DNA of 64,000 nt, from contig CAITMK010000003.1 in NCBI GenBank assembly GCA_903893485.1, forward strand, positions 9,922-73,921, in the 5' to 3' direction. Positions 1 through 64,000 of the stretch are shown one piece after another (positions within the stretch are counted from its first letter, which is position 1; the number at the start of each line of letters is the position of its first letter). This DNA is from Candidatus Magasanikiibacteriota bacterium (GTDB taxonomy: Bacteria > Patescibacteriota > Patescibacteriia > Magasanikbacterales > 2-02-FULL-50-9b). A program made the translations under genes and the position numbers. The notes beneath the pieces are model-generated. The model saw only the letters and a program-made list of their open reading frames with translations, was not told the origin of the DNA and ran no database searches.

Positions 1-3000
1 GCCACCATTATATAAATCCGTAAGCTGGCCATCTTCCGTTTTGCCCGTCATGTAGGCCGCAGGAAAAGAAAAGTTTGGTTTATCAACCTCAATGCGATAA
101 TTACCAGGGCGAGCAAAAAACTGATACCGACCATCGCGATCCGTAACATGCGATTGTACGACACGGCCCGATTCCGCATCAACGATGCGTACCAATGCCA
201 AATCAGCTGGCAACTTTGAAATCGCGTTATACGCCATGCCCCACCCTTTGCGACGTTTACGCGTAAGTAAAAATAACGGTTGTGTAAATAAAAACCGGAA
301 GTACAACGCAACCTGACTAAAATTTAATGCAGTTGATACACTCGCCGCCACAACCGCTGCTGCCGCTGGCACCACTACCGCCTGATTTGTAATTTGAACC
401 TGCGGCGTTGCAACCGCTTGCTGAACTGCCACCGCGGCTTTAGTAACCGATCGCGAGACTTGCGCCGAAACAGCCTTCACTGCCGTAACAGTTGCGGCAG
501 ATACTGGCGATGAGAATGTATCTGCAACGGCTGAAATTGCATTTGATATTGTTGTTTGTGTCGAGCTAGGAGTAGCGATGATAATCGGTGTTGAGCTCAC
601 CACATCTGTAGTGGAAGAGGTCGAAGAGGTGCCTCCGGTGGTGATAGTACCGCCACCAATTCCGACGGTTGGCGTGGTTGGATTTGTAACCACTGGTGGC
701 AAAATATCCTTTTTAACGGGTGGCGGAATGACCACGGCCTGAGTTAGTGTAATTGATCGTTGCGTTCCATCAAGAAAATCATTTGCCTGATTTAACATGC
801 GAAATTCCAATGAATAGACGCCATCTTGTGCTGGTAATGATAAATTTATATTCCAATTAGCATCTGACCCAACGGTTGTGGTGTAAGTTGTGATTCCATT
901 TTGAACAATAATAATTTTGGCGCCAATTTGCCCGGTGCCCGATGCCGCAACAGAGGTTTTTGTTACCGTAGCACCATCGCTTGGAGAATTCACAACCAGC
1001 GCAACACCCGGAGTCGCCGCAAGAACACTAAAAATATTTATATCTTGTTGTGTGTTTCCTACAATGTCGGACGCAATGGCCGTTGCCTTGTAAACACCAA
1101 CGGGCAACGCATCCGGAACTGCATACGACCAGGTTCCATCGGTTGCAACCGGCACTGCAACGTGTACAATTTCTTTACTATTCGTTTCAATTAATAATAA
1201 TAAATTTGTTTTAACATCAGCGGTACCGGTAAATACAACCGTCCCGCCAGTGACATGCGAATTATTTGTTGGCGCCTTAATGACCGGCGCAGAAGGCACT
1301 ACCGTATTTAAAGTTGTCTTTCCCACGGTAATCGCACTTTCAGTTGCCATTGCAGAGCGAACCTTGATATAAACCGTTTTTTCGCCGTCGCCTGATTGCA
1401 AAAACCATTTTTTTGTACTTGTTGCAGGTTCCCATACGCCGCCCGTAAAATCTGCAGAATTCGAAATCATCATTTGCGCCGCATTTGCGCCGTACGTTAT
1501 TGCTAACGAAACTGTTGTGGTTGAAACATATGTCGGCATTGAAATCGTTGGAGCATCCACCATTTCGATTGGTGTGCTCGACGATATCAGTGTAATCTCT
1601 TGATACGTTGGCGCAGAAAAAGTATTTGTTGGACTTTTCACTATGGCATAAATTCTTTTAACACCCAAGCTACCACTAAGCAGATAACTTATTGCTTGTT
1701 GATATGAACTTACAACCGCATTTGAAAAATCCGATGACAATGAAAAACCCATTTGTTCTGCGTTGGTCGCAACAAGCTTCAAAGTAACTGTTGTTGAGGT
1801 GGTGACGGTTGCACCATCATTAATGGTAAAGCTTTGAATTGCCGGGGTAACTGCATCAGGTCCTAAATAACTGCTAATCGATGGCGAACCACCATTTTCT
1901 GCAGATGTTGTTGCAAGCCCAAAATAAATTATTTCTTTATCAAATACTTGCGAAACGATTGTTGATGAAGCCAAGTAAATTCCAGTTGCCGCGGTAGAAA
2001 AATTAAATGCAGGTGGAGAAATTAAATTGTAATTAAAATAATTAGTTAAAGGTGTGAATCCTGTTACATCGGAAGTGACCGTGTCACTTCCTCCAGAATA
2101 AGAGGACACAGTTACCGGAACTCCCGAGACTGGCGCGCCGCCATTTCGTTCTCCTACATATACACCAACCCTAACAGATGAGGTAACCGCGCTCGCCATC
2201 GGTCCAAATAAGGTCGACGTCGGCATGATATTTGAAGCGACAAAATTATTCAGCAAGCCCGTCGCATTTGAACAGAATTGAACGCCAGTTGAAGTAGCAA
2301 CAGCATCAAATCTGGTAAGGGTATTATTTGCAGACGCACCATCGAGCGCAACACTACAACCCGCATTTGTCGATGTTGTATCTCTAATATCATTATTTGA
2401 TGAATTCAAAAAATATAAACCAGCACCATTAATAGTAAGGCCTGTTGTGTGCGAAATTGCAGGAGGATTATCAAATCCACCAACGATTGTAAGTCCTGCC
2501 CCACTCACCGCAGATGGATTATAAGTGAGTGTGCCTGCTGACGCAGTAAACGCACTTGGAACAAACGCATCTACCGCAATGCCGTGCCCAGCGCAATCTG
2601 GATCTGCGACTATCGCAGCTGCTGACGGATATAAATTATTTGGCGCCCAAACACTTAAATGAAAGCCACTGACTGAAAGCAATGCTAAATTCCAATCGTT
2701 TGTGCCGGAGCCAACTGTACTGGTGATGTCTGTGGCAGATGATGAAATTGGCTGGACATCGCAGCCGGTATTGCGGAAATAAAGAGCGCTATTTGGGGGC
2801 GATCCTATGGCACCAGAATCATTATAATCAGTACCCGCTTTTGAAAAGACAGTTTTGTTTATCAAATAAGCACTAGTCGCAGTTGATGTTGGTGCTGCAT
2901 TTGAATAGTTTGTCGTGACTCCTGAAATATATGAATTATTTACCGAATCGAGGGTGATTACATTGTGAGGAAAAATTGTATCACCTGTATTAATACTCGC

Positions 3001-4731
3001 AGAAACATTAATCAAATTAACATTAACAGCATGACCAATGTATAACGCATTCGTGCCGCCTGAAAGTGTAAAAAATAAATTTTGCAACGACAAATGGTCA
3101 ATACCATCGAAGCGCATCGGGCCAGCCTCATTTGGCGATCCAGTAACTGCAGATATCGAAGCAGATCCTGTGTATGGCCCAAAAATACCAAACATCGATG
3201 ACAGTTGCGTACTCGAGGTCATGCCTCCAAAGGTGTACATGCCAGAAGTTAAATCAATCGAATCACCATTACGAAGACCGGCGGTTGATGTTGCGATATA
3301 AAAAAGATCAAAAGCATCCACCGTGTTATAATCGATTGGATCACCATGACCAGCCCAACTGATATGAATATTTGCGCGGCGAACCCCGCTAAAGGCGCCA
3401 ATATCGTCGGTTCCGTTTACATCCAAGTAATCGCTCCATGGCGCAGGTTCCCAATCATCTGACGTTGAAATATCTTCTAATCGCATGAATGGATTTGATG
3501 TTTTATCCGTTCCATTTGGCGTAAACCCGCCAACTAAATCGCGGTATGGAATATTGAATCCATAAAACCCGTTGTAACCCTGCGTAATCGTAAGTGTTTG
3601 CGGCTGATTAAGTTGAAATGTTAATCCAGCGGTACCCGTTAAACTGCTCGACGCCATCTGCGCGGTAGGAATGAGCGGCTGCCCCTTAACTGAGGCGTAA
3701 TTATAAAATAAATTTTTTGAAATGGTGTATGATGCTGCGCCCGCGGCACCCATAATTTCTGGAGTGGCAACCGTAATAGCGGTTTCATTCCCCGTTGAAG
3801 AAGTCATGAACGTGTTATTTTCGATATCCATTGGAGCGCCCTGCTCGCTTCGAAACACAATAAAACCGTTCGTTAATGCAAATGGAGCTGAAAATACATT
3901 CCCCTTAAAAGTGATCGTAGCATTCCCAAAAATAGGATTATTTACTTGGTCCAATACGGTTCCTGTATAAAAGGTTTTATTGTTTGTAAACACAAAGGTT
4001 GCTGAATTATATCCCGTTGCCCCGTTACCATCAGTCGATCGATAATCAGTTAAATTGAAAGTATTATTATCAATGGTGAACGTACCAAGCGGTCCAGTGC
4101 CCTCAAAATTAATAAACGTTTTAAAAGAACCTGCGGGCGCACTAAAAGTATTATTGCTAATCGTTGCGTTTGTTGAAGTAGAAGCGTAAATCTGAAAATA
4201 ACCAGTGCTGCCGGTCACCAATGGCGATGTGAATGAATCTAAATTTATTGCTGATTGCGAAGCTGGGTCAAAAGTGATGTTGCTTACCGTAAAACCCGCG
4301 TTTGAACCCGCGGCAGTATTTCGATAAATTTGAAGTCTGCGCGCGTTACAATTTTGAACGCCACCCGCACCTGTTGTATTTAAATAAATTGTTGTGGATG
4401 CCGCGGTTGTGCCCAAATAAGCACCGCTACTTTCACAATCGATAACCACATCAGGCTGTGTCGCGGTAATTGTTGTTCCCGCTTCGGCCGTTGGATCGTA
4501 AGTTCCCTGCACGCGAATGGTGCCACCAACCCCAACAAAACTTGCGTCGCCTTCTGCCGCTGCAATCGTGGTGTAATCGCAACCACTTGAACACACCGTT
4601 ACCGACGCTGTTGCGTGCACCTTAAAAACTACAAAAAGTGCCCCGATAATCGCGACATATGAAAGAAAAATCGTGTACCAAACTTTTTCTTTTGGGCTTT
4701 CGACTTTACCTTTAAAAAAACCAAGATGCAT
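1..4731 (-). CDS. giant cell-surface protein, paralog 1 of 3 (partial; C-terminus runs off the window start)
   Basis: ATG at 4731 (rc of tgcat 4727-4731). N-terminus MHLGFFKGKVESPKEKVWYTIFLSYVAIIGALFVVFKVHA matches the N-termini of the two downstream paralogs. The rc of nt 1-300 encodes ...AAYMTGKTEDGQLTDL.../...RKRRKGWGMAYNAISKLPADLALVRI...DRDGRYQFFARPGNYRIEV... in the same frame as the ATG (4731 and 60 are both 0 mod 3). Only short ORFs lie on the + strand across the region. Confidence 0.8.
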   Translation of the reverse strand, partial: MHLGFFKGKVESPKEKVWYTIFLSYVAIIGALFVVFKVHATASVTVCSSGCDYTTIAAAEGDASFVGVGGTIRVQGTYDPTAEAGTTITATQPDVVIDCESSGAYLGTTAASTTIYLNTTGAGGVQNCNARRLQIYRNTAAGSNAGFTVSNITFDPASQSAINLDSFTSPLVTGSTGYFQIYASTSTNATISNNTFSAPAGSFKTFINFEGTGPLGTFTIDNNTFNLTDYRSTDGNGATGYNSATFVFTNNKTFYTGTVLDQVNNPIFGNATITFKGNVFSAPFALTNGFIVFRSEQGAPMDIENNTFMTSSTGNETAITVATPEIMGAAGAASYTISKNLFYNYASVKGQPLIPTAQMASSSLTGTAGLTFQLNQPQTLTITQGYNGFYGFNIPYRDLVGGFTPNGTDKTSNPFMRLEDISTSDDWEPAPWSDYLDVNGTDDIGAFSGVRRANIHISWAGHGDPIDYNTVDAFDLFYIATSTAGLRNGDSIDLTSGMYTFGGMTSSTQLSSMFGIFGPYTGSASISAVTGSPNEAGPMRFDGIDHLSLQNLFFTLSGGTNALYIGHAVNVNLINVSASINTGDTIFPHNVITLDSVNNSYISGVTTNYSNAAPTSTATSAYLINKTVFSKAGTDYNDSGAIGSPPNSALYFRNTGCDVQPISSSATDITSTVGSGTNDWNLALLSVSGFHLSVWAPNNLYPSAAAIVADPDCAGHGIAVDAFVPSAFTASAGTLTYNPSAVSGAGLTIVGGFDNPPAISHTTGLTINGAGLYFLNSSNNDIRDTTSTNAGCSVALDGASANNTLTRFDAVATSTGVQFCSNATGLLNNFVASNIMPTSTLFGPMASAVTSSVRVGVYVGERNGGAPVSGVPVTVSSYSGGSDTVTSDVTGFTPLTNYFNYNLISPPAFNFSTAATGIYLASSTIVSQVFDKEIIYFGLATTSAENGGSPSISSYLGPDAVTPAIQSFTINDGATVTTSTTVTLKLVATNAEQMGFSLSSDFSNAVVSSYQQAISYLLSGSLGVKRIYAIVKSPTNTFSAPTYQEITLISSSTPIEMVDAPTISMPTYVSTTTVSLAITYGANAAQMMISNSADFTGGVWEPATSTKKWFLQSGDGEKTVYIKVRSAMATESAITVGKTTLNTVVPSAPVIKAPTNNSHVTGGTVVFTGTADVKTNLLLLIETNSKEIVHVAVPVATDGTWSYAVPDALPVGVYKATAIASDIVGNTQQDINIFSVLAATPGVALVVNSPSDGATVTKTSVAASGTGQIGAKIIIVQNGITTYTTTVGSDANWNINLSLPAQDGVYSLEFRMLNQANDFLDGTQRSITLTQAVVIPPPVKKDILPPVVTNPTTPTVGIGGGTITTGGTSSTSSTTDVVSSTPIIIATPSSTQTTISNAISAVADTFSSPVSAATVTAVKAVSAQVSRSVTKAAVAVQQAVATPQVQITNQAVVVPAAAAVVAASVSTALNFSQVALYFRFLFTQPLFLLTRKRRKGWGMAYNAISKLPADLALVRIVDAESGRVVQSHVTDRDGRYQFFARPGNYRIEVDKPNFSFPAAYMTGKTEDGQLTDLYNGG

Positions 4732-4746
4732 ACATTTTGCGTATGT

Positions 4747-4785
4747 ATTATAACATTAATAAAGGTTTTATGAACCTGTTGACAA
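4747..4785 (-). promoter_or_regulatory. candidate promoter of paralog 1 (extended -10 TGTTATAAT, 15 nt upstream of the ATG)
   Basis: rc of attataaca at about 4747-4755 gives TGTTATAAT; a TTCATA -35-like hexamer lies 16 nt upstream. Confidence 0.45.
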
Positions 4786-4787
4786 CT

Positions 4788-7700
4788 CTAGGCACCTTGC
4801 ATTTGCAATGTCACATCTTTTGCAAGTGATGCGCCACCTTCTGGAGCATTTATCGTTATCGGTTCGGTTGTTACTGTTTGATAACCCGGCTTTTCTGCCA
4901 TAACATAATACTGATTTGAACCAACAAGAAATGAATAACGCCCGTCATTGCCTGTAATTTGGGTTTCCAAAAGTTTGTTATATTGTGTATCGAACACGCG
5001 AACAATTGCATTTGCAACTGCCGCACCAGAAGCGTCTTTTATAACACCCCAATCTTTTGGTTTTTTTGTTATTGCCAGGCGGCGAAACACAAAATAACTT
5101 ACAACCTGCGCAGCCAAAAACGCCCCCACAAAAATGGTTGGCGAAACTGCAAATGAGACGGCGGTAAGTACAACGCCGCCTGCGCCTAATATATTTACCA
5201 ACCGGCTCTTATTTTTTGCGTGTAAAATTTCACTCACATCCTTATGTTCCCCGCCAGGATCGAGTGGTAAATTATATGAGATCTGTGCGGCAGCGGTAAG
5301 CGGTACGGTACCACCAGTATACAAATCAGCAAGTTGCCCATCTTCTGTTTTTCCAGCCATGTATGCAGCAGGAAAAGAGAAATTTGGTTTATCAACCTCA
5401 ATACGATAATTCCCCGGGCGTGCAAAAAACTGATACCGACCATCTCGATCTGTTACGTGTGATTGCACCACGCGACCTGAATCTGCATTTATAATGCGCA
5501 CCAACGCTAAGTCTGCAGGCAATTTTGAAATTGCATTATAAGCCATACCCCACCCTTTGCGACGTTTACGCGTGAGCAAAAATAATGGTTGGGTAAACAA
5601 AAAGCGGAAATACAAAGCGATCTGCCCAAGGTTAAGTGAAGTTGAAACACCCGCCGCAACAACTGCTGCGGCTGCTGGGACCACAACCGCCTGGTTGGCA
5701 ATTTGAACCTCTGGAGCCTGAGCAATTCGTTGTGCCGCAGCAGCTGTTTTGGTAACACGAGCTGAAACTTTTTTCACAGCATCTACAGCAGCTTGAATCG
5801 GCTCTGCCGCAGCTATAAACTGCGCAGCTGTGGTGGTAACTACTGCCGGCTCCGTGCTTGTAGTTACAACAACTTGCTCCGCGCTTGTCACAATTTGGCT
5901 TGTTGATGTTGGCGTTTCAATTACTAATGTCGCACCTCCTGGAGCGGGCGCTGGAGCAGCAGTACCGCCTGGCGCGGTGACTGTGGTGGTATCAATTACT
6001 TTTTTATCTGGCGGAGGTGGAACAACTGGCAAATCCACCACAACGCTTCTTTGTACACTATCGAGAAGATTATTACCTGCGTCCACCATTCGATATTCAA
6101 ATGCGTACGTATCACTCACCGCTGCTAAAGAAATTGGGATGCTCCATTTACCATTTGTCCCAATCACACTGGTGAATGTTGCAGTGCCCTGCACCACTAC
6201 AATGTGTGCGCCCGCTTTACCAGAGCCATTTGCGACAAATATATTTTTAGAAATGGTTGTACCATCCGAAGGAAACGAAACCATGAGCGGAATCGCGGGC
6301 TCTGAAGCAAGAATTGTAAAATTACTGAAATCTTCACTCTGATTTCCTGCAATATCGGTTGATCGCGCCAAAATCTGATACGAACCAACAGGTAGCGCAT
6401 CTGGCACCGCATAACTCCACGCTCCCTGAGCACTGATTGGGAATGTAACATGCACAACCTCTTTTTGATTTGATGAAAGAGTTAATACAAACGGTTCGTG
6501 TGGATCCGCAGAACCAGAAATAGTAATCGCGCCATTGGTTAATTTTTCATTATTTTTTGGAGTAGTGATTACTGGAGTCGCCGGCGCAGTTGCGTCTAAA
6601 ATTAATGTTGCCACCACCGTTGAACTTTCTGTTCCCGTTCCAGAACGGACCTTAATATAAATTGTTTTTTGTCCATCAGGTGCTGGCAATTTCCAAACCT
6701 TATTTGGCGCTAAAGGCTCCCACTCGCTCCCCACAAAATTTGCAGAATTACTAAGCATCATTTGAGATGCCGTATCATCATAGCCAATTGTTAACAAAAC
6801 CTCTGTTGATGTTGCATATGCCGGCGCACTAATTGTTGGTGCAGTTACTGGCCGCTGCGGCGTGCTTTCTGCAACCAGTGTTATATTTTGCACTGATACC
6901 GCACTCTCGCCGCCATCACTGCCGCGGACTTTTGCATAAATGTGTTTCAGGCCAAGCGCTGAATCCAGCAAAAATGATGAGGTTTGTGAATATGCTTGCC
7001 ATACAGTATTTGCAAATGAATCGTTCAAAGAAAATACCATTTGCGTCGCAGTGTTTGCCACAATACCGAGTGTTACGGTGGTAGATGCTGTTGTAGTAGC
7101 GCCGCTATTAATTCCAAAGCTACTAATGATTGGAGTAACTGTTTGTGGCGGCCCGCTACCATTACAATTAGTACATGGCGGCGGTGGCGTAACCGGCGGA
7201 GTGGTGGAGGTCATGTATACAGTAAACGTTTGGTTTTGTGAAACCAATTCACTGCGTGTAGATGTTGCATATAAACCACCTATTGCCGCAACTGAAATTG
7301 TGTATTGCCCCGCAGCAAAGAGCCCGGAGTATGGCGTATATCCACTTCCATCCGTTGTCATTAGGGTTGAAGACGTTGCGCCGATATCTGCAATTGTTAC
7401 TGTAGCACCAGCAATTGGGGTGCTGTAAGTATCTAAAATTCGTGCGCGCGTGTTATACATGAGCGCAGGAGAAGTGGCCACAGAAGAATACGATGCCGGC
7501 ACACTGCTGAGCGTTGGAATAAAAAATTCATTATAGTTGCCCGGGTTTGCATTTGAACAAATATCGTATTCTAAACTTGCGCTTGCAACGTAATTATAAA
7601 ATAAATTTGCATTTCCACTATTTGATCCAGATGATCCCGCAAATCCAACACCGCAAGTGTTCCCTGTTGAAGTTATATTAGTAAAGGTATTTCCACCTGA

Positions 7701-9992
7701 ATCATTCATTCCTATACCAGCACCATTTACAACTTTTGTTCTGGTAAGTGCGGCTGGACTATCAAAACCTGAAATAATTGTTGCCCCAGCAGACGCAATG
7801 GCGGCACTGTTATATGTAAAATCTTGGCCAGAGAAAGTGAAGGCGTTGGAGATAAATTTATCAACTACAACACCAGCATCGCTGCACAACGCTTCAACAG
7901 TGCCTGCATCTGACGCAACATGATTAGGCATCCACATTGTTAATCGCGCATTGCCCTGCGTTGGCACTCTAATAAGTGCCAAATGCCAACTTTCTGGCAA
8001 TACCAAATGTCCGTCATTAAGGATTGCTTCTGTTACGCTCGTCGCAGTCTCAAACGCTTTAGCATCGCAACCAGAATTATTACCCCCTCCTAACGCGAGC
8101 GTTGTCGAGGTATGCCATCCAATAGATGCACCATCAGAATAATTATGACCACCATATTGGTAAGCGGTATTAGACAGCATATACGACGGAAGAGTGCTCG
8201 AGGTAAAGCCAGCTGTGGCAATGTCGGTAAATGTCGAATTCGTTACAGCATTTAAACCAAGGCCGTCCGGTGCAGATCCTGTTGTTTTTACGACTTGAAT
8301 ATCAGAGAACGCGGCATTCTGCGCATTATTAATTGTCACAGTTGGCCCCCATAATCCACCGCATGTACGATCATCAAACTTAATATGTGAAATACTAAGT
8401 GAATCAATTCCATTGAACTGGGTATCGTGCGACAAATCTAAACACGAAATATTTGTTTCGGGGCCGCCGCCAATTCCAGAGCCAGAACCAACAATGGTAA
8501 GCCCTGATGCCATACCAGTGCTAGACGAAAAAATGCCAGCTGTGTATTGACCAGCCGCAATGTGCACGGTATCACCATTTGCTAAACCACCATTTGTTGC
8601 CAAAATACTGTCGGTATTTGTCGCGTCAACTGTGTTGTAGTCAACAGTTCCTGCGGCATCGATATACACGTTAGATCGACGCACTCCGCTGTACGCACCA
8701 ATATCCTCTGTCCCATCTACATCAAAATAATCGCTCCATGGGGCAGGCTCCATATCATCGGAAGTAGACACATTTTCCAAACGTAGATGTGGGTTATCCA
8801 AACGGTCGTACGAATCCAAAGTTACATAAGCCGGGGCATAATAACCCATCGGCTCTCCAAATCCATACATCCCATTTGCGTGATTAGTAATGATATAACT
8901 TCCACCACTCTCATTTCTAAAATTAAGAGCCTGAACACCGCCGTCACCGACAGATGCAACCTGTTTATTATAAAATAAATTATATTCTATATCTGCAGAT
9001 AAGCTACCGCCATATGCAGTAGAAAACCCAACCATACTACCCATTGCAACAGTGCTCACAACCGTATTGTGCTTGAATTCAACATGATCATGTTCACCTC
9101 CTAATCCACCAAAAAAAGCTATATATGACAATCCCGTTGTCTGTGTGTATCCGAAATTAAAATAATTTCCATCAACTATAAAATCACCGCCACCAAAAGC
9201 GAGCTCATCAAACCCTACAGGGGCCGTCCCGACAAATTCAACCGTATTTGAAGAAAAATTTAAACTACCCCCACTAAAGTTCCACCAAATATTATTAAAT
9301 CCGTCAATTGTGAAGTGATTATTCGTGATAGTTCCCTGTGGCATGGCTCCACGAGTGACAAGAACGACCGAATTAAAATTCATTTCACCAGTCATGGTAT
9401 TTCCGTCGATAATAGGTGCGACTGACCAAGCAATATCAATAGTAAAATGCCCTGTATTATTCTGAATCAAAGGTCCGCTAAAATATTGCAGGGTGAGCAA
9501 AGACCACGAAGATGGGTCAAACGTATTTCCAGAAATTGTGGCCCCAGTGGTTATGTCTCCATCCAGTACAACATGAGCATTCACCAATGTATTTCGAACA
9601 TTACAATTATTTAGCGAATCGCCAGAAATCATGCTTATCGTTGTTGTTGCTGTTGGATCCAACACACCAATGTACGCTCCACTATTTTGACAATCAATTG
9701 CAGTGTTTGTGTATGATGGCGCTATTACTGCCGATGGGTACGATGGTTCCCCTGTTGGATCGTAGGTTGCTTGTACAGAAACTGTACCTCCACCAGATAG
9801 GGTGGCGTCTGTTACTGCGGTGGTGATGTTGGTGTAGTCACAACCACTAGCACACACGGTAATAGTTGGAGTTGCGTGAACACGGAAAACTACAAATAGC
9901 GCCCCGATAATCGCGACGTATAATATAAAAGTGGCAAACCAGATTTTTTCTCCCTGGCCTTCCCCATGACGTTGTAATAAACCAAAATGCAT
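4788..9992 (-). CDS. giant cell-surface protein, paralog 2 (1734 aa): N-terminal signal anchor, parallel beta-helix-like central region, Ig-like domains, C-terminal polytopic membrane module with two CarboxypepD_reg-like domains
   Basis: Uninterrupted 5.2-kb ORF with ATG start. N-terminal hydrophobic segment IWFATFILYVAIIGALFVVF follows a short basic N-terminus. Recurrent N/G/T-rich beta-helix-type repeats, PPPP linkers, and two units of [TM]-(KRRKGWG/KKPKDWG)-[~85 aa with DRDGRYQF...GNYRIEV / GNDGRYSF...YYVM]. Confidence 0.9.
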   Translation of the reverse strand: MHFGLLQRHGEGQGEKIWFATFILYVAIIGALFVVFRVHATPTITVCASGCDYTNITTAVTDATLSGGGTVSVQATYDPTGEPSYPSAVIAPSYTNTAIDCQNSGAYIGVLDPTATTTISMISGDSLNNCNVRNTLVNAHVVLDGDITTGATISGNTFDPSSWSLLTLQYFSGPLIQNNTGHFTIDIAWSVAPIIDGNTMTGEMNFNSVVLVTRGAMPQGTITNNHFTIDGFNNIWWNFSGGSLNFSSNTVEFVGTAPVGFDELAFGGGDFIVDGNYFNFGYTQTTGLSYIAFFGGLGGEHDHVEFKHNTVVSTVAMGSMVGFSTAYGGSLSADIEYNLFYNKQVASVGDGGVQALNFRNESGGSYIITNHANGMYGFGEPMGYYAPAYVTLDSYDRLDNPHLRLENVSTSDDMEPAPWSDYFDVDGTEDIGAYSGVRRSNVYIDAAGTVDYNTVDATNTDSILATNGGLANGDTVHIAAGQYTAGIFSSSTGMASGLTIVGSGSGIGGGPETNISCLDLSHDTQFNGIDSLSISHIKFDDRTCGGLWGPTVTINNAQNAAFSDIQVVKTTGSAPDGLGLNAVTNSTFTDIATAGFTSSTLPSYMLSNTAYQYGGHNYSDGASIGWHTSTTLALGGGNNSGCDAKAFETATSVTEAILNDGHLVLPESWHLALIRVPTQGNARLTMWMPNHVASDAGTVEALCSDAGVVVDKFISNAFTFSGQDFTYNSAAIASAGATIISGFDSPAALTRTKVVNGAGIGMNDSGGNTFTNITSTGNTCGVGFAGSSGSNSGNANLFYNYVASASLEYDICSNANPGNYNEFFIPTLSSVPASYSSVATSPALMYNTRARILDTYSTPIAGATVTIADIGATSSTLMTTDGSGYTPYSGLFAAGQYTISVAAIGGLYATSTRSELVSQNQTFTVYMTSTTPPVTPPPPCTNCNGSGPPQTVTPIISSFGINSGATTTASTTVTLGIVANTATQMVFSLNDSFANTVWQAYSQTSSFLLDSALGLKHIYAKVRGSDGGESAVSVQNITLVAESTPQRPVTAPTISAPAYATSTEVLLTIGYDDTASQMMLSNSANFVGSEWEPLAPNKVWKLPAPDGQKTIYIKVRSGTGTESSTVVATLILDATAPATPVITTPKNNEKLTNGAITISGSADPHEPFVLTLSSNQKEVVHVTFPISAQGAWSYAVPDALPVGSYQILARSTDIAGNQSEDFSNFTILASEPAIPLMVSFPSDGTTISKNIFVANGSGKAGAHIVVVQGTATFTSVIGTNGKWSIPISLAAVSDTYAFEYRMVDAGNNLLDSVQRSVVVDLPVVPPPPDKKVIDTTTVTAPGGTAAPAPAPGGATLVIETPTSTSQIVTSAEQVVVTTSTEPAVVTTTAAQFIAAAEPIQAAVDAVKKVSARVTKTAAAAQRIAQAPEVQIANQAVVVPAAAAVVAAGVSTSLNLGQIALYFRFLFTQPLFLLTRKRRKGWGMAYNAISKLPADLALVRIINADSGRVVQSHVTDRDGRYQFFARPGNYRIEVDKPNFSFPAAYMAGKTEDGQLADLYTGGTVPLTAAAQISYNLPLDPGGEHKDVSEILHAKNKSRLVNILGAGGVVLTAVSFAVSPTIFVGAFLAAQVVSYFVFRRLAITKKPKDWGVIKDASGAAVANAIVRVFDTQYNKLLETQITGNDGRYSFLVGSNQYYVMAEKPGYQTVTTEPITINAPEGGASLAKDVTLQMQGA

Positions 9993-10009
9993 ACGTGGGT
10001 GGCGTATGC

Positions 10010-10045
10010 ATTATAGCACTTAAAAAGATTTTTCGGATCTGTTAG
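10010..10045 (-). promoter_or_regulatory. candidate promoter of paralog 2 (extended -10 TGCTATAAT)
   Basis: rc of attatagca at about 10010-10018, 17 nt from the ATG at 9992. Confidence 0.45.
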
Positions 10046-10050
10046 TAATT

Positions 10051-13000
10051 CTAGACCGCTTGCATTTGCAATGTCACATCTTTTGCAAGCGCCGCGCTGC
10101 CTTCTGGAGCATTTATTATGATCGGCTCCGTTGTTAAATTCTGAAAACCTGCTTTTTCTACCATTATGTAATATTGATTTTTACCAACCAAGAATGAATA
10201 CCTACCTTGGTCATCAGTAATCTGTGTTTCCAAAAGTTTATTATATTGTGTATCAAACACGCGAACAATTGCTTGAGCTACTGGTTTGCCATCACTGCCA
10301 CGAACAACACCCCAATCATGCGGCTTTGGTGGAAGTGCGAGGCGGCGGAATACAAAGTAGCTCACCACTTGAGCTGCCAAAAATGCACCCACAAAAATTG
10401 TCGGAGAAACTGCAAATGAGACGGCGGTAAGAACAACGCCGCCTGCGCCAAGTATATTTACTAAACGATTTTTTGCTTTTGTACGCAAAATTTCTCGCGC
10501 AGGTTTTGCATCGCCACCAGGGGCTAATGGTAAGTTGTATGAAATTTGGCCAGCAGCGGCAAGTGGTACGGTGCCACCGGTATATAAATCGGTGAGCGCG
10601 CCATCTTCTGTTTTCCCTTGCATGTACGCAGGTGGAAATGAATAATTTGGTTTTGTTACCTCAAGACGATAATTCCCTGGACGCGCAAAAAACTGATACC
10701 GACCATCTCGATCTGTTACGTGTGATTGCACCACGCGACCTGAATCTGCATTTATAATGCGCACCAACGCTAAGTCTGCAGGCAATTTTGAAATTGCATT
10801 ATAAGCCATGCCCCACCCTTTGCGGCGTTTACGCGTGAGCAAAAATAATGGTTGGGTAAACAAAAAGCGGAAATACAAAGCGATCTGCCCAAAATTTAAC
10901 GCGGTCGAGACGCCTGCCACCACAACTGCAGCTGCAGCCGGAACTACAACCGCTTGGTTGGCGATTTGGACTTGTGGAGCCGCCACAATTTGTGCCGCCG
11001 CAACACGTATTTTACGAACAGATTTAACTACGCTCACTGACGCAGCAGTAACGGTTTCTGAAATTTTTTGAGCAGTAACTGTTTGTGCAACGTTTTCCGG
11101 AATAGTGACGGTGCTGGTGGTGCTCGTGGTGTTTGCGGGTTCCTGTACGACGAGCGGAACAGTTGTTGTCGTTATTATCTCAGTGGATGTTGCCATCGGC
11201 GCAATAACTCCCCCAGCAACTGGAGCAGGCGCTGCAATTGGTACCAAACCTGGTGTATCTTTTTTAACTGGTGGAGGTGGAACCGCTGGTAAATCTACGA
11301 TGATAGTGCGCTGAACACTGTCCAACAAATTGCTCGAAGCGTCTACCATGCGGTATTCAAATGCATAGGTATCGCTCACCGCTGCCAAAGAAATTGGAAC
11401 ACTCCATTTACCATTTGTGTCAACAATGCTCGTGAATGTGGCGCCGCCTTGCACAATCACAATGTGTGACTGTGGTTTACCATGGCCACTTGCCGTAAAA
11501 GAATTTTTGGTAATATGCACGTTGTCTTGCGGTGAATCAACCGAAAGCGGAATCAGTGGTTCTGCAGCCAAAATAGTAAAACTTGCCGTATCAGAACTCA
11601 TATTTCCCGCAATATCCGTTGCCGACGCAACTATCTGATACGATCCCACTGGTAAATCGTCTGGAACGGCATAGCTCCAACCCCCTTGTGGGCTCACTGG
11701 CAATGTCACATGAACTTTTTCTGCCCCACCTGAAGTTACTATCAAAACAAACAGTTCGTGCGGATCTGCAGTGCCAGAAATAGTTATGGTGCCAGTGGTC
11801 AGCTTTTCATTATTTTGTGGATTTGCAATAACAGGAGTTATCGGCGCGGTTGCATCCAAAATCACTTTTGCGACTACTACAGAACTTTCTATGCCTGTTC
11901 CCGAGCGAACCTTTAAATAGATTGATTTTTGGCCGTCGGGCGTTGGCAATGTCCAAACTTTAGTTGGTAACAAAGTCTCCCACACGCCTCCAACAAAATC
12001 TGATGAATTACTAAGCATCATTTGGGAGGCGGTATCGTCGTAACCAATTGCAAGTAATACACTTGTCGACGTTGTATAAGCGGGTGCGCTAATCGTTGGT
12101 GCTGTTACTGGCCGTTGCGGTGTACTTTCGGCAACTAGTGTAATATTTTGCACCGATACCGCGCTTTCGCCACCATCACTACCGCGAACTTTTGCATAAA
12201 TGTGTTTTAAACCAAGCGCTGAGTCCAATATAAATGAGGATGTTTGTGAATATGCCTGCCATACCGTATTTGTAAATGAATTATTTAAAGAAAACACCAT
12301 CTGAGAAGCACCGTTCGCCGCAATACCAAGTGTAACCGTGGTAGACGCGGTCGTAGTTGCGCCACCATTAATACCAAAACTGCTGATGATTGGAGTAACT
12401 ACTTGTGGTGGCCCACCGCCAGTACAAGTAGTGCATGGTGGTGTAATTATCACGGGCGCCGACGAAGACATGTATACCGTAAAAAGCTGGTTTTGAGAAA
12501 TCAAATCAGCGCTCGTGGATGAGGTATACAATCCATTAATTGGTGCAGCAGAAACCACGAATGGACCGCTTGAACCACCGTCGATAAGCAAAAAATCATC
12601 TGGTCGGTATTGCTGTGACATGAAGTAATCGGCGTTGGAAACATACCCGTCTCCATCAGTTACATAATCATGTGATGTAATGCCTCCACCAATATTACTG
12701 TCGTGAATTGTGACCGTAGCACCCGCTACCGGCGCTCCGTACATATCTAAAATTAAGGCTCGCGGTTTATACAACAACATGATAGATCCTGTATTTTTCA
12801 TGTATACCGACCCTCGTGTAATTGTAGGTCCAAACAAAAAATTATAGGTTTGACTTGGTCCTAAACTATCATCAGAGCAAAGATCATATTCCAAACTCGA
12901 GGTGGCAACAAAATTATATAAATTATTTTGCGCATATGCAGCTCCAGAAGCTCCTTCAAACAAAACGCCACAGGTGTTACCCGTTGAAGTGACATTGGTA

Positions 13001-15324
13001 AATGTATTATTCCCCGAATCAGTGATGTCCAAGCCGGCGCCAAAAAAGTTTTTAGTTACGTGATGAGTAATTTGCGGCATCCACAGCCCAAAGCCACTTG
13101 CATAACGAATACCTTGGGCTTGAAGCATGTCAAAATTATAAGTAAAGCTACCACCAGATACCGTAAAAGCATTGGAAACAAACTTATCAACGGTAATTGA
13201 ATATCCGCCGCCAATGTTTGAGCAATCCGTTTCAATCGCTGCTCCACTTGAGGCGATATTATTTGGAACCCACATGGTAAGACGTGCTGGAGAGGAAAAC
13301 CCGTGAATCACCACCGCCGCGACATTCCAATTGTTTGTTGCGTCACCAACGAGACTCGTAATATCAAGATCTCCACCACCCTCATCACTCGTCTTTACAT
13401 CGCAACTACCATTCGTCATGACAAGCGTCGATGATACGGTACCACCGACAACCGGCCCATCCGTATAATTGGATCCACCAAAAAAGATCGGGCTGCTATT
13501 TATTGAGTACGTAGAGGCTGGCTGTGTGCTCGAGGTAAATCCTGAAATATCTAAATCCGTAAATGTCGAACCTGTGACGCGTTGCAAACTCAGCCCGTTG
13601 GTACTTGAACCTGTACCTTGCGCCACTTTTACATCATTCATCGTCACGTTATTAGCATCAGTAATTTTAATTGCCGCTGGACTTTGCGAACAGCCATCAT
13701 CAAAGGCAAGGTGTGAAAATGTTAAATCATTCAACCCAACAAAGCGTGCAAAACATCCAATTTTTGAAACGGGGCCTCCGTTAATACCAGATCCAGCGCC
13801 GACAATGGTAAGTCCGCCATAAAAATATGAACTTGTTGCCACTTCTGACACCTCATATGCCCCCGGAGCGAGATGAATAGTATCGCCCCACTTAAGACCG
13901 CTGTCCGTAGCAAGGATTCCCAAAGTACTTGTTGCATCAACCGTATTATAATCAACTGTACCAGACGCATCGATATAAATATCAGTCCGATGAGAATTAT
14001 GATAAGCCCCAATACCACTCCCATCTCCGCCATCTAAATAGTAACTCCAAGGTGCCGGATACATATCATCTGCGGTTGACAGATTTTCTCTGCGGAAATG
14101 TGGATCTTCCGTAAGATCATGGGAGCTAACAGGAATTGAAGCGGTTCCGTTGTTTGATATTATGTGTGAAAAACCATGGGCGCCATTAAAACCTTCTCCA
14201 GCTGAAAATGTACCTTCACCAAGCTCAGCTTCAAACGCAATTGCGTTTATATTGGAATCTGTACCAAGAGGAACTGGCGTTAAATTATCAAACAGATTCG
14301 ATCGAAGCGTTGCGGTCGTTCCCGCGGTAGTATTAACAAAACGAACCAAACTCCCCGATGACAACGGCGCAACAACGGTATTATGTGTAAACTGATAATC
14401 ATTTGTCACCCCCGTACAATTCCACCCAAATTGTAAATGTTCGTATGGTGTCGCCACATCATAGGCAAAAGAAAAATAATTGTAACTCACGTTAAAAGTT
14501 CCGCCACAAAAACTCATTTGTGGATTATTAATTGATTGTGTTCCAGTAAACGTAACCGTATTTCGTTCAAAATCTAAATCGCCGTTATTGTAGCTCCACC
14601 AATTTCCATCAAAATTTGTAATCGTAAACGTATTATTTGTCATTGTCGCATTCGTTGGCGCCACTAGCCCTGAAGCACCAAATAACGTCGAAATAATTGA
14701 CGAAAAATTATTTGATCCCACTAACGAGTTTCCGTCAAGAAGTGGATTTACCGCACTAGCGCCTGAATTAGAGCTCAAACTTATCGATACTTTCCCGGTA
14801 TTATTTTGAAAAACAGGATTAACCATTTCAGCAAGTGAAACCGATGACCATGCCGCAGCGTCAAACGTATTTCCAGTTATGGCAATCCCCGTAACACCAG
14901 TGCCCAGTGTTTGTATATTTACGTGCCGCGCATTGCAATTAGTTATCGAATTACTTCCAATCAAATTGAAAGTCGTGGTTGCAGTTCCATCGGTCACCCC
15001 AAGATACGCGCCACTATTTTGACAATCAATTATTGTGCTTGTATATGATGGTGTAATCACGGCTGCTGGGTATGAGGGCTCACCTGTCGGATCATAGGTT
15101 GCTTGAACGGTTACAGTACCACCGCTAGAAAGCGTGGCATCAGTCACTGCGCTTGTAATATTGGTGTAATCACAACCACTCGCACATACCGTAATCACTG
15201 GCGTTGCATGTACTTTAAAAACTACAAAAAGTGCCCCGATTATCGCGACATACGAAAGAAAAATTGTGTACCAAACTTTTTCTTTTGAGTTCTCGGCTGT
15301 GCGCTGTAAAAAACCAAAATGCAT
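10051..15324 (-). CDS. giant cell-surface protein, paralog 3 (about 1757 aa from the ATG at 15324; the ORF track begins at a TTG at 15333)
   Basis: Same architecture as 4788..9992. C-terminal ~850 aa are about 90% identical to paralog 2 and the first ~110 aa are also conserved. The MHFGFLQ start aligns with MHFGLLQ and MHLGFF of the paralogs. Confidence 0.9.
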   Translation of the reverse strand: MHFGFLQRTAENSKEKVWYTIFLSYVAIIGALFVVFKVHATPVITVCASGCDYTNITSAVTDATLSSGGTVTVQATYDPTGEPSYPAAVITPSYTSTIIDCQNSGAYLGVTDGTATTTFNLIGSNSITNCNARHVNIQTLGTGVTGIAITGNTFDAAAWSSVSLAEMVNPVFQNNTGKVSISLSSNSGASAVNPLLDGNSLVGSNNFSSIISTLFGASGLVAPTNATMTNNTFTITNFDGNWWSYNNGDLDFERNTVTFTGTQSINNPQMSFCGGTFNVSYNYFSFAYDVATPYEHLQFGWNCTGVTNDYQFTHNTVVAPLSSGSLVRFVNTTAGTTATLRSNLFDNLTPVPLGTDSNINAIAFEAELGEGTFSAGEGFNGAHGFSHIISNNGTASIPVSSHDLTEDPHFRRENLSTADDMYPAPWSYYLDGGDGSGIGAYHNSHRTDIYIDASGTVDYNTVDATSTLGILATDSGLKWGDTIHLAPGAYEVSEVATSSYFYGGLTIVGAGSGINGGPVSKIGCFARFVGLNDLTFSHLAFDDGCSQSPAAIKITDANNVTMNDVKVAQGTGSSTNGLSLQRVTGSTFTDLDISGFTSSTQPASTYSINSSPIFFGGSNYTDGPVVGGTVSSTLVMTNGSCDVKTSDEGGGDLDITSLVGDATNNWNVAAVVIHGFSSPARLTMWVPNNIASSGAAIETDCSNIGGGYSITVDKFVSNAFTVSGGSFTYNFDMLQAQGIRYASGFGLWMPQITHHVTKNFFGAGLDITDSGNNTFTNVTSTGNTCGVLFEGASGAAYAQNNLYNFVATSSLEYDLCSDDSLGPSQTYNFLFGPTITRGSVYMKNTGSIMLLYKPRALILDMYGAPVAGATVTIHDSNIGGGITSHDYVTDGDGYVSNADYFMSQQYRPDDFLLIDGGSSGPFVVSAAPINGLYTSSTSADLISQNQLFTVYMSSSAPVIITPPCTTCTGGGPPQVVTPIISSFGINGGATTTASTTVTLGIAANGASQMVFSLNNSFTNTVWQAYSQTSSFILDSALGLKHIYAKVRGSDGGESAVSVQNITLVAESTPQRPVTAPTISAPAYTTSTSVLLAIGYDDTASQMMLSNSSDFVGGVWETLLPTKVWTLPTPDGQKSIYLKVRSGTGIESSVVVAKVILDATAPITPVIANPQNNEKLTTGTITISGTADPHELFVLIVTSGGAEKVHVTLPVSPQGGWSYAVPDDLPVGSYQIVASATDIAGNMSSDTASFTILAAEPLIPLSVDSPQDNVHITKNSFTASGHGKPQSHIVIVQGGATFTSIVDTNGKWSVPISLAAVSDTYAFEYRMVDASSNLLDSVQRTIIVDLPAVPPPPVKKDTPGLVPIAAPAPVAGGVIAPMATSTEIITTTTVPLVVQEPANTTSTTSTVTIPENVAQTVTAQKISETVTAASVSVVKSVRKIRVAAAQIVAAPQVQIANQAVVVPAAAAVVVAGVSTALNFGQIALYFRFLFTQPLFLLTRKRRKGWGMAYNAISKLPADLALVRIINADSGRVVQSHVTDRDGRYQFFARPGNYRLEVTKPNYSFPPAYMQGKTEDGALTDLYTGGTVPLAAAGQISYNLPLAPGGDAKPAREILRTKAKNRLVNILGAGGVVLTAVSFAVSPTIFVGAFLAAQVVSYFVFRRLALPPKPHDWGVVRGSDGKPVAQAIVRVFDTQYNKLLETQITDDQGRYSFLVGKNQYYIMVEKAGFQNLTTEPIIINAPEGSAALAKDVTLQMQAV

Positions 15325-15342
15325 ACGCGACAAAGCAATCTT

Positions 15343-15380
15343 ATTATAGCCTTTTTTCGATCTTTCTGCAGCGTGTGTAT
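15343..15380 (-). promoter_or_regulatory. candidate promoter of paralog 3 (-10 TATAAT)
   Basis: rc of attata at about 15343-15348, 18 nt upstream of the ATG at 15324. Confidence 0.4.
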
Positions 15381-15390
15381 AACCTTATTT

Positions 15391-15430
15391 AAAAAAAATC
15401 AGCGGCACGTTGGAAAACGTACCGCCTTTT
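15391..15430 (-). terminator. intrinsic terminator downstream of the PNP gene
   Basis: Hairpin cagcggcacgttggaaaacgtaccgcc flanked by A8 on + (T8 on the transcribed strand), directly after the PNP stop at 15455. Confidence 0.55.
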
Positions 15431-15454
15431 GACTCCGCGTAGCTGCAAAAGTTG

Positions 15455-16339
15455 CTACAGCTGCGTGATCACGCGATGCAAAACCTCGGTGAGCCGCGCA
15501 GCACCGAGCGGGCCCGCATCCATCACTTCTTCGTGGCTATTGCTTCCCGCCCCCGAGTAGTTGGTGATGAACGAGAGCGCGCTGACGCTCGGCCGCTGTT
15601 CAACGTCCGAAATGCCGAGCGCCATGTGCTGAATCGCCATCACTTCAGGCACCACGGACATGCCAACGACATGCGCACCAAGTTTGGCCAGCAATTCAGC
15701 CTCGGCAGCCGTTTCGTACTGCGGGCCGCGAGCAAACGCCAGCGTGAGTCCTTGGCGCGGCGCGATGAGCCAGGGAAAAAATTCGACGTCGCCGCTAATG
15801 CCGCTCGAAACGAAGTTGAACGCCTTGCCGTGATACGCGCCCTCCATGGACGTAAACCGCAACCGCGGACCAAGCCCCGACTCGTGCAGCCACCGCCCCA
15901 TGAGCGGATTGTCGTCCCGCTCCATGAAAAGCGAAATGTGGTTGCCGACAAGCACCACCTTGCCCGGCTCGTACAGGCGCGAAAGCGACCCGACCGCCGA
16001 AGTCAAGATGAAGTTCTTCACGCCGATCCGCACCAGCGCGCGCAGCGAAGCGACGATCGTATGAATGTTCACGCCTTCGTAGCAGTGCACGCGGCCGGAC
16101 AGAACGAGAACGCTTTTTTCGCCGACGTGGCCGAAATACGCAACGCCCTCGTGCCCTTCTGCTTTCGGCACCTCGAGTCGAAGTGACCGATAACTCGCGG
16201 TCGACGCGTTCTGGACCATGCCCGTCACGCCCGAAAGGCCTGACCCAAGCACAATCACCACGTCCGGCACGTTACCGCCCAAAAAGCGCCAGAAACCATC
16301 CGTCACATGCTGAACTCTTTCAAGACTAAACTTTGGCAT
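15455..16339 (-). CDS. purine nucleoside phosphorylase / MTA phosphorylase family (PNP-I)
   Basis: 294 aa with VIVLGSGLSG, GMSVVPEV, FITNYSGAG and HEEV motifs typical of trimeric PNP/MTAP. GC about 63%, well above neighbours. Confidence 0.8.
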   Translation of the reverse strand: MPKFSLERVQHVTDGFWRFLGGNVPDVVIVLGSGLSGVTGMVQNASTASYRSLRLEVPKAEGHEGVAYFGHVGEKSVLVLSGRVHCYEGVNIHTIVASLRALVRIGVKNFILTSAVGSLSRLYEPGKVVLVGNHISLFMERDDNPLMGRWLHESGLGPRLRFTSMEGAYHGKAFNFVSSGISGDVEFFPWLIAPRQGLTLAFARGPQYETAAEAELLAKLGAHVVGMSVVPEVMAIQHMALGISDVEQRPSVSALSFITNYSGAGSNSHEEVMDAGPLGAARLTEVLHRVITQL

Positions 16340-16433
16340 CCTACCCTCCAGATTGCTTTAAGCGAATCATTCCGCGCAATCAAAAACAGAGTACTCGCGC
16401 ACCCTGTTTTTGTCAATCCCTTTGATTTTAAAA

Positions 16434-16745
16434 TTATGCCAAAAGCGCTTTAAGCTGATCGATGGTTTGTACGCCCGATGCGGTTTTTACTGCCACGCCA
16501 CCCTTGAAAACGATGAGCGTTGGAATGCTCATGATGTTATATTTTGCTGCGGTGTCTGGATTTTCGTCCACGTTCATTTTGCCAATTTTAACTGGCTTGC
16601 CTTCCATTTCGTGGGCAAAATTTTCTACAACCGGACCCATCATGCGGCAAGGGCCACACCATGGTGCCCAAAAATCAACCAAAACAGGTTCTGCGCTCTG
16701 CAATACGTCTGCGTCAAATTTTGCATCAGTGAATTCGAGTTCCAT
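16434..16745 (-). CDS. trxA: thioredoxin
   Basis: 103 aa with a WCGPC active site and ~105 aa thioredoxin fold length. Confidence 0.9.
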   Translation of the reverse strand: MELEFTDAKFDADVLQSAEPVLVDFWAPWCGPCRMMGPVVENFAHEMEGKPVKIGKMNVDENPDTAAKYNIMSIPTLIVFKGGVAVKTASGVQTIDQLKALLA

Positions 16746-16765
16746 AGAAACTAAAATTAATTTTA

Positions 16766-18787
16766 TTATTTGTTAAACGTAACTTTGCGTTTGCGCTCTT
16801 CTTTCATGTACGCCTCAAGCACATCGCCTTCCACGAGTGGTTCTTTGCCTTCGTATTTGATACCACATTCGTGGCCCGCTGGAATTTCTTTAACTTGCGT
16901 TTTACCCATTTGAGTTGAAACGATTTTACCATCAGCGATATATTCACGGTTGCGATATACACGCACCAATGAACCGCTTGGCACTTTGCCCTGGTCAACG
17001 CGACCACCAACCACCTGAACTTTTTTGTCCGTGCGGAAAATCGCGAGCGCTTTGAAGGTACCGTATTCGGTAACAATAACTTCTGCAGGAATCATTTCGT
17101 TGAGACGAACTTCAACAAAGTTCAACAAGTCGTAAATGACCTTAAATAAGTGTACCTCGATTTTTTTGTTACGCGCAAGTTCTGCGGCACCCGGAATTGG
17201 TTGCACATGAAAACCGAACAAAAGTGCATGCTGAGATTCGGCGCGCGCAACTTCAGCTTCGGTGAAATTACCAAGGCCTTTGCCAACCACTTTAACACCA
17301 ACTTCTTCGGTCTGATATTTTTCCAATGATTGCATGATTGCCTCCAAAGAACCGAGCACATCAGCTTTAACAAAAACGTTAAGCCAAATTTTCTGTTTTG
17401 TTTCTTCGCCAGATTCAACGTCTTCGGCAGATTGCGTTGCACCAATGATCGGTGCCAAAATACCTGACGCACGAGATTTTTTAACTTTTTCCGCGGTTGC
17501 TGCTTTGGACACATCCAAAATATCACCAACTTCTGGCGCAAATTTGAAACCTAAAATTTTAACCGGCATTGATGGTTTTGCATCTTCAACGAATTCGCCC
17601 AAATGATTTTTCATGGCGCGAACTGAACCGTAGAGCTGGCCATTAACTGCAAGTTCGTCGCCACGATGAAGCGTGCCACCTTGCACCAAAATAGTTGCAA
17701 CAGGGCCTTCGCCTTTGTCCACGTGCGATTCGATAACCGTACCAATTGCAGGGCGATTTGGGTTGGCGCGGATTTTGTCTGCGTCAACATCGGCAACCAA
17801 TAATAAAGTTTCCAAAAGTTTGTCCACGCCCATGCCGGTCTTTGCAGAAATTGGCACGAGTGGCACATTACCGCTCCATTCTTCAATTTGAACACCGTTG
17901 TTCGCGAGTTCTGTTTTTACTTTTTCCAAATTGATACCTTCTTTATCCATTTTGTTGAGCGCAACTACCATTGGCAATTTTGCTGCATGAATAATTTTAA
18001 TTGCTTCAACGGTTTGAGGCATGACGCCGTCGTCCGCTGCAACCACAAGCACCGCAATATCTGCGATACGTGCACCACGAGAACGCATAACCGTGAACGC
18101 TTCGTGACCTGGCGTATCGATAAATGTAATGGGGCGATTATTTTTGATCACCTGGTACGCACCAATATGCTGCGTAATACCACCGGCTTCGGTTGCGATC
18201 ACGTTAGTGGTACGAATGGTGTCGAGCAATTTTGTTTTACCATGATCAACGTGACCCATGATAACAATAACTGGCGCGCGGGGCTCCAAAGATTCTTTGG
18301 TGTCAGCGTCGAGTGACGCTTGCATTTCAACAACTTGTGAAGTTGAAACTTCTGCTTCTGGTGCAGCCTCGCCTTCGGCGGTAACCGCAAAACCTAAGTC
18401 TTCAGCAATAACGGTTGCAGTATCGCGGTCGATACGTTCGTTAAGTGACGCCAAAATACCGTTCTTCATGAGCTCTGAAATAACAGCGGTCACTGGCAAC
18501 TGAAGTGCAGACGCAAAATCACGCACGGTAATGACTGCTGGCAAGGTAACCGACTTCCCTTCGGCCTTGCGAGCTTCTTTTTCGTCGATGCGCTTTTGGT
18601 CGATTGCACGACGCTGCTTTTCTTTCCAATCAGCGTACATGCGGCGCCAATCGCGAATAATGCTGTCTGCGATTTTATCGTCAACTTTAACCGCACGACG
18701 CCCAATATCGTACCCGTAGTTAGGGAGTACTTCGTAAAGTTCTTTGATTGATACACGCAGGCGGCGTGAAAGTTCGGAGACGTTCAT
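16766..18787 (-). CDS. infB: translation initiation factor IF-2
   Basis: GHVDHGKT G-domain motifs, DTPGHEAF, NKMDK and the C-terminal beta-barrel region. ATG (MNVSELSRRL) at 18787; the track's longer form starts at a TTG at 18811. Confidence 0.95.
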   Translation of the reverse strand: MNVSELSRRLRVSIKELYEVLPNYGYDIGRRAVKVDDKIADSIIRDWRRMYADWKEKQRRAIDQKRIDEKEARKAEGKSVTLPAVITVRDFASALQLPVTAVISELMKNGILASLNERIDRDTATVIAEDLGFAVTAEGEAAPEAEVSTSQVVEMQASLDADTKESLEPRAPVIVIMGHVDHGKTKLLDTIRTTNVIATEAGGITQHIGAYQVIKNNRPITFIDTPGHEAFTVMRSRGARIADIAVLVVAADDGVMPQTVEAIKIIHAAKLPMVVALNKMDKEGINLEKVKTELANNGVQIEEWSGNVPLVPISAKTGMGVDKLLETLLLVADVDADKIRANPNRPAIGTVIESHVDKGEGPVATILVQGGTLHRGDELAVNGQLYGSVRAMKNHLGEFVEDAKPSMPVKILGFKFAPEVGDILDVSKAATAEKVKKSRASGILAPIIGATQSAEDVESGEETKQKIWLNVFVKADVLGSLEAIMQSLEKYQTEEVGVKVVGKGLGNFTEAEVARAESQHALLFGFHVQPIPGAAELARNKKIEVHLFKVIYDLLNFVEVRLNEMIPAEVIVTEYGTFKALAIFRTDKKVQVVGGRVDQGKVPSGSLVRVYRNREYIADGKIVSTQMGKTQVKEIPAGHECGIKYEGKEPLVEGDVLEAYMKEERKRKVTFNK

Positions 18788-18814
18788 GGGAAGAGATTTA
18801 GAATAACGCAATTT

Positions 18815-18860
18815 TAGTAGAAAACTACTAAAAAGTCAAATGTGTGGGCGGCAGATTCCT
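18815..18860 (-). promoter_or_regulatory. candidate infB promoter (TTGACT-17-TAAAAT)
   Basis: The rc strand reads TTGACTttttagtagttttctacTAAAAT about 25 nt upstream of the start; coordinates approximate. Confidence 0.4.
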
Positions 18861-18879
18861 TTTTTGGAACCGTGTCGAT

Positions 18880-18935
18880 TTAAAATAAAAAATCGTTCGC
18901 CCGGCCCGGAAGTGAATGGGGCCGAACGAACGATT
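18880..18935 (-). terminator. intrinsic terminator after the 18947..19966 gene
   Basis: Inverted repeat aatcgttcg...cgaacgatt followed on the transcribed strand by a T-run. Confidence 0.45.
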
Positions 18936-18946
18936 GCAGGTTGCGC

Positions 18947-19966
18947 CTAGCGCTTGTGGCGCGGCGGACGCGGTTGGTTGTGCCGTCCAGCCGCCCTTTT
19001 CAAGGACTTGGCGCGACCCTCCAAGAAGACCACCTTTTCACGCAGCAGATCCAGGGTCGGCGCATCCCGCGGCAAGAACTCGTCGAATAGACTTTCGCGG
19101 TCCAGCTTGGACAGTTTCAATACCGCCACGGACAGTGTCCGGAGTAGCGTTTCGTGCGCGTCGCAGCGCAACTGGGCTAACTCTGGCGTATCAGCAGTCA
19201 TGGGCATTGCTTCAAGCCGTTTTACCAGGATGTTACATGACTCCACGCAGCTCCACATCGCGGTGAACGCGTCCCGCTTCTGGCCATCGAGCGCCAGCAG
19301 CAAATTCTGCTGGCGGCTGATGAGGTTGTCCACGATCAACGCGTTCGGATCACGAACCATCTTGGCCATGAAACGTGAGCCGATGAGCTGACCATGGCTT
19401 TCCATGTACCACTCGCCGAGTACGAACAGCTGACGAACAAAGTTCGTCGCGCTGGACACGCGATTGGCATTGTCGTTCACGCGATCTTTGATCCGCAGGT
19501 AGTAGCCGCCGTCTGGATGCAGCCACACGCTCATGCGCGTGTACTTGGAGACCAGTGGCGTCCGGCCAACAGCTGTCCACGGCTGCGCGCGATGAGGCTG
19601 CACAATCGTACCCCACCCCATGTTCACGACGAAAACGTACAGCGAATGATCATTCGTCTCATTCAGAAAATCCCAGAGCTTGTCGATCTGCTTCGCGCTG
19701 ATCTGGTAGCACTCCATGCCCTGCGCGCCCCACACCACCAGCAGGTGCTTGCAAAAGTTGCTTTCGCGGTAGTGCCCGTTCAGCACCCACATGCCAAGTG
19801 CGATGGCAAGAACGCCCCAAATGGTTGAATTAACCGTAGTTCCGCTGAACAACAGACAGAGGATAAGGACAATGCCAGCACCATACACGACTGGCCTCCG
19901 AAAACCGTTACCTTGAAAGTACTTATGATCCGCCGCCAGATATTTCTTTTCGATTTGTGGAAACAT
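18947..19966 (-). CDS. hypothetical membrane protein (N-terminal two-TM hairpin plus ~250-aa soluble domain)
   Basis: ATG at 19966 with GGTGAG 5 nt upstream; the track's 359-aa form starts at a TTG at 20026. Hydrophobic VVYGAGIVLILCLLF and IWGVLAIALGMWVL segments. About 58% GC. No recognisable family. Confidence 0.6.
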   Translation of the reverse strand: MFPQIEKKYLAADHKYFQGNGFRRPVVYGAGIVLILCLLFSGTTVNSTIWGVLAIALGMWVLNGHYRESNFCKHLLVVWGAQGMECYQISAKQIDKLWDFLNETNDHSLYVFVVNMGWGTIVQPHRAQPWTAVGRTPLVSKYTRMSVWLHPDGGYYLRIKDRVNDNANRVSSATNFVRQLFVLGEWYMESHGQLIGSRFMAKMVRDPNALIVDNLISRQQNLLLALDGQKRDAFTAMWSCVESCNILVKRLEAMPMTADTPELAQLRCDAHETLLRTLSVAVLKLSKLDRESLFDEFLPRDAPTLDLLREKVVFLEGRAKSLKRAAGRHNQPRPPRHKR

Positions 19967-20040
19967 GGAACTCACCGCCTCGCGAGCGCAAAATGCGCTT
20001 GCCACAGCCTGCCACAAAATGGGCAAACAGTCAATACGAC

Positions 20041-20068
20041 TTGACGCGCCACACCGCGGTGCTATATT
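20041..20068 (+). promoter_or_regulatory. candidate lemA promoter (TTGACG-16-TATATT)
   Basis: Hexamers with 16-nt spacing, 21 nt upstream of the ATG at 20090. Confidence 0.5.
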
Positions 20069-20089
20069 ACCTATACTTAACTTTATAAT

Positions 20090-20644
20090 ATGACACCAAG
20101 CATTATTTTTCTGATCGTCGTTATTGTAATCGTTTTGTGGGTTATCATGGCCTACAACGGTTTAGTCACGGGCCGCAATCGCGTTGCCGAAAGTTGGTCA
20201 GACATCGACGTACAATTAAAACGTCGCTACGATTTGATTCCAAATTTGGTTGAAACTGTAAAAGGCTACGCCGCACACGAACAAGGCACGTTGGAAAAAG
20301 TAATTGCCGCACGCAACGCCGCAATGAATGCGGGCAGCGACATGCAAACAAAATTGGCCGCAGAAAATAATTTGTCGAGTACGTTGAAATCCATTTTTGC
20401 ATTGTCAGAAAGTTACCCAGACTTAAAAGCAAACACCAATTTTTTGCGCTTACAAGATGAACTTGCTGACACCGAAAATAAAATTCAAGCTGCTCGCCGT
20501 TTTTACAATGGCAACACACGTGAATTCAATACCTCACTCCAAACATTTCCAACCAGCATAATCGCCGGTTTGTTTCATTTCACTCCACGCGATTTTTTTG
20601 AAGCAGCCGCAGGCGAACGCGAAAACGTGCAGGTGAAATTCTAG
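20090..20644 (+). CDS. lemA: LemA family protein
   Basis: 184 aa, N-terminal TM, characteristic LemA sequence (NGLV..RN...SWSDIDVQLKRR.DLIPNLV). Confidence 0.85.
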   Translation: MTPSIIFLIVVIVIVLWVIMAYNGLVTGRNRVAESWSDIDVQLKRRYDLIPNLVETVKGYAAHEQGTLEKVIAARNAAMNAGSDMQTKLAAENNLSSTLKSIFALSESYPDLKANTNFLRLQDELADTENKIQAARRFYNGNTREFNTSLQTFPTSIIAGLFHFTPRDFFEAAAGERENVQVKF

Positions 20645-20645
20645 T

Positions 20646-21533
20646 ATGCAGATGTATTCGCAGATTGATGCGAACAAACGCCGCACCGCAATTTTGATTG
20701 CGGTGTTTGGTGTATTTTTAATTGCAGTTGGTTATGCGTGGAGCGCGTGGAGCGGGTCCGATCCAACTACCACCGTTGGCATTGCAATTATTATTTCCGT
20801 TGCCATGTCACTGTTTAGTTATTACAGCGGCGATAAAGTTGCGCTAACCGCAAGCGGTGCACGCGCCATTACCAAAGAAGAAAATCCGTACGCCTATCGC
20901 TTAGTTGAAAATGTTTGTATTGCAGCCGGTTTAAAACCCGTGCCAAAAGTGTATATCATCGAAGATCCGGCGATCAACGCGTTTGCCTGTGGCCGCGATC
21001 CGTTGCATGCATCAATCGCCATCACCACGGGCGCAATTCAAAATTTGGAAAACGAAGAATTAGAAGGCGTGATTGCACACGAAGTCTCGCACATCATGAA
21101 TTACGATGTACGTGTGATGACATTGGTCGTTGTTTTGGTAGGTGCGATTGCCCTGCTCGCGCAGATGGCGCGCTTTGGTGGCGGTCGTCGCCGCAGCAAC
21201 AATGATGGCGGTGGTGTGCTCGCAATTATTGGCTTGATTTTTATTTTACTGTCGCCGCTCATTGCGCAACTCATTCAACTTGCAATTTCTCGCAAGCGTG
21301 AATATTTAGCTGATGCATCCGGCGCGCTGCTTACACGTTACCCCGAAGGTTTGGCACGCGCACTTGAAAAAATTGAAGCACATAACCAACCAATGGCGCG
21401 GGCCAATTCTGCCACCGCACATTTATTTTTTGATTCGCCATATCGCCGCGTGGGAAAAAAGATCTCAGGATTATTTTCAACGCATCCACCGATCGAAGAG
21501 CGAATTGCAGAACTCCGTGCCATGACTAAATAA
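20646..21533 (+). CDS. htpX: zinc metalloprotease HtpX (peptidase M48)
   Basis: HEVSH HExxH motif, four TM segments, follows lemA with a 1-nt gap as in the conserved lemA-htpX pair. Confidence 0.85.
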   Translation: MQMYSQIDANKRRTAILIAVFGVFLIAVGYAWSAWSGSDPTTTVGIAIIISVAMSLFSYYSGDKVALTASGARAITKEENPYAYRLVENVCIAAGLKPVPKVYIIEDPAINAFACGRDPLHASIAITTGAIQNLENEELEGVIAHEVSHIMNYDVRVMTLVVVLVGAIALLAQMARFGGGRRRSNNDGGGVLAIIGLIFILLSPLIAQLIQLAISRKREYLADASGALLTRYPEGLARALEKIEAHNQPMARANSATAHLFFDSPYRRVGKKISGLFSTHPPIEERIAELRAMTK

Positions 21534-21602
21534 AAAAACACAGCCACATCCAGGGTTCTGGAGGGCTGCGTGCACATGGTGCTTTTTTCGCGGTTCGCGC
21601 GA

Positions 21603-22232
21603 CTATGGCTTCTCGGGGTCAAACTCCTTGTCGAGCGCCGCGAGACGTTTGGCGTCCGGCAGCGGAATGGTCCCGGACGCGCCGAGCACCGCGAACAGGT
21701 TGCGCCAGTTGACCTCGCTTTCGCCGCCTGGGAGTTGTTCTGGGGCCAATGCGGTCATCGTCGCCGGACCGATCATGAGGTTGCGATGATCTCCTTTCAG
21801 ATCTTCCTCAAGATTACCGCTGTCCAGGAGCTCGTCGTCCGTGAATGTCACGGCAACGGGAAATCCGTGCAGGGTCGGCATCATCTTCACCTGAATCCGG
21901 CCGTGCATGCCGAACAGCACCTCAACTTTGACCACATCCTTCGGGTGGATTGCGGTCATGAGGCCGTCGAGCTTGACTTCCGTCAGCGCGAGATTGCTCA
22001 CCGCCGATTCACTTCGCAGCCGCCACCGCACGCGTTCATCAGCGTCGGTATACACCCGCAGCCGCCGAATGAGGTAGCAGGCCCACTTCAGGGCGAGCAT
22101 CGTGTCCGGTGGCAAACTGAGCACCGCCATGGGTCCGCCGCACGGCACACCCAAACCGGCACCGCCAAAGGCAATTCCGAGATTCAAAAATTCACGCATC
22201 GATTTTCCTCCTTGTGAACTTGTCACGCGCAT
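21603..22232 (-). CDS. hypothetical protein
   Basis: ATG at 22232 (MRVTSSQGG...); the track form starts at a TTG at 22262. GC-rich. The opposite-strand ORF 21570..22217 is R/H-rich and looks like antisense noise. Confidence 0.45.
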   Translation of the reverse strand: MRVTSSQGGKSMREFLNLGIAFGGAGLGVPCGGPMAVLSLPPDTMLALKWACYLIRRLRVYTDADERVRWRLRSESAVSNLALTEVKLDGLMTAIHPKDVVKVEVLFGMHGRIQVKMMPTLHGFPVAVTFTDDELLDSGNLEEDLKGDHRNLMIGPATMTALAPEQLPGGESEVNWRNLFAVLGASGTIPLPDAKRLAALDKEFDPEKP

Positions 22233-22310
22233 ATTTGTATCACAAAAGAGCCGCCAAGTCAAGGTAGCATTGACAGCCCGCCGCTTGCCGGGTAAGATAC
22301 TCTATTCTCT

Positions 22311-23282
22311 ATGCAGCAACTGGCTCATCAAATTCACGCGCATTTGACCACGCATGCCAAGCGTGTTGTTGTGGTTCCGCACAAAAACCCTGATGGTGAT
22401 ACGCTGGGCGCGGCCACTGCTTTTTTGGAATATTTGCGCGCCAATAATGTGCAGGCAACGTTGTGGTGTAAAACTGCCGCAAGTGTAGCACTGCAATTTT
22501 TGCCAAACGCACACGAGCTAAAAAGTGACCCGGCGATTTGGGAGCGCGAGCAATTTGATACGGTTTGTTTTTTTGATGCTGGCGATATTATTTTTGCGGG
22601 TGCTGCCGATGCAATGCAGCTCCTTCGCACACGTCCAACAATTATAAATTTTGATCATCATTTTACCAACAAAAAATTTGGCATTTATAATTTTGTCGAT
22701 ACTGCCGCAGCAAGTACCACAGAAGTTTTATATAATTATTTTGGAATTGTTGGCGGCAAAATTACCGCACCAATTGCAACATCACTGCTCGCGGGCCTCA
22801 TGACGGACACGGGGAATTTTTCTAATCCCGCAACAACAGAAACAGCCCTTGCCGCAGGCGCCATGCTGGTGCGCGCGGGTGGCAATTACGCGGCAATTTT
22901 GGGTTACACGTATCGCAACAAAACAACCGACGGATTAAAATTATGGGGCACCGCGTTGTCTCGATTAATTATTAAGCCGGAAATGGATTTAGCCTATACC
23001 GTAATTACGCGCGCCGACATGGCAGGTCTTAAAGTTTCCGATAATGATGTTGAGGGCGTTTCAAATTTTATGGTTGCGCTTGGCGAGGCAAAAATTATTA
23101 TGGTGCTCAAGGAAACGCAAGATGGATTTGTAAAAGGAAGTTTGCGCACCACGCATGAAGGCGTTGATGTGTCCGAGATGGCCGCACAGTTTGGTGGCGG
23201 CGGACACAAGAAAGCGTCAGGGTTTTCTGTAAAAGGAAAACTTGAAATGAAGGGTGGTGATTGGATAATCGTCACTGAATAA
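22311..23282 (+). CDS. DHH-family phosphoesterase (NrnA-like oligoribonuclease / pAp phosphatase)
   Basis: NPDGDTLGAA and FDHH motifs and a GGGH DHHA1 motif. A TTGACA-17-TAAGAT promoter lies upstream (about 22271-22300). Confidence 0.8.
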   Translation: MQQLAHQIHAHLTTHAKRVVVVPHKNPDGDTLGAATAFLEYLRANNVQATLWCKTAASVALQFLPNAHELKSDPAIWEREQFDTVCFFDAGDIIFAGAADAMQLLRTRPTIINFDHHFTNKKFGIYNFVDTAAASTTEVLYNYFGIVGGKITAPIATSLLAGLMTDTGNFSNPATTETALAAGAMLVRAGGNYAAILGYTYRNKTTDGLKLWGTALSRLIIKPEMDLAYTVITRADMAGLKVSDNDVEGVSNFMVALGEAKIIMVLKETQDGFVKGSLRTTHEGVDVSEMAAQFGGGGHKKASGFSVKGKLEMKGGDWIIVTE

Positions 23283-23289
23283 TTTTTAC

Positions 23290-23412
23290 CCCTCAAGGAC
23301 GCGTGTCAGTTTGCCCTGCGGCAAACTGCGCTCAACCTCGGCGCGGGCTCGTCTTGGCTGCGCCAAGACACCGGCCCGCCGCGCCTCCGGACGGTCCTTG
23401 ATGGACAAAAAC
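23290..23412. other. GC-rich (~70%) nested-hairpin intergenic element upstream of clpP
   Basis: Outer inverted repeat tcaaggacg...cgtccttga encloses perfect hairpins cagtttgcc-ctgc-ggcaaactg and gtcttggc-tgc-gccaagac. Coordinates approximate. Confidence 0.5.
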
Positions 23413-23440
23413 TATCCGCCGATGTAATCTAATCATATCT

Positions 23441-24034
23441 ATGTCTTCCAATTCTACATTCATGATCCCAACGGTAATTGAAAAAACAACGAACGGCGAA
23501 CGTGCCTACGATATTTATTCTCGCCTTTTAAAAGATCGCATTATTTTTTTGGGCACCGAAATTAATGACGATGTTGCAAATTCCGTGATTGCGCAATTGT
23601 TATTTTTAGAAAGCCAAGACAAATCAAAAGATATTAAATTGTATATCAACTCACCTGGTGGTTCCGTTTCTGCAGGTCTCGCGATTTTTGACACCATGAA
23701 TTTTGTGGCGCCAGATATTTCAACCATTTGTATCGGCATGGCCGCTTCCATGGGCGCAGTTTTACTTTCAAGCGGCGCGCCAGGCAAACGCTTTGCGCTG
23801 CCAAACGCTGAAGTCATGATTCACCAAGTTTTAGGCGGCTCCGAGGGCCAAGCATCGGACATCAAAATTCGCACCGAGCATATTTTGAAAACAAAAAACC
23901 GTTTGAACGAAATTTTGGCAGCAAACACCAAGCAGTCCTTCGAAAAAATCGAACGCGATACTGACCGTGATTATTACCTATCCGCCACCGACGCCGCAGC
24001 GTACGGATTAATTGACAAAGTAATCACAAAATAA
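23441..24034 (+). CDS. clpP: ATP-dependent Clp protease proteolytic subunit
   Basis: 197 aa; the catalytic Ser motif GMAASMGA and conserved ClpP fold sequence. Confidence 0.95.
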
Positions 24035-24063
24035 TTCGAGGCAAGAATTTCAAACTATTTGAA

Positions 24064-24095
24064 AAGCCTGGGCTTGCCCAGGTCTTTTTGTTTTT
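24064..24095 (+). terminator. intrinsic terminator of clpP
   Basis: cctgggc-ttg-gcccagg hairpin followed by T5gT5. Confidence 0.7.
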
Positions 24096-24243
24096 CACGA
24101 AGGGGTCATCCGCAGGCATGGCGGGCCGGTGCCGCGCAGCATGCGCGGCGAGCCATGCCGAGGTCGAGCGTGATTTCCCGCCGGGGAAATCGACGCGACC
24201 CCTTCGAGGAAAACAAAAAGACCCAGATTGCTCTGGATCTTTC
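24084..24243. other. structured GC-rich intergenic element: ~24-bp outer inverted repeat enclosing three perfect hairpins; candidate small RNA or REP-like element
   Basis: Outer arms ctttttgtttttcacgaaggggtc / gaccccttcgaggaaaacaaaaag. Inner ggcatggc..gccatgcc, ccgcgc-agcatg-gcgcgg and gatttccc-gccg-gggaaatc, plus a 3' hairpin cccagattgctctgg. A CCCCTTCG motif recurs three times in the 436-bp clpP-VanW spacer. Confidence 0.5.
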
Positions 24244-24470
24244 AAAACTTTATACGTAGAAATTCGCGCTCAAGAAGATTTTTCCGAGATGGATTCGAGC
24301 AATAAAGCCCGAATGCCCCTTCGGGAAAAATCTCCATGCTTGTCGTGAGCGCGAGTTACTAAGCACAAACTTTGTCTCGGGTCATCTGGTGACCTCTCGG
24401 ACGGTGAAATATACCCTATAGCGGGTTCTTTGTCAAGTGGATAAATATTCGCCCTATTTTTAGCTAAAAA

Positions 24471-26300
24471 TTAGTTCCCTGCCACACCCGCTGCATCAGG
24501 GGACAAAACCACCGGCGCCACAATTGGCGTTGAAGTTGCGGCTACCCCAATCAAACAAACTTCGCCCCAAGGTTTATAGAAGCTTGGAAAATCAACTTTT
24601 TTAAGTGTTCCATTTGGATAAGTAACCGAATACGAAAAAATGGTTGATGCGCCCTCATGTGCTAACTCGGTACATTTTTTTTTGCCCACGGGCAAAGTAG
24701 TCGTTTCAATAAGTTTTTTTGGTGGCGGATCTTTTGTTGCTAATGTTATTGGAATCGTACGAGATGCGGTTCGCCCATCTTTTGTTCCCCAAATTGAAAA
24801 CCGCAAAATATTTTTTGGCAAAAATTCCGTATGCATCATAACCCAATGACCAGTATCGTTGGTGAAACGAAAATCTGGTTTTGGATCATAGATAGTTGCG
24901 TCAGTACCTGATACTCCATTTTCAAAATAATAATGCACTTGATACGAATGATTGTGACGCTCGACCACCGGCAACCCCGCGCCCATGGCCGCGCGAAAAG
25001 TGGTTGTGCCAATTTGACAGAGGCCGCCGCCAAATTCTGGCTGCGTTTTATCATCTTTGATTACCAATTCCTGCACATATCCGCCAGTGGCATCGATTGG
25101 AAGAAGTGCCTTAATGAGTGAAAACGTATCGCCCGGCGCAACCAAGGTACCTTCAACTTTTGCCATGCCGGTTTTTATATTCACCAAACGTGCCGGTGTT
25201 GATCCGGAATAATCTGAGGTGCCAAAACCAATTTCTTCTTTGATGCCCAAGGTATTTAAACTGTCGAGCGTGATTGCGGGCGCTGTTTCTTTAACCGCAA
25301 CATCCGCAGAATCTGAACCCGCTTGCGCTGCATTAAAAATATTTCCCGCGGTCCCTGCCCAATCAATAACGCGGCCCATAATTTCTGGTTGAAATTGAGT
25401 CACTTTTTTATCAGCATATACAAAGCGTGCATTTTTTCCCGACTGTTCAAATCCGCTGAGCGCTGCATGAAGTGTATTTTTCAAAATGTCTCCGTCAATA
25501 CCAACCATAACATTTCCCTGCACCGTAATTGGTTGCACCGCTGGAATAATTGCCACCGGAGTAATTGCAACTGGTTTGCCCGCAATTTGTAAATTCAGAT
25601 TTTTTAAATTTGAAATAAAATTATTCGCCGTATCAATTAAGTTTTCAGCTGCCGCGGTTGTTACCAAAGGTTCTGTTTCAGTAATTTTTGCGGTCACTGA
25701 ATTTTTGCCTTCCAAAAGTGCGTCAGAAATTGCATTTGTTAAATCGGCAGCGTTAATACTTTGCCCCGCGCTACCTGGCACCACATGTACCGCATGACTA
25801 CTTGCGTCAAATTCAAAACGAGCATTTTGCGGACCCTGGTCGGAAACTTTCCAAGCGGTGATTGCCGTGGCAATGACGTCTACATTATGTGCAGCTCCTG
25901 AATGCGCAAGCGGTACATGCGCTGGTGTTTCCAATCCGACTGCCCCACGCAGGCGCGCGAGCGTATCCAAATTTGCAGCTTTTAAAGCTGCATCATCGAC
26001 GGAATCTTTTGCGGACAATACAAAAAGCTCATCGTTTTGCGTATCAAGTGGCAGCGTGTGAACGCCTTTTCCAGGCACCGCAACCGTTATACCTTCACGC
26101 GTAATTTTATCAATGCGCACCGTAACTGCCTGCAGGGCTTGGGCCTGTGTCATTCCGCCAACAGCAACCGGACCAATGGTAAAACCTGCGGGAAATAAAT
26201 TGAGCGTATATGCTTTTGCAAAAATCGCACCAACACCAAAAGCAGCGGCTATAAAAACCGCTCCACCTAGTGCTAATCCAATTTTTGTGCCACGCGTCAT
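24471..26300 (-). CDS. VanW-like protein (N-terminal TM, VanW domain)
   Basis: 609 aa, PEFGGGLCQIGTT core typical of the VanW family, and a single N-terminal TM. Confidence 0.7.
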   Translation of the reverse strand: MTRGTKIGLALGGAVFIAAAFGVGAIFAKAYTLNLFPAGFTIGPVAVGGMTQAQALQAVTVRIDKITREGITVAVPGKGVHTLPLDTQNDELFVLSAKDSVDDAALKAANLDTLARLRGAVGLETPAHVPLAHSGAAHNVDVIATAITAWKVSDQGPQNARFEFDASSHAVHVVPGSAGQSINAADLTNAISDALLEGKNSVTAKITETEPLVTTAAAENLIDTANNFISNLKNLNLQIAGKPVAITPVAIIPAVQPITVQGNVMVGIDGDILKNTLHAALSGFEQSGKNARFVYADKKVTQFQPEIMGRVIDWAGTAGNIFNAAQAGSDSADVAVKETAPAITLDSLNTLGIKEEIGFGTSDYSGSTPARLVNIKTGMAKVEGTLVAPGDTFSLIKALLPIDATGGYVQELVIKDDKTQPEFGGGLCQIGTTTFRAAMGAGLPVVERHNHSYQVHYYFENGVSGTDATIYDPKPDFRFTNDTGHWVMMHTEFLPKNILRFSIWGTKDGRTASRTIPITLATKDPPPKKLIETTTLPVGKKKCTELAHEGASTIFSYSVTYPNGTLKKVDFPSFYKPWGEVCLIGVAATSTPIVAPVVLSPDAAGVAGN

Positions 26301-26301
26301 A

Positions 26302-26697
26302 TTATTCTTCTTCGATGATCATTATTGGGATGTGTTCTGTTTTGGTTTGTTTTGGAATACGGATGGTGAGTAAACCGTTGCGAAAAGTTGCTTTTGCTTC
26401 GTCTGCGTGCACTTCGGTTGGCAAAATAATGCTGCGCGAAAATGGCCCCCAAAAACATTCTTCCATGAAATATTGCTCTGGAGTGAGCATGACTTCTGGT
26501 GTACGTGTTCCCCGTATTGTGAGCACATCACCATGAAACGAAATGGAAATATCCGTTGGATCTGCACCCGCAACTGGCGCCAAAATAATCAAATCAGTTT
26601 TTGTTTCCGCAACATCAACCGGCAGCTCGCCTTCGCGCGCGTCGTTCAAAAGTTCTTCGTGAGACATTTCATGTTGAAATTCAAAACCGTCGGCCAT
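26302..26697 (-). CDS. small heat-shock protein (Hsp20/alpha-crystallin family)
   Basis: 131 aa with an alpha-crystallin domain ending in the ...GLLTIRIPK motif. Confidence 0.8.
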   Translation of the reverse strand: MADGFEFQHEMSHEELLNDAREGELPVDVAETKTDLIILAPVAGADPTDISISFHGDVLTIRGTRTPEVMLTPEQYFMEECFWGPFSRSIILPTEVHADEAKATFRNGLLTIRIPKQTKTEHIPIMIIEEE

Positions 26698-26715
26698 AGT
26701 GGCCCCAAGTATATT

Positions 26716-27573
26716 CTATTTTAAGGCGCTTTGCAAAACAGACAAATTAGTTTGCATAACTGTTTGATAAGCGGTCGGCTCAGCGGTGCCGACTTCCAAG
26801 GTGTTAACGGTGTATACCACATGGTGTGTATCCGCAGCAATGGCCGCAGCAAGCGACTGCGACATACCACTTTCACCAAGAAGCGCTGCATCGCCGCCTA
26901 AATTATTCAGCACCTTTTCAACCGCAGCAACCGCTTGTGGCGTTGGTGTGTCTTCTGGCAACTGCTGCACCGTGCCCGAAATATGCAAACCGTAATCCGC
27001 GGCCAAATATTCAAACGCATCGTGCAACGTTACAATATTATGATGTGGCAATTCAGCGAGTGTTTTAAATTGTGAATCTAATTCCGTGAGCGTGTTTTGA
27101 TATGTCGCCGAATTTGCTTGGATTGCCTGGGCATTTTGCGGAAATGCAATCGCAAGCGCTTCAGAAAGTTTTTGGGTAATGCCAATCATTTTTTTTGGCG
27201 ACAACCATACGTGCGGATTATCTTTATCCGTCATGCCGAGTAAATCAGCGACCGAAATAATTTTTGCATTTGGCGCCGCGGCCTGGGCACCACGCACGGC
27301 CCACGTGTCGAGCCCCATGCCCCACACCAAAATAATATCCGCATGTGAAAGTATTACCAGTTCGCGCGGTGATAATGTTACTTCATGAGGCTCTGCACCT
27401 GGTGGCAAGATTGATTGCACGTTTGCTTTGTCTCCAAGTAAATTTTCGGCAACAACGGTAAGCGGAATAATAGTTGTTACCACGGTTGGTTTAGTTGTGT
27501 CGAGCGGTTTTGCAGAACTACAACCCGCACCAATAAAAAATAAAATTGTTGCAGCGACAAAAAACTTTTTCAT
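26716..27573 (-). CDS. metal ABC-transporter substrate-binding lipoprotein (ZnuA/TroA family)
   Basis: Lipobox GAGC; NPHVWLSP and HDAFEYLA motifs of cluster A-I SBPs. Confidence 0.8.
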   Translation of the reverse strand: MKKFFVAATILFFIGAGCSSAKPLDTTKPTVVTTIIPLTVVAENLLGDKANVQSILPPGAEPHEVTLSPRELVILSHADIILVWGMGLDTWAVRGAQAAAPNAKIISVADLLGMTDKDNPHVWLSPKKMIGITQKLSEALAIAFPQNAQAIQANSATYQNTLTELDSQFKTLAELPHHNIVTLHDAFEYLAADYGLHISGTVQQLPEDTPTPQAVAAVEKVLNNLGGDAALLGESGMSQSLAAAIAADTHHVVYTVNTLEVGTAEPTAYQTVMQTNLSVLQSALK

Positions 27574-27574
27574 A

Positions 27575-28000
27575 TTATATTTCGGCTAGGGCAAACAAAA
27601 TTGCTAAAATCGCGGTGAGTGCGTATGAAGTTAGGCACACAATACACCATGTGTTAAGCAGCACATGGCTAATCCACGCGAGGTGCGCGCTGAATCCAAC
27701 CGCAACACCAATAAGCGCAGCAAGGAGTAATTTAATTTTTCGGCGATGATCGCGAAATTGTTCGATACAAAAAAGTAAAATTGCTACGTATGAAAGTAAT
27801 CCAAAAAAAGCAACGGGCACGCCAAATAATTCTGAATAGATGCCACGGTTAACAATGTCACAATTAAATTGTGCGTTAATGTTGCAGAATGATCCGCCCG
27901 TTGCAAAATGCGCATACATTGCATAACCAGCCGCGACGATTCCAAGGCCAGCAACCACGCACATTGCACGATACATTTTTTGTTTTTGGATAGCATTCAT
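27575..28000 (-). CDS. vitamin K epoxide reductase (VKOR)-like membrane thiol oxidoreductase
   Basis: 141 aa, four TM segments, loop cysteines (CNINAQFNC) and a TWCIVC CxxC in the last TM, as in bacterial VKOR/DsbB-analogues. Confidence 0.55.
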   Translation of the reverse strand: MNAIQKQKMYRAMCVVAGLGIVAAGYAMYAHFATGGSFCNINAQFNCDIVNRGIYSELFGVPVAFFGLLSYVAILLFCIEQFRDHRRKIKLLLAALIGVAVGFSAHLAWISHVLLNTWCIVCLTSYALTAILAILFALAEI

Positions 28001-28003
28001 AGT

Positions 28004-28633
28004 TTATTTTCTAAGTAGTACAAATAAAGTGTCGTGCAATTTTTGAAGTCTTTCAAAAAGCTCTTCGGAGGGTGTGTGAATTTGGGCTTCATATTCCGAG
28101 CCTTCCAAATCAAGACCATTTTTTCTGATAACCTCAACAATGTCAGTTTGAAATTTAGTGACCAATACTTTTGCCGTCTGGCGAATCTCGTTTGGACATC
28201 TTGCGCACAAATCCGCTGGCATACGATGTAGCGCGCAAAAACGCTCCCCGGTGCCATCATGAACGTTGCGTTGTGCCACGTCTTCATACAGACTTTTTTG
28301 ATGAGGCTGCAAGCCGTTTGTAAATGCACGCAAACCATAATTGTCCCAAAGCTGTTTTGCAACGTCCATAGCCTGAATTGTTTGAATGGTGTGCGCCCGG
28401 CTATCAAGCGCTTGAATGCGACATTTCCGACAACTGCCGCCACGAGGGTTCCCATGTTCACACAATTCATTGTCAAAACCTGGTTTTGGTTCAATTGCGG
28501 GATGATCACCAACTGCCTGCAAAAGACCTGGTCGCTGTGGTATCGTAGGTTTTTTTTCTGATGGTTCATCGTGTGGTGGCAACGGCGTTATCGCCTGCGA
28601 CCACGGCCGTTTAATTTTGTCCCAAAAACCCAT
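28004..28633 (-). CDS. hypothetical protein with two Cx9Cx2C zinc-ribbon-like motifs
   Basis: 209 aa; CEHGNPRGGSCRKC and CALHRMPADLCARC; no family recognised. The alternative-frame ORF 27997..28569 was rejected. Confidence 0.55.
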   Translation of the reverse strand: MGFWDKIKRPWSQAITPLPPHDEPSEKKPTIPQRPGLLQAVGDHPAIEPKPGFDNELCEHGNPRGGSCRKCRIQALDSRAHTIQTIQAMDVAKQLWDNYGLRAFTNGLQPHQKSLYEDVAQRNVHDGTGERFCALHRMPADLCARCPNEIRQTAKVLVTKFQTDIVEVIRKNGLDLEGSEYEAQIHTPSEELFERLQKLHDTLFVLLRK

Positions 28634-28717
28634 AGCGAATCATGTTTGACGTTTCTATAACTACGTGGTATTCTACACCCGCAATTTTTTATACGCAATT
28701 AGAGTTGCACAAAATCA

Positions 28718-28789
28718 GGTCTCATCGTCTAACGGTTAGGACACCACGCTTTCAATGTGGGAATAGGGGTTCGATTCCCCTTGGGACTA
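28718..28789 (+). tRNA. tRNA-Glu (anticodon UUC), no encoded CCA
   Basis: Cloverleaf folded by hand. Acceptor GGTCTCA/TGGGACT (with G-U pairs), D stem GTCT/GGAC, anticodon stem CCACG/TGTGG with loop CTTTCAA, T arm AGGGG-TTCGATT-CCCCT, discriminator A. Confidence 0.85.
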
Positions 28790-28790
28790 T

Positions 28791-28825
28791 AAAAATACGC
28801 CATCCGCAAGGGTGGTGTATTTTTA
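28791..28825 (+). terminator. intrinsic terminator after tRNA-Glu
   Basis: aaaaatacgccatcc-gcaa-gggtggtgtattttt: 15-bp stem (three G-U pairs), GCAA tetraloop, T5. Confidence 0.7.
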
Positions 28826-28839
28826 TAGTCTTACAATTT

Positions 28840-28855
28840 GGGGAATCGAACGGGC
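28840..28855 (-). repeat. inverted partial copy of the tRNA-Glu T-arm
   Basis: ggggaatcgaacgggc has rc gcccGTTCGATTCCCC, matching 13/14 of the GGTTCGATTCCCC T-arm. Confidence 0.6.
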
Positions 28856-28917
28856 ACAAAGAAATTGCCGATGGCAATTTCGACTGCCCCGGGTTTTGCG
28901 GCTTCACGCCACAAAAC

Positions 28918-28938
28918 CGATTCCCCTTGGGACTACCA
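28918..28938 (+). repeat. direct duplicate of the last 18 nt of tRNA-Glu followed by CCA (displaced tRNA 3' end; att-like scar)
   Basis: cgattccccttgggacta at 28918-28935 is identical to 28772-28789, and here it is followed by cca. No upstream tRNA body. Confidence 0.8.
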
Positions 28939-28942
28939 AAAT

Positions 28943-28976
28943 ATCCTCCGCTTTTGCGGGGGATGTTTTGTTTTTA
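28943..28976. terminator. hairpin plus T-tract; terminator for the convergent 28974..29603 gene and the tRNA region
   Basis: atcctccgc-tttt-gcgggggat followed by gttttgttttt. Confidence 0.6.
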
Positions 28977-29603
28977 ATACCATTTTTTATCCGCGTAAAA
29001 ATATAAAACCACACTCACGAGTGCCGCATAAAAACACCACACCGACGTAAAATCTTTGGTGTATACAATCCACGCAACCGCGGCAGTAACTAATGCAAGC
29101 ATCGAAAAAACTTTAAAGGCTCGATAACTAGATAATAATCCGGGAGCAATTGTCACGATAAGATACGCATAACTGAGCGGCATCGGATGCGTAATTTCAT
29201 TTGCTTTATAAAATACACAGTGATTGATAATAACCGCGGCTTGCGGATTGCGCAAAAAGCCAATGTATAGTGTTGCGCCAATAGCCGCCCCCACATAACA
29301 CATGACCGTCATGATTTGACGACGTACCTTACTTGGTTCAATCGATCGCGCAGCAAACGGAACAAATATTGGCCAAAATAAAAATGCAAAAAATAAAAAT
29401 CCAAATGTAAGTGGTAATGTAAATTGTGGCGCGTGCCCGAGTGACAACCAGAGCCATCCTTCTATAAATTGCTGAATTGCAAAAAGAAATGAAATGCACG
29501 CAAGCGGCAACGCATTTTTATTTTTAGTTTTATGAATTGTTGCAGCACCAACTACCGTGAGAACAGCGGCGGCGGTAAAACTTGCGGTTGCAGAAAAACA
29601 CAT
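28974..29603 (-). CDS. hypothetical polytopic membrane protein
   Basis: 209 aa, ATG start, six or more hydrophobic segments; no family recognised. Confidence 0.6.
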   Translation of the reverse strand: MCFSATASFTAAAVLTVVGAATIHKTKNKNALPLACISFLFAIQQFIEGWLWLSLGHAPQFTLPLTFGFLFFAFLFWPIFVPFAARSIEPSKVRRQIMTVMCYVGAAIGATLYIGFLRNPQAAVIINHCVFYKANEITHPMPLSYAYLIVTIAPGLLSSYRAFKVFSMLALVTAAVAWIVYTKDFTSVWCFYAALVSVVLYFYADKKWY

Positions 29604-29663
29604 ATGCTAATATATTAGCATGGATTTGGCTAATAAAAAACAGCTTGGCGTATATACGTTTTT

Positions 29664-30068
29664 TCAATCACTCATTCTGTCTCTAAAAGGAAATGGATCT
29701 GCCATATCTCTATTAGGAAGATGATCAATTCTCATCGCATTTTCTTGTACCAATCTTGCTTCGGCTTCGGTAAGTTCTTCTTTAAAACGATCAATTCTTT
29801 TAACAACCTCTTCGGCTTCAGATACTAAAAGATTGTCAGCCTTTCCTTTTTTGGCAAGCTGAATCGCATCATCCATTACACGTCTATAATATCCCTCATT
29901 AGTCAAGATGGCCCGCTTGAGGCGCATAATTTTACCAGCGGTATTTTCTGCCCCAGCTTCATCTTGATAAGCCTTGCCTGCCTGTTCTAATCTAATCTGC
30001 TCATCAACGAGTTTAATTCTTTCAGCATCTACATCTATCGTATTTAAATCTTGCTTTTCGAAATCCAT
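29664..30068 (-). CDS. hypothetical coiled-coil protein
   Basis: 134 aa, charged alpha-helical composition. Confidence 0.5.
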   Translation of the reverse strand: MDFEKQDLNTIDVDAERIKLVDEQIRLEQAGKAYQDEAGAENTAGKIMRLKRAILTNEGYYRRVMDDAIQLAKKGKADNLLVSEAEEVVKRIDRFKEELTEAEARLVQENAMRIDHLPNRDMADPFPFRDRMSD

Positions 30069-30205
30069 AGTATGAAATTATCACTAATCGTACATATATC
30101 TTACCCTCCGCACTCAGGAGCGTCAATCAAAATTTAATCCACAGTAGCCAAAACGCCAGCATATGTGCTATTATTCTTGCAATCATTCATTTGTTAACTA
30201 ATTTT

Positions 30206-30487
30206 ATGAGCAAAATGACAAAGTCAGCCATTGTAGATTCATTGGCAACTACCACAGGCATGAGCAAGAAAGACGTTAATGGCTTCCTTACCGCCATGGC
30301 AGAACTTGCATACAAAGAAGTAAAGAAAAACGGCGAATTCGCTGTGGTAGGTCTTGGTAAATTGGTTAAGGTACACCGCAAGGCTCGTGAAGGCCGCAAC
30401 CCAGCAACTGGCGAAACCATAAAAATTGCTGCAAAAACAGTAGTTAAGTTCCGCGTTGCAAAGGCTGCTAAGGACGCAGTACTCTAA
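30206..30487 (+). CDS. hup: DNA-binding protein HU
   Basis: GFGKF-like core (VVGLGKLVKVHRKAREGRNPATGETIKIAAKTVVKFRVAKAAKDAV). ATG at 30206; the track's 98-aa form starts at a TTG at 30191. Confidence 0.9.
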   Translation: MSKMTKSAIVDSLATTTGMSKKDVNGFLTAMAELAYKEVKKNGEFAVVGLGKLVKVHRKAREGRNPATGETIKIAAKTVVKFRVAKAAKDAVL

Positions 30488-30503
30488 ATCGCTCGTAGGA
30501 TTT

Positions 30504-30531
30504 AAAAACCGCCCGATTGGGCGGTTTTTTT
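30504..30531. terminator. bidirectional intrinsic terminator between hup and the exonuclease gene
   Basis: aaaaaccgccc-gatt-gggcggttttttt. Confidence 0.75.
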
Positions 30532-30532
30532 A

Positions 30533-31228
30533 TTAGCAATATTTTTTCAGAGTAAACACCAACTCTTCATTTTGCTCTGCGGGCGGTTTTTGCATTTCAC
30601 TTCCCTGCAGCCATTGCAGATAACTTTTATCTGTTGCCGCAACCTCTTCAAAAGTTTTGCCGCGATATTTTCCAAAGTTCATGTGCGTAAGGAGCGCGGG
30701 TGTGCGTGTAAGCTCCAACATTTTTTCTAAAACCGCTTCGTCGGTGGTGAGTGCAAATTTTTCTGCAACTGTTTTTTTAAGCGCGCCAAATAACGCTTCC
30801 AAAACCAAAACATCACCGAGCGCATCGTGCGCCGCACCAGCAACATCAAGGCCGAGCAAATAACGCAGGTACTGCAAATTATATTGCTCTGCAGAAATTA
30901 CATGGCGTGCAACGCGGAGTGTATCAATATGCTGGCCCGGCTCCATTCCTTCATTTTTTAAAACTTCCAAATCAAATGGTGCGTTATGCGCCACAATAAT
31001 ATTCTCTGTGATTTCTGCGGCGTGCGGTGCAGCCTCAAACTTTGGCTTATCCGCAACCATTTCGTTGGTAATATGATGCACGGCCATTGCAGAAATTGAA
31101 ATTGGTGATGGTGGTTTGTAAAATTCATTAACTATTTTGCCCGTTTGCGGATTTTTGTAGGCAAGTTGTACGAGGCGGCGTGCGGGATCCAAATCAGTTG
31201 TTTCGGTATCAAGAAAAATAATGTTCAT
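30533..31228 (-). CDS. DEDDh 3'-5' exonuclease (DnaQ/RNase T-like) with a C-terminal extension
   Basis: FLDTETT (Exo I), HNAPFD (Exo II) and HDALGD (Exo III) motifs; ~70-aa conserved C-terminal tail (FGKYRGKTFEEV...YLQWL). Confidence 0.75.
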   Translation of the reverse strand: MNIIFLDTETTDLDPARRLVQLAYKNPQTGKIVNEFYKPPSPISISAMAVHHITNEMVADKPKFEAAPHAAEITENIIVAHNAPFDLEVLKNEGMEPGQHIDTLRVARHVISAEQYNLQYLRYLLGLDVAGAAHDALGDVLVLEALFGALKKTVAEKFALTTDEAVLEKMLELTRTPALLTHMNFGKYRGKTFEEVAATDKSYLQWLQGSEMQKPPAEQNEELVFTLKKYC

Positions 31229-31318
31229 AGTGCACGCAGCATATCAAATCAAATAAAAAATCACCACCCCTGCCTGCGCGTCGCGCAAACAAGTTTGGTG
31301 AGTTGGCCTGCAAGCGAT

Positions 31319-31984
31319 TCACGGCGCTTTGCTCGGAATCGCGAAATCTTCCACGCGAATGATCGGCGCTTTGCCACAGTGATCGAACAAATCATAGCCG
31401 TCGATCGGCGTGCATTTACGCTCGAGCGCCTCGCGCTGCAAATTGTAGGCGCACGTTTCAAAATCCTTTTGCTTTTGCTGCGTGTGTGGACACGTAGCGC
31501 ACGCCGGATCTTGCGCCGCAAACGCTTTGACACACCACGGCTCAACATACGGCAAGACTTTGGGTGAACACTTTGCCGCAACCAACGCCGCAATATCATC
31601 CTCGGGCGTGTGGCGCGCACGCAACAATTTCTCCTGCGCGGCCACGCACTCTTCATGTTTGACGATTTTCTCGTCATGGTCCTTCCGCGCCCAGCGCACA
31701 CCAATCAGGCATGCATTCTTTTGGTCCGCGTATGCCATGGCCGCCGTTTCAGCCGCGGTCTTGCTTTGTGTGTACATGTTATTCACCGCCGGGAACAGAT
31801 GCTCGGCACTGATCGCTCGCGCGCCGCACCGACGCTGAAATTCACGCGCGATTAGATCTTGCTCTTCGCTCACCGGCGCACCAGCATACCCCTTGTCTTC
31901 CAGGTACGAAACCACGGTTGGCACGCGCATTGCACCGCAACTAAGCAGGCAGAAAACCACCAGAAACAGTTTAGCGTTCTTCAT
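31319..31984 (-). CDS. secreted cysteine-containing lipoprotein, hypothetical
   Basis: Signal peptide with LLSC lipobox; about 12 Cys; 62% GC; left end of the GC-rich island. Confidence 0.55.
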   Translation of the reverse strand: MKNAKLFLVVFCLLSCGAMRVPTVVSYLEDKGYAGAPVSEEQDLIAREFQRRCGARAISAEHLFPAVNNMYTQSKTAAETAAMAYADQKNACLIGVRWARKDHDEKIVKHEECVAAQEKLLRARHTPEDDIAALVAAKCSPKVLPYVEPWCVKAFAAQDPACATCPHTQQKQKDFETCAYNLQREALERKCTPIDGYDLFDHCGKAPIIRVEDFAIPSKAP

Positions 31985-32197
31985 AATCCCCCCAATTGCC
32001 TTTCGGCAAATCTGGTATACCGTAAAATTACCGCCATGTCAAGATAATTCCGTGATTTTTTGGTATTTTTTTGATAACCACGAAGTAGCCGAAGCCCTTG
32101 ACAAAATCGACATATTACGTTATATCTATTACTACGCGCGGGAATTCTCCTTCGTGTTCTGTTCTTCACGGCCCGAGGGGCCAGAAAGGAGTTCGTC

Positions 32198-33883
32198 ATG
32201 CGATTGTTAATCGCGGTAGTTTCCCTCGTCGGCGCCGTGTGGTTGCCGATGGGATGTGGGAGCGATAGCAGTGCTATCACCCCCACCGATGCTGGTTCCG
32301 GAGATACCGGCAGCGACGTGGGCTTGCCCAATGCACCAACGCCGTGCGGTTCGGCCGCGGAGTGTCAGTACGAAGGAATGCAGAAAGAATGCCGCAAGGC
32401 TACCTGCGACCTCACGGCTGGTCACTGCGTGGTGAATCAAGCGGACGACGGCGACCAATGCATGGCCGGCAATGCCTGCTACGACAAAGGGACCTGCACC
32501 GCGGGCCAATGCGTCGTCGGGAAGGCCGTGCTGTGCGATGACGGAATCGCGTGCACCATCGACAGCTGCGACATCACGACCGGTTGCCTGCACAAGCCCC
32601 TCCAAGAGGGCGCGGACTGCGACGACGGCAACGTGTGTACGGTTGGCGATCAATGCACTAAGTTCGGCCTTTGCGCGGGCACCAAGCAAACCTGCGACGA
32701 CGGCGAGATCTGCACCAACGACTCGTGCAACCCGGTCAGCGGCGCGTGCGAAAACACGCCAACCAATGGCCCATGTGACGATGGCAAGGTCTGCACCAAC
32801 GACTCGTGTGTTGGTGGCAAATGCCTCGGCGTCGAAATCAAATGCGACGACGGCAACTTCTGCACCATCGACAAATGCGTCGAAGCCTTTGGCGGCTGTG
32901 TCGGCACCAACTCTTCCGGCGGACCGTGCAATGACGGCGACGGATGCACGGTGGGCGACACGTGCGACAGCGGTATCTGCAAATCGGGTACACCCCAAGT
33001 TTGTAACGACGGCAACGTCTGCACAGCGGAAAAGTGTTCATCGCCGAGCGGCACCTGTGTGTTCACCAAGTCCACCGAGACCCAGTGCAACGACGGTAAT
33101 CTATGCACGGAAAATGACCTGTGCGACACCGTGGCGCCGTGGGTGTGCAAAGGCGGCAAGCCGCTCGTGTGTGACGACGGTAACGTCTGCACCTCCGACA
33201 GCTGCACGGGCAATGGCGGCTGCGCATTTACGCCGAACAACGGCACGTGCGACGACAACAACTCGTGCACGGTGGGCGACACGTGCGTGGCCAAAGAGTG
33301 CCAGCCGAGCAACTTGCAGAAGTGCGACGACAACAACCCGTGCACCACGGACTCGTGTTCGCCAATCACGGGCTGCATCTTCGACGCCAATTCCATCAGC
33401 TGCACGGATGGCAACAGCTGCACGCTGGATGACAAGTGCGCGAACAAATCGTGCGTGGGCGTGGGTGTGGTCTGCAACGACAACAACCCGTGCACCACGG
33501 ACTGGTGTTCGCCGGACCTGGGTTGCCAGGCCGACAAGCTGTCCGTCAACGCAACGTGCAACGATGGCAACGGCTGCACGGGCCCGGACCTGTGCGATGG
33601 CGCTGGCAAATGCAGCGGCAAGACAATTTCGAATTGCGACGACGGCAATTCGTGCACGGACGACTCGTGCAATCCGACCAATGGTTCGTGCGTGAACAAA
33701 GCCAAGCTTGACGGCTCGGCCTGCACGGACAACAACGCGTGCAGCTCCGGCGACGCGTGCAAAGGTGGCATTTGTGCAGCCGTTGCCGTGGACTTGTGCA
33801 ACGACAACGTGACCTGCACCGTGGACATTTGCAATCCGGCCAACGGCGCGTGCTCCCACACGCTCGACCCGAACTGCAAGTAA
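32198..33883 (+). CDS. cysteine-rich tandem-repeat lipoprotein (about 13 ~38-aa CDDGNxCTxDxC...GC repeats)
   Basis: Strong SD (AAAGGAG) 7 nt before the ATG, signal peptide ending ...WLPMGCGS, periodic Cys spacing, about 62% GC. Many alternative-frame ORFs on both strands are artefacts of GC and repeat structure. Confidence 0.8.
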   Translation: MRLLIAVVSLVGAVWLPMGCGSDSSAITPTDAGSGDTGSDVGLPNAPTPCGSAAECQYEGMQKECRKATCDLTAGHCVVNQADDGDQCMAGNACYDKGTCTAGQCVVGKAVLCDDGIACTIDSCDITTGCLHKPLQEGADCDDGNVCTVGDQCTKFGLCAGTKQTCDDGEICTNDSCNPVSGACENTPTNGPCDDGKVCTNDSCVGGKCLGVEIKCDDGNFCTIDKCVEAFGGCVGTNSSGGPCNDGDGCTVGDTCDSGICKSGTPQVCNDGNVCTAEKCSSPSGTCVFTKSTETQCNDGNLCTENDLCDTVAPWVCKGGKPLVCDDGNVCTSDSCTGNGGCAFTPNNGTCDDNNSCTVGDTCVAKECQPSNLQKCDDNNPCTTDSCSPITGCIFDANSISCTDGNSCTLDDKCANKSCVGVGVVCNDNNPCTTDWCSPDLGCQADKLSVNATCNDGNGCTGPDLCDGAGKCSGKTISNCDDGNSCTDDSCNPTNGSCVNKAKLDGSACTDNNACSSGDACKGGICAAVAVDLCNDNVTCTVDICNPANGACSHTLDPNCK

Positions 33884-33907
33884 CCAAATTCTTCCTACCG
33901 GAAGTCC

Positions 33908-33948
33908 TCCCCCTACCGCATTCGTATCGCGGTTCGGGGAGTTTTTTT
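33908..33948 (+). terminator. intrinsic terminator after 32198..33883
   Basis: ctccccctaccgc...gcggttcggggag followed by T7. Confidence 0.55.
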
Positions 33949-33952
33949 ATAT

Positions 33953-33980
33953 TGACAAAACCAGACATTATTGCTAGAGT
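33953..33980 (+). promoter_or_regulatory. candidate promoter (TTGACA-16-TAGAGT) for 34026..35264
   Basis: Consensus -35 hexamer, 16-nt spacer, 4/6 -10. Confidence 0.45.
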
Positions 33981-34025
33981 GATTTATCACGCGAATCCAC
34001 GCGTGAATTACCCCTGGGGGGATCC

Positions 34026-35264
34026 ATGAAGTTCCTTGTTCCGGCTATCTTTGCCCTCCTTTTAGTGGGGGCAACGGGCTGCGGAGATACCGCCGCCCCA
34101 CACGCCGATGACGCGTCAGCTGACGCGAGCGGCGATGCAAACAAAGACGCCACGCTCGGCGATGCCTCGGACTTTGCTCCGGACACGCCAAACGCAAGCG
34201 ACAGCGTCGACATCGCAAATCAAGTCACGCCAGGCGCCAAGAACTGGCCTTGCAGTGTGAACAGTGATTGCGACTCCGGCTACTGCGCGGAATCGCAGAA
34301 CGGCAAGCTGTGCGCGGAGGCGTGCGTTGGAGACTGCTCGTTCGGGTTTGCTTGTCAGACCGTTTCCAATGTCAGCGGCGACATCACGCAGTTCTGCGTC
34401 TCCAAGTTCACGTTCCTGTGCAATCCGTGCGAACACAACACGGAGTGCAACAGCAACTCGAGCTCAAGCAACCGCTGCTTGGACAAAGGCCCTGAAGGAA
34501 TGTTCTGCGGCGTCTCATGCGAAAGCACCAAAGACTGCCCCGCGGGATACGCTTGCAACCAGTTCTCGGATGATACCGGGACGTTCCTGCAGTGCGTACC
34601 CAAGGGTGGCCAAACGTGCGAATGCAATCCGCGCGCCATGGAACTGAAGCCGCAGACCACGTGCTACGAGGCGGCGTCGCCAAGCACGTGCAAAGGCACG
34701 CGTCAGTGTGAAGCCGCGGGCCTTTCGGCCTGCGACATCAAAAAGTCGCCGGAGATCTGCGACGATAAGGACAACGATTGCAACGGTCTGACCGATGAAG
34801 GGCTCTGCGACGATGGCAATCCCTGCACCGCTGACAGCTGCAACTCGGACGGCTCCTGCAAACACGATCAGCTGCAGGGCACGCCCTGTGATGACGGCAG
34901 CGTTTGCACGACCAGCGACAAGTGCGCGGCAGGTTTCTGCGTTTCGGGCGCCACGCTGCTCTGCGACGACAACAATCTGTGCACGGACAACCTGTGTGAC
35001 CCGGTAAATGCTTGCATGTACCCGGCGAACAAAGCTCCGTGCAACGATGGCAATCAGTGCACCTTGGTGGACATGTGCAGCGAAAAAAAGTGCCTGGGAT
35101 CTGTGCCGCCGAATTGCGACGACAAGAATCCGTGTACCACCGACTTCTGCGATCCGACGCTCGGCTGCGTCCATCAGGCTGATACCAAAGTGGACGGTTC
35201 GCCCTGCGCTTCTGCCCCCGGCAGCATCGGCCAGTGCGTGAATGGCAAGTGTGCCCAAACCTAG
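34026..35264 (+). CDS. cysteine-rich lipoprotein with a MopE-like DxDNDCxGxxDEG motif and C-terminal CDDGNxCTxDxC repeats
   Basis: Signal peptide with LVGATGC lipobox; CDDKDNDCNGLTDEG motif; five or more C-terminal Cys repeats like those of 32198..33883; 62% GC. Confidence 0.8.
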   Translation: MKFLVPAIFALLLVGATGCGDTAAPHADDASADASGDANKDATLGDASDFAPDTPNASDSVDIANQVTPGAKNWPCSVNSDCDSGYCAESQNGKLCAEACVGDCSFGFACQTVSNVSGDITQFCVSKFTFLCNPCEHNTECNSNSSSSNRCLDKGPEGMFCGVSCESTKDCPAGYACNQFSDDTGTFLQCVPKGGQTCECNPRAMELKPQTTCYEAASPSTCKGTRQCEAAGLSACDIKKSPEICDDKDNDCNGLTDEGLCDDGNPCTADSCNSDGSCKHDQLQGTPCDDGSVCTTSDKCAAGFCVSGATLLCDDNNLCTDNLCDPVNACMYPANKAPCNDGNQCTLVDMCSEKKCLGSVPPNCDDKNPCTTDFCDPTLGCVHQADTKVDGSPCASAPGSIGQCVNGKCAQT

Positions 35265-35337
35265 ATTCCGGTCTGCTGAACACAGCGCCGGATCACCGCG
35301 GGGTCAGCCGCGTTTAACCAACAGTAATAGGTGTCCC

Positions 35338-35367
35338 GGGAGCTCTGACCAGCTCCCTATTTTTTTT
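35338..35367 (+). terminator. intrinsic terminator ending the GC-rich island
   Basis: gggagct-ctgacc-agctccc followed by T8. Confidence 0.7.
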
Positions 35368-35395
35368 AAAAATCCTGTGTTACACTAGTCGCACT

Positions 35396-36319
35396 ATGGA
35401 ACAGGCAACACAAAAACCACACGTTTTAATCATTGGCGCCGCTGGCCGCATCGGTCGTGCCATGGCGCACATTTTTTCACAGGCAAATGTAACTGATTTT
35501 GATTTGTGCGATAGTGATACGGCCAATTGCCCTGTTCAGCGTCCACTCGCCGAAAGCGCTCCCGAAGCTGACATTATCATCATGTGCGTTTATTCATGGG
35601 TAACCCGCGAGATACTTGAGCAAATTGCACCGCTTGTGAAAAAATCTGCTGTGATTGTATCAATGGCAAAAGGCATTGAAAAAGATTCCAACAAAACAAT
35701 GGATGTGGTTTTGGACGAAACAATCGGCGATCGCGCATCGTGGTGTGTAATGAGCGGACCAATGCTTGCGGAAGAAATTTTAGCAAACGGTGGAAGTGCG
35801 GGTGTTATCGCATCAAATTCAACGCGTGCGTTTGAAATTTTATCTGCATGGATGCTCCCACAAGATGTTATTTTATCCGCAAGTTCTGATGTGCGCGGCG
35901 TTGCACTTTCTGGTGTTTTAAAAAATGTGTATGTACTAACACTTGGCATTGCCGACGGATTAGAATGGAGTGCAAATCGCAGAGGTTGGCTACTTTCGCG
36001 CGCGGCGCATGAAATGCATTTGGTTATGGAAAAATTAGGTGGCGAACAAGAAACCACTGAAGGGCCCGCTGTTTTGGGCGATTTAGTTGCGTGCGCCTTT
36101 TCTCCGCTTTCGCGCAACCGTGCCACGGGTGACACGTTAGTCAAAACAGGTGAATTAAATCCAAAAAGCGAAGGCGCAAATTCACTTAATTCGCTTTTGA
36201 TTTTGCTTGGCGACGCAGCAAAACAATTTCCATTACTACAAGCAATCAAAGCTGTGGCACTTGATCATAAGTCAGCCCACGAAATTTTTGATCAAATGAT
36301 TAGCCGTCACGAAGTATGA
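35396..36319 (+). CDS. gpsA: NAD(P)H-dependent glycerol-3-phosphate dehydrogenase
   Basis: GAAGRIG Rossmann motif, KGIE, SGPMLAEEI (GPSFA.EV-like), LKNVYVLTLGI. Confidence 0.8.
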   Translation: MEQATQKPHVLIIGAAGRIGRAMAHIFSQANVTDFDLCDSDTANCPVQRPLAESAPEADIIIMCVYSWVTREILEQIAPLVKKSAVIVSMAKGIEKDSNKTMDVVLDETIGDRASWCVMSGPMLAEEILANGGSAGVIASNSTRAFEILSAWMLPQDVILSASSDVRGVALSGVLKNVYVLTLGIADGLEWSANRRGWLLSRAAHEMHLVMEKLGGEQETTEGPAVLGDLVACAFSPLSRNRATGDTLVKTGELNPKSEGANSLNSLLILLGDAAKQFPLLQAIKAVALDHKSAHEIFDQMISRHEV

Positions 36320-37344
36320 GAATTTTAGCCATCGAAACTTCGTGCGATGACACCTCCGCGGCTTTAGTTGTGGCGCGTGGCCAAAATACCAAAGTGCTTG
36401 GACAAGTTACCGCATCGCAAATTCCAATTCACCGTCGCTTTGGCGGCGTGGTGCCAGAAGTTGCCGCGCGTGCACATGCCGAAAGCATTGTTCCAACGAT
36501 CCAAGAATTATTTGCGCAGTGTGGATATGATGCCGCAAAGTCCATGAAAAAACCGCCCATCGACGCAATTGCTGTAACATGTGGCCCTGGTTTGGTAACC
36601 AGCTTATGGGTTGGCGTGATTGCCGCAAAATTATTAGCCGCTGAATGGGGCGTGCCGGTATACGGCGTTAACCACATGATCGGACATTTGTTTTCCGCAA
36701 CCGTTGAACATGGTGCGCCCGAATTTCCCGCGCTTGGATTAATTGTGTCTGGCGGCCACACTGAATTAGTGTGGTGCAAATCCGCACGACACTTAAAAAA
36801 AATCGGTGCCACCCGCGATGATGCGGCGGGCGAAGCATTTGATAAATTTGGAAAGTTGTTGGGATTATCATATCCGGCCGGCCCTGAAATTGCAGATCTC
36901 GCAAAACGTGGAAAGAAAAATTCAGTGCCATTTCCCCGCCCCATGCTCACAGACCCCTCGTACGATTTTAGTTTTGCGGGATTAAAAACCGCGGGCCGCA
37001 CCTGGATTTTGGCGCAAGAAAAAATTACACCAACGATGCGCGCTAATGCGTGCGCTTCATACGAAGCCGCAATCGTAGAAGTGTTGGTTGCAAAAACAAT
37101 GCGCGCAGTAAAAGAATTTAAACCAAAAACAATTTTACTTGGTGGCGGTGTTGCGGCTAACGAATTACTGCGTGCAGAATTAACCCGTGCACTTGCGGGC
37201 GAAAAAATTACACTGCTTTTGCCTGAAAAAAAATACACCACCGACAACGCAGCCATGATTGCGGTGGCAGCGATGCGCACTGGAAATTTATTCAAACAGC
37301 CGTGGCGTAAACTTGCGGCTAATCCTTCATTCGAGATACAATAA
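36316..37344 (+). CDS. tsaD: tRNA N6-threonylcarbamoyladenosine synthase TsaD (Kae1/YgjD family)
   Basis: MRILAIETSCDDTS N-terminus, HMIGH and GGV..N motifs; 4-nt overlap with gpsA. Confidence 0.9.
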   Translation: MRILAIETSCDDTSAALVVARGQNTKVLGQVTASQIPIHRRFGGVVPEVAARAHAESIVPTIQELFAQCGYDAAKSMKKPPIDAIAVTCGPGLVTSLWVGVIAAKLLAAEWGVPVYGVNHMIGHLFSATVEHGAPEFPALGLIVSGGHTELVWCKSARHLKKIGATRDDAAGEAFDKFGKLLGLSYPAGPEIADLAKRGKKNSVPFPRPMLTDPSYDFSFAGLKTAGRTWILAQEKITPTMRANACASYEAAIVEVLVAKTMRAVKEFKPKTILLGGGVAANELLRAELTRALAGEKITLLLPEKKYTTDNAAMIAVAAMRTGNLFKQPWRKLAANPSFEIQ

Positions 37345-37349
37345 TATAT

Positions 37350-38099
37350 ATGCAATCACTTCCAAGTTTCATTTCTCTCTTAGAAAGCACATGGGCAGAA
37401 TATCAAAACCGCTCCAAAAGTTTGTCCAAATTTATTTTGTGGATTATCCCAATTTTTGCAGTCTGTTTTTTTGGATTTGCAACTTTTTTTGGCTCATTTG
37501 CACTTGGGATGCTTCAGCAGTCCAAAGCGATAATTTGGGCAGGGATTGCAATCGGTGCAGTAATTACCCTAATCGGATTACTGTTTGCCCTATGGTTTAC
37601 GTTTGCCTTTAAAGCAATCGTTATCAAACCTGAAACGCCAGCTAAAGGGGTGTGGCGCGCAACTGCCCCACGACTTCTTGGATACCTTGGCCTGGTAATT
37701 TTAACTAATCTTATTTTGCTTGGTGGTTTTATTTTATTTGTTATCCCGGCGATTCTGTTTCATGTGTGGTTTGTTTTTGCACCACAATATTTTGTACTTG
37801 GCAGTGGTATTACCGAATCACTTAAAAAAAGTAAGGCGCTGTGCGAAAACCGTTGGTGGAATGTAGCGCTTATGCTCATGGGATCGTACATCTGCGTTGC
37901 AGTACCGCTCAACATTGCGCAGTATGTTGTAAAATATATTCCTCATTTTGCAGGAATCGGTTCGTTCCTCGTCAATATCGTTTCAATTTTTGTTGGCATG
38001 CCCGTGCTTCTTATTTTCATCAGAAAATTACGCGAATCAGTTGAAGAAGCAAACGTGTCAACCAATGCGAACACTACCATCCCCGAACAGATCGGTTAG
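37350..38099 (+). CDS. hypothetical polytopic membrane protein
   Basis: 249 aa, six or more TM segments; its 3' end overlaps the convergent dnaE stop by 42 nt. Confidence 0.6.
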   Translation: MQSLPSFISLLESTWAEYQNRSKSLSKFILWIIPIFAVCFFGFATFFGSFALGMLQQSKAIIWAGIAIGAVITLIGLLFALWFTFAFKAIVIKPETPAKGVWRATAPRLLGYLGLVILTNLILLGGFILFVIPAILFHVWFVFAPQYFVLGSGITESLKKSKALCENRWWNVALMLMGSYICVAVPLNIAQYVVKYIPHFAGIGSFLVNIVSIFVGMPVLLIFIRKLRESVEEANVSTNANTTIPEQIG

Positions 38100-41000
38100 T
38101 TCTTTGACAAGCGCGTCGGTTGCCCCAACGGCGCGCTCAGTTTCGATGAGATGTCGGCGGCCATTACTTTGCAGCGATACAAATACTCTGGTTGATCCAG
38201 GGTATTTTTGTAATATCGCGGGCATTGCGGCGATTTGATCTGGCGATGCTTCTGGCGGCACGGTAATTAAAATTTGATCTGGCGCGGCGACCGATGCGAT
38301 TTGCGCCGTGGCTGATACTGCCGCGGCCGGCGCTGATGCACGTGGGGTATGCGGTGCACTTGATCCGTCAGTTTGTTTTTTTTGCCCGCCAAATTTATCC
38401 ATGAATGCACTGCGACTTTTTTGTTTTGCTAATGATTCTTGAATTTGTTTTTTTATTTCTTCAATCGTTTCTAATTCAAGTGGCCCCGCGTTTTCGATAA
38501 AAACTTTATTGTCGCCCGACTCTTTTGATTTGCGCCCCGTTGCCCAAATGCACGTACCTGAAACCCAAACGCTTTCTGTTTTTGCAAATGTTTTTGGAAA
38601 CACCATAATTTCGGTGCCACCACTTAAGTCTTCCATTTTTACATTCATCATTGCCTCACGATTTTTAGTCCACTTTTTCTTGGCTTCGGTAATGAGACCT
38701 GCGATAATCACGTGACCACCGGCTGGCTCGGCATCGATGTGCGCAATTTCCATGCACACGCCGCGCATTGGCTCTGCAAAATTTTCGAATGGATGTGCGG
38801 TAATATATAACCCAATCAAATCTTTTTCCCACTGCAAACGCTGCGGCAGTGGAACTTCCTCGGCGGGTACTAATTGCAACGTGGCACCACCAAGCGCGCC
38901 AAATAATGACCCCTGATTACTATCTTTTGACGCAATAATTTCGCGCGAAAAAGATTGCATACGTTCGACGTTTGCCAAAAGCACACCGCGCTCGCCCCAC
39001 ATGTCGAGTGCGCCACATTTAATTAAACTTTCCAACGATTTTTTATTTAAATCCTTATCTTGCACGCGCTCCAAAAAATTACTGAGCGACGTAAATGGAC
39101 CACCCGCATTTCGCGTTGCAATAATAACTTCCGTAATATGCGCACCGACATTTTTTACCGCTGACAAGCCAAAGCGAATAATTTCAGTACCTGCATCATT
39201 TTTTTGCACCGAAAATTTTTCAAAACTTTCGTTTACATTTGGTGGCAGCACTTCAATTCCCATGCGCGTTGTTTCGTGCACGATGTCGGTAAGCTTATCA
39301 AGGTCATCGCTTTCAGCTGAAAGCACCGCGCACATATACACCGCCGGATAATTCGCCTTAAGGTACGCCGTTTGATATGCAACCACCGCATAACTTGCCG
39401 CATGCGCGCGACCAAAACCATACGCTGCAAACGGTTCAATAAGATGCCACAAAATTTCAACTTTATCTTCAGTCATGCCGCCATCGATTGCACCCTTAAA
39501 AAACTTTTCTTTCTGACGTGCCATTTCTTCTGGGATTTTTTTACCCATTGCTTTACGAAATTTATCTACTTCTTCCCAGTTGTATCCGGCGATCGTAATT
39601 GCGGTTAATAAAACGTCATCTTGATACGTTAAAATACCAAACGACTGATCCAAAATTGGTTTGAGGCGATCATCCAAATACGTAACCAGCGCGGGATTAT
39701 GTTTGCGTTTAATGTATTCCGGAATCGATTCCATCGGGCCCGGACGAAAAAGTGCCACCATCGCCATGATATCAAAAATAGTTGTTGGCTTGAGTTCTTT
39801 TAGGTAGCGCGTCATGCCGCCGCCAGACAATTGAAATACGCCGCCCGTTTCACCACGCGCTAACATTTCGTAAGTTTTTTTATCGTCCCACGGAATTTTT
39901 TGCAGATCAATTTTCACGCCGTAATGTTTTTCGATCAACACAATTGCGTTTCCCAAAATTGATAAGTTACGAATACCCAAGAAATCCATTTTAAGCACGC
40001 CCGCTTTTTCAACGGCATGCATTTCGTATTGCGTGGTTAAATGCGTGCCGCCGACTTCAAGCTGCACGGGCGTAAATTCGGTGAGTGGCTCCGGAGAAAT
40101 CACCACGCCCGCCGCATGAATTGATGTGTGGCGCGCGTTGCCTTCAATTTTTTGTGCAATGTCGAGCAAGCGATGCACCTCATCTTGTTCATCGTACGCT
40201 TTTTTCAATTCAGTTGATTCGGTTAGTGCACGCGCAATGGTCATTGGCATGCCTTGCGCACCAAACGGAATTGATTTTGAAACGCGATCACAAAAACCAT
40301 ACGAGTAGCCCAGCGCGCGACCCGCATCGCGCACACTGGCGCGCGCGGCCATGGTTCCAAAAGTTACAATTTGCGCCACACGATCACGACCATATTTTTC
40401 GGTCACATACGCGATCACTTCTTCACGGCGGTCATCGGCAAAATCGCCGTCCACATCAGGTGGCGATGGACGAAATGGATTCAAAAAACGTTCGAACGGT
40501 AATTTAAAATAAAGAGGATTCACCGAAACAATACCAATAGAATATGAAACCAGTGAACCCGCAGCGGATCCACGAGTCGTGGTTACAATACCGTGATCGC
40601 GTGCCCATTGAATATAATCTGCAACAGCCAAAAAGTACGGTGCATAACCTTTTGTTTGAATAATTCCTAATTCGTATTCCAAACGTTCCGTAATTTCAGG
40701 TGTAATTTCGGGAAGTAGTTTTGCGATACCGCGCATCGTGTCGGCGCGCAAAATATCATCGTATGTTTCATCGGGCTTTTTTTCAACCAATGGAAAGTGC
40801 CATTGATTAAGTGGAATTTCCACGTTGATGCGCTCTGCGATTTTAACCGTATTCGCCAGCGCTTCTGGCACATGGCGCCAGCGGGATTCGATTTGTTCTG
40901 GCGTGCTAAGCGAGCGATCAATATCAACCAGTGATTCACCACGATGATCGTGAACTGTTTTTCCGAGTCCAATACATTCAGTAATTTCACACGCTTCAGC

Positions 41001-41639
41001 GTCGGACTCTTCAATGTAATGTACATCACGCGTCACAACCAGCGGCAAACCGGTTGCCGCGGCAATTGTTTGCAGTCCTTCGTTCACTTGAAACTGCCCT
41101 TGCACATCCGGATGATCTTGCAATTCCAAATAAAAATTATTTGGCCCAAATAATTCTGAATATTCGCGCGCAACTTTTTCGGCGCGCGCCACGTCGCCAG
41201 ACAAAATAATTTGCGCGAGTTCACCCTGCTTGCAACCAGACAGCGCAATCATGCCTTCGTGAAATTCTGCCAACAATTTTTTATCAGCGCGCGGCAAATC
41301 ATCATGCAGCCCTTCCAGCGCTGCGCGTGAAATCAAACGCATCAAATTTTGATAGCCATGAAAATTTTCGGCAAGCAATACAAGGTGGTATGGTTTTGGC
41401 TGATCGCCGCTGGTATCAAACCGATCGCGCACCAAATAAATTTCACAACCAATAATAGGTTTAATTCCTTTTTTCTTACACGTCTCGTAAAATTCGATGG
41501 CGCCATACAAAACGCCCAAATCAGTAAGCGCAACCGCGTCCATCCCCTGATTCTTAATAGCAGAAATAAGCGCGTCCACCTGAGGAAGCGCCTTAAGCAA
41601 TGAAAAATGTGAATGGGTGTGGAGGTGGACAAAGCCCAT
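38058..41639 (-). CDS. dnaE: DNA polymerase III alpha subunit
   Basis: 1193 aa; N-terminal PHP motifs (HLHTHSHFSLL), polymerase core and C-terminal OB region. Confidence 0.95.
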   Translation of the reverse strand: MGFVHLHTHSHFSLLKALPQVDALISAIKNQGMDAVALTDLGVLYGAIEFYETCKKKGIKPIIGCEIYLVRDRFDTSGDQPKPYHLVLLAENFHGYQNLMRLISRAALEGLHDDLPRADKKLLAEFHEGMIALSGCKQGELAQIILSGDVARAEKVAREYSELFGPNNFYLELQDHPDVQGQFQVNEGLQTIAAATGLPLVVTRDVHYIEESDAEACEITECIGLGKTVHDHRGESLVDIDRSLSTPEQIESRWRHVPEALANTVKIAERINVEIPLNQWHFPLVEKKPDETYDDILRADTMRGIAKLLPEITPEITERLEYELGIIQTKGYAPYFLAVADYIQWARDHGIVTTTRGSAAGSLVSYSIGIVSVNPLYFKLPFERFLNPFRPSPPDVDGDFADDRREEVIAYVTEKYGRDRVAQIVTFGTMAARASVRDAGRALGYSYGFCDRVSKSIPFGAQGMPMTIARALTESTELKKAYDEQDEVHRLLDIAQKIEGNARHTSIHAAGVVISPEPLTEFTPVQLEVGGTHLTTQYEMHAVEKAGVLKMDFLGIRNLSILGNAIVLIEKHYGVKIDLQKIPWDDKKTYEMLARGETGGVFQLSGGGMTRYLKELKPTTIFDIMAMVALFRPGPMESIPEYIKRKHNPALVTYLDDRLKPILDQSFGILTYQDDVLLTAITIAGYNWEEVDKFRKAMGKKIPEEMARQKEKFFKGAIDGGMTEDKVEILWHLIEPFAAYGFGRAHAASYAVVAYQTAYLKANYPAVYMCAVLSAESDDLDKLTDIVHETTRMGIEVLPPNVNESFEKFSVQKNDAGTEIIRFGLSAVKNVGAHITEVIIATRNAGGPFTSLSNFLERVQDKDLNKKSLESLIKCGALDMWGERGVLLANVERMQSFSREIIASKDSNQGSLFGALGGATLQLVPAEEVPLPQRLQWEKDLIGLYITAHPFENFAEPMRGVCMEIAHIDAEPAGGHVIIAGLITEAKKKWTKNREAMMNVKMEDLSGGTEIMVFPKTFAKTESVWVSGTCIWATGRKSKESGDNKVFIENAGPLELETIEEIKKQIQESLAKQKSRSAFMDKFGGQKKQTDGSSAPHTPRASAPAAAVSATAQIASVAAPDQILITVPPEASPDQIAAMPAILQKYPGSTRVFVSLQSNGRRHLIETERAVGATDALVKELTDLFGDGSVRIG

Positions 41640-41678
41640 AGTAACCGGATTTTACCTTGTCTACTAATAAATTACAAC

Positions 41679-41720
41679 TAAAAAAGCCGGGCGCTGAAAA
41701 CTAGGCCCGGCTTTGATTTT
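41679..41720. terminator. bidirectional intrinsic terminator
   Basis: A-run, agccgggc-gctgaaaactag-gcccggct hairpin, T-run. Confidence 0.6.
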
Positions 41721-41726
41721 AGTACT

Positions 41727-42071
41727 TTATTTAAGCAAATGCTTTACCGCCTTTTTTGCTTTTTTCTGAGCAACCTTGAGACCCTGGCGGCCTTCGGTTT
41801 CCATTGATTCGCTCATGAGTTTGCCGGTAACCAATTTAAGGCCGTCCATGACAAAACCAACGCCCGCACCAACGAGTTCCAATTTGTCGCGGATGTAACC
41901 AACCGATTCGTTAAGTTCATGCATTTTTTCTTGCACTTCTTCAACGATGCCATTGGCATGTTTTAAAATTTGTGTGGCGTAATAAAGAAGCCACGAGAGA
42001 AACAACGCAACCCACAGGACCGAGAAAGCGATCACGAGGTTAAGGATATCACGACTGTCTGTAATGTTCAT
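41727..42071 (-). CDS. hypothetical small membrane-anchored protein
   Basis: 114 aa, single N-terminal TM, ATG start. Confidence 0.55.
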   Translation of the reverse strand: MNITDSRDILNLVIAFSVLWVALFLSWLLYYATQILKHANGIVEEVQEKMHELNESVGYIRDKLELVGAGVGFVMDGLKLVTGKLMSESMETEGRQGLKVAQKKAKKAVKHLLK

Positions 42072-42109
42072 AAAATAAATGAGCTAAAGATCTTGATGAA
42101 ATTAGTATA

Positions 42110-42862
42110 TCACATTTTTTCTTCTGGCCAAAATCCCATTCGCTCAATGTTGTCCACATACTGCTTGGTGTAATATTTTCCATCGATGCGACGTTGGCCG
42201 TCGGCAATAAAAACCGCTTCAACCACAACCAATACTGCCAGTGCGATAAGTGCTGCTGCGAGCCGGCCGCCAAGCGAATCGGCAAAACCAACCGTGGTGA
42301 GCATGATTACCGCGCCACCAAGCGTAAGCAAAACACCTGCATTCCACGTGCCCATACGCTGCACGCGCATAGCGTGAATGCGTTGACGCGCTTCGGTTGC
42401 CTGCCCCGAAATCGTCATGAGTTCTGCAAACAATAATTTTCCCTTTTCGCTTGCAATCGTGTCGAATCCATACAACTGCTGCGTAATGCGGCGAAACATT
42501 TCATTCGTGTCATCGTATTGTTTAAATGGAATCACTTCGAACGCATGCAAATACGATTCAATCGCTTCGCGCACCAAATCGAACCAAGGAATTTGTTTTT
42601 CGGCGCGTGAAAATGCGCGTGCCAAATGATGAATGCGGCGCAGTTTATTTAATTCAACCGAAACCGCATCGGCAAGAGCTGCGGCACGATCGATTGCTTT
42701 GGACATAAGCAGCGTTGCAAAACCTGCAAACGATGCACCAACAATAATTGCCGCAAACGCGCACGATGCATTTTCCTGGCCCGGCGTAATAAAAGCGATC
42801 ACCACCGCAACGATTGCCAATACGGTTGTGTGAACGATAAAGGAAAGTGTGTGTTTAAACAT
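42110..42862 (-). CDS. hypothetical membrane protein
   Basis: 250 aa; hydrophobic segments at both termini. Confidence 0.55.
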   Translation of the reverse strand: MFKHTLSFIVHTTVLAIVAVVIAFITPGQENASCAFAAIIVGASFAGFATLLMSKAIDRAAALADAVSVELNKLRRIHHLARAFSRAEKQIPWFDLVREAIESYLHAFEVIPFKQYDDTNEMFRRITQQLYGFDTIASEKGKLLFAELMTISGQATEARQRIHAMRVQRMGTWNAGVLLTLGGAVIMLTTVGFADSLGGRLAAALIALAVLVVVEAVFIADGQRRIDGKYYTKQYVDNIERMGFWPEEKM

Positions 42863-42888
42863 AAGAAGAACAATATGAATTTAGTATA

Positions 42889-44661
42889 TCACGCCGCTGG
42901 TTTTTCTTTGAATCCCCCGGCCTGAATTTTCCAAAGCCGTTTGTATTTTCCTGCCCGTTTATAAAGCTCATCGTGCGTGCCTTCGTCAACAATATGCCCG
43001 TCTTCTACCACCAATATACGGTCCATTTGCATGATCGTCGAAAGACGATGCGCAATCACAATAACGGTTTTATCTTTCATTAGCTGTACCAGTGCATCTT
43101 GAATAAATTGTTCCGATTCAGAATCCAAACTTGATGTCGCCTCGTCGAGCACCAAGATCGGTGCATTTTTTAAAATCGCACGCGCGATTGCAACACGCTG
43201 CCGTTCACCACCAGATAATTTTACGCCGCGCTCACCAACCAGCGTGTCATACCCTTTTTCAAGGCCCGTAATAAATTCGTGGCAATACGCTTTTTTTGCA
43301 GCCGCTATCACCTCTTCATCGGTTGCCCCACGCTTACCGTATCGAATATTTTCCATGAGCGATCGATGAAATAAAATTGGATCTTGTGGCACGAGTGAAA
43401 TTGCATTTCGTAGCGACGAGAGTTGTACTTTAGAAATATCCTGACCATCGATGGTAATCATGCCGCGCTGTATATCAAAGTAGCGCAATAATATTTTTAT
43501 GACCGTTGTCTTCCCTGCGCCGCTCGATCCAACAAACGCAATTTTTTCTTTTGAGCGAGACGAGAATGACATATCACGAACAATTGGTGCCGCGCTACTG
43601 TAGCCGAATGTCACCGCGTGAAATGCAATTTGCGCATCAGAAATATTTAGTGGCTGCGCGCGTGGCGCATCCACAATTTCGTGCGGCTCTAATAATATTT
43701 CCACGGTTTCTTTTGCATCTGCAAAACCTTCGTACAGGCCACGGAGCACACGGCCAAAACCCCACAGCGATCCAATAATTGATACCAGCGCCGACTGAAT
43801 CAACGCAAAATCACCAAGCGTTAATTTACCCGCAACATAAAATGTGATCGCCGTGGTAATACAAAAATATTCAAGCGCAAGCATGAGGAGCACCTGAACC
43901 GCGGTATTTAATTCGCCCAAACCCCACGTCAGCGTATAAATTTTTCGAAGCCGTTCATGCGCCGCTTTCATTGCTGATCGTTCAAAATCAAATCCGCTAA
44001 ATTGCTGGATCGTGAGGCTGTTAGAAAAGGCATCTGCTATTTTTCCAGAAACTTCAGATTCGATATCAGCGCGCTTGGTGTCTTGCGGCAACTTCCAATA
44101 TGAAAATAAAAAATTTGCCACCACAAATATAATTACCCACACACCTAAAATTAGGGCGAGCCGTGGCTGACGCAAATAAAATATATACAAACTCCCGGCA
44201 ACTAATATCGTAGAATCCATGAGATCCCAAAATAATCGGTCCGCCACATTTTCAAACGATCGCCCAAATCGACTCACGCGACGCACCAAAGATCCCGCAA
44301 ACGAATTAGAAAAAAACCGATACGAGTGCTGTAAAATATGTTCAAACGCCGTCTGATCAAGTTCGGTCATGACGTACGGCTGAAAATACACATTAATGAC
44401 CGATGCTGTTCTATAAAAAATAAACTTCGCGAAATTCCAGAGCATTACCATTCCCCACGCATAGATGAGTGCCCGTGCCAAATCAGCGGGCGCGGCAAAA
44501 TGCTGCGTAAATAAATCAAAAAATTTTTTTAGATACCATGGAATGATGATGTTGGTCACCGATGCTGCAATTGCCGTAATTAAAAAACCAAAAAAAAGAA
44601 TTTTATGCCGCGCAACATGCTGCCAATAAATTTTGAGGATCTGCCGAATCGTGACCTTCAT
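42889..44661 (-). CDS. ABC transporter ATP-binding/permease protein (MsbA/lipid-exporter-like)
   Basis: Six-TM N-terminal domain; Walker A GSSGAGKTT, signature LSGGERQRVAIARA, Walker B ILVLDEATS. Confidence 0.9.
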   Translation of the reverse strand: MKVTIRQILKIYWQHVARHKILFFGFLITAIAASVTNIIIPWYLKKFFDLFTQHFAAPADLARALIYAWGMVMLWNFAKFIFYRTASVINVYFQPYVMTELDQTAFEHILQHSYRFFSNSFAGSLVRRVSRFGRSFENVADRLFWDLMDSTILVAGSLYIFYLRQPRLALILGVWVIIFVVANFLFSYWKLPQDTKRADIESEVSGKIADAFSNSLTIQQFSGFDFERSAMKAAHERLRKIYTLTWGLGELNTAVQVLLMLALEYFCITTAITFYVAGKLTLGDFALIQSALVSIIGSLWGFGRVLRGLYEGFADAKETVEILLEPHEIVDAPRAQPLNISDAQIAFHAVTFGYSSAAPIVRDMSFSSRSKEKIAFVGSSGAGKTTVIKILLRYFDIQRGMITIDGQDISKVQLSSLRNAISLVPQDPILFHRSLMENIRYGKRGATDEEVIAAAKKAYCHEFITGLEKGYDTLVGERGVKLSGGERQRVAIARAILKNAPILVLDEATSSLDSESEQFIQDALVQLMKDKTVIVIAHRLSTIMQMDRILVVEDGHIVDEGTHDELYKRAGKYKRLWKIQAGGFKEKPAA

Positions 44662-44682
44662 AGGGCCACTAGTATAGCACGA

Positions 44683-45774
44683 TTACTTCACTAAATGAAT
44701 CACGTCGCGCACCGTCACCACAATTACCAGCGCCATTAAAAGTGCAAATCCAATAAGATGCGCTGCCTGCTCCACACCATCTTTCATACGTTTGCCAAAA
44801 AATTTCTGAAGGACTACAAAAAGTGCGCGCCCACCATCGAGTGCAGGAAACGGCAACACATTAAGCACACCCAAATTAATGGACAAAATCGCCATGAGCT
44901 GCAAAAGCGGTGTAATGCCGGTGCGCGCAACCTGGCCAGTAATTTGTGCAATACCAACCGGGCCGGCAACATCCGCACCAACTTTGCCGGATTTAAATAA
45001 TGTCTTAATTAAATCACCAAGTGCGCGAAAAATCATCGTCGCGGTTCCTGCGGTGTCCAACGCGGCAATATGTACCGCAGCGCCAACAGGATATTTTTGA
45101 AATGCCATATCCGTCATGCGTACCCCAATACCATGAACCCCTTCAGGCAGATCAACGGCGCGCATGTGTAATTCTTTTTTTTCGGCGCCGCGTGCAACCG
45201 TTACAATAATTTCGTCAGCACCATGTAATTTCAAATTGGTAACCGCATCTGCGGCAGCAGAAATTGTCACGCCATTTATTGCGACGATTTGATCACCTGC
45301 TAATACGCCAGCAGCTCCCGCAGGGCTACCAACCAATGCGTCCGTAACAATCGCACGCTGATTTGAAAGCTGCGCACCAACGCCCGCAAATGCCACGGGC
45401 GCATCCATACCGCGCAAATACACAATGGTAAATAATAAAAATCCAACCACGAAATTCATGAACACACCGGCAAATAAAATCGCCAGGCGTTGCCACATCG
45501 GTTTATGTCCAAAACTATCAACGTCATTTTTTTCACTTCCATCTTCACCTTTTAATCGCACAAAGCCGCCGAGCGGAATCCAATTTGCGGTATATTCGGT
45601 ACCAGATTTTTTACTTTTCCATGCCGCGATACGCGGTGGAAATCCAAAACCAAATTCATGAACTTTCACCCCGCAGCGGCGTGCCACAAAAAAATGACCC
45701 CATTCGTGCGCAATCACAAGTACAAATAAAACACCAATAAAAATGAGGGCCGTAACCAGTGCGTGTAAAAACAT
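44683..45774 (-). CDS. rseP: RIP metalloprotease RseP (site-2 protease, M50, with PDZ domain)
   Basis: HEWGH HExxH in TM1, a PDZ region, and a C-terminal LDGG motif. Confidence 0.85.
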   Translation of the reverse strand: MFLHALVTALIFIGVLFVLVIAHEWGHFFVARRCGVKVHEFGFGFPPRIAAWKSKKSGTEYTANWIPLGGFVRLKGEDGSEKNDVDSFGHKPMWQRLAILFAGVFMNFVVGFLLFTIVYLRGMDAPVAFAGVGAQLSNQRAIVTDALVGSPAGAAGVLAGDQIVAINGVTISAAADAVTNLKLHGADEIIVTVARGAEKKELHMRAVDLPEGVHGIGVRMTDMAFQKYPVGAAVHIAALDTAGTATMIFRALGDLIKTLFKSGKVGADVAGPVGIAQITGQVARTGITPLLQLMAILSINLGVLNVLPFPALDGGRALFVVLQKFFGKRMKDGVEQAAHLIGFALLMALVIVVTVRDVIHLVK

Positions 45775-45775
45775 A

Positions 45776-47140
45776 TTAATGAAGTGCGCGAGGTGCGTTT
45801 AAAATTGATTCAAATTCTGCGAGATATTTCATGAGCGTTTCTGAGGTGCGTGTTTCCATATTAAGCCGCAAAAATGGTTCAGTATTTGATGGGCGAACAT
45901 TAAACCACCAGTCATGCATCACAAATGAAAGTCCATCCATTTGCAAAACTTCCTGAGCACGGGCTTCGTATGCTTCATGTATTTTTTTAATCGCCCCGGC
46001 ACGATCTTCGACCACATAATTTATTTCGCCGGAATGTGCGTCTTCAAATAATCCAGCGGCTAATTCAGACAACGATTTGCCTTCGGTTTGCAAAAGCTGC
46101 ACAACAAGCAAAAACATATAGTCCGCGCTTTCGACACTAAAAAATTCTTTTGCGTAAAAATGACCGGATAGTTCACCAGCAAACAATGCGTTTTCACGGC
46201 GCATCTGCTCCTTAATGAACGCATGCCCTACCCGACACACACCAGGAATTCCACCAGCTGCGGCAATTACACGACCCACCACGGAACGAGCACGCAGATC
46301 ATATAAAATACGCGCGCCAAGATGTTTCTTTAATAGTTCCCCACTGACCAACGCAAGCAAAATATCCGCACCAACCATCTCACCTTTTTCATTTACAAAA
46401 CCAATTCGATCACCATCACCATCGAATGCAACACCAAACGCGGCGCCGCGCGCCACAACTTCTTTTTTTAAATCCGCAAGTGTCGATTCCTTTAATGGAT
46501 TTGCTTCATGATTTGGAAAGGTGCCATCAGGGTCACCAAACATCACATGCGCCGTGATTGCGGGCACACGCTGTAATAATTTTTGAATCGTCGCACCTTC
46601 CATTCCATTGCCGCAATCAATTACCACGTTCATTGGCGCCGCGTCATTCAAATGCACCAAGCCAGTTACATAATCTAAACTCGGATCGATCGCATCCGCA
46701 TATTCCACGGATCCAGAAATCAAACTTTCCGCAAACATTCCTTTGAGTGCCATTTCTTTAATATCCAAAAGACCTGAATTTTCGCCAACCGGCGATCCTT
46801 CGCTCAAACAAAATTTCATGCCGTTCCATTCTGACGGATTATGCGATGCGGTAACCATAATACCAGCTTCGCGATCCGCATAATTTGCAACTGCAAAATA
46901 CAATGTTGGAGTTGTGACCTGTCCGATATTAATAATTCGCACACCTGCGGCCACTAAAATCTTTTCCACTGCAGCAACGATTTCAATACTCGTCGCTCGC
47001 ATATCAAAACCTAAAACAACCGTCTTAACCGCAAATTTTTCCACAAATGCCCGAGCGATTGCAGCGGCGCCATCTGCATCCCAATCTTTACCGTAAATAC
47101 CACGAATATCGTACGCTTTAAAAACTACCGGAGTAAGCAT
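45776..47140 (-). CDS. phosphohexomutase (phosphomannomutase/phosphoglucomutase family)
   Basis: TASHNP active-site Ser loop, GFDGDGDR metal-binding loop, GELSGH sugar-binding loop. Confidence 0.85.
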   Translation of the reverse strand: MLTPVVFKAYDIRGIYGKDWDADGAAAIARAFVEKFAVKTVVLGFDMRATSIEIVAAVEKILVAAGVRIINIGQVTTPTLYFAVANYADREAGIMVTASHNPSEWNGMKFCLSEGSPVGENSGLLDIKEMALKGMFAESLISGSVEYADAIDPSLDYVTGLVHLNDAAPMNVVIDCGNGMEGATIQKLLQRVPAITAHVMFGDPDGTFPNHEANPLKESTLADLKKEVVARGAAFGVAFDGDGDRIGFVNEKGEMVGADILLALVSGELLKKHLGARILYDLRARSVVGRVIAAAGGIPGVCRVGHAFIKEQMRRENALFAGELSGHFYAKEFFSVESADYMFLLVVQLLQTEGKSLSELAAGLFEDAHSGEINYVVEDRAGAIKKIHEAYEARAQEVLQMDGLSFVMHDWWFNVRPSNTEPFLRLNMETRTSETLMKYLAEFESILNAPRALH

Positions 47141-47189
47141 ATTATTGATGATTGACGGCTTTACCTAAACTGGCTATACTCTTTTATAT

Positions 47190-47567
47190 ATGCCCTTTTC
47201 AGCCGTCTGGCGAGATTATAACATACAACGCGAACGCCGTTACAAAGTTGCCCCCAAATTAATGCATTTGGCGTGGGGTTATTTGGCGGAATACCAAAAA
47301 GAAATGTTACAACTTACCGAAGATTTAGAACGCGCGCACCAGCTCAAAGAATTTGGATTCACCCTGGTGGGCGAGCAATTTGAAGCAGAAAAAAAATTGT
47401 CCAAGGATCTGCGGCAGCTCCTTATTAAATGTCATCATCACCACGCGCTTATTTTAAAAGACGTGTTCCGTGAACATGAGCATGACTTGCTCGATGCCGA
47501 AGCACATTTGCATGTACTTCAAGGACTCGTTATCGGAACAAAGCGCACTGAGTTTTCCCGTTCATAA
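47190..47567 (+). CDS. hypothetical protein
   Basis: 125 aa, ATG start preceded by TTGACG-17-TATACT; His-rich. Confidence 0.5.
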   Translation: MPFSAVWRDYNIQRERRYKVAPKLMHLAWGYLAEYQKEMLQLTEDLERAHQLKEFGFTLVGEQFEAEKKLSKDLRQLLIKCHHHHALILKDVFREHEHDLLDAEAHLHVLQGLVIGTKRTEFSRS

Positions 47568-47596
47568 AAGTCCGCTTAAAATTTAATTCGCAACCT

Positions 47597-50116
47597 ATGT
47601 CGACTCATCCGTTTGCGCAAAAAACCACCCAGCATTTTAAAAATGTGCTGGTACAATCATTTCATCAAGCGGCACTGACCGGCACCGGATCGGTTACGTC
47701 GCTCCATTTGTTATTTTCACTTTTGGGTGAGGTCGGCTCGATTGGCCAAGAAATTTTGCATCGCGCTGGCGCCACCCGCGAAATGCTTGCGCCTTTTTTT
47801 GGTGAAATCGAAGGCACGCGTTTTGTACACCAGCAAGGACTTTCCCCTGCTGCCACGCGTATTTTGGAACGCGCAATTTTGGTTGCTGCCAAAAATGGTC
47901 ACACATATATCGGCACCGAACATTTACTTGCCGGGCTTTTGGAATCGTCACCTGCCGAATTAAATTTTTTATTTGAAATTTCAAAAGTTAAACGCGCCAC
48001 CGTTGAACAGCAACTCGAAATCGCATTAAAAAGCGCGGGCAAATTACCAGAATTATTGCACGACTTTAAATCAAAACAATCCACTGCCAAACAAAACGCA
48101 AAACAAAAAACGCCGGCGCTTGAATTTTTTGCAACAGAATTGACCACGCAAAAAGTTGCCGCAAAATTAGACCCGGTGATTGGTCGCGATGAAGAAATTG
48201 AACGCTTAATTCATGTGCTCTGCCGTCGCACCAAAAACAATCCGTTGCTTTTGGGCGATCCGGGCGTTGGTAAAACCGCAATTGTCGAAGGCTTGGCAAA
48301 ACGCATTGTTGATGGCGCGGTTCCTGCAGCGCTTGCCGATAAACGTATTTTTTCCGTTGATTTAGGTTTGGTTATTGCTGGCACCATGTATCGCGGTGAA
48401 TTCGAAGGCCGCATCAAACAACTCATCGACGAGGTAAAACAGCATCCTGAAATTATTTTGTTCATCGATGAAGTACATTCTATTGTTGGTGCAGGTTCAT
48501 CGAATGGCACACTCGACGCAGCGAATTTATTAAAACCTGCATTAGCGCGCGGCGAGTTGCACGTAATTGGCGCAACCACGTTTGAAGAATTCAAAAAACA
48601 CATCGAACACGACGCGGCACTTGAACGCCGTTTTCAAACCGTGATGATCAAAGAACCAACTGCCGACGAAACGATTGAAATTTTGAAACATATTAAATCG
48701 CGTTACGAATCGTTTCATCATGTTGCAATTAGCGATGAAGCAATTGTTGCGGCCACCAAACTATCGCACAAATATTTCCCCGAAAAACATTATCCGGATA
48801 AAGCGATTGACTTGATCGACGAAGCCATGAGCGCGCAAAAAGTTGAGCGCACTCATTTGGAAACGCACACGCGCCGCGCAGAACTTCGCAAAAAAATTAT
48901 TCAACTTGGTCGCAAAAAACAAGAAGCGGTTATCGAAGAAAATTTTGATCGCGCCACTGCGCTGCAAGCCGAAGAATCCGCCGCGCAACTTGAACTTTCG
49001 GCGCTCGAAGCCGTCACTGAGTCCGGCGCGCCACTTGGCACGGTTACCGCACGCGATATGTACGCCGTTTTGGCACGCATCACCCGCCGCCCACTGGCCG
49101 AAATGTCGAGTGGTATTAATGCTCGCGGCATTTCTGCACTGCTCACGCAAAAAGTTTTTGGGCAATCAGAAGCGCTTACCAAAATTGCTGCAACACTTGC
49201 AAAAGCAGAATTAGGTTTGGGCAGCGACACGCGCCCACTTGCTTCATTTCTTTTTGTTGGCCCAACCGGCACAGGCAAATCCGAAGTTGCAAAATTAATT
49301 GCCGCTGGCGCCTATGGCGATCCAAAAGCCGTGATCCATCTTTCCATGACGGAATTTTCGGAAGGATTTAGCGTTTCCAAACTTCTCGGCTCGCCCGCTG
49401 GTTACGTTGGCCACAAAGAATCAACCACACTCGTTGATCGACTTCGCCGCCAACCACTTTCCGTAATCGTGTTCGACGAAATCGACAAAGCGCATGGCGA
49501 TGTACTCAATATTTTATTGCAAATGCTCGAAGAAGGCCGACTCACGGATTCATCGGGCAAAGAAGCGAACGTCAAACAGTGCATTATTATTTTGACACAC
49601 CAAATTCCCTACGAAGAAGCCGCGGGATCGCAGTTTGGTTTTGGTGCAAGCACAATTGGTGCAAATCGCGGCCAGGCGCGCACGGCAAAAGAAATCGAAC
49701 AGTCGCTTCGCACCATCATGAAACCAGAACTGTTAAATCGTATCGATTCAATTTGCGTGTTTCAACCGCTTACCGAAGATGCACTCGCACAAATCGCAGG
49801 CGCTGAACTTGCAGATTTAGCAACGCGCGTTTCAAAACGCGGTATTGCGCTTACGTGGGATGATGGAGCGCCCGCAGCAATTGCAAAAACAATTTCAAGT
49901 GCGGCTGATGGCGCCCGCAGCGTTCGACACGCAACGTACACACAAATTGAACAACCGCTCATCGATGCATATTTGGCGCAAGAAGAAATGTCCGCATACC
50001 ATATTGAATCGGAAGATGGTATAATCCGTGGTATTCCAACCTATGGACGAGACCAGCAATTCATCACAACTCTCAAGAAATCCAGGGCTCGAGTACGCAC
50101 AAGCGCAAAGGCTTAA
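47597..50116 (+). CDS. clpC: Clp/Hsp100 AAA+ chaperone, ClpC-like (two Clp-N repeats, two AAA modules, short UVR-containing linker)
   Basis: GDPGVGKTA and GPTGTGKSE Walker A motifs and a sensor-2 region; 839 aa fits ClpC rather than ClpB. Confidence 0.85.
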
Positions 50117-50411
50117 TGAAGCGCGCGCGGCGAATAATCTTCAAGCTGCTTCTGAGAAAAACACTGCTAGCAACGCGAACACCGTCTACGATGAGCCTAG
50201 TGTTGATGAATACCCTGATGATGAGCTCGAGGACGACGCTTCGGATGATAGCAATGAAGAAACAGGAGGCGAACAAACTTCCGACGATTCAGGCCCATCG
50301 AATGCAGACAAGGCCAAGGAGTTGGCAAAAGCTGCGCGCTTTGGCATCTGGGGAGCTGTTCTGTGGTTTTTAAAAAAATTGTGGGGACTCTTCACCGCAC
50401 AAAATTCATAA
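50028..50411 (+). CDS. possible small acidic protein overlapping the clpC 3' end
   Basis: 127-aa ORF with a D/E-rich centre and C-terminal amphipathic/hydrophobic tail. The only in-frame ATGs lie 73-90 nt inside clpC. May be non-coding. Confidence 0.25.
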   Translation: MVFQPMDETSNSSQLSRNPGLEYAQAQRLNEARAANNLQAASEKNTASNANTVYDEPSVDEYPDDELEDDASDDSNEETGGEQTSDDSGPSNADKAKELAKAARFGIWGAVLWFLKKLWGLFTAQNS

Positions 50412-50423
50412 TTGTTCTTTTAT

Positions 50424-51680
50424 ATGGAAACTGAATTCGACAAAAAAAAGGTTCTTGCCCTTGTTGGCATTGTTGCGGCCACCGGGCTCATTGGCTACAT
50501 CATTTACGTAGTTTTTTTTAAATCCGCAGCGCCAGCCGCGGTCACTACTCCAACCGAACAAACCGCTGGCGGAGGTCTTTCACCTTCCGGACAAGCAACC
50601 CCAGGCACCAATGTGGTAACGCCGCAAGCACCAGAGCAACAAGTTTTTTCTTCCGCATCACAAATTAGCCCACTCGCTACTGCTGGGTCAAAAATTGTAA
50701 GCGTCACACCAATTGTCACACTCCCAACCGTTGGCGTAACTGCCGCGGCAAATGGGAATGATTTACAATTTTACAACTCAGTTGATGGGAAATTTTACAA
50801 AATTAATTCTGACGGCACCCCAACCACGTTAACTCCAGATTCATTTCCAAACGTAAAAACCGTTGAATGGTCCCCAAATAAATCGCTCGCCGCAATGAGT
50901 TTTCCAGATGGCAGCAAAATTGTATACGATTTTAAAGCGCAGAAACAATACACGCTTCCAAAACATTGGGACTCAATCACCTTTTCGCCAGACAGTACAC
51001 AACTGTACGGAAAAACCCAAAGTCCAGATCCAGAATTGCGGTTTTTATTTAGTTCAAACGTCGATGGCACGGGCGCAACTCCAATTGAACCACTTGGCAA
51101 TAATGGCGATAAAGTTATCATTGCACCATCACCAAACAATCAGGTCATTGCATTTTCAAATACCGCGGACCCAATTGGGGGCGGCGCCGAACGCATGGGC
51201 ATGCTTCTGATTGGCAAAAATCACGAAAACTTTAAACAAATGACCATTGAAGGTCTTGGTTTTCAACCAAAGTGGTCACCAAACGGTGATAAGGTTTTAT
51301 ACAGCGCATACAATCGCAGTACCGGTTTAGCACCAATTTTATGGGTTGATGGTGGCACTGACAGCACTGTTGGCCAACTCAAAAACGCTTTTCCAATTAA
51401 AACTTGGGCAAGTAAATGTACGTTTGCATCAAACGACGAAGCAATCTGCGCGGTACCAAATCCAGATACGCTTCTTCCTGGCATCGGTTTTGCACCACAA
51501 CTCGCAACCAATACCGACGATACTATTTACAAAATCAATCTTAAAAGCGGTTTACAAACAATCGTTGGAAAACCAGATGGCAACCGCACGATTTCAGAAG
51601 TTACCGCATCAGAAGATGGCCAGTACCTGTACATGAAAGACCAAAATTCGGGAGAGCTGCTGAAAATGCGTCTTAAATAA
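50424..51680 (+). CDS. membrane-anchored WD40-like beta-propeller protein (TolB/PD40-like repeats)
   Basis: ATG at 50424 (METEFDKK); the track form starts at a TTG at 50412. N-terminal TM, Thr/Pro-rich linker, recurring WSPN/FSPD..G...Y repeats. Confidence 0.6.
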   Translation: METEFDKKKVLALVGIVAATGLIGYIIYVVFFKSAAPAAVTTPTEQTAGGGLSPSGQATPGTNVVTPQAPEQQVFSSASQISPLATAGSKIVSVTPIVTLPTVGVTAAANGNDLQFYNSVDGKFYKINSDGTPTTLTPDSFPNVKTVEWSPNKSLAAMSFPDGSKIVYDFKAQKQYTLPKHWDSITFSPDSTQLYGKTQSPDPELRFLFSSNVDGTGATPIEPLGNNGDKVIIAPSPNNQVIAFSNTADPIGGGAERMGMLLIGKNHENFKQMTIEGLGFQPKWSPNGDKVLYSAYNRSTGLAPILWVDGGTDSTVGQLKNAFPIKTWASKCTFASNDEAICAVPNPDTLLPGIGFAPQLATNTDDTIYKINLKSGLQTIVGKPDGNRTISEVTASEDGQYLYMKDQNSGELLKMRLK

Positions 51681-51681
51681 T

Positions 51682-52353
51682 ATGCGAAACGAGACCGCAA
51701 TTGCCGCGGGGCTTATCTGTTGCAGTATCATAATTGGCGGCATTGCCATTATTAAGTTACAAAATTCTGATTCAGCCACGCCTCAGCAATTAACTAAATT
51801 GACCACTCCACCAATACGAATTACTGACCCTACACAAGGGCCAGAAAAGGCGCCGGTCACAATTGTGGTGTATGCTGATTTTGCATGCGATAGCTGCGGC
51901 GGGCTTGCCACCGAACTTTCGAATCTACGCCATGAATCAGAAATTGGCAATAAGTTTCGGGTGATCTGGAAAGATTTTCCGATACACCAACAAACACTTC
52001 CAAAAAGTTTTGATCTACATATTGCAGCTCGATGCGCTGCAACCATGGGTAAATTTTGGGAATTTCATGACGCGGTATTTGCCCATGCAAATCAACTTAT
52101 TTTTGGAACCGATATTTTATCCGCGGTGGAACAAGAATCTGGCGTTTCTCCATCGCGCATTGCCGATTGCATGAAGTCATCCGCAATTACGGATTTAATT
52201 AATCAAAATATGGCTGATGGGCGAGCGCTTGGCATCACCGCACTCCCCACCTATTTTATCAATGGCAACCGCAACGAAGGTGTCCTCCCTTACAATCAAC
52301 TTCGTGGTATAATTCGGAGCGAAATCGCAACATATGATGCATCGCATCCGTAA
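51682..52353 (+). CDS. DsbA-family thiol:disulfide oxidoreductase (membrane-anchored)
   Basis: N-terminal TM and a thioredoxin fold with a CDSC CxxC; 1 nt after the upstream gene. Confidence 0.65.
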   Translation: MRNETAIAAGLICCSIIIGGIAIIKLQNSDSATPQQLTKLTTPPIRITDPTQGPEKAPVTIVVYADFACDSCGGLATELSNLRHESEIGNKFRVIWKDFPIHQQTLPKSFDLHIAARCAATMGKFWEFHDAVFAHANQLIFGTDILSAVEQESGVSPSRIADCMKSSAITDLINQNMADGRALGITALPTYFINGNRNEGVLPYNQLRGIIRSEIATYDASHP

Positions 52354-54676
52354 TTTTTTCATTGCAAGTTTTTTTGTAATCAGCACTTTTTTAGTGCCGG
52401 CTTCGGCGCACGCACTTGATAATTTTTTAGACTGCACCAACCTAACAAATAATTGCAACAACCGCAGCGGCTGCGTTCAAAATCATATTGGCACGAATCC
52501 TGATACGGGATATAGCACGGTCGTCAATAATGTTTTAACCAGTATGTGTATCCCCTACTACACATACGATCTTTGTGGTACCGATAGTTATTCGAAAGCT
52601 CATATTACGATGGGGACTGTTGATTCTGGAAATTGTCAACAAAAAGGCGAATATTGCGCACTCGTAAGTTCTACAAAATACAAGGATCATTTTGCTGCTT
52701 TTTGTGTAAATGATCAGATGATTCCAAAAGCACTAAATTCAAACAACATTTGTACAACATCAGCAAATTGTAATGTTAACCAGCAATGTGTTTTTGTATC
52801 AACGGTTAATCTCAGTACTGGCATTATTAACGGTAAGGACTCAAGTTTCTCATTCCAGAATGATTTGAACCCACTATTTACCGCTACTCGTTGCATGGAT
52901 ACCAATCTTTTGCCACCAGAACTTGTTGACCCAAAACTTGGTGGCACTTGTGGCACAAACTCAAGCTGCACTGATTCACAAATTTGTGTTCAAAATACAT
53001 TCGATCCAGAACACTATCCGCAAGTTTGTGTTGATAAAACAGCTGCCGCCATTACCACGAACTGCGACAAAGCTCACGTTGCAAGTCAATGCAACACCGG
53101 GACACAAACAAATCATGTTTGCATGCAAATTGTATCGGATCTAAAAAATCCATATCAATGTGTCGATGTAACCACGCTCCCCGGCGGCCCTACGGCACCA
53201 ACCGTAAAGGTCTGCGATACTGATGCTGATTGCAAAGGTATTGGATCTTCCGCAGATGGCACCGCAGGATATTGTTTATATAATCCCGCTACGAAAAAAA
53301 ATCAGTGCATGCCAAATTCGGTTGTGTACACCGATGCTGCGGCAACAGCCAGCTGTAAAATTCCAGGCACCAGCGGTTGTGAGGCTGGCGATCCAACTTC
53401 GATTTGCACCTATCGACCATCCGCAACATTGGCTTTCATGTGCATTAAAGGTAATTCGCTGGGAAGTGGCGCGGGCATGGCTGCATATGTTCCTCCACCA
53501 CAACTAGCTACTGCGCAAGATACTAACACCCGCCCCGCACCCGTACTCGAAATTAACATTCCTGATCTTTCGTTTACCGATAAGCTCGTTGGTCACGCCG
53601 CGCCCGGTGGACAAATTTTCGATGTGAATTATCTGGCAACATATATTAATGCCGTGTACAAATACGGTATCGGACTTTGTGTTTTAGTTGCCACGATCAT
53701 GCTCATGTATTCTGGTTTTCTATACATGACCGCTGGTGGAAATTCAAAGGCCGCAACCGAAGCAACTACTGGCGCCAAAAATGCAGTCGCAGGACTTATC
53801 ATTCTTTTTTGTGCGTACATTTTCTTATACACAATCAATCCCAACTTAACGCAGCTAAAATCAATTAGTATTTTTGCGCAACAAACGGATCCTTACGAGT
53901 TAAAGGACGATGGTGAATCCACACCAACCCTCACCGAAGGCCAAACAAATAGTATTACCACGCAAACAGGTCCCTTTACCCCAATCGATTCTAAAAGTCC
54001 GTTGATCGAACAGCTCATCGGCGCGCTACCCGATAGTATCGAGGCGTGCTCGCCTGCTGCGGCAGATTATGCCGCGACTAAATTAACTGCATTGGGCATT
54101 TGTGTCCGCGACAAAAACTGTGCAAATACCGCATCAGCGTTCATGAACTATATAAAATGCACAAAAGTTTTTGAAGGAAGTGCGCGTTATCTTCCTGCCG
54201 TGCTTAGTAAATCTGGATGGACAACAATATTGATTCAAAAAGGTCAAGAACAAAACTTACCGCTTGGTGTTCTTTGGATGAATGATGGTCACGTTGGAGT
54301 TTCGCTTGGCAATGGAAAAGGACAATTCGATTCCGGTAATGGGCAACATGCACTCAATGAAATAAATAAAATAACCGGTGGTAACTGTGCGAAATTGAAT
54401 CACAAAGTCGCCAACGTTGACGATTGTAATTCGTGCGCAAAAATCCAAGCAAAAAAACCAATCGCCGACGTGGATGTGCAATCGTGGTACAAAAATCCAA
54501 CCGTTACCCCTATTACCGAAAAATATTCATGGAAGCTCATCATGGTCCCTCCAAAATACGCTCAATCAACCGTGCCGCGTGGTCCTTGCAGCGTAGCGGG
54601 AATCAACATTAAAGATGGGGTTGAGTCCACACTCTGCAATGCGCTTACCAATACGTGGCCCCCAGCAAAATCTTAA
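52334..54676 (+). CDS. Cys-rich secreted protein with a conserved two-helix membrane hairpin and a C-terminal NlpC/P60- or CHAP-like papain-fold peptidoglycan hydrolase domain
   Basis: Signal peptide ...ASAHA; about 40 Cys in the ectodomain; hydrophobic pair IGLCVLVATIMLMYSGFLYM / AVAGLIILFCAYIFLY; C-terminal ...NC(x55)...LPLGVLWMNDGHVGVSLGNG (Cys...His about 55 aa apart). Confidence 0.7.
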   Translation: MMHRIRNFFIASFFVISTFLVPASAHALDNFLDCTNLTNNCNNRSGCVQNHIGTNPDTGYSTVVNNVLTSMCIPYYTYDLCGTDSYSKAHITMGTVDSGNCQQKGEYCALVSSTKYKDHFAAFCVNDQMIPKALNSNNICTTSANCNVNQQCVFVSTVNLSTGIINGKDSSFSFQNDLNPLFTATRCMDTNLLPPELVDPKLGGTCGTNSSCTDSQICVQNTFDPEHYPQVCVDKTAAAITTNCDKAHVASQCNTGTQTNHVCMQIVSDLKNPYQCVDVTTLPGGPTAPTVKVCDTDADCKGIGSSADGTAGYCLYNPATKKNQCMPNSVVYTDAAATASCKIPGTSGCEAGDPTSICTYRPSATLAFMCIKGNSLGSGAGMAAYVPPPQLATAQDTNTRPAPVLEINIPDLSFTDKLVGHAAPGGQIFDVNYLATYINAVYKYGIGLCVLVATIMLMYSGFLYMTAGGNSKAATEATTGAKNAVAGLIILFCAYIFLYTINPNLTQLKSISIFAQQTDPYELKDDGESTPTLTEGQTNSITTQTGPFTPIDSKSPLIEQLIGALPDSIEACSPAAADYAATKLTALGICVRDKNCANTASAFMNYIKCTKVFEGSARYLPAVLSKSGWTTILIQKGQEQNLPLGVLWMNDGHVGVSLGNGKGQFDSGNGQHALNEINKITGGNCAKLNHKVANVDDCNSCAKIQAKKPIADVDVQSWYKNPTVTPITEKYSWKLIMVPPKYAQSTVPRGPCSVAGINIKDGVESTLCNALTNTWPPAKS

Positions 54677-54678
54677 CT

Positions 54679-56850
54679 ATGAGATTTCGCTTTCGTCTTT
54701 ATCTCATTTCAAGTTTATTATTTTTGAGTGCCTTTGCCGCGCCATCTTCTGCGCATGCACTCGGCAATGATGTTCTTCAAAATTGCGCATCCGTAACCGG
54801 CTGTGATTCGAATTTAACCTGCGTCCAGAAAAATAATGTAAGCGGATTTAATATTCAACCGCTGGATAATATTTGCATGCCGGAGCCGGCTTACGCCAAT
54901 TGCGGTCTAAAAAATGAGGGCCTACAAATTAAAGGTAAATGCGAACTTGGGAGTTTTGAATGTGCCGTAATCAGCTCCCTCAAACGCACAAACGCGTACG
55001 TTGATTCATGTGTTTCAAAATCAAAATTGCCTCAGATGGGCGTTTTAGATCAAACCGATTGCTCTGATTCCACTGACTGTAATGTTGGAGAGCAGTGCGT
55101 TCTGGTTTCCCTGCCAAATGATACCGGGACCAATACCACGTTTGGCACCCACCGCTGTATTTCGATTTTAGATTTACCAACAAAAATTGTGGATGATGCC
55201 GGATCGTGTTTTGCAAAAAAGAAATGCGATCCCGGTCTTGTTTGTGTACGCCACATCGATGACAAGACCGTTGATAATCCGTTTGTCTGCCAAAAAAATA
55301 CCGACGTTAAGCCCGCGCCAACTTGCATCGATAAAACGACCATTGGCACAGATTGTGTTATTGATGGCACTCCAGGCACTTGCTTGGATATTTTTATTGG
55401 CACGTCAAAACCAGTTGTGCAATGTGTTCGTAAAGATACGCTTATCGGCGGCGTCAATGCGCCAAGTTCACAAGTTTGCACCAACGATAACGATTGCAGC
55501 TCCGTAACCGGATTTCCTTATTGCGTCACCAACCCAGCTACGGGGAAAAATCAATGTTTTGGCCAGGATCAAATTTATACTGCAATGACTAATCCTGCTG
55601 ATGCAAAATGTACTACCGGTTCTCCAAGCGCCTCGTGTGCATGTACCGCAAATAAAATAACTGGCTGCGCGGGTAATGCTGGCGGATCTGTCTGTTCAAC
55701 ACATTTGGGCGGCTCTGGTGGATTTATTTGTATCCATAATCAAGCGCTCAGTGCGGGTACAACAACCGTTGGATACACCCCTGCAGCCACGCCCCAAGAC
55801 AGTAATACTCGCCCCGCGCCAGTACTTGAAGTCGCAATTCCAACGGTAAATTTTTCAGATGCGCTTACCGGGACATCAACCACCGGTGGTCAAATTTTTA
55901 ATGTAGATTATTTAGCGACCTACATAAATGGTGCATATAAATATGGCATCGGTGTAGGAGTACTTTTTGCAACACTTTTGCTCATGTACGCGGGCTTTTC
56001 TTACATGACCGCTTTTGGAAATGCAAAACAAGTTAGCACCGCAACCGATAATGCAAGAAATGCAATCATGGGGCTTGCACTATTATTTTCTGCATACACG
56101 ATTCTATATATAATCGATCCAAATATAACGCAGCTCAAATCAATACAAATTTTCTCACCATCAACCGAAGTATTTGATATTGGTACTGCAAATTTTGTCG
56201 ATGAAAATTCTACACCACAATCAACTCCGCCATCAGTATCTTCGAGCCCAAGTGCATTTGATGATATTTTTAAAAAATATGCACAATGTTCCGGTATCAA
56301 CTGGGAACTTATGAAGGCAATTGCGAAACATGAATCTGGCCTCAACCCAAATATTCCAAATGGAAGCGGAAGCAGCTGTATCGGACTTTTTCAAGCGAAA
56401 GCTGGAAAAGATAATGCATTCTGCAAAGCAGTTTTAAAACCCGTACACCTCGATGTTAAATGCGATGTACCTGGCCTTACTGATCCAGATCTTAATACCG
56501 CATTTGCAACAGAAATTTTTAAAGTATCAGTTCCCGCTATAAATAAAAGGTGTCCGGATGCGACATTCGGTGATAAAGTTTTTTTGTTATATTTTGCAAA
56601 TGGTAACGGGCCAAGTGGCATGAACACTGCAATTACAGCCTACCACTGTAATCCCGTGAGCAACCCATCAACATGGCCTGATCCAGATACCCGGTGGCCT
56701 GCTGGAACAGCTCACGGACTCGGTGGCGTAAAAGTTTATCATGGTGCAACAAAAGCCTACAATTATGATATTGTTAATGTGATTTCTGCTCTAGGCGTAA
56801 CACAATTCAGCGGTCCAATGAATGCATCTGTCTGCCCAACGCACCACTAG
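54679..56850 (+). CDS. Cys-rich secreted protein, paralog of 52334..54676, with the same membrane hairpin and a C-terminal SLT lytic transglycosylase domain
   Basis: ATG at 54679 gives signal peptide MRFRFRLYLISSLLFLSAFAAPSSAHA; the track form starts at a GTG at 54655. SLT motif AIAKHESGLNP...GSSCIGLFQ; the hairpin region is about 75% identical to the paralog. Confidence 0.75.
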   Translation: MRFRFRLYLISSLLFLSAFAAPSSAHALGNDVLQNCASVTGCDSNLTCVQKNNVSGFNIQPLDNICMPEPAYANCGLKNEGLQIKGKCELGSFECAVISSLKRTNAYVDSCVSKSKLPQMGVLDQTDCSDSTDCNVGEQCVLVSLPNDTGTNTTFGTHRCISILDLPTKIVDDAGSCFAKKKCDPGLVCVRHIDDKTVDNPFVCQKNTDVKPAPTCIDKTTIGTDCVIDGTPGTCLDIFIGTSKPVVQCVRKDTLIGGVNAPSSQVCTNDNDCSSVTGFPYCVTNPATGKNQCFGQDQIYTAMTNPADAKCTTGSPSASCACTANKITGCAGNAGGSVCSTHLGGSGGFICIHNQALSAGTTTVGYTPAATPQDSNTRPAPVLEVAIPTVNFSDALTGTSTTGGQIFNVDYLATYINGAYKYGIGVGVLFATLLLMYAGFSYMTAFGNAKQVSTATDNARNAIMGLALLFSAYTILYIIDPNITQLKSIQIFSPSTEVFDIGTANFVDENSTPQSTPPSVSSSPSAFDDIFKKYAQCSGINWELMKAIAKHESGLNPNIPNGSGSSCIGLFQAKAGKDNAFCKAVLKPVHLDVKCDVPGLTDPDLNTAFATEIFKVSVPAINKRCPDATFGDKVFLLYFANGNGPSGMNTAITAYHCNPVSNPSTWPDPDTRWPAGTAHGLGGVKVYHGATKAYNYDIVNVISALGVTQFSGPMNASVCPTHH

Positions 56851-56889
56851 CTTGCTGAAAATTCAAACCTGCGCTAAGGTGATACCACT

Positions 56890-58224
56890 ATGTTTGTTTG
56901 TACGGAATGCAAATCTCGCTCGCAAAAGTGGTCTGGAAAATGTTTGAATTGCAGCGCGTGGAGTAGTTTGGTCGAGGCGCCGGACGAAAAAAAGAAAAAA
57001 GGCTTGGGTGGTGGCGGCAGTGCCGCGCCACTCGTTGCGCTTCAAGATATTTCTGCGTCGGCGCCAGCCCACGCACGTTTGTCCACTAAAATTGCATCAG
57101 TCGATGAAGTTTTAGGCGGTGGCATTGTGCCCGGATCATTGGTTTTGCTTGCGGGCGAGCCAGGCATTGGTAAATCAACAATTGTCATGCAAATCGCAAT
57201 CGCGGCGCGCGGCGCACTCTATGTTTCCGGCGAAGAATCCGCGGATCAAGTTTCCCTGCGCATGAAACGCTTGGCCGGCCCAGGCGGTAAAGCTGATATC
57301 AAATTTATTGGCACCACGGATTTTGAAGAAGTCTATAACGCCATCAAAACGCATCGGCCAACGCTTGCGATTGTGGATTCGGTGCAAACCATGCGCCATC
57401 CAGATGTACCAAGCGAGCCGGGCAACGTGGCGCAAATCCGCGCGGTAGCAAATGCACTCATGGATTTGGCAAATCAAACTGGCGTGCCAATTATTTTAAT
57501 CGGCCACGTTACCAAAGACGGTTCGGTGGCGGGCCCAAAAACTTTGGAGCATTTGGTGGATGTGGTTATCGCGCTCGAAGGTGAACGATCCGATCGTTTG
57601 CGCTTTATGCGTTGTTTTAAAAATCGTTTTGGTCCAACCGATGAGGTTGCGGTTTTGGAGATGCTAGAAAATGGGTTGCAGCCCGTTGCAGATCCGTCTG
57701 GATTGTTACTGCAGGAACGTTCCCTGCCAGTTCCTGGCACCGTGGTGACGTGCCTCATGGATGGTAACCGCCCGATCTTGGTTGAAATTCAAGCGCTTAC
57801 CACGCGCACCACGTTTGGTTTTCCGCAGCGCCGCGCCGTTGGTGTGGACACGGGCCGTTTGCAGATTTTATTGGCCGTGCTTGGCCGCCGCATGGGTTTG
57901 CCGGTTGATCAGTTCGACGTGTTTGTAAATGTTGTTGGCGGATTATCTGCCGATGAGCCCGCCGCAGATTTAGCAATTTGCATGGCCATTGCATCTGCGC
58001 TTGCGGACAAAACAATTCCACAAACCGTTATTGCGTTTGGCGAAGTTGGCCTATCCGGCGAAATCCGCCGCGTGAAAAATATGGATAAGCGGCTAAAAGA
58101 AGCGGAACGCCAAGGATTTAAATTTGCGCTCGTACCAGCTGCCAAAAATTTTCCAACAACAAAAACTTTAAAACTAACGCCGATTGCTGATATTAAATCG
58201 GTCCTCGAAAAAATTGAAAAATAA
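56890..58224 (+). CDS. radA: DNA repair protein RadA/Sms
   Basis: C4 zinc finger CTECKS...CLNC, Walker A GEPGIGKST, KNRFG motif, and a Lon-like C-terminal domain. Confidence 0.95.
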   Translation: MFVCTECKSRSQKWSGKCLNCSAWSSLVEAPDEKKKKGLGGGGSAAPLVALQDISASAPAHARLSTKIASVDEVLGGGIVPGSLVLLAGEPGIGKSTIVMQIAIAARGALYVSGEESADQVSLRMKRLAGPGGKADIKFIGTTDFEEVYNAIKTHRPTLAIVDSVQTMRHPDVPSEPGNVAQIRAVANALMDLANQTGVPIILIGHVTKDGSVAGPKTLEHLVDVVIALEGERSDRLRFMRCFKNRFGPTDEVAVLEMLENGLQPVADPSGLLLQERSLPVPGTVVTCLMDGNRPILVEIQALTTRTTFGFPQRRAVGVDTGRLQILLAVLGRRMGLPVDQFDVFVNVVGGLSADEPAADLAICMAIASALADKTIPQTVIAFGEVGLSGEIRRVKNMDKRLKEAERQGFKFALVPAAKNFPTTKTLKLTPIADIKSVLEKIEK

Positions 58225-58225
58225 A

Positions 58226-58654
58226 TTATTTCAGCGTAATTAAAACTGCACCAACAACCATTATCACTGCCCCCACCCCAGTTTTCCAATTAAATGTTTC
58301 GCCTAAAAATAACGCGGCCAAGACAACCACAAAAATCAAACTCATGCGATCAATTGTTGAAACTTTAATAGCGCTACCTGTTTTGAGCGCCAAAAAATAG
58401 CAGAGCCAAGAAAGTGCGCCCGCAAGACCTGATAAAAATAAAAATAACCATTCCCGACCCGCAAAGCTTCCCCACTTTACATTACGAAATGTACCAAATG
58501 CGATTGCAGCAACCAATAAAACGCCGGACATGATAAACGAGCGTACTGTTGCAGCAAGCGTCGAACTCATTCCTTGAATTCCAATTTTTCCAAAAATCGC
58601 CACGAGCGCGGCAAATACTGCGGAACCGAAAGAAAATAGTAACCAGGTTGGCAT
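58226..58654 (-). CDS. EamA-domain (DMT superfamily) small membrane protein
   Basis: ATG at 58654 (MPTWLLFSF...) gives 142 aa with four TMs. The track's N-terminal extension from 58768 was rejected because it overlaps the 58748 gene and its promoter. Confidence 0.6.
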   Translation of the reverse strand: MPTWLLFSFGSAVFAALVAIFGKIGIQGMSSTLAATVRSFIMSGVLLVAAIAFGTFRNVKWGSFAGREWLFLFLSGLAGALSWLCYFLALKTGSAIKVSTIDRMSLIFVVVLAALFLGETFNWKTGVGAVIMVVGAVLITLK

Positions 58655-58676
58655 ATGGCAATAGTATAGCATCCTG

Positions 58677-58706
58677 TTGACATTCAGGCATCGTAGTGAT
58701 ATATAT
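58677..58706 (+). promoter_or_regulatory. candidate promoter TTGACA-17-TATATA for 58748..59131
   Basis: Consensus -35, 17-nt spacer, AT-rich -10; GGGAGG SD 6 nt before the ATG. Confidence 0.5.
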
Positions 58707-58747
58707 CTTATACACAATTCTGTGTCATTTGCCACCGGGAGGCGGTC

Positions 58748-59131
58748 ATGCCGCAAATTCAGATTCACAATTGCCCTTACGATTGGCGGCTTAGCGACAG
58801 CGATGCGCTTCCGTCACATCGCGGCCTCAAACGCAAACTGGCAGCCGCGCTGCGCGAAGCGGTCCTCACCTCGGTGATTCCCGGAATCTCCGAGGCAAAA
58901 TCTGTCTCGGTCTCTGAGACCAGCTATGCAATGCTCGAAGATGACACCACGCTCATCATCAAGGTCGTTGACCTGTTCGACCACCCAGAGAGAACGATCG
59001 TGGTAAAAACGCGGCTTGCTGAAGCGCTCTTGAAAGCAGCGGCCGATATCATGAGGGGGTACACGATTGAAGTCATCATCGATGTGCCGCTGAACCTGCA
59101 AAACAGCACCTTCCGCAAGCTGAGCAGATAG
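58748..59131 (+). CDS. hypothetical protein, possibly tautomerase-superfamily-like (N-terminal Met-Pro)
   Basis: 127 aa, MPQIQIH start, consensus promoter and SD, strong terminator downstream; ~58% GC. The family call is weak. Confidence 0.55.
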   Translation: MPQIQIHNCPYDWRLSDSDALPSHRGLKRKLAAALREAVLTSVIPGISEAKSVSVSETSYAMLEDDTTLIIKVVDLFDHPERTIVVKTRLAEALLKAAADIMRGYTIEVIIDVPLNLQNSTFRKLSR

Positions 59132-59152
59132 CGCAAAGACAAGTGCGTCAAT

Positions 59153-59196
59153 CGCCCGAGCCACTCGCATACGCAGTGGCTCGGGGCGGTTTTTTA
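59153..59196. terminator. bidirectional intrinsic terminator between the 58748 gene and recG
   Basis: cccgagccact-cgcatacgc-agtggctcggg (11-bp stem) followed by T6. Confidence 0.75.
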
Positions 59197-59198
59197 TT

Positions 59199-61295
59199 TT
59201 ATTCCTGATGCAAAATTTCTTCGAAACGCGCGATGCGTTCACGAAGTTCTGGGCTGTGCGCCAAAATTTCTGGCTCATTAAAAACTTTTTGTGCCGCTTT
59301 TTTCGCGCGTTCCCATACCTCGGGTGGCACGGCCAATAATTCTTCGTATTCAAAAAAACCGGATTGCAAAATTCCCCACACATCGCCGGAGCCGCGCATT
59401 TCTAAATCTTTTTCGGCGAGTTCGAAACCGTCGGAGATTTGTTCCATCAGACGCATTCTCTGTTCTGCAGCGGAAATCTGTGGCGCGCCCGACTCGCTCG
59501 GCCGCGAGTACGCTACAGCGTCGCTCGCCGACCGCGCCACAGATTTTGACGAACAGAGAAAGCAATACGATTGAACATCAGAACGGCCGACTCGACCTCT
59601 AAATTGATGAAGTTGCGCCAAACCAAATCGTTCAGCGCCCTCGATCCACATAACCGTTGCACCCGGAATATCCACGCCGACTTCGATAACCGCGGTTGCA
59701 ACTAAAACATCCAAGTCGCCGGCGCGAAATGCATCCATCACGGCCGCGCGATCTTTTGGTTTCAAGCGCCCGTGTACCAAACCAACGCGCGCCTGTGGAA
59801 ATGTTTCTTTGGAAATTTTTTCAAACACTTCGGTGGCAGATGCAACACCCAAAGAATCCGACGGATCAATCAGCGGTGTGACAACAAAAACTTGCTCACC
59901 CGCGGCAATGTGCTGTGCCACGAATTGCTGCGCCTTAGCGCGCGCTCCAGGGCCCACCACGCGCGTAATAACTGGCTTGCGGCCTGGTGGCATTTGTTTA
60001 ATTGAGCTAATTGCCAATGTACCGCTGGCCAAAAGTGCCAATGAGCGCGGAATTGGCGTTGCGGTCATGGATAAAAAGTGGGGCGTGTAGCCCGCGCCAT
60101 TTTTGTCTTTAATTTTTTTGCGCTGGCCCACGCCAAAACGGTGTTGTTCGTCAACGACCACCAAACCAACTTCGTCGAATTTCACACCATCTTGAATGAG
60201 TGCGTGTGTGCCAATAATTATTGCGGGGCCCGCGGGAATCGCCGCGCGCTTCCCTGCACCCACCATCAGCATCACCGGCACGTCCGTAAATAATTTTTTA
60301 AATGTTACAAAATGCTGCTCCGCCAAAAGCTGTGTTGGTGCCATAAATAAAACTTTCGCGCCGGCCGCCAAAACTGGATGCGCGGCCATCGCAGCCACAA
60401 CGGTTTTCCCAGAACCCACATCGCCTTGGAGCAAACGGTTCATCGGATGCGTCGCCGCGATATCCTGCGTAATTGCCCAGACTGCTTTTTTCTGATCATC
60501 GGTTAGTGCGAATGGAAGCACAGCAACCACGGCTTTTAAATCGTCAACAGAAAATTCAAACGCGCGTGCCTGCGCGGCCGCGTGAAAATCTTTGATCAAA
60601 CCAGATTGCAATTCCTGGAGCAGCGCGCGCTCGAATTGAAAACGGCGTAGCGCCAAACCAAGCTCATCAAAATCCGCTGGAAAATGCGCAGCGTGAAGTG
60701 CAGCTGCATAGTTCATCGCACCATCCACCAATTCCATTGGTAACCATTCACTAATTGCCGCGCCATATTTTTCAAAAGCCGCAGCCACAAGTGTACGCAG
60801 CTGCTTATGCGACAATCCTTCGGTGAGCGAATACAACGGCACAATTCGCGCGCTGTGGAGCGCCTCGGGTTTATTTGTTTTTTCGTATTGTGGACTTACC
60901 ATTTGCAAGCCAAAGCGATCCTGCTTTACCTCGCCCGTTAAAAAAATTTCTTCGCCAACGGCCAATGTTTTCGTCAGATACCCCTGACTAAACCAAATCA
61001 CGCGCACGCTGCCTGTGGCATCGCCAACCAAACCTTCCACAAGCGTCATCCCTGCCCGCTTAGCCGCGCGGCGCGAGCGGAGCTGCTGCACACGCACACG
61101 CACGGTGGCGCTGTCACCCGCGGCCAATTCTGCCACCGGCGTAATCGCCCGATGATCTTCGTACCGAAATGGCAAATGCAAAAATAAATCCTGAACCGTT
61201 TTCACGTCCATTTTTTCCAAATATTTGGCAATCTTTTCCCCGCAGCCTGGGATCGTGGTGACGGGCTGGGTGAGTAAAACGGAGGTGTCTGACAT
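59199..61295 (-). CDS. recG: ATP-dependent DNA helicase RecG
   Basis: 698 aa; wedge domain; helicase motifs GDVGSGKT, DEQHRFG and QxxGRVGR. Confidence 0.9.
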   Translation of the reverse strand: MSDTSVLLTQPVTTIPGCGEKIAKYLEKMDVKTVQDLFLHLPFRYEDHRAITPVAELAAGDSATVRVRVQQLRSRRAAKRAGMTLVEGLVGDATGSVRVIWFSQGYLTKTLAVGEEIFLTGEVKQDRFGLQMVSPQYEKTNKPEALHSARIVPLYSLTEGLSHKQLRTLVAAAFEKYGAAISEWLPMELVDGAMNYAAALHAAHFPADFDELGLALRRFQFERALLQELQSGLIKDFHAAAQARAFEFSVDDLKAVVAVLPFALTDDQKKAVWAITQDIAATHPMNRLLQGDVGSGKTVVAAMAAHPVLAAGAKVLFMAPTQLLAEQHFVTFKKLFTDVPVMLMVGAGKRAAIPAGPAIIIGTHALIQDGVKFDEVGLVVVDEQHRFGVGQRKKIKDKNGAGYTPHFLSMTATPIPRSLALLASGTLAISSIKQMPPGRKPVITRVVGPGARAKAQQFVAQHIAAGEQVFVVTPLIDPSDSLGVASATEVFEKISKETFPQARVGLVHGRLKPKDRAAVMDAFRAGDLDVLVATAVIEVGVDIPGATVMWIEGAERFGLAQLHQFRGRVGRSDVQSYCFLCSSKSVARSASDAVAYSRPSESGAPQISAAEQRMRLMEQISDGFELAEKDLEMRGSGDVWGILQSGFFEYEELLAVPPEVWERAKKAAQKVFNEPEILAHSPELRERIARFEEILHQE

Positions 61296-61308
61296 GTCGC
61301 TATTGTAA

Positions 61309-61414
61309 CATATAAATTGATTATGTCCTCGAGAGAGCGCTTCGCTACTCGCAACTAAAGTTGCGAGCTCCGCGTGCGGGTCCAGTCTCTCTCGGATATA
61401 ATCAATTTATATTG
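61309..61414. repeat. nested-palindrome element A (~27-bp outer inverted repeat plus central cgcaactaaagttgcg hairpin)
   Basis: Arms catataaattgattatgtcctcgagagag / ctctctcggatataatcaatttatattg; central ctcgcaac-taaa-gttgcgag; lies between the recG start and tRNA-Arg. Confidence 0.6.
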
Positions 61415-61478
61415 ACGTATCGGCATACGGCACTTTTTAACCCCTCCGTCACCACGGATCGGATACATTTTTGGAAAC

Positions 61479-61585
61479 AAAAAATCCTAATGCTTCTGAA
61501 AGAGACTTGAACCCGAACCGGAGAGCGCGCAACTTTAGTTGCGCATCGCGACCCGGCGTCTCTTGAAGAAGTATTAGGATTTTTT
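61479..61585. repeat. nested-palindrome element B, homologous to element A (about 75% in the core), abutting the tRNA-Arg 3' end
   Basis: Arms aaaaaatcctaatgcttctgaaagagac / gtctcttgaagaagtattaggatttttt; central gcgcaac-ttta-gttgcgc; shared core gagagcgc..gcaact..agttgcg..cgcg..gtctct. Confidence 0.6.
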
Positions 61586-61661
61586 GGTGCACCCGAGACG
61601 ACTTGAACGTCTGACCCTCAGCTCCGCAAGCTGATGCTCTATCCATCTGAGCTACGGGTGC
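61585..61661 (-). tRNA. tRNA-Arg with anticodon GCG (ACG-family body), CCA encoded
   Basis: rc reads GCACCCGTAGCTCAGATGGATAGAGCATCAGCTTGCGGAGCTGAGGGTCAGACGTTCAAGTCGTCTCGGGTGCACCA, a canonical cloverleaf with anticodon loop TTGCGGA. Confidence 0.8.
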
Positions 61662-61696
61662 ATAAATGATTGCCTGACTATTCTAGCACAGCCTTT

Positions 61697-62215
61697 CTAA
61701 AACTTCAAGACCTTCTCCAAAACATCGCCCAAAGGCTCTTCTACTTGGGTTTTGTCTTCCCGGACGAACCGCAAAAGCGTCTCGCGGACCTCATTCGGGT
61801 CTTCGTCTTCCAGCGGAATAGAAAGCCGTGGCGACGTGGCACTTTTGAACGTGATATATAAACTTTTGACCACACCTGGTTCAAAAACAATGAAAAAACG
61901 GTCGACTTCGAGGTATGGGTACAAAAATCCGCGCCACACCACGCCTTTGTCGGTAATGCCAAACTGCGTCAGGCCCGGCTCTTTGGTCTCGTGGAACAAA
62001 AAAATGACCGCGATTAAAATTAAAATAAACGCAAATAAATAATTATCGGTGTAGAGCGCGTACCCAATCGTTGCAAGTAAAAAAATGCTGGCCGTAATGT
62101 ACCACCGGGGTGTGTGCGGATATTTGGTATATTCCGGGATATCCCACACGTGATAAATCGTGTTTCCAAATTGATTGACAAGGGGCTCTGGCATATGATG
62201 ACAAAAGTATAACAT
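61697..62215 (-). CDS. hypothetical membrane protein
   Basis: ATG at 62215 (MLYFCHHMPEP...) gives 172 aa with two TMs. The track's longer form runs antisense through tRNA-Ser and was trimmed. Confidence 0.55.
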   Translation of the reverse strand: MLYFCHHMPEPLVNQFGNTIYHVWDIPEYTKYPHTPRWYITASIFLLATIGYALYTDNYLFAFILILIAVIFLFHETKEPGLTQFGITDKGVVWRGFLYPYLEVDRFFIVFEPGVVKSLYITFKSATSPRLSIPLEDEDPNEVRETLLRFVREDKTQVEEPLGDVLEKVLKF

Positions 62216-62268
62216 GTATTGACTCGAGGCGCCAAATCCGCTACAATTGAATCGTTCTAAATTTACGT

Positions 62269-62360
62269 GGAGAGGTGGCCGAGTTGGTCGAAGGCACCAC
62301 ACTGCTAACGTGGCAGGGCTTAAACCGCCCTCCAGGGTTCGAATCCCTGCCTCTCCGCCA
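62269..62360 (+). tRNA. tRNA-Ser (anticodon GCU), class II with long variable arm, CCA encoded
   Basis: Acceptor GGAGAGG/CCTCTCC, 3-bp D stem, anticodon loop CTGCTAA, variable arm GGGC-TTAAACC-GCCC, T arm CAGGG-TTCGAAT-CCCTG, discriminator G. Confidence 0.85.
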
Positions 62361-62400
62361 GGACATCCCACTCACGTGGGATTTTTTGTTTGACGCCTTT

Positions 62401-63060
62401 TTAAACAGCCGCCACAACGACGCCGCAAATTTTTTCGACACCAACATGGTGAAGAGCTTCAATCGCAGCAGTCATTGTACTTCCTGTGGTGAGCACATCA
62501 TCGACAATGCAATATTGTACAGCAGGATCGATTTTTTCTGTTGCAATAAACGCACCCTGCATGGCACCCAAACGTTCCTGACGTGATCGATGTGCTTGCT
62601 GCCCGCGTCCACGGGCGCGCACCAAAATATTTTTAATTTCAAAATTTTCTGCACCGCCGGCCCGCAATATTCCCTGCGCCAAAATTTCCGATTGATTAAA
62701 TCCGCGCAGCGCTAACCGCTTTTCTAAGAGTGGAATCGGTACTAATATTATTTTTTCTTTTTGCGGCGGTAAACAATCATGCATCCATTGCCCCATCACC
62801 TCACCGGCGCGCCAAATCATTTTATATTTAAGCGTGTGAATTGCGCTGCGCACCGATGCAACTTCAAAACTGGTGGCCGAAAAAACCTGCGCACCAGCAA
62901 TTTCTCGAGTACAAATTCCGGCATTCAGACGCATAATCTCGCATTTTGTACACCAGATTACACAACCAGAATCAGAGCTGTCCACAAACAGCCCACAACC
63001 CATGCACGGCATGGGAAATAAAAAATCTAATACCACCCGCCAAATCCCCCCTTCCACCAT
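62401..63060 (-). CDS. comFC: ComF-family competence protein (phosphoribosyltransferase domain)
   Basis: N-terminal CxxC...CxxC zinc finger (CMGC...CTKC); C-terminal PRTase motif IVDDVLTTGSTM. Confidence 0.8.
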   Translation of the reverse strand: MVEGGIWRVVLDFLFPMPCMGCGLFVDSSDSGCVIWCTKCEIMRLNAGICTREIAGAQVFSATSFEVASVRSAIHTLKYKMIWRAGEVMGQWMHDCLPPQKEKIILVPIPLLEKRLALRGFNQSEILAQGILRAGGAENFEIKNILVRARGRGQQAHRSRQERLGAMQGAFIATEKIDPAVQYCIVDDVLTTGSTMTAAIEALHHVGVEKICGVVVAAV

Positions 63061-63063
63061 ATG

Positions 63064-63654
63064 TTATGGTTTGTACTCTTTCCAAGTTACGGCGTCAACT
63101 AACCAAATCGAATTTACCTTTACGGCTGCAACGGTCGCGATTTCATAGGTGGTATGATCGCCCGCGGTGCCGCCATGATACAAACGCTGCGCGCCAACTT
63201 CCAAAGTTGCGGTGGTTGCGGTTTGTGCCGTAATTTTTATTGAGATTGCATGTGTGGTAACGCCACTAAATACCGCAGCAACGGTTGGCGCCTGTGTTAA
63301 ACGAGCCTGCGCCCATGCTAACAAATGGGGGCCCATGCGACTGAGTAATTGTTTCAAATTCGCATTTTCTGCATCCGTTGAATAGGTTCCAAAGCGCGCA
63401 ACAAAATCACCGGTGGTGCGCTGAAGCATTGCGTCTGATGAATCCTTTGGGATTGAGCCTGCTGGAATTGGTGTGGCTGGTGTAACTGGTCCAATGTTTG
63501 GCGTTGTTGTTGCAGTTTGTGTTGGCGCAACTGGCGATGGAGCCGCAGGTGCAGCTGCGCGATTTTTAAGTGCAATAATCGCCGCAATAATTAGCAGCAC
63601 CGCTGCCAAAATCATGACGCCCATTCTTAATTTTTTCTGTGTTTCTGCTTCCAT
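63064..63654 (-). CDS. hypothetical membrane-anchored protein (N-terminal TM, Pro/Ala/Thr linker, ~120-aa C-terminal domain)
   Basis: 196 aa, ATG start; sits between the VirB4-like fragment and comFC. Confidence 0.55.
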   Translation of the reverse strand: MEAETQKKLRMGVMILAAVLLIIAAIIALKNRAAAPAAPSPVAPTQTATTTPNIGPVTPATPIPAGSIPKDSSDAMLQRTTGDFVARFGTYSTDAENANLKQLLSRMGPHLLAWAQARLTQAPTVAAVFSGVTTHAISIKITAQTATTATLEVGAQRLYHGGTAGDHTTYEIATVAAVKVNSIWLVDAVTWKEYKP

Positions 63655-63659
63655 AGTTT

Positions 63660-64000
63660 TTATGTTTCAGGACCAAACTCAACCGGCACCACTGTTTTAA
63701 GCGCAGCCTCAGCATCGGTTGATTGCGATACGCCCGCCGCAGCCGCTGCGTCTTGATCTTCGCGCAATTTACGTTTTTCCTCTTCCATTTTAATCATCTG
63801 CTGTGGATTGGTAGTAACAATTTGATCTTCGTTATATGACGCAACAATTTTAATTGCCGCGTGTTTGTTGCCCGCAAAGAAAATACCTTCACCAACCGCG
63901 CTTTCCAAAAGCAAAAACTTTTCGCCCTCGGTGAGCATAAAGGTTTTTACCAAGTGATCGATCGCCGCCGGCGACTGTTTAAGCAAAAGCTGCATTGATG
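63660..64000 (-). CDS. C-terminal ~113 aa of a protein continuing beyond the window; resembles the C-terminus of VirB4/TrbE-type conjugative ATPases
   Basis: ...FMLTEGEKFLLLESAVGEGIFFAGNKHAAIKIVASYNEDQIVTTNPQQM... followed by an acidic/Ala-rich tail. No in-frame stop before the window edge. The family call rests on recollection of the VirB4 C-terminal pattern, not a search. Confidence 0.4.
   Translation of the reverse strand, partial: SMQLLLKQSPAAIDHLVKTFMLTEGEKFLLLESAVGEGIFFAGNKHAAIKIVASYNEDQIVTTNPQQMIKMEEEKRKLREDQDAAAAAGVSQSTDAEAALKTVVPVEFGPET

Follow-up and report, generated by a model that had tools for sequence, protein, structure and literature searches.

A tandem array of three putative surface-fibre genes combining divergent double-beta-helix heads with a shared membrane anchor in a Magasanikbacteria-like bacterium

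The parallel beta-helix fold is found in polysaccharide-binding and polysaccharide-cleaving proteins, in the adhesin PfbA and in phage tailspikes. Among the known systems closest to the locus described here are PfbA of Streptococcus pneumoniae (PDB 3zpp/4mr0), which has one beta-helix and is sortase-anchored via LPXTG, and similar Gram-positive beta-helix adhesins. The giant Ig-repeat adhesins are exported by T1SS and carry C-terminal RTX repeats together with an N-terminal outer-membrane retention module. The PL6 lyases AlyGC and BcAlyPL6 are soluble enzymes with two beta-helix domains, and the chlamydial Pmp proteins are autotransporters whose beta-barrel lies in the outer membrane. To our knowledge, almost nothing is known about partner recognition or attachment in most Patescibacteria beyond the cultivated Saccharibacteria.

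The window analysed here is a stretch of 64,000 nucleotides from contig CAITMK010000003.1, assigned to Candidatus Magasanikiibacteriota. Positions 1-15333 of its minus strand are filled by three co-oriented genes of ~5.2-5.3 kb, termed A, B and C (Table 1), in agreement with the preliminary description, which had reported three such genes of ~5.3 kb with one cut by the window edge. The gene that is cut is C, which leaves the window at its start; its full-length product (P0004) is encoded on the same 80,482-bp contig. The suggestion that the array might be longer fared less well, since the contig carries only three family members and copies beyond three are therefore probably absent. Gene A most likely starts at the ATG at 15324, which lines up with the point where B, C and the orthologues begin with MHFGF; a TTG at 15333 was considered and is disfavoured on the same alignment.

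Table 1. Features of the array and its flanks (window positions; all on the minus strand)
Feature	Position	Strand	Remarks
Gene A	10051..15324	-	Stop included (codons 15324-10054); 1757 aa (P0002); ORF and translation
Gene B	4788..9992	-	Stop included (codons 9992-4791); 1734 aa (P0001); ORF and translation
Gene C	1..4731	-	First 1577 codons; 3' end past window; full product P0004, 1757 aa
Predicted signal peptide, A	15205..15324	-	aa 1-40; predicted helix 13-38; V-H-A then T
Variable head, A	12625..15189	-	aa 46-900
Beta-sandwich domain after head, A	12460..12723	-	aa ~868-955; AF2 model
Variable double-beta-helix head, B	7338..9857	-	45% identical to A head
Variable head, C	2107..4596	-	32% identical to A; 56-59% to P0006 (other genome)
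Stalk of four Ig-like domains, A	11290..12399	-	aa 976-1345; Big_13 above gathering cutoff
Ig stalk, B	6045..7139	-	78% identical to A stalk
Ig stalk, C	751..1851	-	47% identical to A stalk
Linker, A	10990..11289	-	aa 1346-1445; T/V/A/P-rich, low-confidence
C-terminal anchor module, A	10054..10989	-	aa 1446-1757
Anchor module, B	4797..5714	-	84% identical to A anchor
Anchor, C (first 135 aa; remainder beyond window)	1..405	-	89% identical to A over that part
Recent A-B gene-conversion tract, A side	10685..10892	-	aa ~1479-1547; 67- and 125-nt exact matches
Recent A-B gene-conversion tract, B side	5422..5629	-	Same tract as 10685..10892
TATAAT -10 box, A	15343..15348	-	18 nt before ATG; no Shine-Dalgarno
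TGnTATAAT extended -10 box, B	10010..10015	-	17 nt before ATG
TGnTATAAT extended -10 box, C	4747..4752	-	15 nt before ATG; TTCATA at 16-nt spacing
Intrinsic-terminator-like hairpin and T8	15401..15426	-	After upstream PNP gene
10-bp hairpin (AATGCATACG...CGTATGCATT)	9986..10012	-	Encloses start codon of B

The N-terminus carries a predicted signal peptide with an AxA-type site that is common to the homologues, 5-7 residues ahead of the VTVCxSGCD start of the head, so that export and cleavage at this point would be expected. In A the head comprises a first beta-helix (residues ~43-400), a conserved connector (403-446) and a second beta-helix (~447-865). The AF2 models of the protein (pLDDT 79.8 and 70.0) and Foldseek comparisons bear out the beta-helix-like N-terminal and central region claimed earlier, and the predicted heads adopt the right-handed parallel beta-helix (pectin-lyase) fold, with a match to the two-beta-helix lyase AlyGC. 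Pfam beta-helix models (Beta_helix PF13229, NosD PF05048, PbH1) had no match in A, B or C at E<=0.01, and precomputed annotations place PF05048/PF13229 only in the distant relatives P0009 and P0011. Across homologues, invariance is seen at Asn-ladder, Gly and Cys positions, and the cysteines (8-14 per protein, always an even number) all lie within the head region (aa 47-967).

We favour, with moderate confidence, the reading that A, B and C form a three-member repertoire of glycan-binding, adhesin-like, membrane-anchored surface fibres. The bearer would be an uncultured, ultra-small Magasanikbacteria-like (Patescibacteria/CPR) bacterium displaying Sec-exported anchored fibres. Once the signal peptide is removed, two right-handed parallel beta-helix domains would form the N-terminal tip, carried on a beta-sandwich, four Ig-like extenders and the T/V/A/P-rich linker, while a C-terminal module (helix pair, RKRRK, CarboxypepD_reg, TM hairpin, CarboxypepD_reg) would hold the protein in the cytoplasmic membrane. 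Since the three heads are of old and very different types, each cell would display three binding specificities, with the probable ligands being glycans of a host or partner cell or of a substrate. The fold and layout fit the variable adhesin or host-recognition family claimed in the preliminary description; the ligand type and the adhesive role of the heads we infer from these features.

The same heads could belong to surface-anchored polysaccharide-degrading enzymes, which as stalk-borne lyases or glycosidases would have three substrate specificities among them and attack the host envelope or environmental polysaccharide for nutrients or entry; we regard this as unlikely. Structural matches of the heads to GH87, GH110, the RbmB lyase and phage capsule depolymerases speak for such enzymes, as does the need of CPR bacteria for host building blocks (PMC10633639). 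However, across 13 homologues the beta-helix rungs contain no invariant acidic or basic residue of catalytic type (K/R/E/H), R133 and D155 being invariant only among six close members. Sequence identity to the enzymes is just 9-17%, and a CAZy-type Pfam match is absent.

The anchor module of A runs from two hydrophobic helices through RKRRKGWG to a pair of CarboxypepD_reg domains, between which lies a TM hairpin. The Ig-like and carboxypeptidase-regulatory-like domains announced in the preliminary description are indeed found by Pfam as Big_13 and CarboxypepD_reg (PF13620; 56.1 bits in A and 74.3 bits in B, gathering cutoff 32.3); the latter lies mostly beyond the window in gene C and is present in the full product. 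The first hydrophobic segment is succeeded by a further ~260 aa. Basic clusters lie to either side of the first hydrophobic stretch, where AF2 confidence is below 50; by hydropathy, charge and AF2 the membrane topology is thus ambiguous, and the two CarboxypepD_reg domains could be cytoplasmic or external. The module has the signature of a Patescibacteria stalk-plus-anchor scaffold family: a C-terminal segment of ~305 aa with YxRFLFTQPxxLLxRRKRKxWG and two transthyretin-like sandwiches separated by a TM hairpin. A phmmer search with A aa 1446-1757 retrieved relatives in 4094 clusters at 50% identity (E<1e-3), 813 of them at E<1e-30, and the match was full-length and C-terminal in all 150 of the 150 matches listed. 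With the anchor as sole query, a word-indexed search yielded just seven short proteins, the family being visible only by exhaustive search. As had been claimed, the architecture has no recognised family name: neither Pfam nor NCBIfam holds a model for the anchor module or one covering the full architecture, and no description of the double-beta-helix family or of the anchor was found in the literature. Only about 8 proteins are known to combine the double-beta-helix head with this scaffold; in others the same stalk and anchor bear FN3, FG-GAP, NHL and other heads. One such member with a different head (P0025) is single-copy at its locus, indicating that tandem arrays are not general to the scaffold family.

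These features also permit a doubtful, more far-reaching reading, in which the module is an undescribed Patescibacteria-wide display anchor whose cytoplasmic sandwiches dock a genome-specific partner, and the locus works as a cassette system for host range. The positive-inside rule would then put both beta-sandwich domains in the cytoplasm, docking to a partner would account for the three anchors having been kept alike, and recombination would move double-beta-helix heads from one genome or scaffold to another.

Every gene of the array may be transcribed from its own short-leader promoter. TATAAT stands 15-19 nt ahead of the ATG in 5/5 genes (A, B, C and the single-copy orthologues in two genomes), as expected from the separate TATAAT promoters proposed earlier, and the sequence upstream of gene A is similar to that upstream of the orthologue in L001. 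The hairpin and T8 following the PNP gene are terminator-like and would separate gene A from upstream transcription, and the hairpin enclosing the start codon of B is a possible translational or attenuation element. Nothing in the array resembles a device for phase or antigenic switching: TRF and a repeat scan found no relevant repeats, the sole simple runs near the starts are T6-T7 in codons 4-7, and no recombinase or silent partial copies occur at window positions 1-16 kb. The copy-number comparison covers two related genomes, whose IF-2 is 77-83% identical to that of the window and which each hold one gene copy at the syntenic IF-2...LeuRS locus. A scan of GTDB genomes gave one locus, and a scan of JGI metagenomes gave one with only a 33% partial match.

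Promoters and layout bear on whether the proteins are instead abundant structural subunits of a cell coat or S-layer-like envelope, held by a C-terminal membrane segment and a Thr-rich linker, with the paralogues as alternative coat variants. Archaeal S-layer glycoproteins are membrane-anchored C-terminally through a Thr-rich linker, and surface layers have been reported on CPR cells. The array proteins share the succession of signal peptide, large beta-rich ectodomain, T-rich linker and C-terminal TM segment, their -10 boxes strongly match the consensus, and Foldseek gives a weak hit to chain 8qox_B of Sulfolobus SlaA/SlaB. However, very few proteins have this type of head (about 8 among billions), copy number at the conserved locus is 1, 1 and 3 between related genomes, and Pfam and NCBIfam searches gave no SLH or other lattice-forming domain. 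The stalk, moreover, is similar to the Ig extenders found in giant adhesins (MpIBP, SiiE and GhpA), with Foldseek matches to 4p99 (E 7.8e-14) and 2yn5 (E 1.3e-11) and an HMM match to SiiE 2yn3 at 1.5e-8; NCBIfam Ca_tandemer scores 29-35 bits, under its cutoff of 50. A coat function is, on balance, improbable.

Identity among the copies varies by region rather than declining uniformly, and the mosaic claimed in the preliminary description, a conserved scaffold with a diverged exposed region, is real, although its identity figures were overstated. The high identity given for the first ~110 residues applies to A and B, which are 86% identical over residues 46-115; C is ~50% identical there, and residues 1-45 are 56-76% identical among the copies. 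The strongly diverged centre, put at ~700 aa, extends over ~850-900 aa comprising the two beta-helices and the sandwich, with identities of 39-46% between A and B and 25-32% to C. Near-complete identity over the last ~850 aa does not hold, as the last ~780 aa are mixed (stalk 46-78%, linker ~33%, anchor 79-83%). The stalk is 78% identical between A and B and only 46-47% to C, the linker ~33% identical among the copies, and the anchor 79-83% identical among all three. Between C and P0006 the head is 56-59% and the anchor 63% identical.

Neighbour-joining trees with bootstrap, built region by region from A, B, C and genes of other genomes (P0003, P0005 and the single-copy P0006), suggest that the genes are recombinational mosaics with separate histories for head, stalk, and anchor plus leader. 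The heads group as (C,P0006) and (A,B,P0003,P0005), both at 100; the stalks as (A,B) at 100, (C,P0006) at 100 and (A,B,C,P0006) at 98.5; and the anchors as (A,B,C) at 99.5. The heads are, on this evidence, old lineages present in other genomes too, and may act as exchangeable cassettes found on other stalks as well: P0007 carries the same head on an FN3 stalk, without the array-type anchor. The diversification of heads that had been claimed thus did not follow a recent duplication. Gene conversion would have homogenised the anchor among A, B and C, with the latest exchange between A and B, where one tract has a dS of 0.06 against 0.5-1.4 in its flanks and a significant run of identical silent sites (P<0.0002), indicating recent conversion. 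The same test gave no significant A-C or B-C tract; the A-C likeness in the leader (dS 0.55) is no more than suggestive. Synonymous sites are near saturation almost everywhere, including C against A and B in the anchor, which places most homogenisation in the past. With saturation in the anchor and no A-C or B-C tract, the (A,B,C) clade could, instead of ongoing conversion, stem from an old duplication within the lineage and later replacement of heads. The concerted evolution of the scaffold claimed earlier is consequently upheld for the anchor clade and one A-B tract, but it is mostly old and does not extend to the stalk of C, which is 46% identical.

It is very improbable, and already contradicted by the evidence, that the copies are ordinary old tandem duplicates whose mosaic reflects domain-wise constraint without recombination or concerted evolution. 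Omega stays under 1 in all regions, at 0.05-0.15 in the anchor compared with a higher 0.2-0.3 in the heads, and synonymous sites are saturated for the most part, both as constraint on old duplicates would predict; in the heads dS is saturated at 2 or more, so that dN/dS is no test of positive selection there. However, three mutually incompatible, well-supported topologies follow one another along the gene, the anchor of C is 79-82% identical to A and B against 63% to P0006 while its head shows the reverse (25-32% against 56-59%), and the low dS of the A-B tract is at odds with age alone. A repeat collapsed or falsely expanded during assembly, a known hazard in a metagenome-assembled contig and one raised in the preliminary description, can be dismissed, since the copies are just 72-83% identical in DNA even in their best regions with a longest exact match of 125 nt, all three reading frames are intact, and an independent contig from an ENA assembly (L005) matches window positions 7699-17099, A-B junction included, with 100% identity, which together exclude assembly collapse on sequence grounds.

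The array is a real case of a familiar general theme. It provides a concrete, testable group of candidate proteins for recognition, in which one scaffold bears three very different heads, and its sequences give direct evidence for independent recombination of head, stalk and anchor. It also draws attention to a membrane-anchor module without a family name that is very widespread, with >4000 clusters at 50% identity. The array would determine host range if the heads bind glycans of the host; should they be enzymes, it would amount to a set of depolymerases tethered to the surface, in analogy to phage tailspikes.

Among described systems, the array proteins differ from PfbA by a second beta-helix, the Ig stalk and a polytopic anchor of TM/CarboxypepD_reg type, and the LPXTG-like sortase motif [LN]Px[TSA][GAN] is absent throughout A, B and C. 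With SiiE, MpIBP, LapA-type proteins and GhpA they share tandem Ig-like extenders that distance a ligand-binding region (Foldseek E 1e-13 to 1e-11). In contrast to these giant adhesins, they have a Sec-type leader in place of a T1SS signal, only four Ig domains, an N-terminal head and a C-terminal anchor, and their C-terminus is a CarboxypepD_reg domain, with no GGxGxD motif of RTX nonapeptides in A, B or C. The heads resemble the PL6 lyases in their two beta-helix domains, but are 10-14% identical to them, and comparison of the family homologues showed no conserved catalytic Lys/Arg/Ca-site columns. Like the chlamydial Pmp proteins and further families of paralogous beta-helical surface proteins, the array is a multi-copy beta-helical surface family with a diversified passenger or head and a conserved anchoring part; its anchor, however, is built of alpha-helical TM segments and beta-sandwich domains, and Pfam finds no autotransporter domain. 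NCBI labels Patescibacteria proteins of the P0023-P0047 type as 'fibronectin type III domain-containing protein' or 'carboxypeptidase-like regulatory domain-containing protein'. Such stalk plus TM/CarboxypepD_reg anchor proteins share the ~305-aa anchor at 37-60% identity and in many cases the Ig stalk, and mostly carry other heads (FN3, FG-GAP, NHL, G-rich helices).

Three co-oriented minus-strand genes (A, B and C) occupy positions 1-15333 of the window, flanked by housekeeping genes (PNP, IF-2, LemA, M48 peptidase, DHH, ClpP, VanW and DnaE). In the public protein collection their products all derive from one 80,482-bp contig on which no fourth family member was found, so the array, which the preliminary description had allowed to be longer, is most probably three genes long. 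Database labels assign the closest relatives to Candidatus Magasanikbacteria or Magasanikiibacteriota (Patescibacteria group), and the IF-2 of the window is 77-80% identical to theirs; the source organism was assigned on the strength of such similarities. Between IF-2 and LemA lies an ORF of 359 aa that starts with TTG (18947-20026, minus strand; local GC richer at 0.53) and has no Pfam match. Two adjacent plus-strand genes (32198-33883 and 34026-35264) encode cysteine-rich lipobox proteins with CxDGNxCTxDxC repeats, matching Pfam Dicty_CTDC (E 1e-42 and 2e-11); judging by the GC content of the surrounding island (55-58% against a background of ~45%), they may have been acquired horizontally or mark a chimeric join.

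Features of the array, with regional protein identities between A and B and between A or B and C (AF2, AlphaFold2 model)
Feature	Position	Strand	A-B	To C	Detail
Gene A	15324-10054	minus			1757 aa; P0002
Gene B	9992-4791	minus			1734 aa; P0001
Gene C	from 4731 past window start	minus			1577 codons inside; P0004, full length 1757 aa
Terminator-like hairpin + T8	15426-15401				precedes A
Leader	aa 1-45		69%	A 76%, B 56%	
N-terminal helix	A aa 13-38				AF2
Segment after leader	aa 46-115		86%	~50%	
Beta-helix 1	A aa ~43-400		39%	25-32%	AF2
Connector	A aa 403-446				highly conserved (NPHLRxENxSTxDDxxPAPW...); AF2
Beta-helix 2	A aa ~447-865		46%	30-32%	AF2
Beta-sandwich	A, after beta-helix 2				AF2
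Ig stalk	A, start of aa 961-1757 part		78%	46-47%	four Ig-like domains; AF2
Linker	A, after Ig domains		~33%	~33%	T/V/A/P-rich, disordered; AF2
Three helices	A aa 1419-1496				AF2
Anchor	A aa 1446-1757		83%	79-82%	
Beta-sandwich	A aa 1505-1600				AF2
TM hairpin	A aa 1609-1663				AF2
Second C-terminal beta-sandwich	A, after TM hairpin				AF2
A-B tract in anchor	A 10685-10892, B 5422-5629		98%		208 nt

The product of A was modelled in two parts (aa 1-960, pLDDT 79.8; aa 961-1757, pLDDT 70) as a double beta-helix head, an Ig stalk and a C-terminal anchor. Pfam detected at least two CarboxypepD_reg domains at the C-terminus, along with Big_13 and SdrD_B-like domains, but no beta-helix model, and no NCBIfam family covers the three products. 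Their cysteines (14, 12 and 8) all fall within the head region. A predicted AxA-type signal-peptidase site is conserved, and A, B and C carry neither an LPXTG nor an RTX motif. An RKRRK cluster, together with the basic residues on either side of the TM hairpin, would put both CarboxypepD_reg domains in the cytoplasm; however, basic residues are also clustered ahead of the first hydrophobic stretch, which the model breaks into two helices.

The regional identities bear out the mosaic noted in the preliminary description in qualitative terms. However, the diverged centre spans ~850-900 rather than ~700 aa, and the last ~850 residues, described as nearly identical, fall far short of this, with the anchor at 79-83% and the stalk and linker lower. 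An assembly artefact was ruled out as the source of the pattern: the copies share 72-83% DNA identity in their best 180-300-nt stretches, their longest exact match is 125 nt, and an ENA contig from a different assembly is 100% identical to window 7699-17099, A-B junction included.

Neighbour-joining trees (200 bootstraps) of A, B, C and their closest relatives in other genomes, P0003 (Lac Pavin MAG) and P0005 and P0006 (Logan assemblies), with P0024 and P0032 as outgroups, gave incompatible topologies for different gene regions. C groups with P0006 at 100% in both beta-helices, and A and B group with P0003 and P0005 in beta-helix 1 (100%). The Ig stalk recovers (A,B) and (C,P0006) at 100% each and (A,B,C,P0006) at 98.5%, and the anchor unites (A,B,C) at 99.5%. 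The anchor of C is 79-82% identical to those of A and B against 63% to that of P0006, whereas the head of C is 56-59% identical to the P0006 head. In the heads, A and B resemble each other no more than either resembles genes of other genomes. These data contradict purely differential constraint on each domain. The 208-nt anchor tract is a product of recent A-B gene conversion, with a dS of 0.06 (0.5-1.4 in the flanks) and two runs in which the synonymous codons are all identical, 40 and 21 codons long (permutation P<0.0002 and 0.0012). Outside it dS is near saturation, and most homogenisation is therefore old; the silent-site run permutation test found no individually significant A-C or B-C tract. 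A patch of A (aa 505-560, window ~13644-13811) 80% identical to P0005, inside heads otherwise 40-50% identical, suggests that exchange may have occurred between genomes too.

The genome of P0006 has one copy, between IF-2/PGM/thioredoxin and LeuRS, as does the Lac Pavin MAG, between IF-2 and LeuRS. The upstream order in the window (VanW, ClpP, DHH, IF-2) matches related genomes, yet three copies are present; relative to these two genomes, their expansion or retention is lineage-specific. In the Lac Pavin locus (L001) a 190-aa ORF (15327-15899) separates the giant gene from LeuRS, with no counterpart in L002, a single-copy locus of another genome. An ancestral multi-gene array followed by differential loss and anchor conversion fits the data, as does duplication within the lineage followed by lateral head replacement; neither scenario works without recombination, whose breakpoints would lie near aa ~50-100, ~950 and ~1420.

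The spacers measure 58 nt (A-B) and 56 nt (B-C). A TATAAT box lies 15-19 nt before the ATG of all three genes and of single-copy orthologues in two other genomes, in the extended TGn form in B, C and L002, and none of the five has a Shine-Dalgarno motif. The separate promoters proposed earlier are supported only at the level of motif and conservation. Across the window, Shine-Dalgarno motifs occur in 2-3 of 29 start regions and many of these genes have a TAnAAT-like box merely 6-26 nt before the ATG, suggesting that leaderless or very short-leader mRNAs are widespread in this genome and apparently the norm. A perfect 10-bp hairpin (AATGCATACG/CGTATGCATT; 9986-10012, minus strand), flagged as terminator-like, encloses the start codon of B and could occlude it or attenuate read-through from A; C has a weaker 5-bp version and A none. 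T runs just after the start codon (T7 in C, ~4709-4722, codons 4-7; T6 in A, ~15305-15315; interrupted in B) are too short for a slipped-strand switch to be called.

An exhaustive search with the anchor alone returned 4094 clusters (50% identity) at E<1e-3 and 813 at E<1e-30. It is C-terminal in 150 of the 150 matches listed (346-4040 aa), and ectodomains in 29 sampled proteins include FN3, Big_13, FG-GAP, NHL and Cu-binding types; several carry the same Ig stalk. The few with a source name carry the label Patescibacteria, in a single case Binatia, and generic domain names. P0007 bears a signal peptide and the double-beta-helix head on an FN3 stalk, without the anchor. Heads, stalks and anchors are therefore three independent modules, and their combination as in A, B and C is rare (~8 proteins). 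In GCA_023246755.1 (JAHFHU010000002.1), the stretch 20089-22001, downstream of another anchor-family gene (P0025), contains a phage-type integrase gene and two genes for PemK-like toxins and may be the neighbourhood of a mobile element.

The best-supported reading, from sequence and predicted fold, is that A, B and C would form a repertoire of three adhesin-like surface fibres that recognise glycans, each on a stalk and anchored in the membrane, with heads as old, exchangeable cassettes and anchors kept similar inside the genome. Its main rival is that they are polysaccharide depolymerases tethered to the surface. The fold is compatible with enzyme and binder alike; homologues show no invariant catalytic-type residues and the match to PfbA is equally good, and these two points lean towards binding. 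Less likely than either is a role in a cell coat or S-layer. The observation behind the preliminary description was real and its interpretation partly right. Among giant adhesins, the Ig part resembles the extenders of MpIBP, SiiE and LapA-type proteins, and it also resembles the GhpA grappling hook. A literature search found no published description of the family or its anchor; modular surface adhesins or depolymerases with a variable head are known in kind, and this family has an undescribed, very widespread anchor module and shows clear recombinational mosaicism.

Follow-up and report, generated by a model that had tools for sequence, protein, structure and literature searches.

The C-terminal region of a giant protein encoded in the window (the whole 64,000-nucleotide stretch of DNA analysed here) combines hydrophobic helices with small β-sandwich domains, which raises the question of what such a region is for and on which side of the membrane its domains lie. 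Patescibacteria, few of which have been brought into culture, represent much of the diversity of bacteria and probably live in attachment to host cells; to our knowledge, essentially nothing is known of how their surface proteins are anchored and organized. We consider the region to be, more likely than not, a conserved C-terminal membrane-anchor module of ∼310 residues, with which many unrelated ectodomains exported by the Parcubacteria group of Patescibacteria are equipped.

Gene A (4788..9992, reverse strand), defined from the list of open reading frames and its translation, encodes a 1734-residue giant surface protein that consists of a hydrophobic N-terminal leader, a low-charge ectodomain of ∼1400 residues and the C-terminal module. 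The stretch at nt 4788-5750 (reverse strand) corresponds to residues 1415-1734 and the stop codon, and contains, in order, helices H1 and H2, the string TRKRRKGWG, the β-sandwich D1, an H3/H4 hairpin, the string RRLAITKKPKDWG and the β-sandwich D2. Protein A is matched by both the Big_13 and the CarboxypepD_reg models of Pfam, and an identical protein (P0003), encoded on an 80-kb contig, is present in public collections (621.9 bits in the profile search). The ectodomain carries a third, weaker and low-charge transthyretin-like domain (residues ∼851-923; 7143..7472, reverse strand), detected with Pfam at a CarboxypepD_reg score of 30.5 bits (E=4.7e-7), slightly below the cut-off of 32.3. Lysine and arginine make up 1.2% of this domain, versus 7-9% in the two C-terminal sandwiches of protein A.

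The N-terminal hydrophobic segment (residues 17-36, IWFATFILYVAIIGALFVVF; 9885..9944, reverse strand) is the most hydrophobic 19-mer of protein A on the summed Hessa scale (-2.8) and is followed by RVHA|TP. It could function as a signal anchor or, instead, as a signal peptide that is cleaved at VHA|TP. The orthologue L001 has the same N-terminal layout, with KVQA|AG. Classical cleavable signal peptides are found in many module-bearing relatives (e.g. P0162), while others (P0164, P0172, P0173, L018, L041 and L046) combine the prepilin motif G|FTLxE with the same module; this motif (PF07963, N_methyl) is absent from protein A and its two paralogues in the window. As nearly all complete relatives begin with a leader, of either the signal-peptide or the type IV pilin-like kind, the export of the N-terminal part, which a sequence-only reading of this DNA had proposed, is well founded.

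The two paralogues lie on the same strand. Paralogue B (10051..15333, reverse strand; 1757-1760 residues by translation) has a complete module at nt 10051-11013, which is 82-83% identical to that of protein A, compared to 32-54% across most of the ectodomain. Paralogue C (1..4731, reverse strand) is visible for 1577 residues in the reverse-complement translation, and its C-terminus is past the window edge; nt 1-408 encode H1, H2, TRKRRKGWG and the greater part of D1. Identity between C and A is 73-91% in the visible module and 24-54% in the ectodomain. Between the paralogues in the window, identity is 73-91% in the module versus 18-54% in the ectodomain, and the module is conserved much more strongly. 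The sequence-only reading had assigned it to every paralogue; B indeed has the whole module, and C has the portion before the window edge. A GC-rich block at 32-36 kb of the window was considered as a possible rRNA region and rejected, since it is not rRNA.

The module starts with helix 1 (5634..5714, reverse strand; delineated from the AlphaFold2 (AF2) model, query residues 10-35, and the Hessa scale), which consists of a cap and an acidic extension (residues 1427-1434) and the hydrophobic H1 itself (residues 1435-1453, AVVVPAAAAVVAAGVSTSL). The capping motif is NPxVE in the family consensus and APEVQ in protein A, and Pro1439 within H1 is invariant. With a summed Hessa value of +3.5, H1 is the third-lowest 19-mer of protein A, and we propose that it is a stop-transfer membrane span. 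Helix 2 (residues 1455-1473, LGQIALYFRFLFTQPLFLL; 5574..5630, reverse strand) is helical in the AF2 model (38-56, pLDDT 53-70) and has the family consensus YLxFLFTQPLLLL. Its summed Hessa value (+6.4) makes it no more hydrophobic than ordinary ectodomain strands (+4.9 to +5.8). Its columns are, nevertheless, more informative in the family alignment than those of the other three helices (2.52 bits per column), and it differs from H1 in aromatic content (23% vs 1.7%) and hydrophobic moment (0.25 vs 0.08). We propose that H2 is a juxtamembrane helix, interfacial or re-entrant, and not a full span. The first polybasic-WG junction, TRKRRKGWG (residues 1474-1482; 5547..5573, reverse strand; from the translation), follows directly; R58, R61 and W64 of the A2 profile are at least 90% conserved here, and G65 is invariant.

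D1 (residues 1482-1579; 5256..5549, reverse strand) is a transthyretin-like β-sandwich by AF2 (strands 65-162, pLDDT ∼90) and Pfam, with the conserved motifs VTDxxGRY, FPS, DLYxGx and NxPLDP. Helix 3 (5145..5237, reverse strand; AF2 169-199) has a basic amphipathic extension (residues 1586-1597, ending in HAKNKSR) and a candidate span (residues 1598-1616, LVNILGAGGVVLTAVSFAV), which is the lowest internal 19-mer of protein A on the summed Hessa scale (+1.8). A three-residue turn, SPT (residues 1617-1619; nt 5136-5144, reverse strand), connects it to helix 4 (residues 1620-1640, IFVGAFLAAQVVSYFVF then RRLA; 5073..5135, reverse strand; AF2 helix 203-223). Across the family, this turn has 0.2 K+R and a proline conserved in at least 90% of sequences, and H4 averages 2.1 on the Kyte-Doolittle (KD) scale and +0.65 on the summed Hessa scale. 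The H3/H4 hydrophobic stretch (residues 1598-1636) extends over 39 residues, interrupted by SPT, with no charged residues. The second junction, RRLAITKKPKDWG (residues 1637-1649; 5046..5084, reverse strand; from the translation), aligns with the first by hhalign and, like the first, is found exactly as the sequence-only reading had quoted it. It leads into D2 (residues 1649-1734; 4791..5048, reverse strand), a second transthyretin-like β-sandwich by Pfam, AF2 (strands 232-306, pLDDT 85-92) and Foldseek, which carries the motif YNKLLETQ(V/I)T..GRYxFLVGxNxYYV. Protein A ends with D2, without a tail. Neither D1 nor D2 contains cysteine. Among the internal 19-mers of the protein, H1, H3 and H4 rank first to third in hydrophobicity taken together, with KD values of 1.6-2.1 across 17-19 residues, while the summed Hessa values of all four C-terminal helices are positive, i.e. 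marginally hydrophobic by a simple sum. The earlier estimate of three or four C-terminal transmembrane segments can thus be narrowed: three stand out by hydrophobicity, and H2 resembles ectodomain strands.

The assignment of the two sandwiches is supported by several methods. CarboxypepD_reg (PF13620) matches protein A with 74.3 bits (cut-off 32.3, E=1e-20), the best stretch being residues 1649-1718 in D2, and paralogue B with 56.1 bits (E=5e-15); D1 (residues ∼1502-1550) is matched by the related SdrD_B model (PF17210; 39.1 bits vs a cut-off of 29.7). A PF13620 match is already annotated on nearly all relatives listed. The AF2 model of the module, built on a 32-sequence alignment (with only 3 sequences, the pLDDT was 45 and the model uninformative), has a pLDDT of 81 overall and about 90 in both sandwiches, with a pTM of 0.61. 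Foldseek aligns the sandwich with the transthyretin-like domains of carboxypeptidases D/N (5aq0, 2nsm, 3mn8 and 1qmu; probability 1.00, rmsd 2.7-3.2 Å over ∼85 residues, 21-29% identity), and sequence matches in the PDB include NOMO2 and SdrD. Model and structural matches together define seven-stranded transthyretin-like β-sandwiches. The prediction of two prealbumin-like domains is borne out by the HMM search and the AlphaFold model that the sequence-only reading had suggested, as well as by Foldseek and hhalign; each measures ∼85-100 residues. According to hhalign (99.7%, E=2e-25, 92 columns), units 1 and 2 share a homologous stretch that comprises the basic patch, WG and the sandwich; the match begins only at the basic patch, and the hairpins themselves, H1/H2 and H3/H4, have no detectable homology to each other. 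These results support the module as a genuine, duplicated unit.

To explore its distribution, we defined the module family, which is unnamed, by two profiles (A1 and A2). An exhaustive profile search gathered 4941 representatives at E≤1e-3; with the limit set to E≤1e-30, there are 1345 clusters at 50% identity. Word-indexed homology searches with the module returned 2 and then 30 matches, understating the family size compared to the exhaustive profile search. The best 150 cluster representatives all contain the ∼310-residue module in full (E<1e-90) at the C-terminal end of proteins of 346-4040 residues, and the ectodomains of the relatives, with the exception of the closest orthologue, are unrelated. 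The module follows the consensus NPxVE-H1-H2(FTQP)-RRKRKxWG-D1-H3-xPx-H4-RRLAxPxKPKxWG-D2 and forms the C-terminal end of exported proteins; A and B match it across all ∼310 positions, and C as far as the window reaches. The lengths of helices and linkers are nearly fixed across relatives: from P to W, unit 1 usually measures 54-55 residues (51-66 across relatives), and unit 2 measures 66-68. The recurrence of the module in relatives and these near-fixed lengths indicate that the observation is not due to chance.

A survey of genomic relatives, in line with the earlier suggestion to look for the unit in other genomes, confirmed 111, of which 80 loci were kept, and found the module repeated widely across Patescibacteria. 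All those with a credible name belong to Magasanik-, Falkow-, Uhr-, Peri- or Parcubacteria, or are labelled 'Patescibacteria group'. The module is thus a widespread, Patescibacteria-specific unit on unrelated ectodomains, which extends far beyond the paralogues of the window. No Pfam or NCBIfam model covers it, and a literature search found no description of it. In other lineages, the gene neighbourhood includes a conserved, unannotated operon, which is not in the 64-kb window. Some relatives have a tail after D2 that is disordered and contains short motifs, among them IPWELQxLQK and a C-terminal [NS]IFG, with no recognizable domains and no Pfam matches; certain tails are Pro-rich or low in charge and resemble wall-spanning segments. 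Giant relatives also have mid-protein pairs of transmembrane segments separated by a basic loop, which are a separate element without bearing on the module.

On the sidedness of D1 and D2, two lines of evidence disagree: positive-inside analysis places them in the cytoplasm, while the parity of the AF2 hairpins places them outside it. We regard three membrane crossings, with both domains cytoplasmic, as the better than even prediction from the charge pattern. In all of the 150 relatives, there are more lysines and arginines after H2, before H3 and after H4 than before H1 and in the H3/H4 turn (mean excess +12.4, minimum +7). The flanks of the helices carry average net charges of -1.3 before H1, +4.7 in the 15 residues after H2, +3.5 before H3 and +4.0 after H4, and turns are close to zero. 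The acidic extension of H1 and the basic extension of H3 are as expected if the N-terminal ends of these helices face opposite sides. Composition points in the same direction. K+R accounts for 12.7% of D1 and 15% of D2, compared to 8.7% of D0, a domain of the same fold located upstream of H1, and 5.5% of the ectodomains; D0 has fewer charged residues than D2 in 88 of 88 proteins (Wilcoxon 5e-16). However, the stalk outside H1 is rich in lysine and glutamate, which shows that highly charged sequence need not be cytoplasmic. The claim in the sequence-only reading that both sandwiches are cytoplasmic therefore agrees with the charge pattern of protein A and of 150/150 relatives, but is at odds with the hairpin geometry of the model. 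Two apparently leaderless minimal members (P0167 and P0170), considered as evidence for an all-cytoplasmic protein with four transmembrane segments, were rejected as broken gene calls: P0170 falls in one 90% cluster with a 2715-residue protein, and P0167 is preceded by an overlapping open reading frame of 1898 residues in a different frame.

The hairpin geometry leads to an alternative in which each helix pair, H1/H2 as well as H3/H4, crosses the membrane as a genuine hairpin with a cytoplasmic turn, so that D1 and D2 would lie outside together with the ectodomain. We judge this arrangement rather unlikely. As part of it, the polybasic-WG junctions would lie on the outer leaflet, where they would bind wall polymers or the head groups of anionic lipids, while the sandwiches would form a membrane-proximal layer. 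The AF2 model has two tight helical hairpins, with turns of two and three residues; H1/H2 is antiparallel, and its region is nearly invariant in length in 250 relatives. Turns without insertions and fixed helix lengths fit such hairpins. Natural variants that would resolve the conflict over parity (deletion of a single helix or insertions in the turns) were not found among the relatives. CarboxypepD_reg, SdrD_B and transthyretin-like domains are typically extracytoplasmic, a domain of this fold (D0) lies directly outside H1 in 88 of 171 relatives, the ectodomain of protein A also contains one, and three sandwiches on one side would imply a simple duplication history. The Pro-rich tails of some relatives are also compatible with an outside location. 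This arrangement would, however, need ∼14 K/R per protein outside and essentially none inside, inverting the positive-inside rule in all 150 relatives. It is further weakened by the hydrophobicity of H2, which does not exceed that of ectodomain strands, by the opposite charges of the H1 and H3 extensions, by the consistently higher charge of D1 and D2 compared to D0, and by the AF2 confidence of H1/H2 (53-70), which is the lowest of the model.

Two further readings dispense with an anchor in the producing cell's membrane at the C-terminus, and we consider both very improbable. The N-terminal anchor could hold the protein on the Patescibacteria cell while the exported module inserts into, or binds, a host membrane, its hairpins acting like the hydrophobic hairpins of pore-forming toxins. 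The marginal hydrophobicity of all four helices, the basic patches beside the hairpins, which would fit an anionic target membrane, the inferred episymbiotic habit of the lineage and the fusion of pilin-like N-termini to the module in several relatives are consistent with this idea. Alternatively, the Ala/Val/Gly-rich helices could form a bundle or oligomeric stalk in the wall or in an S-layer-like assembly, with the N-terminus as the only anchor, as the positive summed Hessa values, the compact arrangement suggested by the pTM of 0.61 and a weak Foldseek likeness to SlaB-type stalk proteins might indicate. Both readings conflict with the cleavable signal peptides of many relatives (P0162 among them), for which the module is the sole possible anchor to the producing cell. 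The 39-residue H3/H4 stretch, flanked by K/R, is expected to halt Sec transfer, and Pfam, NCBIfam, Foldseek and PDB sequence searches found no similarity to toxin translocation domains. A soluble stalk is also difficult to reconcile with the KD values of H1, H3 and H4, with 39 uncharged positions in H3/H4 and with a sharp charge asymmetry at the flanks that is typical of membrane spans.

From these considerations, we infer that the module inserts into the membrane with D1 and D2 inside the cell. The N-terminal leader would send the ∼1400-residue ectodomain through Sec, until an α-helical stalk rich in Lys, Glu and Ala, capped by NPxVE, runs into H1, where transfer would stop. The aromatic H2 (YLxFLFTQPLLLL) and the RRKRK patch would remain at the cytoplasmic face, and D1 would fold in the cytoplasm. 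H3 and H4 would then insert as a helical hairpin with the three-residue turn external, and D2 would fold in the cytoplasm. The outcome would be a surface protein anchored by three spans and an interfacial helix, presenting D1, D2 and, in some relatives, a disordered tail to a conserved partner inside the cell or at the membrane face, or the two domains to each other. Such a partner, or any function beyond anchoring, we infer only from this layout, and transmembrane signalling by the module is speculation. An unlikely extension is that the module serves as a lineage-wide coupler between outside and inside, the cytoplasmic D1 and D2 of adhesins docking onto a conserved intracellular partner or lattice. 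If this were true, all major surface adhesins and some pilin-like proteins of these bacteria would share two cytoplasmic transthyretin-like domains; host contact, force or clustering could be relayed inward, or surface proteins positioned from inside; and a fold that is otherwise extracellular would have given rise to a bacterial counterpart of integrin-type adhesion receptors.

What is newly found is the scale: in ultra-small Patescibacteria, the surface proteins that end in this module belong to well over 1000 different families. Since a single module occurs on more than 1000 otherwise unrelated surface-protein clusters, its profile can flag the surface proteome of these lineages, whose members are at present labelled 'hypothetical' or 'carboxypeptidase regulatory-like domain-containing'. 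Were D1 and D2 indeed cytoplasmic, they would provide a conserved platform for binding, the partner of which could reveal how surface and interior are connected in minimal cells; a transthyretin-like fold facing the cytoplasm from a membrane would also be unusual in itself. Judging from the charge pattern, both sandwiches are probably inside the cell, a location that is unusual for the fold and not previously described.

By sequence and fold, D1 and D2 are members of the group of transthyretin-like domains that includes CarboxypepD_reg, SdrD_B and NOMO. Unlike the known members, each is preceded by membrane helices and a conserved polybasic-WG junction, and they have family-specific motifs (YNKLLETQVTD, DLYHGE and NIPLDP); the known domains are secreted, periplasmic or luminal, whereas D1 and D2 are probably cytoplasmic. 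A functional analogy, without homology, may be drawn with integrin-type bitopic receptors, which combine a large variable adhesive ectodomain with a small conserved intracellular part for docking; the module would differ in having three or four helices instead of one, and two folded β-sandwiches as the intracellular part. The module also resembles the LPXTG sorting signal, which occupies the C-terminus of variable surface proteins and does the same job with the same order of elements, here the NPxVE motif, a hydrophobic segment and an RRKRK stop-transfer patch. LPXTG itself is absent from the C-terminal 330 residues of protein A, and no sorting-signal model (LPXTG, PEP-CTERM, PGF-CTERM, GlyGly-CTERM or T9SS CTD) was matched, the NCBIfam scan of protein A at E≤0.01 returning only Ca_tandemer. 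In contrast to the sorting signal, the module has no LPXTG-type motif, its NPxVE resembling a helix N-cap in the AF2 model, shows no sign of cleavage and continues for ∼250 more conserved residues (D1, H3/H4 and D2) after the first basic patch. Transthyretin- or Ig-like sandwiches are likewise found together with a membrane anchor at the C-terminus in SlaB, the Sulfolobus S-layer stalk protein (8qox), and in NOMO, which belongs to the BOS complex (9c7u/9c7v). Both are among the Foldseek and HMM matches, which are confined to the sandwiches (TM-score 0.22-0.24 relative to the complete query). In SlaB and NOMO, all sandwiches lie on one side of a single terminal span, whereas in the module they alternate with the membrane helices.

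The 1734-residue product of the ORF at 4788-9992 on the minus strand (protein A) carries, in translation, a module of hydrophobic helices and two β-sandwich domains at its 3′ end. Its last 320 residues start with an Ala-rich helical stalk, followed by the hydrophobic helices H1 (AVVVPAAAAVVAAGVSTSL, residues 1435-1453) and H2 (LGQIALYFRFLFTQPLFLL, residues 1455-1473), joined by a two-residue link. The polybasic-WG junction TRKRRKGWG leads directly into the first sandwich, D1 (~100 residues). KNKSR separates D1 from a 39-residue uncharged hydrophobic stretch interrupted by SPT, which comprises H3 (residues 1598-1616) and H4 (residues 1620-1636). After the second polybasic-WG junction, RRLAITKKPKDWG, the second sandwich, D2 (~85 residues), runs to the stop codon; the window proteins have no tail. 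The sequence-only reading had described this module in protein A and its paralogues, and its observation is confirmed; both strings that it quoted are found in the translation. It had also placed the module in every paralogue. Paralogue B (10051-15333, minus strand) has a complete module with 82-83% identity to A, and paralogue C (1-4731, minus strand), which ends at the window edge, carries it as far as that edge allows (H1, H2, TRKRRKGWG and most of D1 in nt 1-408). Module identity among the three is 73-91%, compared with 18-54% over most of the ectodomain, the N-terminal ~1400 residues.

The three tandem genes lie near infB and a purine-nucleoside-phosphorylase-like gene. The closest orthologue, from another Magasanikiibacteriota locus (L001:1615-6867, compared with window 1-15333), is a single gene for a 1750-residue protein that likewise adjoins infB and shares the N-terminus of protein A; the expansion in the window is therefore recent. 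Elsewhere in the window, two ORFs with Cys-rich Dicty_CTDC repeats (32198-33883, plus strand, E=1e-42; 34026-35264, plus strand, E=2e-11) lie within a block of GC content 0.55-0.58, compared with ~0.45 elsewhere; no rRNA was found in this block.

By score as well as fold, D1 and D2 belong to the CarboxypepD_reg/transthyretin-like superfamily, and the prealbumin-like fold proposed earlier for the two domains is thus borne out. Pfam CarboxypepD_reg scores 74.3 bits on protein A (cut-off 32.3, E=1e-20) and matches best within D2; D1 is covered by the related model SdrD_B; a weaker third domain of this type lies in the ectodomain (residues ~851-923, 30.5 bits). An AF2 model of the module from a 3-sequence alignment reached a pLDDT of 45, and a 32-sequence alignment was used instead (pLDDT 81, pTM 0.61, ~90 in both sandwiches). 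In a Foldseek search of the PDB, the sandwich aligned with transthyretin-like domains from carboxypeptidases D and N (5aq0, 2nsm, 3mn8, 1qmu; rmsd 2.7-3.2 Å, ~85 residues, 21-29% identity); SdrD, NOMO (BOS complex) and SlaB were also matched, through their sandwiches only. The two units of the module match each other in hhalign with 99.7% probability (E=2e-25, 92 columns). Since the match begins at the basic patch and WG, the repeat is the polybasic-WG junction plus the sandwich; hhalign detected no homology between the helices preceding the two units.

A word-indexed search with the module gave almost no matches. A profile search was then run exhaustively against 1.84 billion cluster representatives and recovered 4941 proteins at E≤1e-3, of which 1345 reached E≤1e-30; the best 150 representatives each span the full ~310 positions (E<1e-90), and in them the module closes, or nearly closes, proteins of 346 to 4040 residues. 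The family consensus opens with NPxVE...VVAP.....A.AN...A......L.YL.FLFTQPLLLL.RRKRK.WG.VYNSLTK.P.DLA.VRL.D..TG..VQTRVTD..GRY..., and the later part reads ...I.P...Y.LFRRLA.P.KPK.WGIVYD....PL..AV.RIFD..YNKLLETQVTD..GRY.FLVG.N.YYV..EK.GY. The stretch between the capping Pro and the Trp of unit 1 is 54-55 residues long in the majority of relatives (51-66 overall), and its counterpart in unit 2 measures 66-68 residues, so that lengths are almost fixed; among the relatives aligned, neither helix-helix turn has an insertion of at least 8 residues.

Other genomes were searched for the TM-basic-WG-sandwich unit, each species being represented by one genome; 111 relatives were confirmed and 80 loci kept. 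The closest are from Candidatus Magasanikiibacteriota (53-65% identity), followed by Falkow-, Uhr-, Peri- and Parcubacteria and unclassified Patescibacteria. Several genomes hold several copies, and ectodomains are unrelated among relatives, except in the nearest orthologue. Database names are 'hypothetical' or 'carboxypeptidase regulatory-like domain-containing'; neither Pfam nor NCBIfam models the helices, the junctions or the whole module, and no description of it was found in the literature. The family is large and lineage-specific: a C-terminal anchor module that occurs across Patescibacteria and had gone undescribed, a larger finding than the sequence-only reading supposed. Many family-bearing species-representative MAGs are titled 'uncultured Gammaproteobacteria' (L007, L010, L015, L019, L022, L025, L028 and others), all encoding the Patescibacteria-type protein, and two of these records are complete chromosomes of ~0.9 Mb; the label is probably placeholder taxonomy.

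Judging from the leaders, the N-terminal part of family proteins is exported. Among the complete family genes in the 80 loci, almost all encode an N-terminal signal peptide, and several have a type IV pilin-type leader (GFTLPELL, PF07963). Pilin-like N-termini are fused to the module in P0164, P0172 and P0173 and at L018:967-2568, L041:5341-7350 and L046:616-2568; these proteins would be unable to leave the membrane were the module truly an anchor. Two leaderless short members were rejected as broken gene calls: P0170 shares its 90% cluster with a 2715-residue protein, and P0167 (L081:240-7284) is preceded by an overlapping 1898-residue ORF in another frame. An all-cytoplasmic reading is therefore excluded. 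Such short members (P0167; P0170/P0179) are fragments of giant genes, produced where the frame changes or the gene call is truncated, and could mislead surveys of the family's architecture.

The placement of D1 and D2 was assessed from the charge of 15-residue flanks in 150 representatives. Mean net charge is -1.3 before H1, +4.7 after H2, +3.5 before H3 and +4.0 after H4, and ~0 in both turns. The K+R count after H2, before H3 and after H4 exceeds that before H1 and in the H3/H4 turn by a mean of 12.4 (minimum 7), and the difference is positive in 150/150 representatives. The earlier positive-inside argument is thereby upheld, as the bias favours cytoplasmic D1 and D2 throughout. These charges give H3/H4 the pattern of a helical hairpin that inserts from the cytoplasmic side, and the H1/H2 region that of a single stop-transfer. 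K+R content is 12.7% in D1 and 15% in D2, 8.7% in D0 (a domain of the same fold that lies 60-100 residues upstream of H1 in 88/171 relatives) and 5.5% in ectodomains; in 88/88 proteins, D2 has a larger share of charged residues than D0. We consider it probable that D1 and D2 lie on the cytoplasmic side.

An arrangement with the ectodomain, D1 and D2 all outside the membrane is doubtful, though well short of far-fetched. Two true hairpins would put everything on the ectodomain side, and AF2 folds H1 and H2 into a tight hairpin around a 2-residue turn, at its lowest confidence (pLDDT 53-70); the near-fixed length of this region also suggests a defined structure. The transthyretin-like fold is normally extracytoplasmic, the tails of some relatives are Pro-rich, and all four helices are only marginally hydrophobic. 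Against this arrangement stand the uniform charge bias and the ranking by hydrophobicity: the lowest summed Hessa-scale 19-mers in protein A are -2.8 (leader), +1.8 (H3), +3.5 (H1) and +4.0 (H4; +1.3 over 17 core residues), and H2 (+6.4) does no better than ordinary ectodomain strands (+4.9 to +5.8). Even so, conservation among the four helices is highest in H2 (2.52 bits per column), with more aromatic residues (23% vs 1.7%) and a larger hydrophobic moment (0.25 vs 0.08) than H1, a profile that fits a putative conserved interfacial or re-entrant juxtamembrane helix. A harpoon for a target membrane and a non-membrane bundle are both very improbable. Of the sequence-only interpretation, the fold stands, a membrane module is very likely, and cytoplasmic sandwiches are a probable prediction.

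With D1 and D2 inside, the leader would drive Sec export of the variable, low-charge ectodomain. In the window proteins the ectodomain is adhesin-like: it has Big_13/Ca_tandemer-like repeats, and its N-terminal half is beta-helix-like. A K/E/A-rich, NPxVE-capped helix would lead into H1, which would halt transfer; H2 and the RRKRK patch would remain at the inner face, D1 would fold inside, H3/H4 would insert as a hairpin, and D2 would fold inside. The ~45-residue stalk upstream of H1 is K/E/A-rich family-wide and Ala-rich in protein A (window ~5715-5850), and is predicted to be α-helical, with the conserved NPxVE at its membrane-proximal end, ~10 residues before H1. Many charged or polar positions of D1 and D2 are invariant (K, D, R, DxxGRY, DLYHGE, NIPLDP, YNKLLETQ). 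Together with strong conservation of the module against free variation of the ectodomain, they argue for a conserved ligand, partner or self-association, and not a passive spacer. Anchoring by the module is well supported; docking or signalling we infer, and transmembrane signalling is speculative.

Disordered tails with recurring short motifs follow D2 in 36 relatives and contain no Pfam domains. The motifs include IPWELQxLQK / PWE..L.RLKK, coiled-coil stretches with a C-terminal [NS]IFG and, in Magasanik-type relatives, LLxPxxSGSRDxIITG...DGNFL. Tail lengths are 65-285 residues (P0007, P0009, P0010, P0015, P0020, P0040, P0055, P0071, P0072, P0084, P0088, P0112, P0131, P0135 and others). In P0021 (residues 2098-2199), P0030 (2571-2642), P0059 (1320-1427), P0076 (358-470) and P0083 (259-384), a mid-protein pair of hydrophobic segments separated by a ~60-residue basic loop precedes repeat domains, as if the ectodomain dipped into the membrane and re-emerged.

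Many family genes lie in a conserved operon (80 loci; e.g. L016:347-1438, L019:2771-3865, L072:6957-12944), which is absent from the window. Two ~360-residue signal-peptide proteins are encoded upstream (39/80 and 38/80 loci), and a signal-peptide protein of >2000 residues immediately downstream on the same strand (46/80); the operon proteins have no significant Pfam match.

The likeness to SlaB and NOMO is limited to sandwiches combined with a membrane anchor, and that to integrin is a functional analogy only. The Gram-positive C-terminal sorting signal shares with the module the order of motif, hydrophobic segment and basic patch, and the module acts likewise. However, the module lacks LPXTG, is matched by no sorting-signal model in NCBIfam, and continues for 250 conserved residues after the basic patch.

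Follow-up and report, generated by a model that had tools for sequence, protein, structure and literature searches.

PrgK (pCF10), TraG (pIP501) and CwlT (ICEBs1) are membrane-tethered T4SS hydrolases that combine a glycosidase (SLT or muramidase) with a papain-fold domain (CHAP or NlpC/P60). Both activities reside in one protein of fixed domain composition, behind a single N-terminal transmembrane (TM) segment, and these proteins have neither a VirB2-like hairpin nor a Cys-rich ectodomain. The VirB2/TrbC-type pilins (PF04956, PF18895), in which a signal peptide is followed by two hydrophobic helices with a short loop, are polymerising proteins of about 70-130 aa in their mature form. In polymorphic toxins (CDI, Rhs, T6SS Tae/Tse amidases), a conserved carrier bears a variable wall-degrading or toxic C-terminus, exchanged as a cassette by recombination. 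VirB1-like membrane-tethered T4SS hydrolases combining glycosidase and papain-fold activities open the wall; CPR T4SSs are MPF-FATA-like, 1135 of 1948 assemblies have VirB2-type pilins near virB4, and ABY1 T4SS loci contain comF, recG and radA (PMC12102498). The T4SS cluster of Southlakia epibionticum ML1 (SEML1_0006-0019; Wang et al. 2023, PMC10633639) is of the patescibacterial monoderm type, with VirB4 and PrgI. In this one cluster, essential for epibiotic growth, small PF18895 pilins (about 104-185 aa) have genes of their own, and so do the hydrolases (M15 DD-peptidase-like, lysozyme-like, NlpC/P60-like), which are large proteins encoded beside VirB4 (PMC10633639 supplement).

The locus analysed here, from an uncultured, ultrasmall CPR bacterium, differs from that of Southlakia in that pilin hairpin, predicted hydrolase and a 370-aa Cys-rich ectodomain form one polypeptide, and in that several kb separate the genes from VirB4, their neighbours encoding a DsbA-like and a PD40-like protein. 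Two such fusions are present, and we lean, with some reserve, towards reading them as pilin-hairpin-anchored, polymorphic wall hydrolases tied to a patescibacterial T4SS. The fact that each fusion joins the same two component types as the Southlakia cluster (PF18895 pilin and hydrolase) supports this reading.

Gene layout and the two carriers

Four co-directional ORFs on the + strand were confirmed at positions 50424-56850 of the window, i.e. the whole 64-kb stretch of DNA that was analysed (Table 1). Their lengths (418, 223, 779 and 723 aa) are those of independent gene calls on the identical public contig. The ORF coordinates agree with the tight packing described in an earlier note on this DNA: the propeller stop (51680) and the dsbA ATG (51682) are separated by 1 nt, the pil1 start (52334) overlaps the dsbA stop (52353) by 20 nt, or by 17 nt with the start at 52337 chosen by the public contig's gene call, and 2 nt separate the pil1 stop (54676) from the pil2 ATG (54679).

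Table 1. Positions of the genes and domains of the module and of the VirB4 end of the window.
Feature	Position	Strand	Basis
Membrane-anchored PD40/TolB-like repeat protein, 418 aa	50424..51680	+	ORF, gene call, sub-cut-off PD40/TolB, hhalign
Membrane-anchored DsbA/MdbA-like thiol:disulfide oxidoreductase, 223 aa	51682..52353	+	Thioredoxin_4, DSBA, CxxC
Pilin-hairpin fusion 1 (pil1), 780 aa (779 from 52337)	52334..54676	+	ORF, profile search, paralogy, hydropathy
Fusion 1, conserved collar and VirB2-like two-helix hairpin, aa 401-516	53534..53881	+	PF18895, AF2, hydrophobic segments
Fusion 1, predicted orphan papain-fold (NlpC/P60-CHAP-like) domain, aa 561-780	54014..54673	+	Predicted structure
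Pilin-hairpin fusion 2 (pil2), 731 aa (GTG 54655) or 723 aa (ATG 54679)	54655..56850	+	
Fusion 2, hairpin	55816..56163	+	
Fusion 2, predicted SLT lytic transglycosylase domain, aa 536-731	56260..56847	+	PF01464, Slt70 alignment
196-aa protein, trails VirB4 in related loci	63064..63654	-	Homology to L003, L008 genes
VirB4-type T4SS ATPase, C-terminal end; gene leaves window	63660..64000	-	72% identity to L003 protein

The two fusions are paralogous up to the hairpin and differ at the C-terminus, as had been claimed. In fact, BLASTP aligned some 540 aa of the two at 37% identity (E 1e-90), stopping just past the hairpin, and found the C-termini unrelated. Fusion 1 consists of a signal peptide (aa 1-27, ending in AHA before L), seven 4-Cys modules (aa 28-400), the VirB2-like hairpin, a linker and the NlpC/P60-CHAP-like domain; in fusion 2, a signal peptide, again seven 4-Cys modules and the hairpin precede the SLT domain. 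The signal peptides and the Cys content agree with the proposal of disulfide-rich exoproteins, the earlier figure of about 40 Cys applying to the whole proteins (39 in fusion 1 and 37 in fusion 2) and not to the N-terminal ectodomains, which hold 28 and 30.

The membrane hairpin is present in both proteins, as previously noticed; what had been overlooked is its identity. It matches PF18895 (T4SS_pilin) with 34.0 bits in fusion 1 and 27.9 bits in fusion 2 (cut-off 26.6). The same profile is matched by 40 of 46 syntenic homologs, two homologs also matching TrbC. The helices of fusion 1 span about aa 433-465 and 471-501, and AF2 predicted two long helices (model residues 406-438 and 444-474) with a pLDDT of about 90. 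By profile, the hairpins of both fusions belong to the VirB2/TrbC-type T4SS pilin family, and a signal peptide with two hydrophobic helices and a short loop is the VirB2-type layout; no other protein in the window has such a hairpin. The end of the signal peptide, the two hydrophobic helices and the even Cys numbers outside are pointers to the topology: anchoring by a two-helix hairpin places both flanking domains of each fusion outward. With 780 and 731 aa, and extracellular domains of about 370 aa (N-terminal) and 200-260 aa (C-terminal), the fusions are not small-subunit pilins. No known polymerising VirB2 pilin resembles proteins of 730-780 aa with bulky folded domains at both termini, which makes polymerisation sterically doubtful and counts against the T4SS-linked reading.

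Predicted enzymes and partner proteins

The C-terminus of fusion 2 scored 31.2 bits with PF01464 (SLT; cut-off 21.3), confirming the domain first proposed from the motifs. Glu560, in AIAKHES, aligns with the Glu of AIARQES in Slt70 (residues 450-507 of 1sly/1qsa), which is the catalytic Glu478 of that enzyme, and GLFQ aligns with GLMQ. Profile, predicted catalytic Glu and GLxQ motif point to a family 1 lytic transglycosylase.

The C-terminal domain of fusion 1 had been proposed to be a papain-fold domain of the NlpC/P60 or CHAP type. It gave no match in Pfam (PF00877 and PF05257 included), NCBIfam or PDB sequences, the hhalign probability against MepS was 8.6%, and Foldseek with the predicted structure reached only an E of 0.1. 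The predicted structure itself has a papain-like alpha+beta NlpC/P60-CHAP fold. In the model, the candidate catalytic Cys596 (model residue 51) stands at the N-terminus of helix 51-61 and His653 (model residue 108) at the start of strand 109-113. This predicted layout of a Cys at the helix N-terminus and a His on the following strand is conserved, the two residues being invariant in 38 and 26 homologs. The domain contains eight further Cys, and D/E/Q666 and the invariant Ser667 are uncertain candidates for the third polar residue. The proposed fold and Cys/His pair are thus retained and the family membership by profile is not. It is credible that both fusions end in peptidoglycan hydrolase domains, predicted from sequence for the SLT and from modelled structure for the papain-like domain.

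The DsbA-like protein was matched by Thioredoxin_4 (E 6e-23, 82.3 bits) and DSBA (E 3e-13, 50.5 bits), both above the Pfam cut-offs. It has a CxxC motif (CDSC, aa 69-72) and an N-terminal hydrophobic TM segment, so that its earlier description as a membrane-anchored DsbA-like oxidoreductase holds. A thioredoxin-fold profile, a CxxC and an extracytoplasmic anchor identify it as a thiol:disulfide oxidoreductase resembling the monoderm membrane-bound DsbA-like oxidases (Actinomyces oris MdbA, Bacillus subtilis BdbD) and the CPR MdbA-like family, which are TM-anchored thioredoxin-fold proteins with a proposed role in oxidising secreted pilus or surface proteins. It differs from these in being encoded directly upstream of its presumed substrates of 37-39 Cys, and the search of the window revealed neither a VKOR nor a DsbB partner. 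In 18 of 24 loci its gene stands between those of the propeller and the fusions. The claim that it is dedicated to the fusions is unproven, since the same genome encodes other Cys-rich secreted proteins and the MdbA-like family is found CPR-wide and is CPR-enriched (10.1101/335083).

The 418-aa protein, for which metagenome contigs yielded at least 467 relatives, is suggestive of a PD40-type beta-propeller. Its N-terminal TM segment (about aa 10-32), SP[DN] motifs at aa 150, 188, 200, 236 and 285, and an hhalign probability of 86% between a 66-sequence profile and E. coli TolB residues 204-346 (136 columns, blades only) favour the anchored PD40/TolB-like propeller of the earlier note, while neither PD40 (E 0.03) nor TolB (E 9e-4) reached its curated cut-off. 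We rejected its assignment as TolB of the Tol-Pal system: TIGR02800 gave 18.3 bits where the cut-off is 343, only the blades aligned, and no tol or pal genes lie within the window. The organism is monoderm, with no Pal/TolA context, and the N-terminal TM anchor replaces the TolB N-domain. Nor is the propeller specific to the fusions, as in 27 of 48 loci it adjoins a type IV pilus operon instead.

Synteny and the VirB4 neighbourhood

Synteny of the module, in the order propeller-(DsbA)-fusion(s)-radA-recG, extends to dozens of CPR loci, with a fusion at most three genes from the propeller in 24 of 42 loci, and its surroundings are the T4SS/comF/recG/radA neighbourhood published for ABY1. At the edge of the window, 6.8 kb downstream, begins a VirB4 gene, on the opposite strand and with housekeeping genes between. 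Its fragment is 72% identical over 112 aa to a 670-aa protein of locus L003 with P-loop_TraG and AAA_10 domains, and the adjacent 196-aa protein is homologous to the gene directly after VirB4 in L003 and L008. The same arrangement of VirB4 relative to the module was found in L003 and L045, and in L008 PrgI-VirB4 is contiguous with propeller-fusion-fusion. Among the eight loci reaching at least 7 kb past the fusions, VirB4 was found in four and not in L004, L006, L063 and L066. The distance of 6.8 kb, the opposite strand, the intervening housekeeping genes and the presence in only four of eight loci count against the T4SS-linked reading. The link to a secretion machine raised by the earlier note is kept on the strength of the VirB2-like hairpin, the downstream VirB4 and the contiguity in L008, in a form other than a split PrgK/TraG set.

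The fusions might also be housekeeping autolysins with no T4SS role, the hairpin being a mere membrane anchor and the enzymes remodelling the cell's own wall as it grows or divides, or where type IV pili or DNA-uptake machinery pass through it. The neighbouring genes are in fact housekeeping ones (clpC, radA, recG), VirB4 was not found near the fusions in the four loci named above, and there is no immunity gene. The propeller, and in some loci the DsbA, is also found next to comF and type IV pilus genes where there is no fusion, so that part of the synteny may be conserved core-genome order. Nevertheless, we regard this explanation as unlikely: the hairpin is homologous to VirB2-type pilins, which recur near virB4 (PMC12102498), the module of L008 directly follows PrgI-VirB4, and own-wall enzymes would be expected to be conserved, yet those of the fusions are exchanged among carriers that are 81-92% identical.

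Exchange of the predicted C-terminal enzymes

A census of the C-termini counted M15_4 (6), C39_2 (5), SLT (4) and Amidase_2, M23, NLPC_P60 and VanY (2 each), together with lysozyme, glucosaminidase, GDSL and 3D types. Syntenic loci carry Amidase_2 and VanY (L002), an unknown domain and C39_2 (L003), SLT and C39_2 (L004), C39_2 only (L010), M15_4 (L012), or Amidase_2 and an NlpC-like domain (L013); the SLT of fusion 2 is 56% identical to that of fusion 1 in L004. The carriers P0008 and L013a share 92% identity over 507 aa and L002a and L011a share 81%; in both pairs the C-termini are unrelated. Since orthologous loci have other pairs and near-identical carriers have unrelated enzymes, the pairing of SLT and papain-fold domains in this genome is incidental.

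Polymorphic toxins likewise join a conserved carrier to a C-terminal domain that varies, and the fusions might deliver or release a wall-degrading domain to kill competitors independently of a T4SS. This appears quite improbable. No cognate immunity gene lies downstream, the next gene being the second fusion or radA after gaps of 2 and 39 nt; gaps of only 1-39 nt mean that no immunity-like gene is present, which argues against a toxin-like role. Moreover, the surroundings contain no orphan C-terminal cassettes, the fusions lack a known delivery domain, plasmid and phage records showed no similarity, the core-genome position is fixed, and a pilin-like membrane hairpin serves as carrier.

Very improbable is the model of the earlier note, a PrgK/TraG-class SLT plus CHAP set split over two genes as a fixed tool of a Gram-positive-type T4SS: although an SLT and a papain-fold Cys/His domain do occur in tandem genes here and CPR T4SSs are MPF-FATA-like (PMC12102498), six loci (L002, L003, L004, L010, L012, L013) have other pairs or a single fusion, the proteins are paralogous carriers and not halves of one ancestor, and a PrgK/TraG-like architecture is absent. 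Assignment to the PrgK/TraG/CwlT class of bifunctional hydrolases was likewise rejected, as the predicted activities are on separate proteins and the pair varies between genomes.

In the T4SS-linked reading that we favour, the module would be part of the T4SS/competence neighbourhood of an ABY1-class, Magasanikbacteria-like patescibacterium. Each fusion would be exported by Sec and retained in the membrane, or possibly in a pilus-like assembly, by its VirB2-like hairpin, presenting seven small 4-Cys modules on one flank and a peptidoglycan hydrolase on the other, namely an NlpC/P60-CHAP-like Cys/His peptidase in fusion 1 and an SLT lytic transglycosylase in fusion 2. The adjacent DsbA/MdbA-like enzyme most likely makes the approximately 18 disulfides per fusion, and the PD40-like protein would be a conserved envelope partner. 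Wall cutting at the surface would be the same wall-breaching job as that of VirB1/PrgK/TraG/CwlT-type hydrolases in conjugation machines. The exchange of the enzymatic end between near-identical carriers suggests a substrate that differs from lineage to lineage, which would fit the wall of a host or partner at the contact site better than the own wall alone.

The combination of known parts, with pilin hairpin, predicted wall hydrolase and Cys-rich ectodomain in one polypeptide, appears to be new. We found no description of a pilin-hydrolase fusion in the literature. The earlier note's statement that it knew of no matching description holds only in part, since arrays of VirB2-like pilins and the ABY1 neighbourhood of T4SS, comF, recG and radA are published (PMC12102498). 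These results suggest that the fusions would be a wall-breaching accessory of the secretion machine that these bacteria need for life on their hosts.

Gene layout and paralogous Cys-rich carriers

Four closely packed open reading frames were found on the plus strand, and independent gene calls on an identical public metagenome contig give products of 418, 223, 779 and 723 amino acids. The spacing described in an earlier note on this DNA, which consists of a 1-nt gap, a 20-nt overlap and a 2-nt gap, was borne out; the overlap measures 17 nt if the start at 52337 is taken, as in the gene call of the public contig. Both flanks contain housekeeping genes, namely phosphomannomutase, RseP and ClpC upstream and RadA, an EamA transporter and RecG downstream. 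Related loci place the source of the DNA among the CPR/Patescibacteria, as a Candidatus Magasanikbacteria-like member. Promoter and terminator scans performed no better than shuffled expectation, and for this reason the operon boundaries are not callable. The 127-aa ORF that occupies the gap between clpC and the first gene was rejected as a member of the module, being uncalled on the public contig and having no detectable homolog at that position in relatives; similar-sized ORFs, with no detectable similarity, are present there in three related CPR loci (L002, L003 and L011). A conserved His-rich ORF lies 5' of clpC, and two giant tandem surface proteins, located elsewhere in the window, are candidate adhesins.

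Features of the window and of related loci, with coordinates on the respective sequence
Sequence	Feature	Coordinates	Strand	Remarks
Window	Four-gene module	50424-56850	+
Window	127-aa ORF	50028-50411	+	Acidic; C-terminal hydrophobic segment
Window	125-aa His-rich ORF	47190-47567	+	50% identity in L002; no significant family match
Window	Giant tandem paralogs	4788-9992 and 10051-15333	minus	1734 and 1760 aa; CarboxypepD_reg, Big_13 and SdrD_B domains
Window	Cys-rich ORFs	32198-33883 and 34026-35264	+	Dicty_CTDC repeats, E 1e-42 and 2e-11; GC 0.55-0.58 vs background 0.45
Window	Hairpin-flanking motifs	53534-53629 and 53840-53881; 55816-55900 and 56120-56163	+	Sequence conservation
Window	Conserved 224-aa protein	61697-62371	minus	Accompanies recG in many CPR loci
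Window	ComF-like phosphoribosyltransferase	62401-63060	minus
Window	Conserved 196-aa gene	63064-63654	minus	Follows VirB4 in relatives
Window	VirB4-type ATPase, C-terminus	63660-64000	minus	At window end
L082	Four tandem hairpin fusions	11156-15819		331-480 aa, 16-20 Cys each; 3' of propeller, without DsbA
L016	Hairpin fusion with GDSL/SGNH esterase end	11282-13525
L085	PD40-like gene by type IV pilus operon	4078-9899		Similar in L041, L049, L058, L073, L081 and L087

The third and fourth genes code for two proteins, here fusion 1 and fusion 2, that are true paralogs as had been proposed: about 540 residues align with 37% identity (E 1e-90). Similarity runs until just past two paired hydrophobic helices; the C-termini that follow are unrelated. 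Both proteins open with a signal peptide ending in AHA|L, followed by an N-domain with 28 or 30 Cys residues in seven groups of four (roughly C-x5-6-C-x5-C-x12-35-C). The helix pair, which had been described as a membrane hairpin, is real and matches the Pfam family T4SS_pilin (PF18895, VirB2-like) in both fusions, with scores of 34.0 and 27.9 bits as compared to a curated cut-off of 26.6. In the AlphaFold model, it is made of two long helices with a five-residue loop between them (pLDDT ~90). Since two membrane passes separate them, the Cys-rich domain and the C-terminal domain of each fusion should, by logic, both face outward, a placement that fits the disulfide content and the substrate of these proteins. 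The AF2 model of the N-ectodomain with the hairpin was poor outside the helices (pLDDT 64.8, pTM 0.30), owing to an ectodomain coverage of only three or four sequences, and Foldseek retrieved with it generic helical hairpins only. The segments before and after the hairpin contain the conserved motifs 'P-x-L-x-I-x-I-P-x-L-x-F' and 'L-K-S-I-x-I-F', respectively, both predicted to form short beta strands, paired with each other outside the membrane. Within the 64-kb window, no small pilins or hairpin proteins were found besides the two fusions.

C-terminal enzymes and their exchange

The assignment of the C-terminus of fusion 2 to the SLT lytic transglycosylases was upheld (PF01464, 31.2 bits vs. 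a cut-off of 21.3). In the alignment with E. coli Slt70, which has Glu478 as its catalytic residue, Glu560 of AIAKHES falls in the AIARQES motif and GLFQ is matched by GLMQ. As for fusion 1, its C-terminal domain gave no match in Pfam and NCBIfam, nothing against PDB sequences (with phmmer and with a 26-sequence profile) and nothing in a word-indexed search of 5.8 billion proteins. Only an exhaustive phmmer search of 1.84 billion cluster representatives brought up relatives, 38 in number, of which 30 have PF18895 as well, upstream of this domain. Two residues are invariant in the family, a Cys within 'C-A-x-T-A-S-x-F' and, 57 residues away, a His within 'G-H-V-G-V-S-L-G'. An AlphaFold model built with 26 family members was confident (pLDDT 87.9, pTM 0.88); its Cys lies at a helix N-terminus and its His where a strand starts, an arrangement shared with papain-like enzymes. 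The similarity of this model to PDB structures was weak (best Foldseek match, the CHAP endolysin PlyPy, E 0.1), and hhalign of the family to E. coli MepS reached a probability of 8.6%, with the catalytic-His motif alone aligned. The previous reading of this domain as NlpC/P60 or CHAP therefore holds as far as the papain fold of the predicted structure is concerned and fails at the level of family, as the domain matches neither profile in Pfam (PF00877 and PF05257 membership rejected). On the basis of the model, we call it a divergent, previously unannotated and largely pilin-fused family of putative papain-fold hydrolases.

Forty of the 46 hairpin proteins adjoining the propeller gene matched PF18895. 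The C-terminal domains found among the 46 were Peptidase_M15_4 (6), Peptidase_C39_2 (5), SLT (4), Amidase_2, M23, NLPC_P60 and VanY (2 each), and phage lysozyme, glucosaminidase, 3D and GDSL esterase (1 each). The enzyme pair differs even among the closest relatives of the window: NlpC-like and SLT in the window itself, Amidase_2 and VanY in L002, an unknown domain and C39_2 in L003, SLT and C39_2 in L004, Amidase_2 and NlpC-like in L013, and M15_4 in L012. Two carriers, P0008 and L013a, are 92% identical over 507 residues and have unrelated C-termini (NlpC-like vs. Amidase_2); the same was observed for L002a and L011a, with 81% identity. The reverse case is that of the window and L004, with 56% identity between the SLT domains and only 33% between the carriers. 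These comparisons show an exchange of cassettes at the junction after the hairpin; the exchange point falls immediately after the 'L-K-S-I-x-I-F' motif. Searches by tblastn of hairpin plus SLT against plasmids and of hairpin plus NlpC-like domain against phages gave no match, and a recent plasmid or phage origin of the fusions was rejected at this sensitivity.

Two related loci showed further variants. The tandem array of L082 resembles the small-pilin arrays of Saccharibacteria, its units being fused forms. In the fusion of L016, the terminal domain is an esterase in place of a peptidase or glycosidase of peptidoglycan. A role as peptidoglycan de-O-acetylase or as lipase is conceivable and would broaden the chemistry of the C-terminal enzymes.

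Associated genes and link with the type IV secretion system

The 223-aa protein is membrane-anchored, matches Thioredoxin_4 (E 6e-23) and has CDSC at residues 69-72, features that identify it as a DsbA/MdbA-like oxidoreductase. A CPR-enriched family of MdbA-like oxidoreductases is known and was proposed to fold pilins (10.1101/335083). No VKOR/DsbB partner was found in the window. Two GC-rich ORFs with Dicty_CTDC repeats, possibly acquired DNA, code for further disulfide-rich secreted proteins, and therefore the DsbA need not serve the pilin fusions exclusively.

The 418-aa protein, in which SP[DN] motifs recur, has a transmembrane segment at its N-terminus; its matches to PD40 and TolB were both under cut-off. 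A profile of 66 family sequences aligned to the blades of E. coli TolB with 86% hhalign probability, and profiles of 5 and 66 sequences gave nothing significant against PDB sequences (TolB, E 0.7). A PD40-like propeller is thus probable, not proven, and TolB orthology was rejected. The family has at least 467 relatives among metagenome contigs. Of 48 loci, 27 have the gene next to a type IV pilus operon in divergent orientation and 15 have it after clpC; in 24 of 42 loci, a hairpin fusion is among the next three genes downstream, and in 18 of these 24 DsbA separates the two. In many other CPR genomes, where the gene is divergent to pilM, pilN/O-like, pilB, pilC and pilins, comF comes next in place of DsbA and fusions. 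The propeller may serve envelope machines in general.

The VirB4 fragment at the window end has its match in a related locus, a P-loop_TraG/AAA_10 protein of 670 aa with 72% identity; the remaining T4SS cluster would lie past the window edge. The order propeller-(DsbA)-fusions-radA-recG-...-VirB4 was found again in L003 and L045, and in L008 a contiguous single-strand series runs PrgI-VirB4-two small genes-propeller-fusion-fusion. ABY1-class T4SS loci with comF, recG and radA are already on record (PMC12102498), and the order in the window is this arrangement. The link between fusions and VirB4 is not universal, VirB4 being present in 4 of the 8 loci that reach at least 7 kb past the fusions.

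Possible role of the pilin-hydrolase fusions

The patescibacterial T4SS is known for a peculiar feature, its arrays of VirB2-like pilins, and has no relaxases (PMC12102498, PMC12857230). It is required for growth of the cell that bears it, which has been shown for no other T4SS (PMC10633639). The T4SS cluster of Southlakia epibionticum contains small PF18895 pilins (104-185 aa) and, apart from these and adjoining VirB4, large lysozyme-like, NlpC/P60-like and M15 DD-peptidase-like proteins, all of them, pilins and hydrolases, essential to epibiotic growth (PMC10633639). Whereas in that organism the two types are encoded by separate genes, in the window they are joined in one polypeptide. In the literature, we found no description of pilin-hydrolase fusions, of their Cys-rich ectodomain or of their linkage to DsbA and PD40-like genes. 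The remark of the earlier note that it knew of no description matching the arrangement stands for the fusion architecture and not for VirB2-like arrays and the ABY1 neighbourhood, both published (PMC12102498). The architecture is undescribed and its enzymatic end polymorphic; the parts (VirB2-like pilin, VirB1-type wall hydrolases and MdbA-like oxidase) are known.

We regard the fusions, with modest confidence, as hairpin-anchored, swappable wall hydrolases linked to the T4SS. The DsbA would oxidise about 18 disulfides per fusion, the hairpin would hold the enzymes in the membrane or in a T4SS-associated assembly, and these would open peptidoglycan at the machine or contact site. Enzyme variability may mirror a variable target, most plausibly the wall of a host or partner. 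The main rival, that they are autolysins of the own wall with the hairpin as a mere anchor, seems unlikely. A toxin-like role is distinctly improbable, as there is no immunity gene in the gaps of 2-39 nt. A fixed SLT plus CHAP set split from a PrgK/TraG-type enzyme is very improbable, being contradicted by cassette exchange after the hairpin and by the varying pairs; the earlier note, which had proposed it, was thus confirmed in its observation and supported in part in its interpretation.

A further reading makes the fusions genuine parts of a VirB2-type filament or conduit, whether minor subunits, tip subunits or a membrane-proximal collar of an enzymatically armed pilus. It is doubtful, since no known polymerising pilin resembles subunits of 730-780 aa that have a bulky domain at each end. 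If this were true, a patescibacterial T4SS would bear enzymes on a pilin scaffold, with disulfide-stabilised stalk modules extending to the host surface and an interchangeable hydrolase, matched to the host peptidoglycan chemotype, drilling an entry for nutrient, DNA or effector exchange; enzyme swapping would follow host range.

The natural fusion of pilin and hydrolase in another CPR class is a 'Rosetta-stone' argument for their joint action at one place, and brings the role of the patescibacterial T4SS, an essential system, closer to a direct test. The fast exchange of the enzymatic end offers a testable handle on whether enzyme type predicts host wall chemistry. Should these enzymes attack host walls, they would become candidates for what determines host range in a quarter of bacterial diversity.
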